A DNA stretch of 31,601 nt from Minisyncoccota bacterium (GTDB taxonomy: Bacteria; Patescibacteriota; Minisyncoccia; Minisyncoccales; UBA10102). The notes below the pieces were generated by a model. That model was not told where the DNA came from. It did no database searches and saw only the letters and a list, made by a program, of their open reading frames with translations. Where the stretch lies: contig DASWIZ010000038.1 in the NCBI GenBank assembly GCA_036397395.1, positions 1 through 31,601 of the forward strand, written 5' to 3'. The position numbers and the translations under genes were made by a program. This document shows, piece after piece, positions 1 to 31,601 of this stretch. Positions within the stretch are counted from its first letter, which is position 1. Every line of letters begins with the position of its first letter.

Positions 1-74
1 CTCAAGAAGCTTTACCTCTTTTGCGATGATGGGAAGGACCCATCTTAAACGCTCCTCTTTGATTGTTTTTGTCA
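1..74 (-). CDS. Partial CDS: only the N-terminus of a hypothetical protein, running off the left edge
   Basis: The minus-strand ATG at 72-74 begins MTKTIKEERLRWVLPIIAKEVKLLE and stays open to position 1. It is too short for the ORF track. No family recognised. Confidence 0.2.
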
Positions 75-285
75 TGGCGGTACACATACCCAGGACTCTA
101 CCTGTTCCTGGGAAAACCGCCATATGTGCTTGCACATTACCAAAGTCTCTTGACAATCTCTATGCCCTTGTGATATGATACGCTTGTGATAGGAGAAGTA
201 ACTCCTTGTTGACGCCATCTGGAGGTCTCGAGAAACTCGAACCGGTGAAGGGTGGAGCGCGAACAATAAGGGCACCCTATTACAC

Positions 286-918
286 TTAAGGAGATAGTGG
301 GTTTGCCACTATCTTTTTAAGTTTCGGCTTGATCATCTCAAACCATTTCTGGTTATTCTGCATAAGCTGGTAAAACACGCCGCATATGTGATCGGCCAGC
401 TGGAGATTAAGCAGTTCTGAAGTTTGAAACTGAATGCGGAAGTGTTTATCAGGGTATTTTTGGGCAAGCTCGGATTGCAATACGCTGATAATATCTCCGC
501 GCTTAAGAAGTCTAGGGCGATACGTATCCATTGTAGTAACAACAATCTCTTCATCGTGATAATCCCACTCATTGACCAGCAGAATTTTTAGCAAGTCTAA
601 ATACAGTTTGTCGTAAAGCAGTTGATCTTTCGCAAAGTAGTCGTGCGGCAGCTGGTGTTTGATTTGGGTAATTGCGTAGATTTGAACGTCTTCTGCCTGA
701 AGCTCCCGAAATAGCTTTGGTTTGAAAGCCCTATCAGCCAGGGGGTTGGTGCTTTTGATTTCTCGAGTGATTAGTTTCTTAGGGAGAGTATGTTTTTTGA
801 TTCGGTTGAACACTTTGGCGATTCTTGCCGGGTCAGACGTTGCGAAACCGGCAATTATCAGAAATTGATTTTCCGTGCCGCGTTTGAGCTGGAATGACTC
901 GTCGAGGTAAATATACAT
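286..918 (-). CDS. DUF3800-family protein
   Basis: The N-terminus MYIYLDESF matches the YIxxDESG signature of DUF3800. The ORF is 210 aa and diverges from the 968 gene across a 49-bp shared promoter region. Confidence 0.5.
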   Translation of the reverse strand: MYIYLDESFQLKRGTENQFLIIAGFATSDPARIAKVFNRIKKHTLPKKLITREIKSTNPLADRAFKPKLFRELQAEDVQIYAITQIKHQLPHDYFAKDQLLYDKLYLDLLKILLVNEWDYHDEEIVVTTMDTYRPRLLKRGDIISVLQSELAQKYPDKHFRIQFQTSELLNLQLADHICGVFYQLMQNNQKWFEMIKPKLKKIVANPLSP

Positions 919-967
919 ACTTGTTCAAAGTATAGCATATTTCCCGCAAAGGATTTATAATACCCTA

Positions 968-3900
968 ATGCATCGAATTCTCGTTGTAGCAACAGTCTTG
1001 TGCGGCGTAACTCTTCTTGCCCTGCAGGTTTTTGTGCTTGGAGTTTTCTTTTTTTCATTGCGTACAGCGCAAGCCGCTCCTCCGCCGTGCGACGGCACAT
1101 GGAATACTCCCGGGCAGTACGACTGCGTTGTGCCGCCCGGAGTTACTTCAATCGATGTTGAAGTAATGGGTGCCCAGGGAAGTCATCTTGGAGGAAATGG
1201 AGGAGCGGTAAGTACCGTGCTTTCCGGGCTTACGCCAGGCGAAACGCTCCATCTTTTTGTTGGGGGCGAAGGATCTGGCGGGGGAACTACCATTCCTGCT
1301 GGCGGTTTCAACGGCGGAGGCGATGGTGGAAGCGGGCCCGGCGCATTTGCCTATACCGCTCACGGAGGCGGAGGCGGGGGCGGTTCCGACATACGCCGGG
1401 GCGGCAGCGCGCTAGCCGATCGTATCGTGGTCGCCGGAGGAGGAGGCGGAGGCGGAACCAACTATTTCGCTCCTTCCGGACTCGGTGGCGAAGGAGCCTA
1501 CTCAAACGGAGAAAATGGACTGAATGGACAATTCTGTCCACCCCTAGGCTCAAGGGATGGCGGTTGTGGTCACGGAGGCGGAGGCGGAACGCAAGGGAGT
1601 GGGGGAACAGGAGGAACAAGGGGAGTTGGCGGTATCCCGGGAGGCGCATGGGGCAACAACGGTATAAGCGGCTCCGCTGGCGTTGGCGGCAAGGGTGGCG
1701 ATGGTGTTGGCGGTTCCAATAGTGGTCTTTCGGGAGGCGGCGGAGGCGGGGGTTGGTACGGCGGCGGCGGCGGCGGATCAGGAGGTGCGGCGACCACTGC
1801 CGTTGGCTCAGGCCAGCCAGGACACGGAGGAGGCGGCGGCGGCGGATCTAGCTTTGTAAACCCCGCGATTGGCAACAATACGGTTTACACAAATGGGTTT
1901 CGGCTCGGCAACGGCAAAATCATCATTACCTCCCCCTCGAAGTATGCTGCCCCAACAGCTGATTCCATTACCATACCGCCTGGTTGGTACAACGGAAATT
2001 TTCAGGTAAACTATACAGCTTCCGGCGGTTTATGTGAACTGTGGACAAAAGACGGGTCTGATCCCTGGACAAAAAGGGCTGACGTGACTTGCGGCGCAAA
2101 TAAAACGGCCGCCGTTCAAGTTCCCGCGTGGTGTAGTACAACAGGGGTTGGCCAATGCGGAGTGCGTGTTGTGGCAAACCCAGGACCCGCGCCCCAGCAA
2201 GTTTTTTACTTCACGGGGGGGCCGCAGCCCTGGACCGTGCCTCCCGGAGTTACCGAGATACAAATTGATATACGAGGCGCGGAGGGAGAATCCAGCTTTG
2301 TAAGTAACGGCTATGCCGCTGATTCTGGGCCGGCAGGCAAGGGGGGGCGCGTACAGGCAACCATTCCCGTTACTCCACTCGAAATCCTTGAACTTTACGT
2401 AGGCGGAAAAGGTTGGGGCACAGGAAACGGATGGAATGGAGGAGCAAGTGGAGGAGCGGTTATAGGTGGGGCCGGTACCGGAGGAGGCGGTTCCGACATA
2501 CGCCGGGGCGGAAACGCGCTAGCCGATCGTATCGTGGTCGCCGGAGGAGGAGGGGGAGCTGGCAGAGGACTTAACGCTGGCGGCGGAACTGGAGGAAATG
2601 GAGGAGGGGCGTTTAACGCCGCGGATGGACAAATAGGCGGAAAGTTTGCTGGTAACCCTGGTGGAGGCGGGGGAGCAGGAACACTAACAGGAGGAGGCAA
2701 TGGGGGCTTGTCAGGCGGGTTTCCGTTCGGTTACGGCGATATGGGAACATTTGGAAACGGGGGCGCCGGGGGTTCGCACGTCTTTCCTCCTCCCGCATCA
2801 TTTTTTTCCATACCCGGAGGCGGAGGCGGAGGCGGATATTACGGAGGCGGAGGCGGGGGAATGGGCGCGTATGATGTTGGGGACCCTTACGGAGCTGGCG
2901 GAGGCGGAGGCGGAGGCGGATCCAGCTACTGCGATCCCGATCCCGCTGTATGCGGCGGCGTAACGCACGCGCAGGGCTACCAAGGAGGCAACGGCCAGAT
3001 TATTGTGAGCTATATTGTGTCGGGTGCTGGCCCGTCAGTGGAAGGCTTTGCGGATATGGATTTTGAGGCTCCCACCATCGCCAGCTTCACTGCCACAGAC
3101 GGCGTAACCACGGGAGACGTAAACACCCCTCTTGCGGCAGACACTCCCTCCATTACCCTCGCATGGGCAGGCAACGACGCTCCCGGAGGCTCCGGGCTGG
3201 ATCACTACGAAGTATGGCGCAGTCCAGACGGAATGGGAGGCTGGACTAAGATAAGCTCAAACCTGCCTCCCGCCACCACCACCTTCTCTGACGCTCCCGG
3301 AAGCGGAGACTGGTGGTATGGCGTGCGCGCCCTAGACAAGGCCCTGCCTTCTGGCAACTGCATTACCGAAGCCGGCGGCCACTCGTGCGGAGGAGTGGGG
3401 TCAGACGCGTTTGACCCCCGCGCCGTGGTAGGCCCCATCATCGTGCAAATCAACGATCCTCCCAAAGTGGATGCCGGGGGAAACCAAACCATGGACTTCC
3501 CCGGCGCCATTACGCTTGACGGCGCCGTAACAGACGACGGCCTTCCCAACCCTCCCGGAGCGGTAACCACCCTGTGGAGCGTGGTAAGCGGCCCCGGGGC
3601 CGTTACCTTTGCGGACCCCGCTTCCATAGACACGACCGCCTCCTTTACCGTGGAGGGTGTGTATGTGCTGCGCTTGGAGGCGAACGACGGCAAGGCTTCC
3701 GCTTCAGACGAGATTACCATCGGCCCCACGCCTTACGGGCTGGTGCCCTGCGGGGTGGACCGGAACGACCCGAGCACGCCGTATGACGAAACAGATGCAT
3801 GCACGTTTAATCACGTCTTTCTTTTGCTCTGGAACGTGGTGAACTTCGCGCTATGGAAACTGGCGCCGCTTCTTATTGTCATTATGGTGGTGCTTTCCGG

Positions 3901-4084
3901 CGTTATTATGTATTTCCAGCTGGGCGACGTAAATACTTTGGTGCTGGTAAAACGCATTTGGCGGTACGTTGGCATTGGCGTGCTTGTGCTGTTATTTTCC
4001 TGGCTTGCGCTAAACTTTTTCCTGGGCATTTTAGGTTTTAACATAAACATCTTTGGCCAGTGGTTTCAGATAAACCTTAATTAA
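968..4084 (+). CDS. Large secreted, membrane-anchored glycine-rich surface protein. It has two Gly-rich beta-type domains, an FN3-like domain, a PKD/Ig-like domain and a C-terminal two-helix hydrophobic hairpin.
   Basis: N-terminal signal/TM segment (VVATVLCGVTLLALQVFVLGVFFF). Two copies of the module VPPGVTxI..V.GAxG...GGGGGSDIRRGG(S/N)ALADRIVVAGGGGG. FN3-like stretch YEVWRSPDGMGGWTKIS..WWYGVRALD. PKD-like stretch VDAGGNQTMDFPGAITLDGAVTDDG...VEGVYVLRLEANDG. The C-terminus holds two predicted TM helices (LAPLLIVIMVVLSGVIMYF and VGIGVLVLLFSWLALNFFLGILGF). A TATAAT at 951-956 lies just upstream. Confidence 0.7.
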   Translation: MHRILVVATVLCGVTLLALQVFVLGVFFFSLRTAQAAPPPCDGTWNTPGQYDCVVPPGVTSIDVEVMGAQGSHLGGNGGAVSTVLSGLTPGETLHLFVGGEGSGGGTTIPAGGFNGGGDGGSGPGAFAYTAHGGGGGGGSDIRRGGSALADRIVVAGGGGGGGTNYFAPSGLGGEGAYSNGENGLNGQFCPPLGSRDGGCGHGGGGGTQGSGGTGGTRGVGGIPGGAWGNNGISGSAGVGGKGGDGVGGSNSGLSGGGGGGGWYGGGGGGSGGAATTAVGSGQPGHGGGGGGGSSFVNPAIGNNTVYTNGFRLGNGKIIITSPSKYAAPTADSITIPPGWYNGNFQVNYTASGGLCELWTKDGSDPWTKRADVTCGANKTAAVQVPAWCSTTGVGQCGVRVVANPGPAPQQVFYFTGGPQPWTVPPGVTEIQIDIRGAEGESSFVSNGYAADSGPAGKGGRVQATIPVTPLEILELYVGGKGWGTGNGWNGGASGGAVIGGAGTGGGGSDIRRGGNALADRIVVAGGGGGAGRGLNAGGGTGGNGGGAFNAADGQIGGKFAGNPGGGGGAGTLTGGGNGGLSGGFPFGYGDMGTFGNGGAGGSHVFPPPASFFSIPGGGGGGGYYGGGGGGMGAYDVGDPYGAGGGGGGGGSSYCDPDPAVCGGVTHAQGYQGGNGQIIVSYIVSGAGPSVEGFADMDFEAPTIASFTATDGVTTGDVNTPLAADTPSITLAWAGNDAPGGSGLDHYEVWRSPDGMGGWTKISSNLPPATTTFSDAPGSGDWWYGVRALDKALPSGNCITEAGGHSCGGVGSDAFDPRAVVGPIIVQINDPPKVDAGGNQTMDFPGAITLDGAVTDDGLPNPPGAVTTLWSVVSGPGAVTFADPASIDTTASFTVEGVYVLRLEANDGKASASDEITIGPTPYGLVPCGVDRNDPSTPYDETDACTFNHVFLLLWNVVNFALWKLAPLLIVIMVVLSGVIMYFQLGDVNTLVLVKRIWRYVGIGVLVLLFSWLALNFFLGILGFNINIFGQWFQINLN
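1381..1447. repeat. Near-identical ~67-bp direct repeat, copy 1, inside the Gly-rich gene (encodes GGSDIRRGGSALADRIVVAGGGGG)
   Basis: cggttccgacatacgccggggcgg..gcgctagccgatcgtatcgtggtcgccggaggagg recurs at 2488-2554 with about 3-5 mismatches. Confidence 0.8.
2488..2554. repeat. Near-identical ~67-bp direct repeat, copy 2, inside the Gly-rich gene
   Basis: Same sequence as 1381-1447, with aaac in place of cagc and a divergent 3' end. Confidence 0.8.
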
Positions 4085-4146
4085 CCATAATTCGCGCTCT
4101 ATTTTGCGCTTGCGAGAGTACGAGTTGCAACACGCCGTTCCCCGAC

Positions 4147-4512
4147 TTATTTTTTCTTCTTTTTATCGTTGAGTTGTTTGTCGATAATATTGAGTACCTG
4201 TTCAAGCGTAACTTCTTTTGAAGGCAGAATTTCCTCTTTGTTGCCTTTGTGTTTATGGTGAGGAAACGTTGGGACTGTTCGGTGGTGCGGCGCGTTATCC
4301 CAGCGACAGACAAGTTTACCGCTATGAGTTTGCCAGTGGTAGGAATACTTTGTTTCTGTTTTTGTTGTGAGTTCGCGGATATACAGAAAAGAGGTGCCGC
4401 GCAACGTTGCTTTCGCAGAAAAAACCTGGATATCTTCTTCGTCAACAAAATGAAGAATATCCAGGCGTGAAACAACTTTGCTTTTGCGGAGAAGCTCAAT
4501 TAAGTGGTACAT
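4147..4512 (-). CDS. Hypothetical protein with a paired-His motif (RWDNAPHH...FPHHKH) and a lysine-rich tail. Second gene of a two-gene operon.
   Basis: 121-aa ORF that directly abuts the stop of the upstream minus-strand gene (4512/4513). No confident family assignment. Confidence 0.4.
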   Translation of the reverse strand: MYHLIELLRKSKVVSRLDILHFVDEEDIQVFSAKATLRGTSFLYIRELTTKTETKYSYHWQTHSGKLVCRWDNAPHHRTVPTFPHHKHKGNKEEILPSKEVTLEQVLNIIDKQLNDKKKKK

Positions 4513-4803
4513 TCAGAACTTCTGGTAGCGTTTATGCCATTTCTCGTATGCTTCGGAAAGTCCTTTCCAGACGATATAATCATCCCACAACTCAAAGTTT
4601 TCTTTCTTTTGGGACTTTACTTTTTTCTCAAATTGAGAAAATGAAATTTTGTATTTCGATTCGAGAACCTGCATGTGCCGTTCGTATTCTTTCATCTTTG
4701 CAAAAACAACGCTTCTCAATATGCCCGTGAGGTATTCTTTGGGCTGGGGAGTTAATTCCGTTACCCATTTAGGAAGAGTATAAGAAAAATTACGCTGCGC
4801 CAT
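4513..4803 (-). CDS. Hypothetical small protein (96 aa), first gene of a two-gene operon. Possible TA-like pair.
   Basis: The ORF is contiguous with 4147..4512. Residue composition is protein-like. No recognised domain. Confidence 0.4.
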   Translation of the reverse strand: MAQRNFSYTLPKWVTELTPQPKEYLTGILRSVVFAKMKEYERHMQVLESKYKISFSQFEKKVKSQKKENFELWDDYIVWKGLSEAYEKWHKRYQKF

Positions 4804-4904
4804 ATGCGGCTATTATACATCAGCGCCGATTTCGCGTCAACTTGCGGATTGTGACTTCCGATGGCAAAGGAGCCAAAAGCTAAAAACAAACTAGCCCCTT
4901 CCTT

Positions 4905-5171
4905 TTGACTAAGGGGGGCTTGGCACTAAGCCTTGCCCCCGAAACTTTTATGGATACAGCTCAAAAAGCGCAACTCGAAAATATCAAGGAAAACAAAAAA
5001 CTGGCCCAGTTGAATAACGATGGGCCTTTTATCGCGTTTCTTGGGTTTCTTTTATTTGGGATAGGGTTTACGAACACGTATGGGATTTCTTTAGGCATTC
5101 TTATTACAATGGCATTCGCGCTTTTCGCGTTTTTTGGCATTTCCTTCCTTGTTCGTATTGCCGGCGGTTAA
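4905..5171 (+). CDS. Small membrane protein with two TM helices
   Basis: 88-aa ORF. The C-terminal half (FIAFLGFLLFGIGF...ILITMAFALFAFFGISFLV) forms a hydrophobic hairpin. A stem-loop at 4889-4915 overlaps the start codon. Confidence 0.45.
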   Translation: MTKGGLALSLAPETFMDTAQKAQLENIKENKKLAQLNNDGPFIAFLGFLLFGIGFTNTYGISLGILITMAFALFAFFGISFLVRIAGG

Positions 5172-5264
5172 AGCTAGATTGTAATAAATACGTTTGCCAG
5201 AATACGAGCTTCAGCGCACGTTGCCCAAAGTTACTTTGCTTTTCTCCGCACGAACTCCATAAAA

Positions 5265-5426
5265 TCAATAAATGCGTAAGGCAACTTTGCGCGAAAAGGA
5301 GAACTTTTCGCCGTGCCTTCTTTCTTCTAACATCAAACGAACCTTCTCTGGAGAAGGCTCGAGTATCTCTTCGACCACGTCAAGAAACCGATCCTCAACA
5401 ATGATCCGAAGTTCTTCTTTCGTCAT
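5265..5426 (-). CDS. Small hypothetical protein (53 aa, MTKEELRIIVEDRFLDVVEEILEPSPEKVRLMLEERRHGEKFSFSRKVALRIY)
   Basis: Translated codon by codon on the minus strand. The ATG is rc 5424-5426, directly after the stop of the upstream gene (TAA rc 5427-5429). The stop is rc 5265-5267. It is below the ORF-track size cutoff. Confidence 0.3.
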   Translation of the reverse strand: MTKEELRIIVEDRFLDVVEEILEPSPEKVRLMLEERRHGEKFSFSRKVALRIY

Positions 5427-5705
5427 TTATCGGAAGGAATTGAGAGCTTTTTTGACGCGTTCTTCCTGTGCCTGGAGATAGTCAATTTTAAAAAAGTCGT
5501 CACGCGTTTGCGCGTTTTCCCGTATTTTCCCTTTCTCTGCGAGCTTCTCGAACTCCCGCACACTTTTCACGCCATACTTGTTAGCCAAAGCGAAAAGCTC
5601 GCTTTTTGTTTCCAAAAGCTTTTTTTCAAGAAAGTTTTTTATGCTTTCTTTTTGTAGTTCAGCCACGGGAAAGTCAAACATTTTTGCGATACTGGCAAGA
5701 CTCAT
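5427..5705 (-). CDS. Hypothetical small protein (92 aa), first gene of a two-gene minus-strand operon
   Basis: 92-aa ORF, charged and helical in character. It is immediately followed by the 53-aa ORF with stop and start adjacent. Confidence 0.4.
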   Translation of the reverse strand: MSLASIAKMFDFPVAELQKESIKNFLEKKLLETKSELFALANKYGVKSVREFEKLAEKGKIRENAQTRDDFFKIDYLQAQEERVKKALNSFR

Positions 5706-5818
5706 AATATACTCATAATATCACTCCTTGTGCGTGTAGTCAACTTTCTTTATTGGTTGCCTAGCCCGGTTAAGCAACCAAAAGTTTCTCCACAAAGTTA
5801 TCCACAGGGCACGGGTTT

Positions 5819-5862
5819 ACCCCGCACCTTTTTCTGAATTTAAAAGAAAAAAGGTGCGGGGT
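5819..5862. repeat. GC-rich palindromic hairpin (accccgcaccttttt / aaaaaggtgcggggt) in a divergent intergenic region
   Basis: 15-bp stem with a 14-nt loop. The same core (accccgcac...gtgcggggt) recurs at 27766-27802. Confidence 0.6.
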
Positions 5863-5988
5863 TTAAATTCTAAACCAAAAACAATGTTTTTCTTTAAAAC
5901 CCTTGACAAATCCCGCCAAAGGGTGGTAGAACTAAAGTAGATTAGTACGCTCTTACCACAAAATTAAACACTGGAAGGAGGTGGCCTT

Positions 5989-6582
5989 ATGCAGGTCACA
6001 GTCGGATCACAACGAAAACAATTTCACATTCCTGGTTGGTCCCTTATCCTTTTTGCCATAGTGGCAATCCTGGGTGCTGCGTATGGCGGCATGCAGCTTA
6101 CTCCTCTTTTTGAGAGCGCCATTGCTGCTGACACGCAGCAGACCACAAACCTAGCTCCCGAGGTAGCCCCGGCACCCCAAACCCAACTGGAGCAGTCCGT
6201 CCCGCCAGTATCTGTGCCGGCAAACCGGTCCACCTCGAGGATCGAGGTTCAACAACCGGTATTCCAGGGACGCCCTGCCCCCAGTGCGGCCTTTCCGCAA
6301 CCCGATGGTTACTACATCGGACTTGGGAAGAGCGCATTCGGAAATCCAAATGTGCGCGGGTATGGCACGGTACTGGAATATTTTGGGGATGTTAATGTTC
6401 TGGCTGTTGAAGAGGTAAAAATGCAAGACCTCGGTTTCAATAGTGTGAGCCAAACTAATATGCTCAAGATTCAATATCTGGTTAAAGCCAATGGACGCGT
6501 CAAAAGCTACGTCGTAACTATCAGGAGCACTCAAGCTGGCGTATGGGTTGACCATGTAGGCCCCGGGCAACTCACGCTATAA
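5989..6582 (+). CDS. Membrane-anchored secreted protein (N-terminal TM, ~155-aa extracytoplasmic domain). Possibly a VirB8-like component, which is speculative.
   Basis: Strong SD ggaggtgg 9 nt upstream of the ATG. TM segment SLILFAIVAILGAAYGG. Followed by the terminator hairpin at 6608-6635. Confidence 0.5.
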   Translation: MQVTVGSQRKQFHIPGWSLILFAIVAILGAAYGGMQLTPLFESAIAADTQQTTNLAPEVAPAPQTQLEQSVPPVSVPANRSTSRIEVQQPVFQGRPAPSAAFPQPDGYYIGLGKSAFGNPNVRGYGTVLEYFGDVNVLAVEEVKMQDLGFNSVSQTNMLKIQYLVKANGRVKSYVVTIRSTQAGVWVDHVGPGQLTL

Positions 6583-6607
6583 CCTGACAATAGCAATCCT
6601 TAACCCC

Positions 6608-6635
6608 AAGAGGCCAACCCACAAGTTGGCCTCTT
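6608..6635 (+). terminator. Rho-independent terminator
   Basis: aagaggccaac-ccacaa-gttggcctctt, followed by the T-rich run tacttttac. Confidence 0.6.
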
Positions 6636-6687
6636 TACTTTTACATATATTCTTGTGTTTCTTTTGAGAGATGTTTATAATTATATA

Positions 6688-8790
6688 ATGCCAACAAAAA
6701 AGATTTTTCTCTCTTTGTTTCTTGGAGTTAGTATTTTTGCTCTGCTTGCAGCTCCGTTGCAGGCGTCTGCATGTTGGGCGATATTTCAATGGGCTTGTGA
6801 TATCGGTGGCAATCTTGTAGAAGACATAGCTCGTTTGATTGTATCTGCGGTCACCATTACTACTGGCCTTATTTTCTTTTTGGTTGCTGGTGTTACCAAC
6901 TGGATTATTACGACTCTTATAAATGTTGGCGTTGCACCAGGGGTTGGGCCGCAGTTTGTTACAGACGGATGGACGTTTTCGCGGAACTTTGTAAACATAT
7001 TCTTTTTGTTAATCCTTGTTTTTATCGGCCTTGCCACTATTTTACGCCTGCGCGAGTACGAGCTGCAAAAAACTCTGCCGCGGCTTATTGTTGTAGCGTT
7101 GCTGGTAAACTTTAGCGGCTTGCTGGTTGGCTTTTTGGCGGATGTTGGGAATATTATCACAGTATTCTTTACCCAGAATATTACAGGAGCTCCCGGCGCG
7201 GGTTTGGGTTCAAGTGCTTTCAGGCAGATTTTCAATGCAGGGGGCGATGCTACCACTCAAGCTTTTGCTAATGCTGGCGATCTTGCATCGGGATTTGCGG
7301 CTGCGCTTGCCATAGGAGCCGCCCTTGGGTTCTTTTTTATATTTGCCACTATTGCGTACCTGGCAATTGCTTTAGTATTTTTCTTGCGGCTGGTTATTTT
7401 GTGGGTGCTGGTAATTTTAGCGCCGTTTGCGTTCTTGTTTTCTATATTACCCATAACCAGAAAGTGGTGGAATCAATGGTTAGACGCGCTTATCCAGTGG
7501 AGTTTTATTACCGTGCCTTTGGCCTTTTTTATGTGGCTGGCAAACAACGTCTTGGCAAATCCAATCTCTAGCTTGAGTAGCGGGCCTTCCTTAACTGGCA
7601 ATATTTCTGGATGGTCAACTCTTATTGGTTTAATGATGTCGCCGTTTGTGGCCATTGTGCTGTTGTTTATCGGCCTTGGCATGTCCGCTTCCATGTCCGG
7701 GTTTATCCGCGGCGGCCTGCGCTTCGCCCGTCATGCCGGTGCCGTCGGCGTCGGCGTCCTGGGCGCCAACCTTATCCGCGACAAGTTTCTTGCGCGTTCA
7801 GCAAAAATGCAGCGCCTTGCAAATAGAATGGAAACATTTTCGTCTCGAGGCATGAGCGGAAGAAATGTAGTTGGCCAGACTCTTGGAAGAGCAGGTGCGC
7901 CACTTGTACGGTGGGCGGGCAGAAAAGTGGGATCTGAAACCCAGACAAAAGTTGCTGAAAATATAAAAAAGACGGAAGAGCAAGCAAAGAAGATGTCAGC
8001 CCAGGAAAAAGCCTCGAGGCTTCGCGGGAATATCGGGCTTGACGAAAAAATTGGCATATTAAACGTTGCGGCGCAACAAGGCGAGAGTGATGACGTTATT
8101 CGCGCCGGATTTAGCGAGCGAAGAATTATGGATGTGTACAACTCGGCCAGAAAAATAAACCAACATCAGGATATTCAGGCGGCCTTTCCTCATTTTGTTA
8201 CTGATGATGAACTTCAACAATCTCGCTTTGCTCGCGATTACAACCGCGCGCATCCAGGAGCTAACTTAAGACAAAATCAGGTTACCGCAACACAAGCAGC
8301 TACTGTTACTGCTGCGCAAGTAGTTGATGAGCGTATTCGTATGTACAGTCGAATGAAGCCTGAACGAGTAAAACAGATATCCGAAGGTGCTTTCAATAAC
8401 ACTCCTGGAGTAGGTGGCGCAGTGGGGCCAGGCCAAGAAGCTATGGACAGCATGCTGCTTGGGTTTAATGGCGCGCGGTTTGGCAATGTTGCTTCCGGTG
8501 ACAATGGGCAAGAAGCTGTACAAAACCTTCGCAACCGACTGCTATGGCATGCGACGAATACCACTTCTCCAACTCGTGTTAATCCCGCAGATCCTCGTAT
8601 AGCAGCAATTGTCGGGAGGGCGCCAGGTAGCGCTGGACCAGCTGACCCGGGCGCAGGACTTATGGCTCAACAAGGAATGACGGCAGCAGAAGCAACCGAA
8701 AGAGCACAAATGCGTATCTGGCTTATAAACAATGGAAACGAACCCCTTGCAAGATATCTGCAAGGAACAGGGGGACAAAATCTTTTCTAA
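6688..8790 (+). CDS. VirB6/TrbL-like polytopic membrane protein with a ~330-aa C-terminal hydrophilic domain
   Basis: ATG 6688 gives MPTKKIFLSLFLGVSIFALLAAPLQASA, a signal peptide. The GTG at 6655 is less likely. The first ~380 aa carry at least 6 hydrophobic helices. The C-terminus is polar and Ala/Gln-rich. The gene sits in a locus with VirB3-like and VirB4 genes. Confidence 0.5.
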   Translation: MPTKKIFLSLFLGVSIFALLAAPLQASACWAIFQWACDIGGNLVEDIARLIVSAVTITTGLIFFLVAGVTNWIITTLINVGVAPGVGPQFVTDGWTFSRNFVNIFFLLILVFIGLATILRLREYELQKTLPRLIVVALLVNFSGLLVGFLADVGNIITVFFTQNITGAPGAGLGSSAFRQIFNAGGDATTQAFANAGDLASGFAAALAIGAALGFFFIFATIAYLAIALVFFLRLVILWVLVILAPFAFLFSILPITRKWWNQWLDALIQWSFITVPLAFFMWLANNVLANPISSLSSGPSLTGNISGWSTLIGLMMSPFVAIVLLFIGLGMSASMSGFIRGGLRFARHAGAVGVGVLGANLIRDKFLARSAKMQRLANRMETFSSRGMSGRNVVGQTLGRAGAPLVRWAGRKVGSETQTKVAENIKKTEEQAKKMSAQEKASRLRGNIGLDEKIGILNVAAQQGESDDVIRAGFSERRIMDVYNSARKINQHQDIQAAFPHFVTDDELQQSRFARDYNRAHPGANLRQNQVTATQAATVTAAQVVDERIRMYSRMKPERVKQISEGAFNNTPGVGGAVGPGQEAMDSMLLGFNGARFGNVASGDNGQEAVQNLRNRLLWHATNTTSPTRVNPADPRIAAIVGRAPGSAGPADPGAGLMAQQGMTAAEATERAQMRIWLINNGNEPLARYLQGTGGQNLF

Positions 8791-8796
8791 TTAAAA

Positions 8797-8825
8797 AGTG
8801 GGCTTTCGTATTATGAAAGCCCACT
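8797..8825. terminator. Bidirectional terminator hairpin between convergent genes
   Basis: agtgggctttc-gtattat-gaaagcccact, flanked by an A-run on plus (a T-run on minus). Confidence 0.55.
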
Positions 8826-8848
8826 GTATGCCGCGGGCGGCATTTACT

Positions 8849-9133
8849 TCATCTTTTTCTCCTGTAAACTTGTTTTTGGGGCCGCAGCCTTCCTGATGCG
8901 CCCGGCATGGGGATACCACGGCGGGCGTACTCAATTTGTGTTGCCCGCTCTATTCCCGCCTTGTCAATTTGGCGTTCTAGTTCGGCCGCGCCACCGCGTG
9001 TGAACGGCCATTGAATGCCGGCCCACATGAGTTGCACCGCCTTGCAGATCAACCAGAAGGGCCCGTAGATCAGCCAGAACGGGCTGCTTATGAGCCACCA
9101 AAGTGCTTTGAACGGCCACAAAAGAATACCCAC
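8849..9133 (-). CDS. Small Trp/Phe-rich membrane protein, co-operonic with the SPFH gene
   Basis: 94-aa ORF with repeated PFWLI motifs. It lies 15 bp downstream of the SPFH gene stop on the same strand. Confidence 0.4.
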   Translation of the reverse strand: MGILLWPFKALWWLISSPFWLIYGPFWLICKAVQLMWAGIQWPFTRGGAAELERQIDKAGIERATQIEYARRGIPMPGASGRLRPQKQVYRRKR

Positions 9134-9148
9134 GCTTTAACCTCCTTT

Positions 9149-10495
9149 TTAGCAAAGATATCCGTTGTCTTCCTTTGGCTGGACTGGCTCCTCTCCCTCC
9201 CTTAGTTGTTCGTTCACTTCGTGAAGGGCTTCGCCGACAGCCTCCAGGTTTTCGTCGGGCTTTGCCTGATTTGCCTGAAGCTTTTCCACTTGCTCGGTCA
9301 GTTTCGCTATTGCGTCCATGACTTCTGCTGTGTTCCCGGTTTCGGCCCCTCGCATTGCGCTCCCGAGCATATCAGAGAAGCCAGGGATAAACATAGCCTG
9401 TACCGCAGCTCCGGGCTGGCTGTTCCGGATGGTATCAAGAACTTGGTATAAGTGCCCCGAACTACTACCTTCCATTGCTTCGGTCACGCTTTTTAACGCA
9501 TCTGCCTGCCCCTTGGCTTCGGTTCTTAGGGCGTCTGCTTTCCCTTCAGCGCGCCTTATATCAACTTGGGCCTGGATGTTTGCCTCGGTGCGCTGCGTCG
9601 TAAGTTGGCGGTAATTACCACTTGGATCAACGCGGTACACCGAAAGTTCGGGAATGGCTACACCGTAAATCTCCTCAAACTCTACTTTAAAAAGATCTTT
9701 CTCGTTTGTTTCGACGAGCGATTCTTCCCCTTTTTCTCCTTGGTAACGCCAACCTTGCAGGATTTTAGTAAACGCGTCGCCCATGGCGTCCGTATGGGTA
9801 ATCCAGTCATCGTGGCTTCGGTATGTAACTACGTTCCTGGATTCGGCAGCGATGCGCGCAATGATAACTTGCAGCCAGACTCCTGGCCGGGCGCCGGTTC
9901 GAAATAGCGCTTTAAAGGGATTGATGATCTGTACGGTTAGCAGAAGCTGGATATCCAGCGGTACGAGGTCTTTCGCTTCTGCCTCTTTGATCTCGCACCA
10001 GTATACGTCGCGGGCCAGCGGGACATAGTCTACTTCGCCGCTAAGTTCACGGATATTGCCGTGCTCGTCTACTACGGACCTACGCCAGTCGTAACCGAAA
10101 ATTTTCTTGGCGTTAACGAGCGGATTCTCAAACCAGTGAGCTCCAAACAACATTCTGTATCGCCCTGGATATCTTTCCCCCGGATTGTTGTCCTTTATGT
10201 TCCCGTCCCCGTCAAGATGCTTTCCCTCGAATTGCATAATTTCCCCGGCCACCTCTCCGCCGAGGGTAATGAATTTCATTGAACCTTCGTTCACGAACGT
10301 AAACCCTTTGTTCTGCTCAGCTAGTTTTATTACCCAGTCTGCCGCGATTGGTCGCCAGAGAATAGCCCCGGTTCCAATGAGTAATGCCGAAAGTACTATT
10401 AGGGTAATTCCTAAGGCACCAGTGCCAAGGAAAATCCCAATAATCAGCACAAAAAAAGCCCAGATAAGTGTTCCACAAAATAGCGAATTTAACAT
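9149..10495 (-). CDS. SPFH/Band-7 (stomatin/flotillin-like) domain membrane protein
   Basis: N-terminal TM. Central region typical of SPFH (QLLLTVQIINPFKALF...RNVVTYRS...). C-terminus is a coiled coil rich in AEGKADALRTEAKGQADAL. A consensus minus-strand promoter lies upstream. Confidence 0.7.
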   Translation of the reverse strand: MLNSLFCGTLIWAFFVLIIGIFLGTGALGITLIVLSALLIGTGAILWRPIAADWVIKLAEQNKGFTFVNEGSMKFITLGGEVAGEIMQFEGKHLDGDGNIKDNNPGERYPGRYRMLFGAHWFENPLVNAKKIFGYDWRRSVVDEHGNIRELSGEVDYVPLARDVYWCEIKEAEAKDLVPLDIQLLLTVQIINPFKALFRTGARPGVWLQVIIARIAAESRNVVTYRSHDDWITHTDAMGDAFTKILQGWRYQGEKGEESLVETNEKDLFKVEFEEIYGVAIPELSVYRVDPSGNYRQLTTQRTEANIQAQVDIRRAEGKADALRTEAKGQADALKSVTEAMEGSSSGHLYQVLDTIRNSQPGAAVQAMFIPGFSDMLGSAMRGAETGNTAEVMDAIAKLTEQVEKLQANQAKPDENLEAVGEALHEVNEQLREGEEPVQPKEDNGYLC

Positions 10496-10531
10496 TGTGA
10501 AAGTGCTCCTTCCTTAAATTTTGCTGGGTAT

Positions 10532-10560
10532 ATTATACAGGCTTGAGTTTAATTTGTCAA
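10532..10560 (-). promoter_or_regulatory. Consensus sigma70-type promoter for the SPFH operon (minus strand)
   Basis: On the minus strand: TTGACA (rc 10555-10560), a 17-nt spacer, then TATAAT (rc 10532-10537). An SD aaggaagga precedes the ATG. Confidence 0.6.
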
Positions 10561-10577
10561 GCCAGGCGGTTTTTTGG

Positions 10578-10607
10578 AGTTTGGGCGGATTTGGGTTGAT
10601 TTGGGTT
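10578..10607. repeat. Three tandem ~10-bp direct repeats (g/a)tttggg(c/t)(g/t)g upstream of the 10625 gene
   Basis: gagtttgggcg / gatttgggtt / gatttgggtt, read directly. Confidence 0.5.
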
Positions 10608-10624
10608 TGTGGTACACTGGTTTT

Positions 10625-11080
10625 ATGCGTATGCCAAATGAATCCCTCCACTCGTTACATAAAAGGTACATTCGGGGAACACAACCAAAAGCAATTGTAG
10701 AAAACAAAAAGGTTTTCTTGTGCTATCTTACGGCTGCTGTCCATAAGGGCGGTGGCTTCTCGACGCGCAATGTGTATATCACTACGAAAGTGCTCAAACA
10801 CATGTACGACAAAAAGCCGGCCGAAGAATACGATTTTCTGCTTGTACACTTGCCCCAGCTTATAAAGTACCCGGATCATATCTATGAAAATAGAAATGGC
10901 AAACGAGGCAACATTTGTTTTACCAAAAGTATAAAAAACCAGCAATACTTTTGTTCGCTGGAAGATGACACGGAAGCACAAGAGATTATGATAGTAACCG
11001 CTTACCGCATTCGTGATAAGAAGTACCTCGAGAAATATAGCCTGTTGTGGAGCTGGAGGGACGACGCCCCCTCATCGTAG
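10625..11080 (+). CDS. Hypothetical protein. Possible PBECR-like (Barnase/EndoU/RelE-like) nuclease domain.
   Basis: ATG 10625 (MRMPNESL) is in frame with the track ORF. The motif VYITTKVLKHMYDKKPAEEYDFLLVHLPQLIKYPDHIY...KRGNICFTK...IMIVTAYR resembles the phage-associated PBECR nuclease family. This assignment is tentative. Confidence 0.35.
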   Translation: MRMPNESLHSLHKRYIRGTQPKAIVENKKVFLCYLTAAVHKGGGFSTRNVYITTKVLKHMYDKKPAEEYDFLLVHLPQLIKYPDHIYENRNGKRGNICFTKSIKNQQYFCSLEDDTEAQEIMIVTAYRIRDKKYLEKYSLLWSWRDDAPSS

Positions 11081-11317
11081 TACGTTCGATGTCCGAAAAG
11101 GACCTACTTGTACCCCGCAGTAGAGCCGAGTTTCTGCTTTTCAGCCCCACAACAAACTACCCTTCCTTACGTTACGTGCTATTCTGTTCCCAAAAGACCT
11201 TCCGCTAGGTGTGGTATATAAACCACGGCCGAAAGCCTTTTTCAATTTCTATACTACCAGAAAGTCATGCTGGTTGTCAAGCGCAGTTTTGGGTAAAAAA
11301 GAACCCGCGGAAAAATC

Positions 11318-11347
11318 TTGTCAAGGGGGCGGGTTTTGTGCTAGCAT
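11318..11347 (+). promoter_or_regulatory. Promoter module copy A (TTGTCA, 18 nt, TAGCAT with an extended TGn)
   Basis: aaatcttgtcaagggggcgggttttgtgctagcatgaa. Two related copies lie at 11889 and 12613. Confidence 0.5.
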
Positions 11348-11353
11348 GAAGCT

Positions 11354-11617
11354 ATGACGGTTACTACTATTAAAGTAAAAAATGGAGTTATGAAGCTGCC
11401 AAAAGCGTTGCAGAAAGCATGGGGAAATGCTCGAATTTCTGTTCGGGTGTATAAAGATAAAGCGGTATTGGAGGGGCCGATCCCTCAAGCTCAAAAAAGA
11501 AAATATAATCTTGCTCTTTGGCAAAAAGCTGCTGGCATCTTGAAAAACAAAAAACTGCCAGATGCTGTTCAATGGCAGCGGGAAATCCGCAAGGAATGGG
11601 AAAGAAAGATCGTATAG
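11354..11617 (+). CDS. AbrB/SpoVT/MazE-type antitoxin
   Basis: The N-terminus TIKVKNGVMKLPKALQKAWG fits the swapped-hairpin AbrB/SpoVT fold signature. A PIN gene follows directly. Confidence 0.55.
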   Translation: MTVTTIKVKNGVMKLPKALQKAWGNARISVRVYKDKAVLEGPIPQAQKRKYNLALWQKAAGILKNKKLPDAVQWQREIRKEWERKIV

Positions 11618-11626
11618 CGTTTCGGT

Positions 11627-11920
11627 ATGTTTACGCTTGATACGAATATCCTCGTGTACTACGCTGCAGGTGACGGAAAAGTTACCTCTTTTGTTTTTGA
11701 GCGGCTGAAAGAAGGCAAGATTTTTTATGTACCCACAATTGTTGTGGTAGAATTTTTCTCTTTTCCTGCTCTTGGGCCAAAAGATAGTGAGTTGTTTGAA
11801 TATCTTTTTTTACATCTTGACGTAACCGCTCTAGACGTTCGTATCGCCAAAATTGCTGGAGATTTGCGAAAAAGATACGGCCTAAATCTTGTCAAGAGGG
11901 TGGGTGTTGTGCTAACATAA
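11627..11920 (+). pseudogene. PIN-domain (VapC-like) toxin gene, 3'-truncated where promoter module copy B begins
   Basis: Starts MFTLDTNILVYY, the PIN Asp box. A conserved Glu is present (VVVEFF). The reading frame then runs into the repeat element (..KRYGLNLVKRVGVVLT*) before the 3rd and 4th acidic PIN residues would occur. At 97 aa it is short of the ~130 aa expected. Confidence 0.5.
11889..11918 (+). promoter_or_regulatory. Promoter module copy B (TTGTCA, 18 nt, TAACAT)
   Basis: aaatcttgtcaagagggtgggtgttgtgctaacataag. Confidence 0.5.
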
Positions 11921-11926
11921 GAGTAT

Positions 11927-12166
11927 ATGGCAGACAATAAAGAGATAAATAATCTTTCAGCAGATATATTCTCCAACCCTGCATACTTTGGCAAGCATGT
12001 TGTTGTTGTGAATGGCGAAGTCCACGAGGCGCGCACTGGCGAGGAAGCAGTAAAAATTCTTGAAGAGGTTCGCAAGAAATACCCGGACAAACAGCCCACT
12101 CTTACCTATATTCCCGAAGAGGAAACGCTTATACTGTTTTTCTATGGAAAAACGTTTCTCGTTTGA
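11927..12166 (+). CDS. Small protein (79 aa), DUF5678-like. Partner of the downstream retropepsin-like protease.
   Basis: GKHVVVVNGEVHEARTGEEAVKILEEVRKKYPDKQPTLTYIP resembles the small proteins that accompany archaeal/bacterial retropepsin-like proteases. Its 3' end overlaps the protease gene by 23 bp. Confidence 0.4.
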   Translation: MADNKEINNLSADIFSNPAYFGKHVVVVNGEVHEARTGEEAVKILEEVRKKYPDKQPTLTYIPEEETLILFFYGKTFLV

Positions 12167-12563
12167 AAAGCGTTGGTCTCAAATTTTCGGAGAGATCTGG
12201 CGTCCTGTGGCGCTGGTAGATTTTGCTTCAATTAATGAACTAAACACCTGGACTACGGTGCGCATGATTGTAGATACGGGCGCTGATTACTCTCTTTTAC
12301 CGCGGTCGTATGCCAAAGCGCTCAACGTGGATCTTGAACGCGATTGTCAACCGTTTGAAACGGCCGGGATTGGGGGAAAAGAACTGGTTTTTGTCCACCC
12401 TCAAATTCGTATTCGTATTGGAGAATGGGAACGGGAAGTTCCCGTAGGGTTTCTTGAACGTGATACCGTGCCCCCGCTCCTTGGACGACAACAATTCCTT
12501 GAAGTGCTCTCGGTTCTTTTCGAGAACCACACTACTACGTTTCGCACGCAAACGAAGACATAA
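12144..12563 (+). CDS. Retropepsin-like (clan AA) aspartyl protease
   Basis: Catalytic motif MIVDTGADYSLLP (DTGA). About 140 aa, typical of single-domain retropepsin-like proteins. ATG 12144 is in frame with the track ORF. Confidence 0.6.
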   Translation: MEKRFSFEKRWSQIFGEIWRPVALVDFASINELNTWTTVRMIVDTGADYSLLPRSYAKALNVDLERDCQPFETAGIGGKELVFVHPQIRIRIGEWEREVPVGFLERDTVPPLLGRQQFLEVLSVLFENHTTTFRTQTKT

Positions 12564-12612
12564 TACCGTCCCAGCTGTGAGCAAAAAGAACGGCCACGCC
12601 CGCGGCAAAATC

Positions 12613-12642
12613 TTGTCAAGGGGTTGCGCAAGGTGGTAAAAT
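12613..12642 (+). promoter_or_regulatory. Promoter module copy C (TTGTCA, 18 nt, TAAAAT)
   Basis: ccgcggcaaaatcttgtcaaggggttgcgcaaggtggtaaaatacag. The ~40 bp upstream of the -35 resemble copy A (aaaaagaac..ccgcgg..aaaatcttgtcaagggg). Confidence 0.5.
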
Positions 12643-12668
12643 ACAGAAAGAAAAATAACCATACTGTT

Positions 12669-13187
12669 ATGGCGCAATACACCAAAGAACAATACTGGGC
12701 AATATACGAAAAACTTCCCCAGGAACTAAAAGAGGCGGTGTTTTCCAACGAGGTGGCAGAGCACATTGCGACAGCGTGCGAGCGGAACAACGTGCAGGAA
12801 ATGTCGCAGGTTGCCGCCGCGGTTGGCGACGTGTTAATGGGCGTTACCAAACCAAGCGATTTCCAGCAGGCGCTGCAAAAAGAAGTGGGGTTACAGTTGT
12901 CTGTCGCGCAGGCCGTGGCCCAGGAACTGAACCGGTTTGTGTTTTATCCGGTAAAAGCGCAGTTGGAAGACATTCACCGCGTTCCCGCGGAGCAGCCAGA
13001 GCGGGCAAAAGATATTGGAGTTGCGACCCCCCGGCACGAAGGTGAGCGCAGAACAGCAACACCGCCAGAACCACAGCCCGAAGATGATTATCTTATTGCA
13101 GAGGAGGCCGAGCAACGGCAAGAAGAGGAAATTGTGGAGCAACCAAACCCTCAAGAATCAGATCAGTATAGGGAAAAACCGGAATAA
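12669..13187 (+). CDS. Hypothetical protein with an acidic C-terminal tail, immediately upstream of the VirB3-like gene
   Basis: ATG 12669 (MAQYTKEQYW) lies downstream of promoter copy C. The track start at 12624 is a TTG inside the promoter. Its stop overlaps the next ATG (TAATG). Confidence 0.4.
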   Translation: MAQYTKEQYWAIYEKLPQELKEAVFSNEVAEHIATACERNNVQEMSQVAAAVGDVLMGVTKPSDFQQALQKEVGLQLSVAQAVAQELNRFVFYPVKAQLEDIHRVPAEQPERAKDIGVATPRHEGERRTATPPEPQPEDDYLIAEEAEQRQEEEIVEQPNPQESDQYREKPE

Positions 13188-13606
13188 TGGCGCAATTTGA
13201 AACTCCACAATTTATTGACCGGGAAGCGAAAGTAATAGGCCCGCTTACCTTTAAAAGGGCGGCATATTTGGGTATTCCTTTAGCCGTTATTTTCGCGCTG
13301 TATTTTGTTATGGCGGCAGACAACTTTATTTTGTTTGTGGCCATTTCCATTCTTTTGGAAGGCGGCGGTGTTGCCCTGGCGTTTATAAAACTGGAGGGAA
13401 AAAGCATTCCGGAAATGATTATGAACGCGCTTTTCTTTCTGGTGCGGCCCAAAACATTTGTGTGGAAACGGGGCAATACAAAGCTTACGTACAAAAAAGA
13501 AGAGTATATTAACCCGTATACGGGACCGGAAGGCTTGCCAAAAGACCAGCTTACCCAAAAAAGCAGAATGGCTGACTTGTCCCTAAGAGTTCAAACAAAG
13601 AAATAG
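13187..13606 (+). CDS. VirB3/TrbD/PrgI-like small membrane protein
   Basis: 139 aa with two adjacent TM helices (LGIPLAVIFALYFVMAADNFILFVAISILLEGGGVALAFI). It sits immediately upstream of virB4, the canonical VirB3 position. Confidence 0.5.
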   Translation: MAQFETPQFIDREAKVIGPLTFKRAAYLGIPLAVIFALYFVMAADNFILFVAISILLEGGGVALAFIKLEGKSIPEMIMNALFFLVRPKTFVWKRGNTKLTYKKEEYINPYTGPEGLPKDQLTQKSRMADLSLRVQTKK

Positions 13607-14086
13607 TCCTACGAATTACGAATTCGCGCGAATATACGAATACCCTATTTTATGACGCAATCAACGCTAAGGAGAAACGACTTGATCCATCCGGAGCTAA
13701 GCTATCAAATCGTAGGAATACTCTTTGATGTTTCTAACGAACTTGGGCACGGTTACCAAGAAAAGCATTATCAAAAAGCGATAGCAGCGGCTCTTCAGAA
13801 AGCAGGTATCGCGTACACGGAGCAAGCGCCTGTTCAGATAAACTACAAAGGCGAAAAAGTGGGCATCTACTTCCTTGACTTCCTTATAGAAAATAAAATT
13901 GTCCTTGAAATTAAAAGAGGTGAGTACTTTTCCAAAACTAACCTAAAACAAGTTTCTGGCTATTTAAAAGCAACTGGTTTACAATTAGGGATAGTGGCGA
14001 ACTTTACCGCCAATGGTTTGAAGTTTAAGAGAATCGTCTGCGCTAATCAATATTCGTAAATTCGTATTTATTCGTAATTCGTAGGA
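13607..14086. mobile_element. 480-bp cassette bounded by imperfect ~36-bp terminal inverted repeats (outer 17 bp perfect: TCCTACGAATTACGAAT) and carrying a GxxExxY gene
   Basis: Left end is tcctacgaattacgaattcgcgcgaatatacgaata at 13607-13642. Right end is tattcgtaaattcgtatttattcgtaattcgtagga at 14051-14086. The reverse complement of the right end matches the left end over the outer 17 bp. The cassette starts one base after the virB3-like stop and ends 3 bp before the virB4 N-terminal ATG. Confidence 0.6.
13652..14059 (+). CDS. GxxExxY-family protein (PD-(D/E)XK nuclease superfamily)
   Basis: The motifs are readable in the 135-aa product (..GYQEKHYQKA.., ..LDFLIENKIVLEIKRGEYF..). Confidence 0.65.
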   Translation: MTQSTLRRNDLIHPELSYQIVGILFDVSNELGHGYQEKHYQKAIAAALQKAGIAYTEQAPVQINYKGEKVGIYFLDFLIENKIVLEIKRGEYFSKTNLKQVSGYLKATGLQLGIVANFTANGLKFKRIVCANQYS

Positions 14087-14089
14087 TTT

Positions 14090-14782
14090 ATGGCAAGTTC
14101 TGCTCAAGAATTTTTAGAATTCCAAGATGTCCGCGAAGGCACCATGGTGTTGAAAGACCGCTCCATCCGGGGCATTATGTTAGTGTCGTCCACGAACTTT
14201 GCCTTAAAGTCGCAGGAAGAACAAGACGCCATTGTGTACCAATTCCAAAACTTTTTAAACTCGCTGGATTTTTCCATTCAAATTACCATTCAGTCGCGGC
14301 GGCTGAACATTACCGGGTATATTGACCGATTAAAAGCGCTGGAACAAGAACAAACCAATACCTTGCTGCGCGAGCAAACGGCAGAGTACCGCAAATTCGT
14401 GGAAACGCTTATCGCGGGAGGTTCCATTTTGGCGAAAAACTTTTTTGTGGTAGTGCCGTTTACTCTTATAGAGGCGAATCCCGACGCAAGCCAGACAACC
14501 GCGGGAACGCTGTTTAGGTCAAAGCCAAAGCTGGTGGGAAAGTTAACGGATGACGAGTTTGAGCGCATGAAAACCCAGTTGTGGCAGCGTATGGAGTTTG
14601 TTGCGCTGGGCCTGCGCCGCATGGGCTTGCACGTGGCTCCGTTAAATTCAGAGGAAATTATTGAGCTGTTGTGGACTTGGTACCACCCGGAAGACGCGGA
14701 AGTCGGCTACTATCCGGAAATTCCCCCAGAGATGCTGCAGCAACGAGTGCAAAAGAATGGCCCCTCGACAAACTCGAGGTAA
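14090..14782 (+). CDS. virB4: VirB4/TrbE N-terminal domain, encoded as a separate 230-aa ORF
   Basis: TMVLKDRSIRGIMLVSSTNFALKSQEEQDAIVYQFQNFLNSL parallels the VirB4 N-terminus (LLEDGSIMSIARIDGVAFELEEIE..). It ends at TAA 14780-14782. The remainder of VirB4 continues in another frame from 14797. Confidence 0.55.
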   Translation: MASSAQEFLEFQDVREGTMVLKDRSIRGIMLVSSTNFALKSQEEQDAIVYQFQNFLNSLDFSIQITIQSRRLNITGYIDRLKALEQEQTNTLLREQTAEYRKFVETLIAGGSILAKNFFVVVPFTLIEANPDASQTTAGTLFRSKPKLVGKLTDDEFERMKTQLWQRMEFVALGLRRMGLHVAPLNSEEIIELLWTWYHPEDAEVGYYPEIPPEMLQQRVQKNGPSTNSR

Positions 14783-14796
14783 AAACACACATACAT

Positions 14797-22725: not shown

Positions 22726-24066
22726 ATGATAAAAAAGATTTTGTTTGTTTTTGTACTACTCGCCGTTGTTGCCCCGATTTTCGCATTCGCCCAAATCAAC
22801 CTGAACCTGGATTACCCCACGTTCGGCGGCGTAGACCTGAACACCAACCAGAACCTAAACACCGTTGTCGCCTGGCTGTACTATTTCTTTGTGGGCATCG
22901 CCGGCCTTGCAGCTTTTGTCATGATCGTGTGGGGAGGCATACAGTGGTTAACCTCGGGAGCCATCCCATCCCAAGCTTCTGAAGCCCGCGACAAACTGCG
23001 AGCCGCCATACTGGGACTTCTTCTTGTTTTAGCCTCGTTCCTTATCATACAGGTCATAAACCCCCAGCTTACCCTGTTAAACCAGCCCGGCCTAACCCAG
23101 TTCTTTGGCACAAACCCAACCCTTGACCTCCCAAGCTCCGGCGGCGGAGGATTTAGCGGCCCTGCCGGAGTAACAGCTCCTGGCATATACCTCTGTAGAG
23201 ATATTAACTGTACTTGCACAAATCCGGGCAACTGTGAAGAAGCAGTAGACTTTAACAACCCCATAAATCCTGGAGGGAACGACTATGTATACATTGACCC
23301 CGCAGCATTTCCTGGCGGAGCAATCTTTGACCTTGATAATTCAGCTCCTATATTAAACTGGGGAGATGAAGTAAGCGCTATTGGTATTATCGGCAACTCG
23401 GCGGTTCGCGCGAACAGAGACCAAAACTTTACAGCCATGGGTATTTGTTTTAACGGCGGAGTCGCAGATCTTAAAAAGTATCTTATGCAGGAAGATGTCT
23501 TTTTTATGGATGATGACTGGAATGACGCAATACACAGTATAGCTTTTTTCCCTCTGGGAACTCCAAATGGATGTCAAGACCCTAATCTTACCTTAGATAA
23601 GGATGCTCCGACTCCAGGAGTATCACACTTTCGACCCCAGCCAGCAGTATACCTTATCAATAAAACAGGATACGGAACAAGTGGTAATCCGCATTGGACT
23701 CCAGTTAATTACTACTGGCCAAACAGTACGGCTGATAGATTCAACCCTACACATAATAGTATTGACTGGCCGTCCCAATACAACTCTGTCGAACTTTCTG
23801 TATGGATAACCAGTGCTTCTGTCTGCGGTTCTGCAGGAAACGAAACATGTGCGGTAAAGTTCTATGAAGACACCGACATTATTACATCAGACACGGCTCC
23901 CGACTCTACTCACCAGACTATTTGTTTTAACCAATCAATGCCAGATCTTCTATTGTATACACTCCCACCCGCCCCAGACCTTCACCAGTCAGGGGTTGTA
24001 AAACAAGTTCGAGCCATACCGGCTTCTCAATGCCCACCCGCTATACACGCCCAAGTACAAGGCTAA
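22726..24066 (+). CDS. Secreted protein with an N-terminal VirB2/TrbC-pilin-like domain (signal peptide plus two TM helices) fused to a ~330-aa Cys-containing extracellular domain
   Basis: Signal peptide MIKKILFVFVLLAVVAPIFAFAQ. Two helices follow (VVAWLYYFFVGIAGLAAFVMIVWGGIQWL and ILGLLLVLASFLIIQVI). The C-terminal domain has at least 10 Cys and N/P/T-rich loops. Confidence 0.45.
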   Translation: MIKKILFVFVLLAVVAPIFAFAQINLNLDYPTFGGVDLNTNQNLNTVVAWLYYFFVGIAGLAAFVMIVWGGIQWLTSGAIPSQASEARDKLRAAILGLLLVLASFLIIQVINPQLTLLNQPGLTQFFGTNPTLDLPSSGGGGFSGPAGVTAPGIYLCRDINCTCTNPGNCEEAVDFNNPINPGGNDYVYIDPAAFPGGAIFDLDNSAPILNWGDEVSAIGIIGNSAVRANRDQNFTAMGICFNGGVADLKKYLMQEDVFFMDDDWNDAIHSIAFFPLGTPNGCQDPNLTLDKDAPTPGVSHFRPQPAVYLINKTGYGTSGNPHWTPVNYYWPNSTADRFNPTHNSIDWPSQYNSVELSVWITSASVCGSAGNETCAVKFYEDTDIITSDTAPDSTHQTICFNQSMPDLLLYTLPPAPDLHQSGVVKQVRAIPASQCPPAIHAQVQG

Positions 24067-24166
24067 CCCCTTACCTTAATGACAACACGGCGGGCGGGGT
24101 TCTTCGTCCACGCTTTCTAAAACCAGGGAGGTGGAATTTTGGTTGGTTTTGTGGTATGGTTGGGTA

Positions 24167-24628
24167 ATGCAAGAGATTATCCAGAAAAACCAAAAAGAAT
24201 TGCAGGAAATCTTCCAAAGGGGAGGGGTGGTTTTGGCATACCTGTTCGGCTCGCAAGTTCGCGGCACAACCCATCATTTCTCTGATATTGATATTGGCTT
24301 GTTGCTCGACAAGGATATCTCCAAGGACGCATATTTTGACAAAACCTTGGAGCTTGGGGGCAAGCTTGAGCATATCTTTGGCACCGAACATGTTGACGTG
24401 GCGGTCTTGAACCAGGCAAAACCTTTCTTGCGCTATCAAGTTATTTTTGGCGGCAAGCTTTTGTTTGAGAAAAATGCGGCTATAAGAATATTTTATGAAA
24501 ACAACGTAATGAAAGAATACCAAGATACCAAACATATTCTTCAGTTCTCGCTCAACGCCATGAAAGAAAGAATAAAGAGGGGTTCCTTTGGCATTAATCC
24601 GCGATCTGCTTATGGCCCCAGAAGTTAA
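24167..24628 (+). CDS. Minimal nucleotidyltransferase (MNT/Pol-beta superfamily) protein. Likely an antitoxin-type gene with no intact HEPN partner.
   Basis: LFGSQVRGTTHHFSDIDIGLL is the GS..D.D nucleotidyltransferase motif. The start is ambiguous: ATG 24167, TTG 24143 or the track GTG 24131. No downstream ORF follows. Confidence 0.6.
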   Translation: MQEIIQKNQKELQEIFQRGGVVLAYLFGSQVRGTTHHFSDIDIGLLLDKDISKDAYFDKTLELGGKLEHIFGTEHVDVAVLNQAKPFLRYQVIFGGKLLFEKNAAIRIFYENNVMKEYQDTKHILQFSLNAMKERIKRGSFGINPRSAYGPRS

Positions 24629-24760
24629 ATCTTCCATAATTTCCAAACTGCGCCAGCCATTTTTCGGGAGTTCGCGGGCGCGTTTAATGAGTTTCTCGAA
24701 AAAACCGACTAAACTTTCAGTTTAATCACCACGCGGGGATAGAGCATCTAGCCTGGCAGG

Positions 24761-24789
24761 TTGACAAGAAATGGGGGTTGTGATACATT
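24761..24789 (+). promoter_or_regulatory. Promoter (TTGACA, 17 nt, TACATT) upstream of nusA, with a ~150-nt leader
   Basis: ttgacaagaaatgggggttgtgatacatt. Confidence 0.45.
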
Positions 24790-24941
24790 TGACGTATTGA
24801 ATGAGATGTCCGCGACGCGGGCATTTATTTGTAAAAGCACGAAGCACGAAATCCGAAGCACGAAACAAGTTTTGAATTTATATATATTTTGGTATTTGAA
24901 TTTGTTTCGAATTTCGATATTCGTATTTCGAATTTAATTAC

Positions 24942-26123
24942 ATGATTGATTTTAAAAATTTCGGCGTATTGTTAGACAGTATTGCGGAGGAAAAAGGGCT
25001 TTCCAAGGAAAAAGTGCTGGAAACGGTGGAACAAGCCCTGGCCGCGGCCTACAAAAAAGAATTTGGCAAACGAGGCCAAAACATTAAAGCATCCTTGGAT
25101 TTGGCAACAGGGAATGTTGAGTTTTGGCAAATAAAACAGGTGGTGGACGAAAGCATGATTTATTCAGAGGAAGAACTGGAAGCAATGAAAGCAAAAGAAG
25201 GCGAGATCGAAGAAGAACCCGCCCTAGAGGAGGCTGAAGAAGGCAAGAAAATCCGCTTTAACCCGGAACGGCATATTATGGCAGAAGACGCGAAAAAAGA
25301 GCAAAAAAACGCCAAAGTGGGGGAAGAAGTTGAACTAAAATTGGATTCAAAAACCGACTACGGAAGAATTGCCGCCCAAACCGCAAAACAGGTTATACTG
25401 CAAAAAATTCGGGAAGCGGAACGAGAGTCTATTTTAGACGAATTTGAATCGAAAGAAGGCGAGCTGGTTTCCGGCGTGGTACAGCGCGTGGAGGGGCGCA
25501 TGGTGTTTGTCGACTTGGGCAAAACGCTTGGGTTGTTGTTGCAGGAAGAACAGGTGCCGGGGGAGTTTTACCGGATTGGGCAGCGCCTGAAGTTTTATGT
25601 ACTGAAAGTAGAGGATTCTCCCAAAGGGCCCTCGGTATTTCTTTCCCGGGCATACCCCAAATTTATTTCAAAGTTATTTGAACTTGAGGTTCCCGAAACT
25701 GCCGCGGGAACAGTAGAAATAAAAGGAATAACCAGGGAACCGGGTTCCCGGACAAAGATAGCGGTAACCTCAAGCGCGGACGGGGTGGATCCGGTAGGAT
25801 CTATGGTTGGCCAGCGCGGCACCAGGGTATCGGCGGTCATTAACGAACTGGGAGGGGAAAAAATTGACATTATTGAATGGGCCCAGGATCCGGAAGTGTA
25901 TATTGCAAACGCATTGTCTCCCGCAAAGGTTTTACAAGTCGAAATTGAGGAAAAAAATAAGGCGCAAGCGATAGTTGCAGAAGACCAGCTGTCTTTGGCA
26001 ATTGGACGGGACGGCCAAAACGTCAGGCTGGCCGCAAAGCTTACGGGCTGGAAAATTGACGTGCGAACTCCCGAAGGAAACGTGCAGAAAACCGGAGAAC
26101 CGGAAACAGAGTCTGAAGAATAA
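24942..26123 (+). CDS. nusA: Transcription termination/antitermination factor NusA
   Basis: N-terminal domain, S1 domain (GELVSGVVQRVEGRMVFVDLG) and two KH domains (GSRTKIAVTS..VDPVGSMVGQRGTRV..; AIGRDGQNVRLAAKLTGWKIDV). Confidence 0.9.
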   Translation: MIDFKNFGVLLDSIAEEKGLSKEKVLETVEQALAAAYKKEFGKRGQNIKASLDLATGNVEFWQIKQVVDESMIYSEEELEAMKAKEGEIEEEPALEEAEEGKKIRFNPERHIMAEDAKKEQKNAKVGEEVELKLDSKTDYGRIAAQTAKQVILQKIREAERESILDEFESKEGELVSGVVQRVEGRMVFVDLGKTLGLLLQEEQVPGEFYRIGQRLKFYVLKVEDSPKGPSVFLSRAYPKFISKLFELEVPETAAGTVEIKGITREPGSRTKIAVTSSADGVDPVGSMVGQRGTRVSAVINELGGEKIDIIEWAQDPEVYIANALSPAKVLQVEIEEKNKAQAIVAEDQLSLAIGRDGQNVRLAAKLTGWKIDVRTPEGNVQKTGEPETESEE

Positions 26124-26124
26124 T

Positions 26125-27141
26125 ATGAAAGTTGCAAAAAAACAATTGCCAAAGTCCCAGGTCCAGCTTGACGTTTCTTTAGAGCCGGCGGAGTTTGAAA
26201 AACACCGAACAGCGGCCACAGCCGTTTTGGCAAAAGATATGCGCATGGAAGGGTTTCGACCCGGACATGTCCCAATAGCTGTCGCGGAAAAGCAGTTAGG
26301 ACAAGGGGCTATTTTAGCCAAAGCAGCACGGCTGGCGATTGGTGAAGCCTATGCGGGTATTCTTGAAGAACAGCAGGTAGACGCAATAGGAGAACCGGAA
26401 GTGCATGTGCTAAAATTGGCTCCCGGAAACCCGTTGGAGTTTCAAATAAAAGTAGCGGTCCTTCCCTATATTGAACTTCCAGAATATAAAGAAATTGCCA
26501 AGGCAACAGAAAAAAGAAAGGTGGAGGTGCGGGAAAAAGAGGTGCAAGACGCGTTAGAATGGTTGAAAGAAAGCAGAAAAACCAAAGACGGGGTAACTCT
26601 TGAATTGGATGACGATTTTGCGAAAACCGTGGGAAATTTTACCGATGTGGCGAGCCTGAAAGAAAGCATCGCGGAAGGGTTGCGGCACGAAAAAGAGTTG
26701 CGGGAAAAAGAACGTTTCCGCCAGGAAATTTTGGAAAAAATAGCAGAACAGGCGCGCCTTGATATTCCCGATATGCTGGTTGAGCGGGAAAAACAGGTGT
26801 TATTGCAGAACGTAAAACAAGGAGTAGCCCAAACGATGGGTATTCCTTTTCAGCAGTATTTGACCCAGACTGGGAAAACCGAGACAGAACTGCTTGATTC
26901 TTTCGAGCAGGAAGCCGCAAAACGGGTAAAGCGCTTCCTGGTGTTACGGGAAGTGGCAAAAAAAGAAGGGATTACTCCAGGCGAAGAGGAGATTGAAGAG
27001 CACGCAAACGCCATTATACGCCATTACAAGGACGCCGGAAAAGCGGAGAAAGATATCGACCCCGTGCGGTTAAAAGAATATGCGGAAGGCGTTATTCGGC
27101 ACGAAAAAACCCTGCAATTCCTCGAAAGTCTTGCAGTATAA
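26125..27141 (+). CDS. tig: Trigger factor, short form apparently lacking the PPIase domain
   Basis: The N-terminal ribosome-binding signature GFRPGHVP is present. ATG 26125 lies 2 bp after the nusA stop. The track ORF upstream of it overlaps nusA. At 338 aa it is short of the ~430 aa expected, and the N domain runs directly into C-domain-like sequence. Confidence 0.75.
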
Positions 27142-27157
27142 TCCAAATTACACCACC

Positions 27158-27748
27158 ATGAATCTCATTCCTACTGTTATAGAAAAGTCACAATACGGAG
27201 AGCGCGCCTACGACATTTACTCCAGGCTTTTAAAAGAGCGCATTATTTTTTTGGGCAGCCCCATTAACGATATGGTGGCAAATTCGGTTATTGCCCAAAT
27301 GCTGTTTTTAGCTTCCAAAGACCCTAAAAAACCCATACAACTGTACTTAAATACTCCGGGCGGAATCGTTACGGGCGGCCTGGCTATTTACGACACCATG
27401 CGGTATGTAAAATGCCCTATTTCTACCGTATGCGTGGGTATGGCGGCTTCCATGGGCGCGGTACTGCTTGCTGCCGGCGAAAAGGGAAAGCGTTTTGCTT
27501 TGCCTAACTCCCAGATTATGCTGCATCAGCCTTTGGGAGGGGCGCAGGGCCAGGCCGTGGAAATTGAGATTACGGCCAAACAAATTGTAAAAATACGGGA
27601 GCGCCTGAACAACATATTGTCAAAACACACGGGCCAGTCGTTAGAAAAGGTGGAAAAAGATACGGACCGCGATTTTTACCTGGACGCCAAAGAAGCAAAA
27701 GAATACGGTATTATCGACAAAGTTATAGAGGAGAAAAGCGGGGCATAA
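27158..27748 (+). CDS. clpP: ATP-dependent Clp protease proteolytic subunit ClpP
   Basis: GMAASMG (catalytic Ser), MLHQP (His) and LYLNTPGG are present. ATG 27158 is in frame with the track ORF. Confidence 0.9.
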
Positions 27749-27757
27749 CCCGCTTTT
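27734..27757 (+). terminator. Terminator hairpin overlapping the clpP stop
   Basis: aaaagcggg-gcataa-cccgctttt, followed by gggttttg. Confidence 0.5.
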
Positions 27758-27765
27758 GGGTTTTG

Positions 27766-27802
27766 ACCCCGCACTTTTCACGCGCTAGGAAAGGTGCGGG
27801 GT
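27766..27802. repeat. Second copy of the accccgcac...gtgcggggt palindrome; functions as a terminator-like hairpin abutting the rny promoter
   Basis: accccgcac-ttttcacgcgctaggaaag-gtgcggggt followed by ttt. The core matches the hairpin at 5819-5862. Confidence 0.55.
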
Positions 27803-27803
27803 T

Positions 27804-27832
27804 TTGACAAATGGGGGGAGTTTTGGTATGCT
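27804..27832 (+). promoter_or_regulatory. Promoter (TTGACA, 17 nt, TATGCT) for rny
   Basis: ttgacaaatggggggagttttggtatgct. Confidence 0.45.
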
Positions 27833-27899
27833 GGCGGCAGAGAAATTTATTTTGACTTTTGGACACACACAATGGAAATCCAACTGATCAACCACATAT

Positions 27900-29432
27900 A
27901 TGACCGAACAATTAGTCTGGCTTGCGACGGGTGTGTTTGCGCTTGTCGGGGGCTCTCTATTAGGGTATTTCGCTCGACAATCCATTGCCAGGAGACGGGC
28001 AGGGACCATAGAGCAAAAACTTCAACAGAAAGTTAAGGAAGCCGAACAGCAAACAGAGGAAATTCTTTCTGCCGCAAGGGATAAGGCAAAAGAGGTGGTA
28101 GAGGCGGCAAAAACAGAAGAAGAAAAAAGGCGGCAGGCTTTTTTAAAAACAGAACAAGTACTCCTTCAAAGGGAAGAAACGCTTGGCAAGCGGAATTTTG
28201 AGTTTGAGAAAAAAGAAAACGGCTTGCTCCAAAAACTCCAGGAAACTGAAAAAAGAGAACAGGGCCTGGAAAAAGAAAGGGAAGAAATTACCAAAAAACT
28301 CGAATACGCAGCCAGTCTTTCCAAGGAACAGGCAAAAAAAGAACTGATTGCCCAGGTAGAAAAAAGCATGGAGCAGGACATTATGGGCCGTATTCGAAAG
28401 TTAGAGGAAGAAGGGCAGGAACGGTTTGAACGGCGCGCGAAAGAAATTGTCGCCTACGCTATCCAGAAAACCGCGGTTTCCCAAACCCAGGAAATTACCA
28501 CGACCACGGTACAGCTTCCCTCTGAAGATTTGAAAGGAAAGATTATTGGAAAAGAAGGAAGAAACATCCGTTCGTTAGAGCGTTTGGCAGGAGTGGAAAT
28601 TATTGTGGACGAAACTCCGGAAGCCGTGGTGATCTCTGGGTTTGACCCTTTGCGGCGCCACATTGCCAAAGTAACCCTGGAACGCCTTATTAAAGACGGA
28701 AGAATTCACCCGGCTCGGGTGGAAGAAGAAGTTGCCAAAGTACAGTCTGAAATTGAAAGCCAGATAAAGGAAGCGGGAGAAGCCGCGGTGTATGACCTGG
28801 GTATTGTAGGTATTGACCCCAAATTGGTGCAACTGCTTGGCCGCTTGAAATTTCGGACCAGCTACGGACAAAACGTGTTGATGCACTCTATCGAGGTAGG
28901 ACATTTAGCCGGCGCTTTGGCCGCGGAAGTAGGGGGAAACATAAACGTGGCGAAAAAAGGCGGCTTGTTCCATGACATTGGAAAAGCGCTTGATCACCAG
29001 GTAGAAGGGTCGCACGTTGAAATCGGCATACGTATTTTAGAGAAATTCGGGGCGGAAAGGGAAGTCATAGACGCCATGAAGTCCCACCACGAAGATTATC
29101 CGTATGAATCCATTGAAGCGGTGCTGGTTCAGGCGGCTGACGCCATTTCCGCTTCCCGGCCCGGGGCAAGGAAAGACACATTAGAAAACTATTTAAAACG
29201 AATTGGAGAACTTGAAGGCATTGCTTCTGGTTTTGAAGGGGTTGAAAAGGCATACGCGATTCAAGCGGGGCGAGAAATTCGCGTGTTTGTGGAGCCTGAA
29301 AAAATAGATGACCCGGGAGCCCAACGTTTAGCCCGGGACATTGCCAACCGTATTCAGGAAGAGCTGCGCTACCCCGGGGAAATTAAGGTTACGCTGGTGC
29401 GCGAAAACAGATTTATAGAGTATGCCCGCTAG
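27900..29432 (+). CDS. rny: Ribonuclease Y
   Basis: N-terminal TM (LVWLATGVFALVGGSLLGYFA), coiled coil, KH domain (KGKIIGKEGRNIRSLERLAGVEIIVD) and HD domain (HSIEVGHLAGALA...HDIGKA). Confidence 0.9.
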   Translation: MTEQLVWLATGVFALVGGSLLGYFARQSIARRRAGTIEQKLQQKVKEAEQQTEEILSAARDKAKEVVEAAKTEEEKRRQAFLKTEQVLLQREETLGKRNFEFEKKENGLLQKLQETEKREQGLEKEREEITKKLEYAASLSKEQAKKELIAQVEKSMEQDIMGRIRKLEEEGQERFERRAKEIVAYAIQKTAVSQTQEITTTTVQLPSEDLKGKIIGKEGRNIRSLERLAGVEIIVDETPEAVVISGFDPLRRHIAKVTLERLIKDGRIHPARVEEEVAKVQSEIESQIKEAGEAAVYDLGIVGIDPKLVQLLGRLKFRTSYGQNVLMHSIEVGHLAGALAAEVGGNINVAKKGGLFHDIGKALDHQVEGSHVEIGIRILEKFGAEREVIDAMKSHHEDYPYESIEAVLVQAADAISASRPGARKDTLENYLKRIGELEGIASGFEGVEKAYAIQAGREIRVFVEPEKIDDPGAQRLARDIANRIQEELRYPGEIKVTLVRENRFIEYAR

Positions 29433-29442
29433 GCTGTGAAAA

Positions 29443-29468
29443 AACTTCCCCTTGCGGGGAGTTTTTTG
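29443..29468 (+). terminator. Rho-independent terminator after rny
   Basis: aaacttcccc-ttgc-ggggagtttttt. Confidence 0.55.
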
Positions 29469-29490
29469 TTGTGCTAGAATTTTGTTCGAT

Positions 29491-30177
29491 ATGGAAGAAA
29501 CAATATCTCATGGAGCGGATGTCTCCACTTTTTTATGGATTGCCGTTATTTTGCTGGCGGCAAAGCTGGCGAGTCTGGTAGAAAAATTTGGCCAGCCTTC
29601 GGTTCTTGGCGAGCTGGTTATGGGCGTTATTCTTGGGAACCTGGCGTTGGTGGGCATTACGGTTTTAGAACCCATACAGCACGATTCTATTATTACGTTT
29701 TTGGCGGAATTGGGGGTGGTTATACTGTTATTCCAGATAGGTTTAGAGTCTAATATCTCAAAAATGAAAAAAGTGGGCGCGCGCGCGTTTTTGGTTGCTA
29801 CCATTGGCGTTGTCGCGCCGTTTACGCTGGGAACGTACGTGGTGGGGCCGTGGCTTTTGCCGGGATTAAGCCAAAACGCCTACCTGTTTTTGGGAGCCGC
29901 GTTAACGGCAACGTCCGTGGGCATTACCGCCGCGGCCTTTTTGGGGAAAATCGTCGCAGGCTTGGCGGCCGTCAAGGGAGACCGGTTGCTTGTGGGATTC
30001 GGCATGATTCCAAGAGGCGAGGTGGGGTTAATTTTTGCCACCATTGGAGCTTCTTTGGGCGTAATTTCGCCCAACGTATTCTCGGTTATCGTCATTATGG
30101 TTATACTTACCACCCTGCTTACCCCGCCGGTGCTTACGTTTTTGCTCAAACGCCAACCTGTTGCGGCTGCCGTATAA
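29491..30177 (+). CDS. Cation:proton antiporter (CPA1/2-like) family membrane protein, only ~6 TM; possibly truncated
   Basis: ATG 29491 (MEETISHGADVSTFLWIAVILLAAKLASLVEKFGQPSVLGELVMGVILG) matches the N-terminal signature of Na+/H+ or K+/H+ exchangers. The track start is a TTG inside the terminator. At 228 aa it is short of the ~400 aa expected. An extended -10 tgtgctagaat lies upstream. Confidence 0.45.
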   Translation: MEETISHGADVSTFLWIAVILLAAKLASLVEKFGQPSVLGELVMGVILGNLALVGITVLEPIQHDSIITFLAELGVVILLFQIGLESNISKMKKVGARAFLVATIGVVAPFTLGTYVVGPWLLPGLSQNAYLFLGAALTATSVGITAAAFLGKIVAGLAAVKGDRLLVGFGMIPRGEVGLIFATIGASLGVISPNVFSVIVIMVILTTLLTPPVLTFLLKRQPVAAAV

Positions 30178-30253
30178 GTTTCTCGAACAAAAACAGTTGC
30201 TGAAAGACAGGAAAAATGGTATACATACCCTACGAAGCGGGATATACCGCAAG

Positions 30254-30324
30254 CGGGATATAGTGTAACGGCAGCACGAGTCCTTTGGGAGGATTTAGTC
30301 TCGGTTCAAATCCGAGTATCCCGA
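30254..30324 (+). tRNA. tRNA-Pro (anticodon UGG)
   Basis: Hand-folded: acceptor CGGGATA/TATCCCG (the C1:G72 pair typical of bacterial tRNA-Pro), U8 A9, anticodon arm AGUCC-UUUGGGA-GGAUU, T-arm CTCGG-TTCAAAT-CCGAG, discriminator A. 71 nt. No encoded CCA. Confidence 0.65.
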
Positions 30325-30389
30325 CCCTTCGACAAGCTCAGGGTCTGCGACGTTGAGCGCAGGAGAAGGGCCCTGAGTTTATCGAAGGG
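30325..30389. repeat. Long imperfect hairpin (19-bp arms, 17/19 paired) immediately 3' of tRNA-Pro
   Basis: cccttcgacaagctcaggg ... ccctgagtttatcgaaggg, with an inner stem ctgcg/cgcag. Confidence 0.6.
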
Positions 30390-30404
30390 CTGCAATTAAT
30401 TATT

Positions 30405-30659
30405 ATGTACGAAGTATACATTCTTCGCGGTCCAAAGAACCACCTTTATGTAGGAGTAAGCTCAAACGTTGTATCGCGGGTTAAGCGGCACCAAAGCGGT
30501 GACGGCGCAGAATTTACTAAGCGAACACAAAGCTTCGAACTGGTATATCGTGAATCATTCAAGACGCTGCGAGAAGCGCGTGGGAGAGAACATCAAATTA
30601 AAGGGTGGCGAAGAGAAAAGAAAGAAAATTTGATAAAGTACGGCAAACCAATTATTTAA
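30405..30659 (+). CDS. Small GIY-YIG nuclease-domain protein
   Basis: VYILRGPKNHLYVGVSSNV..RVKRHQ..REHQIKGW are the GIY...YIG/Arg/Glu motifs. 84 aa, wedged between two tRNA genes. Confidence 0.65.
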   Translation: MYEVYILRGPKNHLYVGVSSNVVSRVKRHQSGDGAEFTKRTQSFELVYRESFKTLREARGREHQIKGWRREKKENLIKYGKPII

Positions 30660-30664
30660 GAATT

Positions 30665-30738
30665 GCGGGTGTAGCACAGTGGTAGTGCATCAGGTTTCCA
30701 ACCTGACCACGAGGGTTCGATTCCCTTCACCCGCTCCA
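30665..30738 (+). tRNA. tRNA-Gly (anticodon UCC)
   Basis: Hand-folded: acceptor GCGGGTG/CACCCGC, D-arm GCAC-AGTGGTA-GTGC, anticodon arm TCAGG-TTTCCAA-CCTGA, T-arm GAGGG-TTCGATT-CCCTT, discriminator U, encoded CCA. 74 nt. A short hairpin and T-run at 30741-30775 follow. Confidence 0.8.
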
Positions 30739-30830
30739 CTATATCAGGAAAAGCTGATATGTGAGCTCAATTTTTCGTAGAATTCAGATCACAAGTTTGA
30801 CTTTCAGTACCAACATGGTACAAAGAAGGT

Positions 30831-31112
30831 ATGAAACAGACATCACTAAGCTACAATTCGAGTCCTCTGTTCAAAGGAGGAGGCATTGTAGGCAAAAAGC
30901 CGTCCTTCTTGTTAGGGGTTGCCCAGCTTGTAGATTTCATGAATGTCCTGTCAAAAGACTACGTTAGAACTCTGGACAGGGAAGACATTGACATTCTCTC
31001 CATTGCTTCAGACTGGGATACGGTTGGACGCGACCTCAAAGTATCCATTGACTTGTATGAGCAAGAAGAAAAAGAAAAGGCAGCAAAACAACGTACCCTT
31101 GCCTTCGCCTAA
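30831..31112 (+). CDS. Hypothetical protein (93 aa). The start is uncertain.
   Basis: Protein-like composition. It overlaps the 5' end of the DUF2335 ORF in another frame. Confidence 0.25.
   Translation: MKQTSLSYNSSPLFKGGGIVGKKPSFLLGVAQLVDFMNVLSKDYVRTLDREDIDILSIASDWDTVGRDLKVSIDLYEQEEKEKAAKQRTLAFA

Positions 31113-31601: not shown

Follow-up and report, generated by a model that had tools for sequence, protein, structure and literature searches.

The gene at positions 968 to 4,084 of the window (the whole 31,601-nucleotide stretch analysed here, whose closest genome matches are to Candidatus Wildermuthbacteria and Paceibacterota) is the first gene of a chromosomal T4SS locus, and its product is best explained as a Sec-exported surface protein carrying a glycine-rich, Ig-like ectodomain and, at its C terminus, a pilin-like hairpin. 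Since the outer domains encoded in this same slot differ greatly among close relatives, the protein is a plausible host-contact component of the machine that Patescibacteria/CPR (ultra-small bacteria) need for life on other cells. In our reading, it is probably a T4SS-associated, pilin-anchored and exchangeable host-contact protein, for which we infer both adhesion and a physical link with the T4SS or a pilus. The T4SS and VirB2-like pilins of Patescibacteria are essential in Southlakia (PMC10633639), and a 2025 survey did not find any T4SS adhesin (PMC12102498).

The gene and the modules predicted in its product are as follows.

968..4084, + strand: fusion gene (ORF listing and translation; ATG start, 1038 aa)
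968..1075, + strand: signal peptide, aa 1-36 (hydropathy; leader similarity to relatives)
1088..1945, + strand: glycine-rich domain 1 (GRD1), aa 41-326, 40% Gly (similarity to GRD2)
1946..2182, + strand: Cys-rich module, aa 327-405, 4 Cys, unclassified, between both GRDs (BLASTP to relatives)
2183..3037, + strand: GRD2, aa 406-690 (Pfam ALK_LTK_GRD, PF12810, spans aa 433-675)
3074..3337, + strand: FN3-like beta-sandwich, aa 703-790 (AlphaFold model m590f3e45a528 and Foldseek)
3437..3724, + strand: PKD/Ig-like beta-sandwich, aa 824-919 (Pfam and model strands at residues 139-234)
3734..4081, + strand: pilin-like domain, aa 923-1038 (model, PF18895 and hhalign)

This module set is common to the homologues P0001, P0002, P0003, P0005 and P0130. 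The N-terminal signal or anchor proposed in a preliminary description of this DNA was recovered as a hydrophobic stretch (aa 1-34) followed by A-Q-A at aa 34-36, a presumed signal-peptidase I site; leaders of relatives end in V-Y-A or V-Q-A at the equivalent place. Nucleotides 978-1035 of the leader share 86% identity with locus L007, and its first 23 residues are exactly those of P0005, yet the body and hairpin subtype of P0005 differ. The two glycine-rich domains described earlier hold up as well: GRD2 exceeds the Pfam cut-off for PF12810 (E=1.9e-8, 35 bits; cut-off 24.5), and GRD1, which gave no Pfam match when searched alone, is 43% identical to GRD2 over 113 aa (E=1e-9), with 128/259 identical positions in a global alignment, and resembles the N-terminal GRD of P0130, a protein that carries PF12810. 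The Cys-rich module, missing from the earlier domain list, had no Pfam match; by BLASTP it matches several copies in P0130, and it is also found in P0001, P0002, P0003 and P0005, recurring one or more times in relatives. The FN3-like domain is borne out, though without a Pfam fn3 match, by a confidently modelled beta-sandwich (strands at model residues 18-105, pLDDT 84-94) whose best Foldseek matches in the PDB include titin and CbhA FnIII tandems (E 5e-7 to 2e-6), and the PKD domain by PF22352 at aa 836-918 (31.2 bits; cut-off 27). After the FN3-like sandwich comes a Cys loop of low confidence, CITEAGGHSC (aa 798-807).

The pilin-like domain consists of a GLVPCG...C...H loop (C928, C945, H949), helix 1, the loop LGDVNTLVLVKRIWRY and helix 2. 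Hydropathy delimits its hydrophobic segments at aa 952-989 and 991-1026, and the hairpin model (m052fb33c3f77, pLDDT 85) has helices at aa 948-983 and 988-1021. The earlier picture of a Cys-bracketed hairpin has to be dropped, as C928 and C945 are both N-terminal to helix 1 and no Cys follows helix 2. By profile comparison, the last ~115 residues belong to the VirB2-like T4SS_pilin superfamily, within which they are divergent, and homology to PF18895 holds at the level of the family. Searched alone against Pfam, the hairpin domain matches PF18895 (T4SS_pilin) best (E=0.0028, 18.1 bits), the 968-4084 protein scoring 13-18 bits and thus below the gathering cut-off of 26.6, and PF18895 is matched by 19/39 hairpin-family members (best E=5e-7) and by 11/56 full-length members; TrbC/VirB2 PF04956 is matched by 1/39 (E=3.8e-4). 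The proposed kinship with the VirB2-like pilin at the N terminus of the protein encoded from position 22,726 was likewise recovered with profiles. While pairwise BLAST of the two hairpins is not significant (E=0.97), hhalign of the hairpin family against PF18895 relatives of the 22726 protein gave 93.6% and E=2.2e-7, with helix 1, loop and helix 2 all in register, and the hairpin-family HMM run on the window ORFs had the 22726 ORF as its only other match (E=1.4e-4). A fold search with the hairpin model was non-discriminating, T-pilus VirB2 appearing only at E ~4. Saccharibacterial PF18895 pilins also match TrbC/VirB2 PF04956 (Wang et al. 2023, Table S2).

After leader cleavage, both C-terminal helices would lie in the cytoplasmic membrane, their two ends facing out and the K/R-rich loop facing the cytoplasm, so that the ~890-residue ectodomain would be exposed on the cell surface. 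The hairpin loop bears K995, R996 and R999, the C-terminal tail is uncharged, and the 14 Cys residues that follow the leader fall into 7 closely spaced pairs. The AxA leader, the paired Cys, the extracellular domain types (GRD, FN3-like, PKD) and the basic loop all point to an extracellular topology. Since these features place the ectodomain outside the cell and not in the cytoplasm, the exported pilin-like protein drawn in the preliminary description stands.

Downstream of the fusion gene, the window encodes the following proteins.

5989..6582, + strand: conserved ~200-aa membrane-anchored protein, encoded after the fusion gene in related loci (tblastn to L011, L012)
6655..8790, + strand: VirB6/TrbL-like T4SS channel protein (PF04610, E=7e-9)
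13187..13606, + strand: PrgI/VirB3-like protein (PF12666, weak)
14090..14782, + strand: TraC-like protein, encoded upstream of VirB4 (L001 orthologue with PF26593 TraC-like)
14671..18711, + strand: VirB4/TraC-type ATPase (Pfam)
22726..24066, + strand: second pilin-type gene of the locus (PF18895, E=1.3e-9, 38.4 bits)

The ~200-aa protein had no Pfam match, and genes of similar size occupy the equivalent position in L001, L015 and L017. VirB6 has orthologues in L001, L004, L011, L015 and L017; the PrgI/VirB3-like protein is 64-68% identical to its orthologues in L001 and L004, and the TraC-like protein 75-77% to its own. VirB4 is split by an intein with a LAGLIDADG endonuclease (~nt 15564-17571, Pfam), which is lacking from the orthologues in L001 and L017. 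The 22726 protein combines PF18895 (aa 42-111) with a ~330-aa Cys-rich C-terminal extension, and most of its homologues are pilins of ~120-130 aa from Wildermuthbacteria and other Patescibacteria. The order hairpin gene, ~200-aa gene, (pilin), VirB6, then VirB3, TraC-like and VirB4 is shared by the window, L001, L004, L011, L012, L015 and L017, among which hairpin identity drops to about 40%, and ksgA adjoins the hairpin gene in L001, L002, L004, L007, L012, L014 and L017. Relatives thus keep a fixed slot, from ksgA through the fusion gene, the ~200-aa gene and VirB6 on to VirB4, and this synteny, conserved across many loci, upholds the association with a T4SS suggested earlier. When the distant family loci L005, L006 and L008 were searched with the window's proteins, no T4SS gene was detectable in the available DNA.

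A profile search with the hairpin returned 6868 cluster representatives. Among the best 154 matches, the hairpin is at the extreme C terminus in 150 and the protein is longer than 260 aa in 123, with ectodomains that are mostly large and varied; across the family, these are of Ig-like, fn3, PKD, lectin and M23 and C39 peptidase types. The extra-membrane GLVPCG..C..H loop is strongly conserved, and its P-C is invariant. The fusion, previously described as unusual, is so against classical VirB2 pilins but not within the hairpin family, given the C-terminal position in 150 of the best 154; no description of such ectodomain-pilin hairpin fusions was found in the literature collection searched. Gene lengths in the slot are 143, 148, 663, 1038, 1064, 1280 and 1578 aa across loci, and the standalone 140-148-aa versions, which occupy this slot too, consist of leader and hairpin only. 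Furthermore, the metagenomic contig L009 is chimeric, and the GLVPCG motif of the hairpin marks the breakpoint: the contig is 95.6% identical to L007 up to GLVPCG and 85.5% identical to the window beyond that point, motif included. The ectodomain thus varies in a cassette-like manner: leader and GLVPCG-hairpin may act as conserved handles between which it is swapped by recombination among strains.

As in the Patescibacterial PF18895 pilins, which include the essential array SEML1_0014-0019 of Southlakia epibionticum (PMC10633639; survey in PMC12102498), a Sec leader precedes a two-helix hairpin with profile-level homology, the gene sits in a chromosomal T4SS locus beside VirB6, VirB3 and VirB4, and the sequence varies between strains. 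Those pilins total ~100-185 aa, whereas the 968-4084 protein has ~890 extra residues before the hairpin, adds the conserved GLVPCG..C..H loop, scores below the gathering cut-off and has its own fixed slot by ksgA where the Southlakia pilins form a tandem array. With the VirB2/TrbC/TraA pilins (PF04956 and relatives), it shares a helix-loop-helix membrane hairpin and a leader-bearing precursor, but it has no direct sequence match to them, and the present organism is a monoderm. Before assembly, VirB2/TrbC/TraA pilins have both termini outside and the loop in the cytoplasm. Their cyclisation or N-acetylation as a short mature peptide cannot apply to the 968-4084 protein, in which head-to-tail cyclisation of the VirB2/TrbC kind is impossible.

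The proposed target-cell contact by a T4SS-encoded surface protein is shared with T4SS adhesins and tip proteins (VirB5 family, PrgB), and locus position and adhesin-type domains fit a VirB5/PrgB-like role, although no sequence or domain similarity to VirB5 or PrgB was found. VirB5 is a soluble helical protein and PrgB is wall-anchored via LPXTG; neither is a pilin fusion. The same design logic is met in minor pilins of type IV pili (TcpB/CofB type), where a filament-entering pilin module displays a bulky binding domain at the tip; they have an unrelated pilin fold and assembly machine, the type IV pilus, and carry the add-on domain on the C-terminal side of their pilin module. Bacterial ALK/LTK-type PF12810 proteins share the GRD, often with PKD, Ig or fn3, in large secreted proteins, and include T9SS-sorted Bacteroidota proteins and Hymenobacter 'tail fiber domain' proteins; they end in PF18962 or other C-terminal modules, and the 968-4084 protein in a pilin-like hairpin.

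In the reading that we favour, the pilin domain would tie the ectodomain to the T4SS, either as a minor subunit that brings the adhesin into a VirB2-like pilus or as one that docks at the base of the pilus, and the ectodomain would contact the host cell. An N-terminal load of ~900 aa cannot ride on each subunit of a helical filament of the VirB2 type, and on steric grounds only a minor, tip or base role is plausible. Such a load, awkward in a filament subunit, would sit well with a pilin-derived two-helix tail that is a membrane anchor only, holding varied ectodomains and no longer interacting with the T4SS or pilus. The very large size of the family (6868 representatives), the enzymes among its ectodomains and the distant loci L005, L006 and L008, without detectable T4SS genes nearby, are in its favour. 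We nevertheless regard a mere anchor as rather unlikely: in divergent genomes the gene sits at a fixed place on the margin of the T4SS locus, the standalone versions have nothing to anchor and resemble ordinary pilins, and the conservation of the GLVPCG..C..H loop exceeds the needs of an anchor. As a counterpoint to a pilus role, the M23/C39 enzymes of some family members fit general surface display equally well.

The GLVPCG motif and hydrophobic tail might instead form a C-terminal sorting signal, cleaved by a sortase-, exosortase- or myxosortase-like enzyme so that the ectodomain is released or attached to the envelope. The invariant P-C belongs to a conserved motif that shortly precedes the hydrophobic segments and at which recombination breakpoints lie, and the C terminus is the usual sorting-module site in GRD proteins, because Bacteroidota GRD homologues end in a T9SS sorting domain (PF18962). 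Known signals are, however, single-helix, whereas the present tail is made of two long helices, lacks a basic C-terminal end and is homologous to pilins. Among the window ORFs, none resembling a sortase, exosortase or rhombosortase gene was found, and in the standalone versions the motif comes right after a normal signal-peptidase site. Altogether, we consider sorting by cleavage quite improbable.

A near-identical internal repeat of 67 bp had been reported earlier, and it proves to be the core (64/67 identical) of a longer tract of 79 nt.

1373..1451, + strand: repeat copy 1, encodes GGGGSDIRRGGSALADRIVVAGGGGG, in GRD1 (nucleotide alignment)
2480..2558, + strand: repeat copy 2, encodes GGGGSDIRRGGNALADRIVVAGGGGG, in GRD2 (nucleotide alignment)

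The copies are identical at 74/79 nt (94%), both in frame 0 and offset by 1107 nt, or 369 codons. Without any recombination, codon bias and purifying selection on the best-conserved GRD peptide motif could be invoked, as the peptide GG(A/S)SDIRRGG..LADRIVVAGGGGG is kept in P0001, P0002 and P0005 and includes several invariant GRD alignment columns. This explanation is very hard to sustain. Inside the tract, the same codon is used at 21/23 identical residues, against 7.1 expected from the codon usage of the 968-4084 gene itself (exact P=1.6e-9) and 40/105 elsewhere between GRD1 and GRD2; a CTA codon for Leu and three distinct codons for Arg are each preserved in register. Over the peptide motif, other genomes share 38-41/66 nt (58-62%) with the window copies, which share 63/66 nt (95%) with each other, and the two GRDs of L007, compared with one another, have no comparable near-identical tract. 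The repeat reflects homogenisation at the DNA level, beyond motif conservation or chance; the 79-nt tract has probably been exchanged between the two GRDs of the gene by gene conversion. No deletion or duplication mediated by the repeat was observed among the relatives compared, whose GRD copy number is 0, 1 or 2.

The open reading frame at 968-4084 (+ strand, ATG start) encodes, according to the ORF listing and its translation, a protein of 1038 aa, here called the fusion protein, in which a large ectodomain precedes a C-terminal two-helix hairpin. Its domains are as follows (GRD, glycine-rich domain of the ALK/LTK type).

Domains of the fusion protein
aa 41-326: GRD1, 40% Gly, assigned through its 43% identity to GRD2 over 113 aa (E=1e-9)
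aa 327-405: Cys-rich module with 4 Cys, found again in relatives
aa 406-690: GRD2, Pfam PF12810 (ALK_LTK_GRD) above cut-off
aa 703-790: FN3-like beta-sandwich, strands in the AlphaFold2 model at pLDDT 84-94
aa 836-918: PKD domain, PF22352 (K319L-like), 31.2 bits against a gathering threshold of 27, beta-sandwich in the model
aa 923-1038: C-terminal domain, loop GLVPCG...C...H followed by helices at aa 948-983 and 988-1021, model pLDDT 85

Hydropathy marks three hydrophobic segments, at aa 1-34, 952-989 and 991-1026. The first is a long leader stretch with A-Q-A at its end, where relatives have V-Y-A or V-Q-A, and the first 23 aa are identical in P0005, a homologous 'glycine-rich protein' from a Candidatus Paceibacterota MAG. 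Between the two C-terminal helices the loop carries K995, R996 and R999, and the C-terminal tail, NINIFGQWFQINLN, is uncharged. The 14 cysteines that follow the leader are arranged in 7 closely spaced pairs, a pattern typical of extracytoplasmic proteins. Within GRD2, aa 433-675 match profile positions 12-219 of 243 of PF12810 at 35 bits (gathering 24.5, E=1.9e-8). GRD1 alone has no Pfam match; the PDB, searched with the GRDs by sequence and by profile and with the whole protein by sequence, gave no match; and NCBIfam gave only partial matches of the PKD region to unrelated large enzymes, far under the cut-offs.

The two GRDs, the PKD/Ig-like domain and the two-helix C-terminus of the preliminary description are all borne out by this analysis, the PKD domain both by its profile score and by the modelled sandwich; the Cys-rich module had been omitted. 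The proposed FN3-like domain stands as a fold, the modelled sandwich being matched by Foldseek in the PDB to titin FnIII tandems, CbhA FN3-like modules and neuroglian FN3 (E 5e-7 to 6e-6), and not as a sequence match, since this stretch is matched by no Pfam family and fn3 (PF00041) gave none at E<=1 with the whole protein or with aa 691-830 alone. The hairpin is not bracketed by cysteines as had been stated, because both Cys of the last domain lie N-terminal to helix 1.

The hairpin domain is, on sequence grounds, a divergent T4SS pilin domain, for which the direct evidence is weak and that at the family level much stronger. Indeed, PF18895 (T4SS_pilin) scores the whole fusion protein at 13.1 bits (E=0.11) and its isolated C-terminal 123 aa at 18.1 bits (E=0.0028), both below the gathering threshold of 26.6, and a BLASTP comparison of this hairpin with the one at the N-terminus of the 22726 protein, the second pilin-type gene product of the window, was insignificant (E=0.97), so that profile methods were needed. 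With the last 123 aa as query, a word-index search retrieved four proteins of 140-173 aa with 59-66% identity, three of which consist of leader and hairpin domain only, the one of 173 aa having no leader and about 55 other residues upstream. An exhaustive search with the hairpin profile reached 6868 cluster representatives at E<=1e-3 (1487 at E<=1e-10). PF18895 matches 19 of 39 aligned members of this family (best 5e-7), TrbC/VirB2 a single one, and PF18895 is found in 11/56 long members (best 2.6e-6); for annotation, PF18895 at its present threshold misses about half of the family. When the broad hairpin-family alignment was compared by hhalign with an alignment of the PF18895 relatives of the 22726 pilin, the probability was 93.6% (E=2.2e-7) with helix 1, loop and helix 2 in register, and the hairpin-family HMM, run over the ORFs of the window, matched the 22726 ORF (E=1.4e-4) and no other. 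The likeness of the two hairpins, first noted from architecture, is thus supported by profile comparison. The hairpin model was not informative in fold searches, as expected of two helices: in the PDB, Foldseek reached no E below 3, with T-pilus VirB2 at ranks 2-3 (E about 4), and the hairpin profile found among PDB sequences only a spurious match (E=0.17).

The fusion protein shares with PF18895 pilins the N-terminal leader, the two-helix hydrophobic hairpin with its short basic loop (as seen in hydropathy and in the AlphaFold2 model) and a neighbourhood of T4SS core genes (virB4, virB6, virB3). However, those pilins are small, whereas the fusion protein has 1038 aa instead of a pilin's 100-185 or so and scores below the cut-off; most homologues of the 22726 pilin domain have 110-140 aa, and the standalone hairpin forms among relatives have 140-148 aa. 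Score and size thus place it outside PF18895 in the strict sense, and profile homology, architecture and gene context place it with these pilins. It belongs to a very large branch of the T4SS_pilin superfamily that is apparently undescribed in the searchable literature. To our knowledge, VirB2-type pilins have been described to date only as small peptides, a range that the hairpin family widens.

Fusion to an upstream body is the rule in this family. The hairpin lies at the extreme C-terminus in 150 of the best 154 matches (of 6868), and 123 of these 154 proteins exceed 260 aa. Upstream of it, 56 long members carry Ig-like repeats (20), fn3 (6), PKD (5), M23 peptidase (4) or C39-like peptidase (2) domains, and also a lectin fold and a GRD. 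The joining of a pilin-like hairpin to an ectodomain, which had been regarded as unusual, is so relative to classical VirB2 pilins and is common in Patescibacteria. No description of such fusions was found in the searchable literature, a scope that excludes most subscription-journal papers.

The window is a segment of a Patescibacterial chromosome with T4SS genes.

T4SS genes of the window and their 3' flank
6655-8790: VirB6/TrbL
13187-13606: PrgI/VirB3
14090-14782: TraC-like gene
14671-18711: VirB4, split by an intein at about 15564-17571
22726-24066: PF18895 pilin with a C-terminal extension
3' of the 22726-24066 pilin gene: nusA, tig, clpP and rny

The T4SS proteins are 62-86% identical to those of three related loci, L001, L004 (a Candidatus Wildermuthbacteria MAG) and L017. 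The order ksgA, hairpin gene, gene for about 200 aa, (pilin), VirB6, ..., VirB3, TraC-like, VirB4 recurs in all related loci whose flanks are long enough (the window, L001, L004, L011, L012, L015 and L017), and the hairpin gene also adjoins ksgA in L002, L007 and L014; a related-locus search with a narrower hairpin alignment gave 5 loci. As hairpin identity drops to about 40% across the loci, this is conserved synteny and more than a resemblance of close strains.

While the place of the hairpin gene is fixed, its product varies widely in size and content.

Products of the gene in the hairpin slot
L004: 143 aa, standalone hairpin
L002: 148 aa, standalone hairpin
L001: 663 aa, one GRD
Window: 1038 aa, two GRDs
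L007: 1064 aa, two GRDs, different hairpin subtype
L017: 1280 aa
L012: 1578 aa, with the same TumE toxin pair downstream as in the window

A chimeric gene was found at 1-960 of L009 (metagenome contig Ga0326597_10122200): over nt 273-654 the contig matches the last part of the ectodomain of L007, a Paceibacterota MAG, at 95.6% identity, and from nt 618 it is 85.5% identical to window 3736-5225, where the hairpin and the genes 3' of it are encoded. The overlap between these matches coincides exactly with the GLVPCG codons, within which the switch falls. Furthermore, the leader is conserved among genes with different bodies. Leader and hairpin thus serve as recombination handles. In L015, the slot 5' of the gene for about 200 aa, the PF18895 pilin and a VirB6-like gene is filled by two tandem M23-peptidase proteins of 1142 and 1108 aa (540-7347), both of which end in the same hairpin domain. 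We know of no VirB1 hydrolase in most Patescibacterial T4SSs, and these M23 proteins may be stand-ins for it.

The window gene also bears traces of recombination within its own body. The near-identical internal repeat noted earlier extends over 79 nt, 74 of them identical between 1373-1451 and 2480-2558, both in frame 0 with a spacing of 1107 nt (369 codons), and the copies encode the best-conserved peptide of the GRD. Protein conservation alone is insufficient to account for it: identical residues within the tract use the same codon in 21/23 cases, where the codon usage of the gene predicts 7.1 (exact P=1.6e-9), as against only 40/105 elsewhere in GRD1 and GRD2. Three different Arg codons and one CTA Leu codon are retained in register. 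Where the same peptide motif occurs in genes of other genomes, 38-41/66 nt match the window copies, which match each other at 63/66, and a comparison of the two GRDs of the L007 gene did not reveal such a tract. On account of this codon sharing, of a nucleotide identity beyond that of other genomes and of the L007 result, the repeat is a tract of gene conversion or of some other recent event at the DNA level. Unequal recombination between the copies would delete exactly 369 codons and keep the frame. No sequence with this deletion was found; a metagenome scan for the fusion gene yielded three related contigs, none of which covers its GRD region.

The high G+C content of the fusion gene was considered as a sign of foreign origin and rejected, as it is mostly due to the Gly codons of the GRDs, whose GC3 is about 0.5. 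GC3 is raised only in the 3' third (3038-4081; FN3-like, PKD and hairpin), at 0.63-0.72 compared with 0.43-0.54 in neighbouring genes, and this excess over both GRDs and neighbours suggests that the 3' third was gained by recombination from a higher-G+C relative.

The main rival to a pilin module is a plain membrane anchor, which would hold the ectodomain at the cell surface without interacting with the T4SS. Such an anchor is the less probable reading, as it accounts poorly for the standalone, pilin-sized forms that occupy the same slot and for the conservation of the extra-membrane loop. It is unlikely that the hairpin tail is a cleaved C-terminal sorting signal. Sortase LPXTG, exosortase PEP-CTERM and MYXO-CTERM signals consist of a short motif, one transmembrane helix and a basic C-terminal tail, whereas the fusion protein has two long helices instead of one, a tail end that is not basic and homology to pilins; no cognate sorting enzyme occurs among the 30 Pfam-scanned ORFs of the window (31.6 kb of the genome). 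The LVPCG motif was also examined as a lipobox and rejected: it follows about 920 ectodomain residues here, and in standalone forms it comes after the AxA site instead of closing the hydrophobic core.

VirB2/TraA pilins before assembly have their termini outside and their loop inside. Sequence rules predict this topology for the fusion protein: its leader would be cleaved near aa 36, leaving the ectodomain outside, and the hairpin would lie in the membrane so that its two ends are outside and its K/R loop is inside. The fusion protein most likely works like a pilin-adhesin fusion, a reading drawn from gene context: the pilin module would link the ectodomain with the T4SS, either within a VirB2-like pilus (minor or tip subunit) or at the pilus base, and the ectodomain would meet the host cell.

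Much of bacterial diversity belongs to the Patescibacteria; the few of them in culture are epibionts on host bacteria, and the remainder are thought to be host-dependent likewise. In Southlakia, the sole species tested, the T4SS and small VirB2-like pilins of about 125-185 aa are essential for epibiotic growth (PMC10633639). A pilus is suspected and has yet to be demonstrated for any Patescibacterial T4SS (PMC12857230), and a 2025 survey of these systems reported no adhesin (PMC12102498). We put forward, as a possibility that we ourselves hold to be rather doubtful, that C-terminal pilin-domain fusions are the missing host-contact parts of this essential T4SS, with the choice of host set by the cassette. 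The pilin module would then load an exchangeable ectodomain on a VirB2-like pilus, at its tip or its base, this ectodomain being an adhesin (GRD/FN3/PKD) or, in other genomes, an M23 cell-wall hydrolase replacing the absent VirB1, and cassette swaps between the leader and GLVPCG handles would decide which host cell can be attached. The swapping of receptor-binding proteins in phages offers a parallel. The individual fusion gene is one of thousands; its class, a very large family that combines a pilin-type module with large adhesin-like or hydrolase ectodomains, which are rapidly exchanged, and whose genes keep a fixed position in the T4SS locus, provides concrete candidates for the recognition of hosts by the T4SS of Patescibacteria.

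Several further features of the locus were observed. A perfect TATAAT stands 6 nt 5' of the ATG at 968 (window 956-968), only 49 nt separate the fusion gene from a divergent DUF3800 gene, and from this sequence the transcript may be leaderless or have a very short leader. The 22726-24066 pilin shows the reversed fusion polarity: its pilin domain (aa 42-111) precedes a Cys-rich extension of about 330 aa with no Pfam match, which, given an N-out/C-out topology, would also be extracellular, and orthologues of 349-441 aa occur in L001, L004, L015 and L017. The gene that follows the fusion gene in related loci (5989-6582 in the window) encodes a protein of about 200 aa that has a single hydrophobic segment, at its N-terminus, and is matched by no Pfam family; supported by tblastn in L011 and L012 and by similar-sized genes in the corresponding place of L001, L015 and L017, this protein is a conserved, unannotated component of the T4SS locus. 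The ORF at 20218-21123 (301 aa), with no meaningful Pfam match, is very highly charged over its N-terminal two-thirds (Arg/Glu/Gln-rich) and has hydrophobic segments near its C-terminus. The VirB4 intein contains a LAGLIDADG homing endonuclease (Pfam Intein_splicing, LAGLIDADG_3), and the orthologues of L001 and L017 are contiguous over the insertion point. Toxin-antitoxin and other selfish-looking genes crowd the T4SS locus (286-918, 4147-4803, 10574-11080, 11627-11920, 13652-14059, 18715-19278, 21250-22713 and 24131-24628). They comprise TumE with a 96-aa partner, four PIN-domain ORFs, two DUF3800 genes, a PD-(D/E)XK nuclease, a PBECR nuclease and a nucleotidyltransferase, and TumE, AbiEii and NTase genes are found at comparable places in L012 and L002.

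What the first reader, a model, noticed from the sequence alone, without database searches (positions are those of the whole stretch)
11300..12650. Three copies of a promoter-bearing module organise small gene cassettes; one copy truncates a PIN toxin gene
The sequence aaatcTTGTCAAG-(18 nt)-TA(G/A/A)(C/C/A)AT recurs at 11318, 11889 and 12613. Each copy lies just upstream of a start codon (11354, 11927, 12669). Copies A and C also share ~20 bp further upstream (aaaaagaac..ccgcgg). The PIN ORF at 11627 reads straight into copy B and terminates before its third and fourth catalytic acidic residues. This suggests the copy B plus DUF5678-like plus retropepsin-like protease unit was inserted into, or recombined with, a pre-existing AbrB-PIN TA operon. 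It points to a modular, promoter-carrying cassette system that shuffles small genes.
Basis: seen in the sequence. Interest (0 to 1): 0.65.

Follow-up and report, generated by a model that had tools for sequence, protein, structure and literature searches.

The report
Duplicated promoter module; recombination-truncated PIN toxin
Three copies of one short promoter head three small operons in an insertion-prone spot of a Paceibacterota (CPR) type IV secretion locus, and one copy was joined by a short-homology recombination to a PIN toxin gene, removing its last third; this is real but fairly ordinary genome evolution, with no sign of a dedicated cassette-shuffling system.

Summary
AAATCTTGTCAAG occurs exactly three times, at 11313, 11884 and 12608, where none is expected by chance. 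Each copy reads TTGTCA-18 nt-TG-n-TAnnAT just upstream of a start codon. The -10 of copies A and B ends 6 and 8 nt before the ATG, a leaderless layout that is common in this window.

The PIN gene is truncated. An 85%-identical orthologue is 133 aa, and homology stops exactly at the 5' edge of copy B. The junction lies in a 13-nt near-match (GGCCTAAAACTTG in PIN, GGCAAAATCTTG in the module). The missing PIN 3' end is nowhere in the window. The relative carries the same module 213 nt downstream of its intact PIN. A short-homology deletion therefore fits better than an insertion.

Copy C is the native promoter of the type IV secretion operon and is conserved in relatives. Copy B is not part of the DUF5678/protease pair, which uses other promoters elsewhere.

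The spot is an insertion hot spot. In relatives it is empty, holds other toxin-antitoxin pairs, or holds an IS. Toxin-antitoxin proteins are 85-97% identical between genomes whose core proteins are 41-57% identical. No recombinase was found.

Promoter activity is inferred from sequence only. Interest is modest.

The parts
11313..11347 (+). Module A. It has a -35 TTGTCA (11318-11323) inside the near-palindrome CTTGTCAAG, an 18-nt G-rich spacer and a TG-extended -10 TAGCAT (11342-11347). The -10 ends 6 nt before the ATG at 11354, which predicts a leaderless transcript.
   Evidence: leaderless geometry
11297..11312 (+). Upstream stretch shared by A and C (AAAAAAGAAC..CCGCGG). In relative L006 the matching positions are separated by about 130-150 nt that form a minus-strand promoter-to-terminator unit. 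Here only the T-run/hairpin remnant is left.
   Evidence: inference
11354..11617 (+). It is 94% identical to the L006 orthologue, with dN/dS 0.046.
11627..11920 (+). Truncated PIN (VapC-like) toxin gene of 97 codons. Residues 1-86 are orthologous, and residues 87-97 plus the stop codon are read from module B. The third conserved acidic residue and the whole C-terminal third are missing.
11879..11892 (+). Recombination junction GGCCTAAA|TCTTG. It is PIN-like to the left and module-like to the right, and lies inside a 13-nt near-match between PIN (GGCCTAAAACTTG) and the module (GGCAAAATCTTG).
11884..11918 (+). Module B, 89% identical to A. The -35 is at 11889-11894 and the -10 TAACAT at 11913-11918. 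The -10 overlaps the PIN' stop codon (11918-11920) and ends 8 nt before the ATG at 11927.
11927..12166 (+). DUF5678 small protein, first gene of a mobile two-gene pair.
12144..12563 (+). Retropepsin-like aspartyl protease, overlapping DUF5678 by 23 nt. It gives a weak match to the PADLOC defence candidate PDC-M08B.
12584..12642 (+). Module C with its upstream remnant. The -35 is at 12613-12618 and the -10 TAAAAT at 12637-12642, followed by a 26-nt gap to the ATG. It is the native promoter of the type IV secretion operon. The -10 and leader are conserved in L006, L078 and L076; the 13-mer with its -35 is conserved in L006 and L078 only.
12669..13187 (+). First gene of the type IV secretion operon ('MAQYTK' protein, no family match). 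It is followed by PrgI-like, TraC-like and VirB4-like genes.
10532..10561 (-). Consensus promoter TTGACA-17-TATAAT of the divergent Band_7 gene. Its -35 reads TTGTCAAG on the + strand (10554-10561). This is the ancestral TTGTCAAG of this intergenic region.
11251..11281 (-). A further TTGTCAAG (11274-11281) that reads TTGACA-18-TAGTAT on the minus strand. Its right flank is homologous to the sequence next to the Band_7 promoter in L006.

Best explanation
**What the copies are.** They are paralogues of a 35-45-bp sigma-70-type promoter whose -35 lies in the near-palindrome CTTGTCAAG.
- Copy C is the native, conserved promoter of the type IV secretion operon.
- Copies A and B drive the antitoxin/PIN' pair and the DUF5678/protease pair. 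Their -10 lies 6-8 nt before the ATG, so the transcripts are probably leaderless. In that layout the promoter alone is a complete, portable expression signal.

**Where they sit.** The stretch between the divergent Band_7 gene and the secretion operon is a hot spot. Toxin-antitoxin and defence-like cassettes and IS elements come and go there by horizontal exchange. Promoter segments get duplicated and reassorted in the process.

**How PIN was truncated.** The toxin gene was inactivated by one illegitimate, short-homology recombination. It joined codon 86/87 to a module copy that lay a few hundred bases downstream, as it still does in the relative L006. This deleted the PIN 3' third and the spacer. 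Promoter B now lies inside the end of the PIN' reading frame.

**Shown versus inferred.** Shown: the repeats, the geometry, the truncation, the junction, the absence of the 3' end, and the comparative gene orders. Inferred: promoter activity, leaderless starts, and deletion rather than another recombination route.
For: - **Repeat and geometry.** There are three exact copies against 0 expected, and only these three sites match the full promoter pattern.
- **Leaderless layout.** A TAnnnT hexamer ends 5-9 nt before the start in 14 of 30 genes, against 7.6% of all ATGs (p = 9e-9). These include other toxin-antitoxin operons of the window.
- **C is native.** In L006, L078 and L076 the spacer end (GGTGG), the -10 (TAAAAT or TACAAT) and the 26-nt leader are conserved. 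The 13-mer is kept in L006 and L078.
- **Truncation.** The Pfam PIN match stops at position 91 of 120. The 85%-identical orthologue P0002 is 133 aa. The blastn alignment between window and L006 ends at 11891.
- **Junction.** Left of it, 30 of 35 nt match PIN. Right of it, 31 of 35 match module A.
- **Deletion rather than split.** No PIN C-terminal remnant is found in the window. L006 has CAAAATCTTGTCAAGGGGGCGGGTTTTG 213 nt after its intact PIN stop.
- **B is not part of the DUF5678 pair.** L072-L075 carry that pair with other promoters, three of them next to tRNA genes.
- **Hot spot.** The site is empty in L077 and L081, holds MNT-HepT in L076 and an IS (rve) in L078, and has a different gene order in L006.
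- **Horizontal exchange.** TumE is 97.5% identical between the window and L005, the TumE-linked antitoxin 96%, the 87-aa antitoxin 94% and PIN' 85%. Core proteins are far lower: TrbL 55%, the 197-aa protein 57%, MAQYTK 41%, Band_7 no hit.
- **Recent truncation.** dN/dS over the 86 retained PIN codons is 0.115, so the gene was under purifying selection for most of the divergence.
Against: - There are no transcript data, so promoter use and leaderless starts rest on sequence alone.
- The -10 hexamers of A and B (TAGCAT, TAACAT) are weak, and the -35 is TTGTCA rather than TTGACA.
- On the opposite strand the same core reads as a perfect TTGACA. In relatives L006 and L079 it is the minus strand that has a good -10, so some copies may be relics of minus-strand promoters.
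- The ancestral arrangement is inferred from a single reasonably close relative. A single-crossover integration of a circular [antitoxin-PIN'] fragment would give the same sequence.
- The rest of the genome could not be obtained. It is therefore unknown whether the 13-mer is confined to this locus.
Confidence: 0.65

Rival explanations
1. The 13-mer, or its TTGTCAAG core, is a crossover site of a dedicated cassette-exchange mechanism. This could be site-specific or short-homology-directed. It would insert and reassort small toxin-antitoxin and defence cassettes, giving each one a leaderless promoter.
For: - Five TTGTCAAG on the same strand bound four successive segments between 10554 and 12613.
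- Seven exact 13-mers in four genomes have left and right flanks in different combinations.
- Gene order around them differs between the window and L006.
- The PIN junction lies in the 13-mer.
- Other cassettes are also flanked by direct repeats of tens of nucleotides: window 21139/21937 and L072.
Against: - No integrase, recombinase or transposase is found in the 31.6-kb window.
- There are no inverted repeats or attC-like structures at the boundaries.
- The exact 13-mers were found by searching for them, which is an ascertainment bias. Variants such as AACTTGTCAAG and AATTTGTCAAG also exist.
- The PIN junction used an imperfect match, as expected for illegitimate recombination.
- A conserved -35 region explains the conservation without any recombination role.
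Confidence: 0.1
2. The near-palindrome CTTGTCAAG is an operator for a DNA-binding protein, for example the retained 87-aa antitoxin. The three operons would then be co-regulated, and the antitoxin would be kept after toxin loss because it controls them.
For: - A CTTGTCAAG lies 29-70 nt upstream of the antitoxin start in all three genomes that carry this pair: window, L006 and L079.
- The antitoxin is under strong purifying selection, dN/dS 0.046, even though the toxin is truncated.
- Conservation drops sharply at both ends of the 13-mer.
- Antitoxins commonly autoregulate through palindromic operators that overlap their promoter (established knowledge).
Against: - No DNA-binding fold could be shown for the antitoxin.
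- The palindrome is only 4+4 bp and coincides with the -35 hexamer, which is enough to explain it.
- Its distance to the start codon varies.
- L078 and L006 have the 13-mer at the secretion-operon promoter, and L078 shows no antitoxin gene nearby within its 5.8-kb contig.
Confidence: 0.12
3. The copies are relics of minus-strand promoters of small non-coding units, as seen in L006. On this view the plus-strand promoter reading of A and B is incidental.
For: - In L006 both module copies read TTGACA-17-TATACT on the minus strand, followed 125-150 nt later by a hairpin plus T-run.
- L079 reads TTGACA-17-TATATT on the minus strand.
- Window copies A and C keep the T-run/hairpin remnant right next to the core.
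Against: - None of the three window copies has a minus-strand -10 (inspection).
- All three have a TG-extended plus-strand -10 at the same 18-nt spacing, in front of a start codon.
- C's plus-strand -10 and leader are conserved in four genomes.
- The two L006 units share only 52 nt, which is the promoter plus about 15 nt, and have no Rfam match.
Confidence: 0.08

Closest known systems
Sigma-70 (housekeeping) promoters with an extended -10, producing leaderless mRNAs
   Same: The copies have -35 and -10 hexamers at 18-nt spacing with TG at -15/-14. The -10 ends 6-8 nt before the ATG in A and B, as at other operon starts in this window.
   Different: The -35 is TTGTCA inside a near-palindrome that reads as a perfect TTGACA on the other strand, and relatives use it in either orientation. 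A 13-mer extending 5 nt upstream of the -35 is identical in all copies. No transcription data exist.
VapBC-type (PIN) type II toxin-antitoxin operons and their decay to orphan antitoxins
   Same: A small upstream gene sits 10 nt before a PIN-domain gene. The pair is conserved as a unit in L006 and L079. It is much more similar between genomes than the surrounding core genes, as expected for mobile toxin-antitoxin modules.
   Different: The toxin lacks the C-terminal third, including the third conserved acidic residue, so it is most likely inactive. The antitoxin fold is not established.
Integron gene-cassette arrays
   Same: Both are tandem arrays of small, unrelated, mostly toxin-antitoxin or defence-like cassettes separated by a recurring short sequence. 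The cassette content also differs between relatives.
   Different: There is no integrase and there are no attC hairpin sites. The recurring sequence lies upstream of each cassette and is itself a promoter, whereas integron cassettes are usually promoterless.
Promoter-bearing small repeats (Correia/MITE-like elements)
   Same: Both are short repeated sequences that supply promoter hexamers to neighbouring genes.
   Different: There are no terminal inverted repeats and no target-site duplications. Only three copies occur in 31.6 kb, all in one locus.
PADLOC candidate defence system PDC-M08 (DUF5678-like protein with retropepsin-like protease pairs)
   Same: The protease matches PDC-M08B models (E = 6e-6). 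The two-gene pair is conserved and sits in varied contexts, often beside tRNA genes.
   Different: The small partner matches no PADLOC model. The function of the pair has not been tested.

Membership tests
Sigma-70-type promoter | -35-like and -10-like hexamers separated by 16-19 nt | tested here: met
   The copies read TTGTCA-18-TAGCAT, TTGTCA-18-TAACAT and TTGTCA-18-TAAAAT, scoring 9-10 of 12, and each has TG before the -10.
Sigma-70-type promoter | Transcription initiates about 7 nt downstream of the -10 | not testable with these tools
   No transcript data are available. It would need 5'-RACE, dRNA-seq or a metatranscriptome.
Sigma-70-type promoter | Conservation at the orthologous position in relatives | tested here: met
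   For copy C only: the -10 and leader are conserved in L006, L078 and L076, and the -35 with the 13-mer in L006 and L078. Copies A and B have no orthologous counterparts at the same genes.
Leaderless mRNA | The -10 hexamer ends 5-9 nt upstream of the start codon, with no room for a Shine-Dalgarno sequence | tested here: met
   The distance is 6 nt for A and 8 nt for B. C has a 26-nt gap between the -10 and the ATG, so C does not meet this criterion. The layout is found at 14 of 30 genes against a 7.6% background.
VapC/PIN toxin (functional) | Complete PIN domain with all conserved acidic residues | tested here: not met
   Only profile positions 3-91 of 120 are covered. The conserved G-D-S/A-V-(V/I)-A-A and T-R-N..D-F segments of seven relatives are missing.
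Type II toxin-antitoxin operon | A small antitoxin gene immediately upstream, co-conserved with the toxin | tested here: met
   The 87-aa gene ends 10 nt before PIN'. The same pair is found in L006 and L079.
AbrB/SpoVT-fold antitoxin | Swapped-hairpin AbrB/MazE-like DNA-binding domain | tested here: inconclusive
   There is no Pfam, NCBIfam or PDB sequence match. The single-sequence AlphaFold model has pLDDT 63, and Foldseek found no match with E <= 0.001.
Integron | IntI tyrosine recombinase next to the array | tested here: not met
   No recombinase domain is found in any sizeable ORF of the window.
Integron | attC sites (imperfect inverted repeats) at cassette 3' ends | tested here: not met
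   No such inverted repeats occur at the boundaries. The recurring element is a promoter upstream of each cassette.
MITE/Correia-like repeat | Terminal inverted repeats and a target-site duplication | tested here: not met
   One search shows none. The only symmetry is the 9-bp CTTGTCAAG.
PADLOC PDC-M08 | Both component proteins match the system's models | tested here: inconclusive
   The protease matches PDC-M08B at E = 5.7e-6. The DUF5678 protein has no hit.

The most novel reading that the evidence does not exclude
The palindromic 13-mer would be more than a promoter core. It would be the preferred crossover point through which toxin-antitoxin and defence cassettes are inserted, deleted and reassorted in the type IV secretion loci of this Paceibacterota clade. 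Because translation is leaderless, each event would automatically supply a complete expression signal in either orientation. This would be an integrase-free functional analogue of an integron. The retained antitoxin might also act on the same sequence.
Probability: 0.1. Interest if true: 0.7.

Novelty: new member of a known kind. Interest (0 to 1): 0.3.

Why it matters
- **A clean worked example.** It shows how a toxin gene is inactivated in an uncultivated CPR bacterium. One short-homology recombination removes the catalytic C-terminus, while the antitoxin and the next operon stay expressed.
- **Promoter portability.** In a genome that relies heavily on leaderless transcripts, a promoter of about 40 bp is a self-sufficient unit. 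It can be duplicated in front of unrelated genes.
- **Where accessory genes accumulate.** The promoter region of the type IV secretion operon is a place where toxin-antitoxin and defence-like cassettes collect and are exchanged between quite divergent co-occurring species.
- **Limits.** None of this overturns current understanding. Its main use is as a set of candidate CPR promoters for experimental testing, and as a marker locus for tracking cassette exchange.

Tried and rejected
1. **Pattern scans of public DNA collections.** The GTDB species genomes gave one hit, in an unrelated actinomycete. JGI metagenomes gave 11 single hits in unrelated, mostly high-GC contigs. A shorter 16-nt version of the pattern gave 53 single hits in IMG/VR, which I take to be chance. 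None was a relative. I looked at some Acidobacteria-like hits that resemble each other and dropped them as unrelated.
2. **Rfam.** Gathering thresholds on the whole window found only two tRNAs. Permissive thresholds on 10400-12800 and on L006 found nothing relevant.
3. **A conserved small RNA behind the modules.** The two L006 minus-strand units share only their first 52 nt, and the window has no counterpart. I did not pursue this as an RNA family.
4. **Terminal inverted repeats or a MITE structure.** None was found.
5. **AbrB fold of the antitoxin.** Profile, sequence and structure searches were all negative or inconclusive.
6. **Module B as a patchwork of PIN and module A.** Three of the four B-versus-A differences equal the in-register PIN base. 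By my own arithmetic the chance probability is about 0.11, so this is only suggestive.
7. **Recent transfer of the 141-nt tract shared with L006.** The high identity of window 12596-12736 with L006 first looked like a recent transfer. The 5' coding part is conserved in all homologues, including distant ones, so constraint explains it.
8. **Plasmid and phage collections.** No match.
Full report
**Setting.** The window is a contig of an uncultivated Candidatus Paceibacterota (CPR) bacterium; that is the source's own name for two of its proteins. The finding lies inside a type IV secretion-like gene cluster:

| Coordinates | Strand | Gene |
|---|---|---|
| 6655-8790 | + | TrbL-like |
| 9149-10495 | - | Band_7/SPFH, divergent |
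| 10625-11080 | + | PBECR3 nuclease-like |
| 11354-11617 | + | 87-aa putative antitoxin |
| 11627-11920 | + | PIN', 97 codons |
| 11927-12166 | + | DUF5678 |
| 12144-12563 | + | retropepsin-like protease |
| 12669-13187 | + | 172-aa protein starting MAQYTK |
| 13187 onward | + | PrgI-like, PD-(D/E)XK, TraC-like, intein-containing VirB4-like |

Further toxin-antitoxin pairs are scattered through the cluster: TumE at 4147-4803 and PIN pairs at 21250-21914 and 22020-22713. No integrase, recombinase or transposase domain was found in any sizeable ORF.

- AAATCTTGTCAAG occurs exactly three times, at 11313, 11884 and 12608 on the + strand. One hundred dinucleotide-preserving shuffles gave none.
- The shared stretch is 35 nt long, with A/B 89% and A/C 71% identical.
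- All three copies, and nothing else in the window, fit TTGTCAAG-N13-TGN-TANNAT. That is a -35-like hexamer, an 18-nt spacer and a TG-extended -10.
- The -10 ends 6 nt (A), 8 nt (B) and 26 nt (C) before the start codons at 11354, 11927 and 12669.
- The extra similarity of A and C further upstream (AAAAAGAAC..CCGCGG) is also real.

**Leaderless layout.** A -10 that ends 6-8 nt before the ATG leaves no room for a leader. This layout is typical of the window. A TAnnnT hexamer ends 5-9 nt before the start of 14 of 30 genes, against 7.6% of all ATG triplets (binomial p = 9e-9). Clear cases are:
- the TumE-linked antitoxin (TTGACG-17-TATAAT-8-ATG);
- the antitoxin at 22020 (TTGACA-17-TATAAT-6-ATG);
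- the pilin-like gene at 22726;
- the 1038-aa gene at 968.

Other promoters in the window share the hexamers but not the 13-mer or the G-rich spacer. The three copies are therefore paralogues and not just hits to a general consensus.

**The PIN gene is truncated, and the break is at the module edge.**
- The 97-aa product covers positions 3-91 of the 120-position Pfam PIN profile.
- The closest relative, P0002, is 85% identical and 133 aa long. Six more relatives are 121-123 aa. All continue after R-K-R-Y-G-L-K-L with a conserved G-D-S/A-V-(V/I)-A-A..T-R-N..D-F segment that is missing here.
- At the DNA level, window 11353-11891 aligns with the relative's locus L006 2740-3277 at 85.7%, and the alignment stops inside the 13-mer.
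- Left of the junction, 30 of 35 nt match the orthologous PIN. Right of it, 31 of 35 match module A and 17 of 35 match PIN.
- The junction sits in a near-match between the two partners: GGCCTAAAACTTG in PIN and GGCAAAATCTTG in the module as it reads in copy C and in L006.
- A tblastn search with the missing C-terminal peptide finds nothing in the window. The gene is not split by an insert; its end is gone.
- In L006 the same module (CAAAATCTTGTCAAGGGGGCGGGTTTTG) lies 213 nt downstream of the intact PIN stop, in front of another gene. One deletion of about 320 nt between the two near-matching sites in such an arrangement would give exactly the window's sequence.
- dN/dS over the 86 retained codons is 0.115, and 0.046 for the antitoxin, with dS of 0.54-0.72. 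The truncation is therefore recent relative to the divergence of the two genomes.
- The junction is identical in assemblies from three other data sources, so it is not an assembly artefact.

**Where the modules belong.** Copy C is the native promoter of the secretion operon. The spacer end, the -10 (TGGTAAAAT or TGGTACAAT) and the 26-nt leader are conserved in L006, L078 and L076. The 13-mer is conserved in L006 and L078.

Copy B is not part of the DUF5678/protease pair. That pair occurs in at least four other contigs in unrelated contexts, three of them directly after a tRNA gene. Each has its own different leaderless-type promoter. Homology with the closest one (L072, 83% protein identity) begins about 4 nt before the ATG and ends at the protease stop. 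B is closest to A, and the similarity runs on to about the start codon.

**The locus is a hot spot.** Relatives found through the MAQYTK protein differ in what lies between the divergent Band_7-type gene and the secretion operon:

| Locus | What lies there |
|---|---|
| L077, L081 | Nothing ('empty site'). The single TTGTCAAG is the -35 of the minus-strand promoter. |
| L076 | An MNT-HepT pair that has replaced the -35 half of module C |
| L078 | An IS with an rve transposase, between the two TTGTCAAG-bearing promoters |
| L006 | The antitoxin-PIN pair and another small gene lie downstream of the MAQYTK gene. The pair is preceded by the promoter segment that precedes PBECR3 in the window. |

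Between the window and L005/L006, toxin-antitoxin proteins are far more alike than core proteins:

| Protein | Identity |
|---|---|
| TumE | 97.5% |
| TumE-linked antitoxin | 96% |
| 87-aa antitoxin | 94% |
| PIN' | 85% |
| 197-aa protein (core) | 57% |
| TrbL (core) | 55% |
| MAQYTK (core) | 41% |
| Band_7 (core) | no hit |

The cassettes, and apparently the promoter segments with them, have therefore been exchanged between quite divergent co-occurring lineages.

**The core is orientation-neutral.** CTTGTCAAG reads CTTGACAAG on the other strand, which is a perfect -35. I found seven exact 13-mers in four genomes:
- Five have a plus-strand -10 at 18 nt: window A, B and C, L006-1 and L078.
- Three have a minus-strand -10 at 17 nt: L006-1 and L006-2 with TATACT, and L079 with TATATT.
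- One of these, L006-1, has both.

In L006 the minus-strand readings are followed 125-150 nt later by a hairpin and T-run. In the window, copies A and C keep only the remnant of that terminator next to the core. The two L006 units share only their first 52 nt and match no Rfam family. I treat them as a side observation.

The flanks of the seven copies occur in different left/right combinations. That fits repeated recombination at or near the core. However, the copies were found by searching for the exact 13-mer, and variants exist, so the sharp conservation boundaries should not be over-read.

**Interpretation.** The best-supported account is ordinary. A strong native promoter region, next to a divergent promoter, lies in a spot where mobile toxin-antitoxin and defence-like pairs are repeatedly gained and lost. 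Promoter segments have been duplicated in front of the inserted operons, and one short-homology recombination fused PIN to the next promoter copy and killed the toxin.

The evidence does not support insertion of a 'B + DUF5678 + protease' unit, nor a dedicated cassette system.

Three alternatives remain open. I give about 0.1 each to a recombination-site role for the 13-mer and to an operator role, possibly for the retained antitoxin. I give slightly less to the copies being relics of minus-strand promoters.

**Limits.**
- There are no transcript data.
- Only one reasonably close relative shows the ancestral-like state.
- The rest of the genome could not be retrieved, because the pattern scans of the public collections returned no relatives.
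- The antitoxin's fold is unknown.

Noticed in passing
window 21139-21180 and 21937-21978: This is a second repeated upstream module: a 42-nt direct repeat, 90% identical. Each copy lies just upstream of a TTGACA-17-TAyAAT promoter. The pair flanks one antitoxin/PIN pair (21250-21914) and precedes the next (22020-22713, leaderless geometry). It shows the same theme as the finding.
   Followed up: partly
window 11081-11281, minus strand: A good minus-strand promoter (TTGACA-18-TAGTAT, 11280 to 11251) faces the 170-nt gap after the PBECR3 nuclease-like gene. It would give an RNA running antisense towards that gene's 3' end. The fold z-score is only -2.0 and there is no Rfam match.
   Followed up: partly
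L006 2108-1940 and 3605-3425, minus strand: In the relative, both module copies start a minus-strand unit of 125-150 nt: TTGACA-17-TATACT, then a hairpin plus T-run. No ORF was apparent on reading the sequence. Only the first 52 nt are conserved between the two units, and the second folds with z = -4.1.
   Followed up: partly
L072 40-117 and 817-894: The closest DUF5678/protease pair elsewhere is flanked by a 78-nt direct repeat, 73% identical. The repeat is the 3' end of an upstream gene whose C-terminal residues (..DPYREK..) resemble those of the MAQYTK protein. It looks like an insertion that duplicated host sequence.
   Followed up: partly
window 4147-5171 versus L005 2958-3938: The TumE toxin-antitoxin pair is 94.6% identical in DNA to the relative's copy. 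It sits on the other side of a small conserved gene (88 aa versus 73 aa), so this cassette too has moved.
   Followed up: partly
window 12144-12563: The retropepsin-like protease matches the PADLOC candidate defence model PDC-M08B (E = 6e-6). The DUF5678 partner matches nothing in PADLOC. The pair is often found next to tRNA genes in relatives.
   Followed up: partly
window 14671-18711: The VirB4/TraC-like ATPase gene carries an intein with a LAGLIDADG homing endonuclease domain. Relatives L077 and L078 have intein-free genes of about 625 aa.
   Followed up: no
window 968-4084: This is a 1038-aa glycine-rich protein (ALK/LTK glycine-rich domain plus a PKD-like domain) with many internal GGAGGCGG-type repeats. 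It includes a 79-nt segment repeated at 94% identity, at 1373-1451 and 2480-2558.
   Followed up: no
window 30254-30735: Two tRNA genes (30254-30324 and 30665-30735) have a small GIY-YIG nuclease gene (30405-30659) between them.
   Followed up: no
L008, L011, L015 (metagenome contigs of unrelated high-GC organisms): Several unrelated contigs share the sequence AAAATCTTGTCAAGRGGGTGCG, and they also resemble one another beyond the searched pattern. In L008 it lies in the 3' end of an ORF. No RNA gene is nearby.
   Followed up: partly

Follow-up and report, generated by a model that had tools for sequence, protein, structure and literature searches.

Why are two genes of a T4SS operon that normally lie side by side parted by a small nuclease gene set between inverted repeats, and what kind of element is the piece that parts them? 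The question arises from a 31,601-nt stretch of DNA (31.6 kb; hereafter, the window), which is chromosomal CPR (Parcubacteria) DNA with its closest homologues in Patescibacteria. The original prediction placed at 13607-14086 a 480-bp unit with a GxxExxY gene, and every detail of this unit proved to be correct. Its reading of the unit as a mobile or selfish cassette is weighed here against the relatives of the locus, the structure of the repeats and the closest described systems.

Upstream of the unit lies a PrgI-like gene, a VirB3 analogue (13187..13606, + strand, 139 aa), whose match to Pfam PrgI is weak (E 0.003, under the Pfam cut-off) and whose homologues keep this place ahead of the VirB4 gene in over 60 related loci. 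Downstream, the gene at 14090..14782 (+ strand) encodes the N-terminal, TraC-like portion of a VirB4 that is natively split (VirB4-N) and gives NCBIfam VirB4-type matches; its orthologues carry PF26593 (TraC-like) and are followed by a separate ATPase ORF. A frameshift or an assembly error as the source of this split was rejected, since distinct ORFs of 220 aa and 621 aa with a 4-nt overlap are found in independent assemblies. Between the two VirB4 parts the window has a second seam of 14 nt (14783..14796, + strand), which is empty. The virB3-like and virB4 genes are indeed normally adjacent, as had been claimed: in a metagenome scan with the VirB4-N protein, the gap between them ranged from -10 to +22 nt in most of the 75 related loci. 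At the head of the cassette-bearing operon, a consensus scan indicated a promoter-like site (12613..12642, + strand; TTGTCA, 18 nt, TAAAAT, with TG) that is the third copy of a 35-nt direct repeat; the consensus scan of the cassette itself gave no promoter-like or terminator-like site. No Rfam match fell inside the cassette, the total for the window being two tRNAs only and no rRNA. The other neighbors in the window include TrbL/VirB6, T4SS pilin, nusA, clpP and RNase Y genes.

The unit occupies the gap between these genes nearly flush, as predicted for both of its ends: its first base, 13607, directly follows the TAG of the PrgI-like gene (13604-13606), and between its last base and the ATG of VirB4-N (14090) stands only ttt. 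The imperfect inverted repeats of ~36 bp that had been described correspond to two arms (13607..13642 and 14051..14086) of 36 nt each, 83% complementary and with 408 nt between them. Their outer 17 bp, said to be perfect, are so: the window contains the 17-mer TCCTACGAATTACGAAT in just two places, on opposite strands at either end of the unit, against a chance expectation of 0.04 and with at least two matches in 0 of 100 shuffles. Each arm is built from four copies of a heptamer, TACGAAT on the left and ATTCGTA on the right. Read on the + strand, the left arm has TACGAAT at 13610-13616, 13617-13623 and 13635-13641 and a degenerate CGCGAAT at 13627-13633, and the right arm has ATTCGTA words at 14052-14058, 14060-14066, 14070-14076 and 14077-14083. 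The last bases of the right arm, TAGGA (14082-14086), lie 3 nt ahead of the downstream ATG; they are Shine-Dalgarno-like and may serve the downstream gene in this role. The same arms are present in independent assemblies (JGI, ENA, NCBI, Logan).

Enclosed by the arms is a GxxExxY/PDDEXK_3 nuclease gene (13652..14059, + strand, 135 aa), whose stop codon TAA (14057-14059) falls inside the innermost word of the right arm; an alternative start, TTG at 13682, gives the 125-aa protein of the JGI gene call (P0001). The ORF scores 107.3 bits against PF13366 PDDEXK_3 (cut-off 22) and 112.1 bits against TIGR04256 GxxExxY (cut-off 35), and in its product the residues of the GxxExxY motif (G24, E27 and Y30) and of the D...ExK catalytic core (D66, E76 and K78) are invariant or nearly so among 83 sequences. 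No relative was found in the PDB by sequence, and PADLOC gave no defense-family match. An AlphaFold2 model (pLDDT 93) has a Cas4-like PD-(D/E)XK fold, with Cas4 (SSO0001, Pcal_0546), lambda exonuclease and restriction-endonuclease-like folds as its top structural matches and a weak match to the catalytic domain of I-Bth0305I (E 0.03). As judged from alignment and model, the cargo of the cassette is a predicted Cas4-like PD-(D/E)XK nuclease that has kept its catalytic residues. Unlike Cas4 and lambda-exonuclease-type enzymes, which have ~200 aa or more, the GxxExxY protein has only ~125 to 135 aa and lies in no CRISPR context.

Empty sites at related virB3-virB4 junctions, which the original prediction had proposed to look for, do exist. 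In the most informative relative, L008, the flanking proteins are 94 to 95% identical to those of the window, the flanking DNA is 88 to 92% identical, and the flanks are collinear with 88 to 96% nucleotide identity; window positions 13606-14088 correspond there to 19 nt (TAA-atttgttacaataaagtct-ATG), so that a 19-nt spacer stands in place of the 480-nt unit. Further empty seams occur among L009-L018 (L010 and L015 are empty, and L013 carries a PF05635 cassette), and the 19-nt spacer of L008 (ATnTGnTACAAT...) is common to L010-L018. Since the spacer is kept between lineages that are ~75% identical, the empty state must be old; from these alignments, the empty spacer is probably ancestral and the cassette of the window looks like a gain. 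In L008, it is the second seam, between VirB4-N and VirB4-C, that is filled, by another GxxExxY cassette with a protein 37% identical to that of the window and words of the form T[AC]C[GA]AAT.

Occupancy differs within three tight groups of the VirB4-N tree: the window (GxxExxY) and L008 (empty), 94% identical in amino acids; L002 (GxxExxY), L019 (23S_rRNA_IVP cassette) and L015 (empty), 97 to 100% identical; and L010 (empty) and L013 (23S_rRNA_IVP cassette), 96% identical. A sister clade shows all three states (GxxExxY, 23S_rRNA_IVP and empty) at the seam occupied in the window, among genomes that are 97 to 99% identical there. Cassettes with PF05635 (23S_rRNA_IVP) thus alternate with GxxExxY cassettes at the PrgI|VirB4 seam, where they were found in L013, L019, L073 and L077. 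Between L002 and L019, there are 10 differences in 660 nt, 4 of them no more than 60 nt past the ATG (~30 nt on one alignment), and the last three codons and the stop codon also differ between the two alleles. Differences cluster beside the seam between L002 and L015 as well, and not between the window and L008; such clustering may hint at co-conversion. Among the findings that would speak against a cassette, relatives that carry the gene in this position without repeats had been named. The relatives that carry it, L001-L007, have a GxxExxY protein 78 to 79% identical at the same PrgI|VirB4 seam, and because their cassettes retain recognizable arms the objection falls away.

A genome scan then gave 80 further loci, mostly from Patescibacteria, with about ten from Bacteroidota, and in these the association of gene and arms is general. 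Alignment of the left flank with the reverse-complemented right flank gave a score of at least 30, taken as the mark of inverted flanks, for 79% of 78 nonredundant GxxExxY genes, compared with 3% of 285 control ORFs taken from these loci. Over 126 arms, the consensus reads (T/C)C-TACNAAT-(0-1)-TACNAAT-(3-4)-TACNAAT-N-TACNAAT, with T, A, C, A and A each conserved in ~75 to 98% of them over the three well-aligned words; variants of the word include TACGAAT, TACAAAT, TACTAAT and CTCTAAT. Nor is the repeat a motif of intergenic DNA in general, the second finding that would have weakened the claim: related loci totaling 812 kb hold 130 strict TACNAA[AT] arrays, of which 104 flank a GxxExxY gene and 9 are hairpins that lack an ORF. 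The arms therefore stand as a feature of the cassette and not as a peculiarity of this locus, heptamer arrays being typical of this GxxExxY subfamily. A search of plasmid and phage collections gave no more than four distant matches, all in plasmids, with other flank repeats and no TACNAAT arrays, and the statement on the conserved word is therefore limited to the sampled CPR/Bacteroidota subfamily, with proteins at least 45% identical.

The placement of these cassettes also follows a pattern. They share the direction of the upstream gene in 51 of 60 cases and that of the downstream gene in 57 of 61 (~85 to 93%); the left arm begins a median of 2 nt past the upstream stop, and between the end of the right arm and the downstream start the median distance is 6 nt. 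Eight of the 78 GxxExxY genes lie between rpsG and fusA, with differing variants of the word. No rRNA was found beside 20 related cassettes, whose loci held two unrelated tRNAs only. Inverted arrays of tandem words also bracket 13 of the 15 distinct testable PF05635 genes in the collected loci, and the words of these cassettes vary widely from one to another, quite unlike TACNAAT. Across the loci compared, the anatomy generalizes to a putative class of compact nuclease or four-helix-bundle cassettes that are bounded by inverted heptamer arrays and sit in operon seams. The original prediction had held a context bounded by terminal inverted repeats to be nonstandard for GxxExxY proteins, in keeping with which we found no description of GxxExxY cassettes in the literature searched.

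That such units move as a whole is best seen in three loci, L140, L152 and L153, whose cassettes are 77 to 84% identical in nucleotides within unrelated flanks, the homology running exactly from outer arm end to outer arm end and each unit beginning 0 to 3 nt past a stop codon. Together with the variable occupancy in near-identical genomes, these boundaries support the proposed mobile or selfish cassette. The search for a target-site duplication that had been suggested gave a negative result, in the comparison of the window with the empty L008 as well as in the L140/L152/L153 trio. No conserved target sequence was seen either, the left flanks varying (TAG|, TAAcga|, TGAt|...), and "site-specific" is in this respect too strong a term; what holds is a preference for the stop-start gap of codirectional genes. 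Because empty seams measure only 0 to 22 nt, flush placement is weak evidence of a special mechanism; the bias for the sense orientation, unlike flushness, is not explained by short seams. Most of the similar cassettes are found at orthologous sites and are conserved as well as or better than their flanks, as in the window and L007 (76% nucleotide identity in the cassette, 69 to 72% in the flanks). In our view, the 480-bp unit is very probably a discrete mobile cassette bounded by its arms.

The closest described entity is, by analogy, the rRNA intervening sequence (IVS). The IVS of the Coxiella burnetii 23S rRNA has 428 nt, contains an S23p (PF05635) ORF and is framed by an inverted-repeat stem that is cut by RNase III at a site with 2 to 3 tandem GACAGAT heptamers; its mobility has long been suspected and is unproven (PMC4990558). 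The cassettes share with rRNA IVSs a length of ~430 to 480 nt, a small ORF in an inverted-repeat stem, tandem heptamers in the arm, a sporadic spread with suspected mobility and no known transposase, and PF05635 cassettes of shared architecture fill the very same PrgI|VirB4 seam. They differ in lying between protein-coding genes and not in a 23S/16S rRNA helix, in carrying PF13366 and not S23p/23S_rRNA_IVP (PF05635), and in having a conserved word (TACNAAT) in four copies per arm. Among insertions in CPR rRNA genes, 22 PF05635 ORFs have been described, and PDDEXK_3 is absent from the ORF families listed (PMC11270868). As both the rRNA site and the PF05635 cargo are missing, we file the unit as an IVS-like variant and not as an IVS. 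Our main reading, to which we give a probability of roughly 0.55, is that it is a horizontally mobile, selfish, IVS-like gene cassette of a widespread class.

We propose a model in which the cassette would be transcribed as part of the T4SS operon and its arms would pair in the transcript as a stem of ~36 bp, looping the cassette out and bringing the PrgI stop beside the VirB4 start; RNase III may then cleave the stem, in the manner of rRNA IVSs. Such looping out or processing would explain why an insertion is tolerated even in essential operons, e.g., rpsG-fusA. The nuclease and the eight TACNAAT words would be the trans and cis parts of the cassette's own spread or retention, and related alleles would exchange the cassette by break-induced, homing-like copying, new seams being entered rarely. 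For the RNA looping or processing role of the arms, we see the odds as even; that the nuclease acts on the arms or on the empty allele is conceivable, and on present indications somewhat doubtful. Free-standing homing endonuclease genes, e.g., the seg and mob genes of phage T4, offer a parallel for the copying step, and PD-(D/E)XK homing enzymes such as I-Ssp6803I exist. Like them, the cassette is a small nuclease gene between conserved genes, filled or empty in close relatives, without target duplication; unlike them, it has terminal inverted repeats and heptamer arrays, and its architecture also occurs with non-nuclease cargo. Since PF05635, a four-helix bundle and no nuclease, is found in cassettes of this architecture, the nuclease cannot be a general requirement for this kind of element.

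An unlikely alternative, and still the one that survives best, is that the cassette is an intervening sequence at the RNA level only, with arms that are an RNase III substrate or a coupling stem, an ORF that is a mere passenger, and a spread through ordinary recombination or transfer of filled alleles. The match to the Coxiella 23S IVS, which extends to the heptamers and to the RNase III cut at the first repeat (PMC4990558), speaks for it, as do the PF05635 cassettes with arbitrary words in the same seams and the strong sense-orientation bias. The minimum-free-energy fold of the sense RNA also pairs the two arms (z = -3.3), and at some loci the arm complementarity takes in the stop and start codons. 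A stem under selection at the RNA level, however, is not what the arms look like in 63 cassettes: the sense strand has no excess of G-U mismatches (59, against 64 in the antisense strand), and sense and antisense duplexes are equal in energy (P = 0.85). There is no index-specific covariation of the variable word position between the arms (0.81 versus 0.82), this position being uniform within a cassette whatever the index (0.81, 0.82, 0.83), and the spacers between words are barely complementary (0.39 versus 0.30 by chance). With neither strand asymmetry nor covariation, selection on an RNA stem was set aside as unsupported, and the stem forms by construction. Lacking G-U excess, covariation and well-paired spacers, the arms therefore have the character of a single word in repeated copies and not of a compensated stem; one-word arrays would fit recognition by a protein, and an RNA role is also possible. 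The conservation of TACNAAT across CPR and Bacteroidota is, moreover, needless for a pure stem, and the catalytic residues of the supposed passenger are under purifying selection. Finally, related cassettes in unrelated flanks with boundaries exactly at the arm ends call for an illegitimate event at the DNA level.

If the arms are DNA sites, the GxxExxY protein could be transposase-like, bind the 4+4 TACNAAT words of an autonomous transposon with terminal inverted repeats, much as multi-site transposon ends are bound, and excise and insert the unit, perhaps via single-stranded hairpin intermediates that leave no duplication. We consider this explanation quite improbable. It accounts well for a conserved word present four times per arm in inverted orientation, for a unit bounded exactly by its arms, as in a classical transposon, and for a word variant that is uniform within a cassette and shifts with protein divergence. 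The ORF-less hairpins resemble nonautonomous copies, and the Cas4-like fold belongs to a group that acts on single-stranded DNA. Against it stand the missing target-site duplication and the low copy number, the 31.6-kb window holding one cassette. The sole ORF is PD-(D/E)XK in place of a DDE, HUH, serine or tyrosine transposase, and we know of no transposase that consists of a lone PD-(D/E)XK domain of 125 to 135 aa. Moreover, most related cassettes occupy orthologous sites, an orientation bias is unexpected for a DNA transposon, and the PF05635 cassettes do without the nuclease. An integron cassette was also considered and rejected: no integrase match was obtained among the window ORFs tested, and the ORF lies inside the inverted repeat and not beside it, as the ORF of an integron cassette would lie beside attC.

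A further parallel is offered by REPIN-RAYT systems, in which REP-associated tyrosine transposases lie between inverted REP sequences. The cassettes resemble them as single small genes in inverted repeats, with the repeats also found as intergenic ORF-less hairpins, and in their mostly vertical inheritance with occasional movement; they differ in a PD-(D/E)XK and not an HUH/Y1 protein, in heptamer arrays in place of REP palindromes and in having few ORF-less copies. Arrays of heptamers without a gene have been described as well, namely, intergenic direct-repeat arrays of TAACTGA in Beggiatoaceae, cyanobacteria and Bacteroidetes (PMC4679880) and four-heptamer elements in Geobacter (PMC2700814). 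These are likewise tandem 7-nt words in 2 to 6 copies that often end 1 nt before a start codon; unlike the cassette arms, they have been reported as direct repeats that enclose no gene and lack an inverted counterpart, and no link of the published arrays to GxxExxY or PF05635 genes has been reported.

The mostly orthologous sites invite another explanation, in which the gene is a resident, host-beneficial part of the operon (a regulator, a maintenance nuclease or a defense nuclease, with the heptamers as operators) that is inherited vertically with occasional loss or swap. Orthologous cassettes diverge no more than their flanks, the ORF is intact with conserved catalytic residues, and identical seams, such as rpsG|fusA in 8 of 78 genomes, are filled in lineages that lie far apart phylogenetically; the long persistence of orthologous cassettes could, indeed, reflect host benefit rather than selfishness. 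Presence, absence and replacement among genomes that are 94 to 100% identical in a flanking protein are nevertheless hard to reconcile with a resident gene, as are two unrelated protein families that are interchangeable at one seam, similar cassettes in unrelated contexts, ORF-less remnants and the absence of a PADLOC defense match. We therefore rate a resident operon gene as a poor candidate. The idea that an ordinary hypothetical gene is framed by an inverted repeat through coincidence, or that the assembly is at fault, can be set aside given the 17-mer (2 occurrences against 0.04 expected), the independent assemblies and the frequency of arms (79% versus 3%).

The reading of the unit as a mobile IVS-like cassette gives a defined genomic anatomy to the GxxExxY family (TIGR04256/PF13366), many proteins of which are annotated as hypotheticals: heptamer-bounded cassettes in operon seams, polymorphic in near-identical genomes and interchangeable with 23S_rRNA_IVP cassettes. 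The TACNAAT arrays provide a concrete candidate ligand, DNA or RNA, for the family. The finding also establishes a link to the rRNA intervening sequences, for which neither origin nor mobility has ever found an explanation. In its most far-reaching form, which we put forward tentatively and think rather unlikely, GxxExxY with 4+4 TACNAAT arrays would be an unrecognized and widespread "seam cassette" element that inserts between stop and start, neutralizes itself through its hairpin and uses a Cas4-like nuclease in place of a transposase, the PF05635 rRNA IVS being a special case. Should this be true, the 35-year-old question of the origin and mobility of IVSs would gain a tractable model in which filled, empty and swapped alleles occur naturally. 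Annotation pipelines could detect these cassettes, and comparisons of CPR operons should expect them in T4SS and rpsG-fusA operons. If the hairpin preserves the expression of the flanking genes, the cassette would, furthermore, represent a natural design for the insertion of cargo into operons without polar effects.

A GxxExxY cassette was found between rpsG (ribosomal protein S7) and fusA (EF-G) in 8 of the 78 sampled genomes (loci L085, L086, L088, L089, L092, L099, L102, and L106), and the repeated words of these cassettes came in three variants, TACAAAT, TACTAAT, and TACGAAT. The seam between the VirB4-N and VirB4-C open reading frames (ORFs) is empty in the window, where it measures 14 nt (14783-14796), and is occupied in the close relative L008 by a different GxxExxY cassette (3688-4186), whose protein is 37% identical. 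More distant GxxExxY genes, 33 to 34% identical, lie on plasmid pTS1 of Treponema saccharophilum (L163, 1380-1990) and on a plasmid of Fusobacteria ZRK30 (L164, 1380-1990). TACNAAT arrays are absent around these two plasmid genes, which are flanked instead by other repeats having AATCCGTGT in common, as an 11-nt inverted repeat in Treponema and as a direct repeat of ~45 nt in the Fusobacteria plasmid.

Another cargo family was observed at the type IV secretion system (T4SS) seams. Genes of PF05635 (23S_rRNA_IVP, an Avd-like four-helix bundle) are located at the PrgI|VirB4 seam or at the seam directly upstream of PrgI (L013 220-660, L019 28-503, L073 2459-2995, L077 2531-2986, L007 100-552, and L056 54-450). 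Inverted arrays of tandem words stand on both sides of each of them, with words varying from one cassette to another.

Regarding the surrounding operon, VirB4 consists of two native ORFs, a TraC-like N-terminal one (14090-14782) and the ATPase (14797-18711); the corresponding ORFs overlap by 4 nt in the related locus L002. The P-loop region of the ATPase ORF contains an intein (~15577-17571) whose homing-endonuclease domain is of the LAGLIDADG_3 type. Upon alignment to the window, this ~2-kb insert had no counterpart in L008, L002, or L015, and the alignment with L010 continued across it. Upstream of the T4SS operon, a promoter-like sequence of 35 nt (AAATCTTGTCAAGGGG...TAnnAT) occurs as three direct repeats (11313-11347, 11884-11918, and 12608-12642), each heading one of three successive small modules, i.e., an AbrB-like gene with PIN, DUF5678 with an aspartyl protease, and the T4SS operon itself. 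By alignment, the region 10574-12606 has no counterpart in L008.

Word arrays also occur without any ORF. In other lineages, such arrays, inverted or one-sided, fill the PrgI|VirB4 seam (L024 2917-2995, L067 1236-1331, and L041 797-827), with the words TAAGGGGTGAG..., AGCTWAT x4/AAGCTAA x5, and CTACTAA x3. In some loci, a complete ORF-less hairpin made of left and right arrays adjoins a GxxExxY gene, lying upstream of the gene in L111, L159, and L158; in L084 (171-714) the gene is flanked by two hairpins rather than enclosed in one. In the window, heptamer-like words form an inverted array that encloses no ORF (24830-24935; GCACGAA x3 ... TTTCGAA/ATTCGTA x4) and ends 6 nt upstream of the nusA start codon (24942), with a predicted fold of -25.3 kcal/mol (z = -2.9). 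This array may represent either the remnant of a cassette or a non-autonomous hairpin.

Follow-up and report, generated by a model that had tools for sequence, protein, structure and literature searches.

A probable VirB2-like pilin with a strain-specific, predicted extracellular region in a type IV secretion locus of Patescibacteria

The locus and the architecture of the target protein

The window, by which we mean the whole 31,601-nucleotide (31.6-kb) stretch of DNA that was analysed, from an ultra-small Minisyncoccota bacterium (CPR/Patescibacteria), holds a type IV secretion system (T4SS) locus whose component genes listed next all lie on the forward (+) strand. A large Gly-rich/PKD surface protein (968..4084; Pfam ALK_LTK_GRD and PKD) ends in a pilin-like hairpin of a second kind, made up of a GLVPCG...C motif and two TM helices at about 3734-4081. 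Further along lie a VirB6/TrbL-like polytopic membrane protein (6655..8790; Pfam TrbL, E 7.3e-9, 36.1 bits), a PrgI/VirB3-like protein (13187..13606) with a weak Pfam PrgI match (E 0.0029) and with PrgI recorded on its orthologs in the related loci L006 and L007, and a TraC-like/TrsD-like T4SS protein (14090..14782), whose NCBIfam matches to VirB4_plasma (E 5.9e-8) and TrsD (E 0.0067) fall below the curated cut-offs and whose positional orthologs carry PF26593. A VirB4-type ATPase interrupted by an intein and LAGLIDADG endonuclease (14797..18711, start codon inferred; P-loop_TraG, TraC_F_IV, Intein_splicing, LAGLIDADG_3) is followed by a membrane protein (20218..21123; tblastn E 1e-15 to 1e-17 against L005 and L006 proteins), of which the C-terminal ~130 residues correspond to a conserved ~140-160-aa protein that elsewhere sits between VirB4 and the pilin. 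In the window, VirB4, the membrane protein and the pilin follow one another in this order, separated by toxin-antitoxin insertions.

The conserved neighbourhood that the preliminary description had proposed to look for in related genomes does exist, in the order VirB4, ~140-aa membrane protein, pilin and jag. In L003 the first two genes precede a 441-aa homolog of the target and then jag/yidC/rnpA/dnaA; this arrangement recurs in L006 and L007, where the pilins are 144 and 125 aa long, and the T4SS locus lies near dnaA in L003-L007. The slot after VirB4 in these sister genomes is therefore occupied either by a stand-alone pilin of 125-144 aa or by the 441-aa target homolog. By family HMM, the window contains a single pilin-module ORF, as do the related loci, with four exceptions among 80 species loci; since the window is one contig of 31.6 kb, the genome may have further pilin genes outside it.

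The target gene itself is the ORF 22726..24066 (+), which starts with ATG and encodes 446 residues, arranged as a signal peptide, a conserved two-helix hairpin region of ~95 aa and then ~330 further residues, which include a flexible linker of ~20-35 aa. Because several sources (NCBI MAG 'Candidatus Paceibacterota', VGA53_04375) list an identical protein and the whole architecture is common to about a dozen independent homologs (more than 12 of them full-length), the ORF is no assembly artefact. Hydropathy picks out three hydrophobic segments, at residues 1-22 (ending AFA|Q), about 47-75 and about 91-111, and none C-terminal to ~111 in the 446-aa protein. The first, with its hydropathy peak and AXA motif, is a predicted Sec-type signal peptide (aa 1-22; 22726..22791) that we infer to be cleaved after AFA, and an equivalent hydrophobic leader is found in all aligned homologs. 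This leader, MIKKILFVFVLLAVVAPIFAFA|Q, lacks the G|F/M-x-x-x-E motif of class III (prepilin-peptidase) substrates. The conserved mature N-terminal segment that follows, predicted to be extracellular (aa 23-46; 22792..22863), bears the motif LNLDYPxFG, with L26, N27, L28, Y30, P31 and F33 invariant across alignment A1, and is present in the stand-alone short pilins too.

The hairpin is a PF18895 T4SS_pilin module (aa 42-111; 22849..23058) comprising TM helix 1, a basic loop (SQASEARDKLR) and TM helix 2. The profile match (E 1.3e-9, 38.4 bits, profile positions 3-71 of 71) passes the gathering cut-off of 26.6 bits, and the target scores 178 bits against the family HMM. AlphaFold2 predicts helices at 44-79 and 81-111, joined by the short charged loop TSGAIPSQASEARDKLR, and a beta-rich remainder after the linker. 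The preliminary description had assigned the hairpin to the TrbC/VirB2 type; the PF04956 profile returns only 10.6 bits against a cut-off of 27.9 (E 0.67), and the family is PF18895 instead. Its broader claim, of a signal peptide and a pilin-type hairpin joined to a large extracellular domain rich in Cys, is supported by the PF18895 match, the T4SS neighbourhood, positional orthology and paired cysteines. At 446 aa with a 330-aa extension, the target exceeds the small single-domain size (about 100-145 aa) that the literature describes for PF18895 pilins, a descriptive feature and no criterion for the Pfam domain. A match to NCBIfam NF045849, the 'pilin-like conjugal transfer protein' of the Mbov_0395 family from a mycoplasma ICE (E 2e-6, 27.4 bits, residues 41-112), lies below the equivalog cut-off of 40, which is short of membership, and the similarity is suggestive only. 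Searches with the N-terminal module against PDB sequences gave noise alone (E >= 0.8, no solved pilin), and tblastn against 72,556 plasmids gave no match. Fold matches to the helical hairpin were set aside as pilin evidence, since they were to generic helical bundles and did not discriminate.

Between hairpin and extension lie an INPQLT motif and its tail (aa 111-129; 23056..23112), in the first part of which the stand-alone pilins end, terminating 3-17 aa past their INPEL motif, and a Gly/Pro-rich flexible linker (aa 130-147; 23113..23166) of sequence PSSGGGGFSGPAG. The linker is conserved as QPGL..FFG..P, and residues 112-142 have pLDDT below 50 and are predicted to be disordered.

The C-terminal region and its replacement between strains

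The extension had been described as ~330 aa with at least 10 cysteines and with loops rich in Asn, Pro and Thr. Its composition agrees (Pro 9.4%, Gly 8.8%, Asn 8.2%, Asp 7.9%, Thr 7.3%), and it holds exactly ten cysteines, at 157, 162, 164, 170, 241, 283, 367, 375, 400 and 436, the only ones in the protein. Across homologs, the members of the pairs C164/C170, C367/C375 and C400/C436 are present or absent together, which makes them predicted disulfide partners, and each of the 66 homologs with the INP motif has an even number of cysteines beyond its pilin module. These patterns support a predicted extracellular, disulfide-bonded domain.

Structure prediction, another check suggested at the outset, yielded a beta-rich, crystallin-like Greek-key fold at moderate confidence (mean pLDDT 61.6 and 66.6 for the models). 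The ~300-aa beta-rich region holds, according to the models, at least one and probably two beta-gamma-crystallin-type domains. The first (aa ~148-292; 23167..23601) contains invariant C157, C162, C241 and C283; the second (aa ~305-440; 23638..24045), modelled with lower confidence, is probably an internal duplicate of it, the two aligning by hhalign with 63% probability (E 7e-5). A direct repeat in the DNA (23442-23481 and 23919-23958, spacing 477 nt) reflects this domain duplication. The predicted structure has the double Greek-key beta-sandwich of the fold, and the two-domain Protein S can be aligned with it over about 290 columns, with weak Foldseek E-values of about 3e-3 to 1e-2; no Pfam crystallin profile matched the target at E <= 1. 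The calcium-binding motif N/D-N/D-x-x-S/T-S may be represented by GDEVSA (213-218) and NDAIHS (266-271), which look degenerate, and homologs show NDKV(K/S)(S/A). A word-indexed protein search with the domain matched nothing except the protein itself, and an exhaustive HMMER scan of 1.84 billion representatives gave 15 hits, so few that the domain must be rare and fast-evolving. Ten of the 15 are pilin-fused proteins of 334-482 aa and the other five are long multi-stretch proteins, with no clear case of the domain outside a pilin fusion in that scan.

The extension is also the part of the gene that differs between strains. Up to codon ~129, five alleles are 82-89% identical in their DNA; beyond it their C-termini are unrelated. 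Identity between the target and the four others ends at 23111-23118, and at least four of the five occupy the same chromosomal site; one metagenome, ERZ27256803, contains two alleles. Against L001, blastn gives 82% identity up to 23111 and again from 24775; against L009 and L010 identity resumes at 24794-24997, and all three share downstream synteny with nusA. The allele-specific segment (23112..24774) therefore includes the C-terminal region together with a downstream nucleotidyltransferase gene (24131-24628), and on either side of it the sequence is conserved in related genomes. Even homologs with the same type of C-terminal domain are 62-83% identical in the N-terminal module and only 21-32% in the C-terminal region. 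At the level of sequence, these comparisons show the C-terminal region to be an exchangeable cassette: the pilin module and the flanks are kept, and all that follows codon ~129 is replaced. No silent cassettes, shufflon-type inverted repeats or nearby recombinase were found in 21900-25000, where the direct repeat of the domain duplication is the sole repeat of note. As the outer domain is wholly different between closely related strains, it is a candidate determinant of the cells that are contacted.

Extended relatives and the role of the hairpin

The target belongs to a widespread class, which we call "modular" T4SS pilins. Among 91 pilin modules in 80 species-representative genome loci, 65 carry extensions of more than 100 aa, a proportion that is not unbiased for all PF18895, since the sample was seeded with a profile built from the target subfamily; VirB4, TraC-like, PrgI or VirB6 lies within 6 kb in 67 of the 80 loci. 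The preliminary description had called the protein a distinct design, which is right relative to canonical T4SS pilins; it is not a rare one, as extended forms outnumber short ones in the sampled relatives. The recognisable extensions (VanY/M15, YkuD, SLT, NlpC/P60, M23 and glycosidase-type) are nearly all peptidoglycan enzymes. By sequence reading, the sister protein P0122 has a Hint/intein-like self-cleaving domain directly after a poly-Gly linker. In the searchable literature on PF18895, T4SS_pilin and Patescibacteria VirB2-like pilins, we found no discussion of such extended forms.

We consider it probable that the target is a VirB2-like pilin (PF18895) of a Patescibacteria T4SS locus with a bimodular build and a swappable, displayed cassette. 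The protein would be inserted by Sec and lose its signal peptide, and the hairpin would place both ends outside with the basic loop in the cytoplasm. The VirB4/VirB6 machine would then treat the hairpin like that of a plain pilin, and the cassette would be exposed at the cell surface or along the exterior of a pilus-like conduit, because the C-terminus of conjugative pilins faces outward. Once displayed, it may serve as a strain-specific contact or adhesion domain, its place being taken in sister proteins by a peptidoglycan-active enzyme. Cassettes could be replaced through homologous recombination, with the conserved pilin module on one side and the nusA flank on the other, and contact specificity would change as a result.

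Alternatively, and with a lesser but appreciable chance, the pilin-like hairpin may have been co-opted purely as an N-out/C-out membrane tether that holds extracellular domains (adhesin-like or cell-wall enzymes) beside the T4SS and never polymerises; the enzymes would then act, VirB1-like, on the cell's own wall. The many sister fusions with peptidoglycan hydrolases (SLT, M23, VanY, NlpC/P60, YkuD) point this way; in a monoderm T4SS, enzymes of this kind usually occur as VirB1 analogues anchored in the membrane. Separate VirB1 homolog genes are rarely detected in Patescibacteria (PMC12102498). A bulky domain on each subunit is, moreover, hard to square with tight pilin packing: by our geometric estimate, a domain of ~33 kDa per subunit would crowd a conjugative-type pilus, with the linker as the sole accommodation. 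However, the module is 62-83% identical among homologs of full architecture, and many residues of its helices, loop and mature N-terminus do not vary; such conservation implies constraint far beyond the needs of a mere anchor. Short and long forms, furthermore, share the post-VirB4 slot, usually as the sole pilin gene of the locus; if the long form were unable to do the pilin's job, those loci would be without a pilin.

It is unlikely, in our assessment, that the target is a pro-protein, cut near the junction (about residue 115-131) into a short pilin and a released C-terminal domain, with the module acting as an export carrier. The stand-alone pilins do end close to the start of the extension, the linker there is both flexible and conserved, and the domain in P0122 would be capable of self-cleavage. 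Prepilins of the P type, TrbC and VirB2, are known to be trimmed at the C-terminus. Yet the analysis identified neither a protease gene nor a recognisable motif for cleavage, and since a signal peptide alone is enough for secretion, a carrier hairpin would be unnecessary. That the protein is no pilin at all, but a generic signal-anchor plus TM of an unrelated family (the uncleaved version of which the preliminary description had itself raised) or a fusion or frameshift artefact, is very improbable: PF04956 and the solved and plasmid-borne pilins go unmatched, but the PF18895 and family HMM scores, the T4SS linkage in most related loci, and the identical and independent full-length proteins contradict it.

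A bolder form of the modular-pilin reading, which we offer as speculation and think doubtful, is that the T4SS of Paceibacteria-type Patescibacteria builds a pilus, or a conduit across the wall, whose subunits (all of them, or every nth) display a swappable extracellular cassette, so that replacement at the fixed junction just past the pilin C-terminus acts as a switch of host range or contact specificity for these episymbionts. Such cassettes may be adhesin-like (a crystallin or Ig domain) or enzymes that cut peptidoglycan. Filament formation by PF18895 proteins is treated as a possibility in the literature (PMC12857230).

Relation to known systems

PF18895 pilins are the VirB2-like pilins of Patescibacteria (CPR), and include the essential pilin array of Ca. 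Southlakia epibionticum (PMC10633639; PMC12102498). Like these, the target has a PF18895 hairpin preceded by a signal peptide and a gene close to VirB4, PrgI and VirB6, in a chromosomal T4SS locus without recognisable relaxase context. The described pilins are small and often encoded in tandem arrays of 2-11 genes, whereas the target is a single gene with a ~330-aa extension swapped between strains. TraA (F), VirB2 and TrbC share its predicted topology (signal peptide, two helices, basic loop, ends outside), and the termini of F pilin lie on the exterior of the filament (PMC5018250), the position that geometry requires if a C-terminal passenger is to be displayed. Canonical pilins differ in being about 65-75 aa when mature, without an extra domain, in working in diderm envelopes, and in being cyclised or acetylated in some cases; TrbC/VirB2 also lack significant sequence similarity to the target, as the PF04956 score indicates.

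The same principle of a pilin module followed by a C-terminal adhesive module is seen in modular type IV pilins (T4P) such as PilB of Streptococcus sanguinis (PMC8179133). T4P pilins belong, however, to an unrelated superfamily with its own assembly machine, and the target's leader is of the Sec-type AXA kind, not class III. Among microbial beta-gamma-crystallins, we compared Protein S of Myxococcus, clostrillin, flavollin, spherulin 3a and APP; unlike these, the target domain is predicted to be heavily disulfide-bonded, has long Asn/Pro-rich loop insertions and is fused to a membrane hairpin, with no sequence-profile match and a calcium motif that looks degenerate. A constant N-terminal part for delivery or assembly, joined to a sharply delimited, interchangeable C-terminal part for specificity, is known from the R64 PilV shufflon adhesin and from polymorphic CdiA/Rhs proteins. 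The target resembles them in its constant and swappable parts and differs in that the neighbourhood of its gene yielded neither an invertase nor inverted repeats or orphan cassettes, its variation being seen between strains and not within one genome.

Patescibacteria cannot sustain their host-dependent lifestyle without the T4SS, the VirB2-like pilins have been deemed the most remarkable feature of a monoderm T4SS, and adhesins were absent from the results of one survey. If variable extracellular domains are a common part of the pilin gene, the cassettes would be clonable candidates for host recognition and wall breaching, and the sharp junction with strain-to-strain replacement would give population genetics a testable sign of selection where symbiont and host meet. 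The modular pilin principle of type IV pili would, if this is true, extend to the unrelated conjugative-type pilins.

The preliminary description had also grouped the target with the 968 protein as one family of hairpin-anchored proteins, of which a weak, distant similarity remains. The C-terminus of the 968 protein matches PF18895 below threshold (E 0.0082), and the subfamily HMM gives it no score, so we rejected it as a clear member of the pilin family. Reciprocal HMM cross-hits between its hairpin and the pilin module (E about 0.004) and an hhalign probability of 72% suggest that the two are distantly related, and the 968-type hairpin module is itself conserved in L003-L007.

A pilin with an addition in a T4SS locus

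The open reading frame at 22726-24066 (+) starts with ATG and encodes 446 aa; several public sources list the identical protein, annotated as hypothetical, from a 'Candidatus Paceibacterota' MAG. The preliminary description of a pilin-like N-terminus fused to a large Cys-rich domain was accurate: Kyte-Doolittle hydropathy of the full protein gives hydrophobic stretches at 1-22, ~47-75, and ~91-111 and no more beyond ~111, the first closing in AFA|Q, which reads as a standard AXA signal-peptidase site; the cysteines, exactly ten, all lie within residues 157-436; and Pro, Gly, Asn, Asp, and Thr are enriched in the last 330 residues. The family differs from the TrbC/VirB2 type first proposed, as in Pfam PF04956 does not match (10.6 bits) and PF18895 (T4SS_pilin) instead matches residues 42-111 (38.4 bits, E 1.3e-9, gathering score 26.6); NCBIfam NF045849, a mycoplasma-ICE 'pilin-like conjugal transfer protein', reaches E 2e-6 on the same residues, below cut-off. 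Given the PF18895 match and the helices predicted by AlphaFold2 from a 15-sequence alignment (44-79 and 81-111, pLDDT ~70-76, then a disordered linker), the alternative of a signal-anchor left uncleaved and a single TM helix from some unrelated family does not apply.

The window represents a Patescibacteria T4SS locus, with VirB6/TrbL (6655-8790), a PrgI/VirB3-like protein (13187-13606), a TraC-like protein (14090-14782), and a VirB4 ATPase with a LAGLIDADG intein (14671-18711), and in all six frames the target is the sole match (178 bits) to an HMM made from the N-modules (N-terminal pilin modules) of 66 homologs. In the related loci L003, L006, and L007, VirB4 and a ~140-aa membrane protein precede the pilin gene and jag/yidC/rnpA/dnaA follow it, the pilin being a 441-aa homolog with the target's C-domain in L003 and a stand-alone pilin of 144 aa (L006) or 125 aa (L007). 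In the window the gene order is likewise VirB4, membrane protein (C-terminus of 20218-21123), pilin, with toxin-antitoxin and DUF3800 genes inserted between them. Elsewhere, a 375-aa fusion, the one pilin-module gene of its type in L004, adjoins an 823-aa protein, and a 369-aa fusion, the single PF18895 gene of L005, adjoins a 1266-aa protein, both neighbors without a Pfam match. The short pilins carry an INPEL(T) motif 3-17 residues before their end (e.g., INPELTLLKNP, INPELTLLREPG), close to the start of the target's extension. As it occupies the slot of the short pilins, which end near where its extension begins, the target is their positional ortholog, that is, the locus's pilin with an addition, rather than a separate protein with a hairpin by coincidence.

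Several other features of these loci were recorded. The VirB4 intein, which carries a LAGLIDADG homing endonuclease, sits directly after the Walker A GSGKS motif, and the VirB4 orthologs of L003-L007 (589-629 aa) are without it. The VirB4-nusA stretch (18715-22713, 24131-24628) is a hot spot for defense and toxin-antitoxin genes, here DUF3800, VapBC, an antitoxin and PIN pair, and an MNT-type nucleotidyltransferase, which MazEF and a 755-aa protein (609-3470) replace in the syntenic contig L001; a second DUF3800 copy lies at 286-918. A sigma-70-type promoter of perfect consensus (TTGACA, 17 nt, TATAAT; 21985-22013) precedes the antitoxin gene at 22020; the pilin gene starts 12 nt past the PIN stop codon and may share a transcript with the toxin-antitoxin pair. 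VirB6 and the PrgI-like gene are separated by two insertions, a PBECR3 (Barnase/EndoU/ColicinE5-RelE-like) nuclease-domain protein (10574-11080) and an SPFH/Band-7 protein (9149-10495, minus strand). Related T4SS loci repeatedly have small 23S_rRNA_IVP/Avd-like four-helix-bundle genes in corresponding positions (L003 5696-6073 and 6578-6958; L006 563-961 and 6344-6706; L007 6252-6635), where the window has a PD-(D/E)XK gene (13652-14059).

The C-terminal domain and its exchange between strains

Relatives of the C-domain are few: a sequence search of 1.84 billion representatives gave 15 with E <= 1e-3, 10 of them pilin-fused (334-482 aa, the match starting at residue ~145-170) and 5 long multi-stretch proteins. 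Full-architecture homologs are 62-83% identical to the target in the mature pilin module and only 21-32% in the C-region. C157, C162, C241, and C283 are invariant among them, and the pairs C164/C170, C367/C375, and C400/C436 are co-present or co-absent; in the wider set of homologs with the INP motif, the number of cysteines past the module is even in 66/66, a pairing that suggests disulfides and so an extracytoplasmic C-region.

Structure prediction assigns this region to the Greek-key, crystallin-type fold class: for both AF2 models, of moderate confidence (mean pLDDT 61.6 at full length, 66.6 for the C-region alone), Foldseek returns the same beta-gamma-crystallin-type families with probability ~1.0, and the alignment to two-domain Protein S spans ~290 columns. 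Greek-key signatures can be read in the sequence (NWGDEVSAIGI, DDWNDAIHSIAF); the Ca-binding motif is degenerate, and none of the crystallin Pfam profiles match the target. A putative second Greek-key domain is supported by the likeness of the two halves (hhalign probability 63%, E 7e-5) and by a 40-nt direct DNA repeat with copies 477 nt apart.

The region past codon ~129 is a cassette that is replaced between strains. The homologous proteins P0002-P0005 have N-modules 87-94% identical to the target's and unrelated C-termini: one crystallin-like domain (judged from the sequence), Cys-rich domains without a Pfam match, and PKD plus GH30-type domains. L001, the contig that encodes P0002, shares synteny with the window at either flank (PIN gene upstream; nusA, tig, clpP, and rny downstream; 95.5% DNA identity at the VirB4 3' end), and its DNA is 82% identical up to 23111, shows no identity thereafter, and matches again from 24775. 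Identity breaks at the same place (23111-23118) in L008, L009, and L010, returning in the latter two just upstream of or inside nusA; the five-way DNA alignment, two of whose five alleles come from the same sample, places the sharp junction at codons 128-129, after ...TTCTTTGGCAC. The simplest reading is homologous recombination between the conserved flanks; the gene's surroundings contain neither inverted repeats nor a recombinase nor silent copies.

Display, anchoring, and precedent

How might such a pilin be used? It would be exported via Sec with cleavage of its signal peptide, its hairpin would insert N-out/C-out, and the VirB4/VirB6 machine would handle it, so that the cassette could be displayed externally and perhaps act in strain-specific contact. 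Pilin termini face the outside of the filament in conjugative pili, where the lumen is lined by the loop (PMC5018250).

An N-module profile retrieves 479 proteins, many of them stand-alone pilins (106-145 aa, 46-70% identity). Among 91 modules in the 80 best loci of a one-genome-per-species survey, whose records name mainly Wildermuthbacteria, Paceibacterota, Nomurabacteria, Kaiserbacteria, and relatives, 65 are followed by >100 residues and 22 by <=30 (13 of the 22 in two tandem arrays), a long-to-short ratio that is indicative rather than unbiased because the sample was seeded from the target's subfamily; VirB4, TraC-like, PrgI, or VirB6 lies <=6 kb away in 67/80 loci. Of ten Pfam families recognized in the 65 extensions, eight are peptidoglycan-active (VanY/M15, YkuD, SLT types, NlpC/P60) and two are Peptidase_C39_2 and DUF4185; Peptidase_M23 and SLT_3 occur in other matches. 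So many cell-wall enzymes among the sister fusions fit the main alternative, namely that the hairpin is only an anchor placing domains beside the T4SS machine; a second alternative is that cleavage at the junction releases the C-domain.

The tandem arrays (L040 3535-8068, L074 129-4215) hold six to eight pilin-module ORFs each, nearly all short, with no VirB4 detected within 6 kb, and resemble those reported for Saccharibacteria. In three long putative open frames (L065 1288-3756, L069 4585-6798, L086 4984-7638) the module lies mid-frame, with 340-575 residues before and 170-460 after, which suggests passengers on both sides. In the homolog P0122 (263 aa) a target-type module is followed by a poly-Gly linker and, by reading the sequence, a Hint/intein-like domain (CLAENT...HN), hinting at autocatalytic processing or ligation at the pilin C-terminus.

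PF18895/VirB2-like pilins of Patescibacteria T4SSs have been described as small, often in arrays, and as essential in Ca. Southlakia (PMC10633639, PMC12102498, PMC12857230); one survey counted any PF18895 match as VirB2, lengths unreported, and stated that adhesins were not detected (PMC12102498). In the literature searched on these pilins we came across no account of extended or modular forms. The target belongs to a known family and shows a recurrent architecture that seems to have gone unremarked, with a cassette-exchange signature. Conceptually, the closest precedent is PilB, a modular type IV pilin from an unrelated pilin family (PMC8179133).

A second hairpin type

At its C-terminal end (~3734-4081), the protein encoded at 968-4084 (+) carries a conserved GLVPCG...C motif and a two-TM module, which recurs in L003 (1-175), L004 (13765-14196, a stand-alone 143-aa protein), L005 (12013-14340), L006 (1-541), and L007 (173-2533). 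The preliminary description had linked this hairpin to the target's. Its match to PF18895 falls below threshold (E 0.0082), and the link is retained as a weak but consistent likeness between sequence profiles: hhalign gives probability 72% between the GLVPCG-type and pilin modules, and their HMMs cross-match reciprocally (E ~0.004). If the two hairpins are homologous, these loci attach passengers to one or the other end of a pilin-type hairpin, which would fit the topology proposed for external display, with both ends outside. In these T4SS loci, large surface proteins of the Gly-rich/PKD/DUF642 type end in the GLVPCG-type hairpin.
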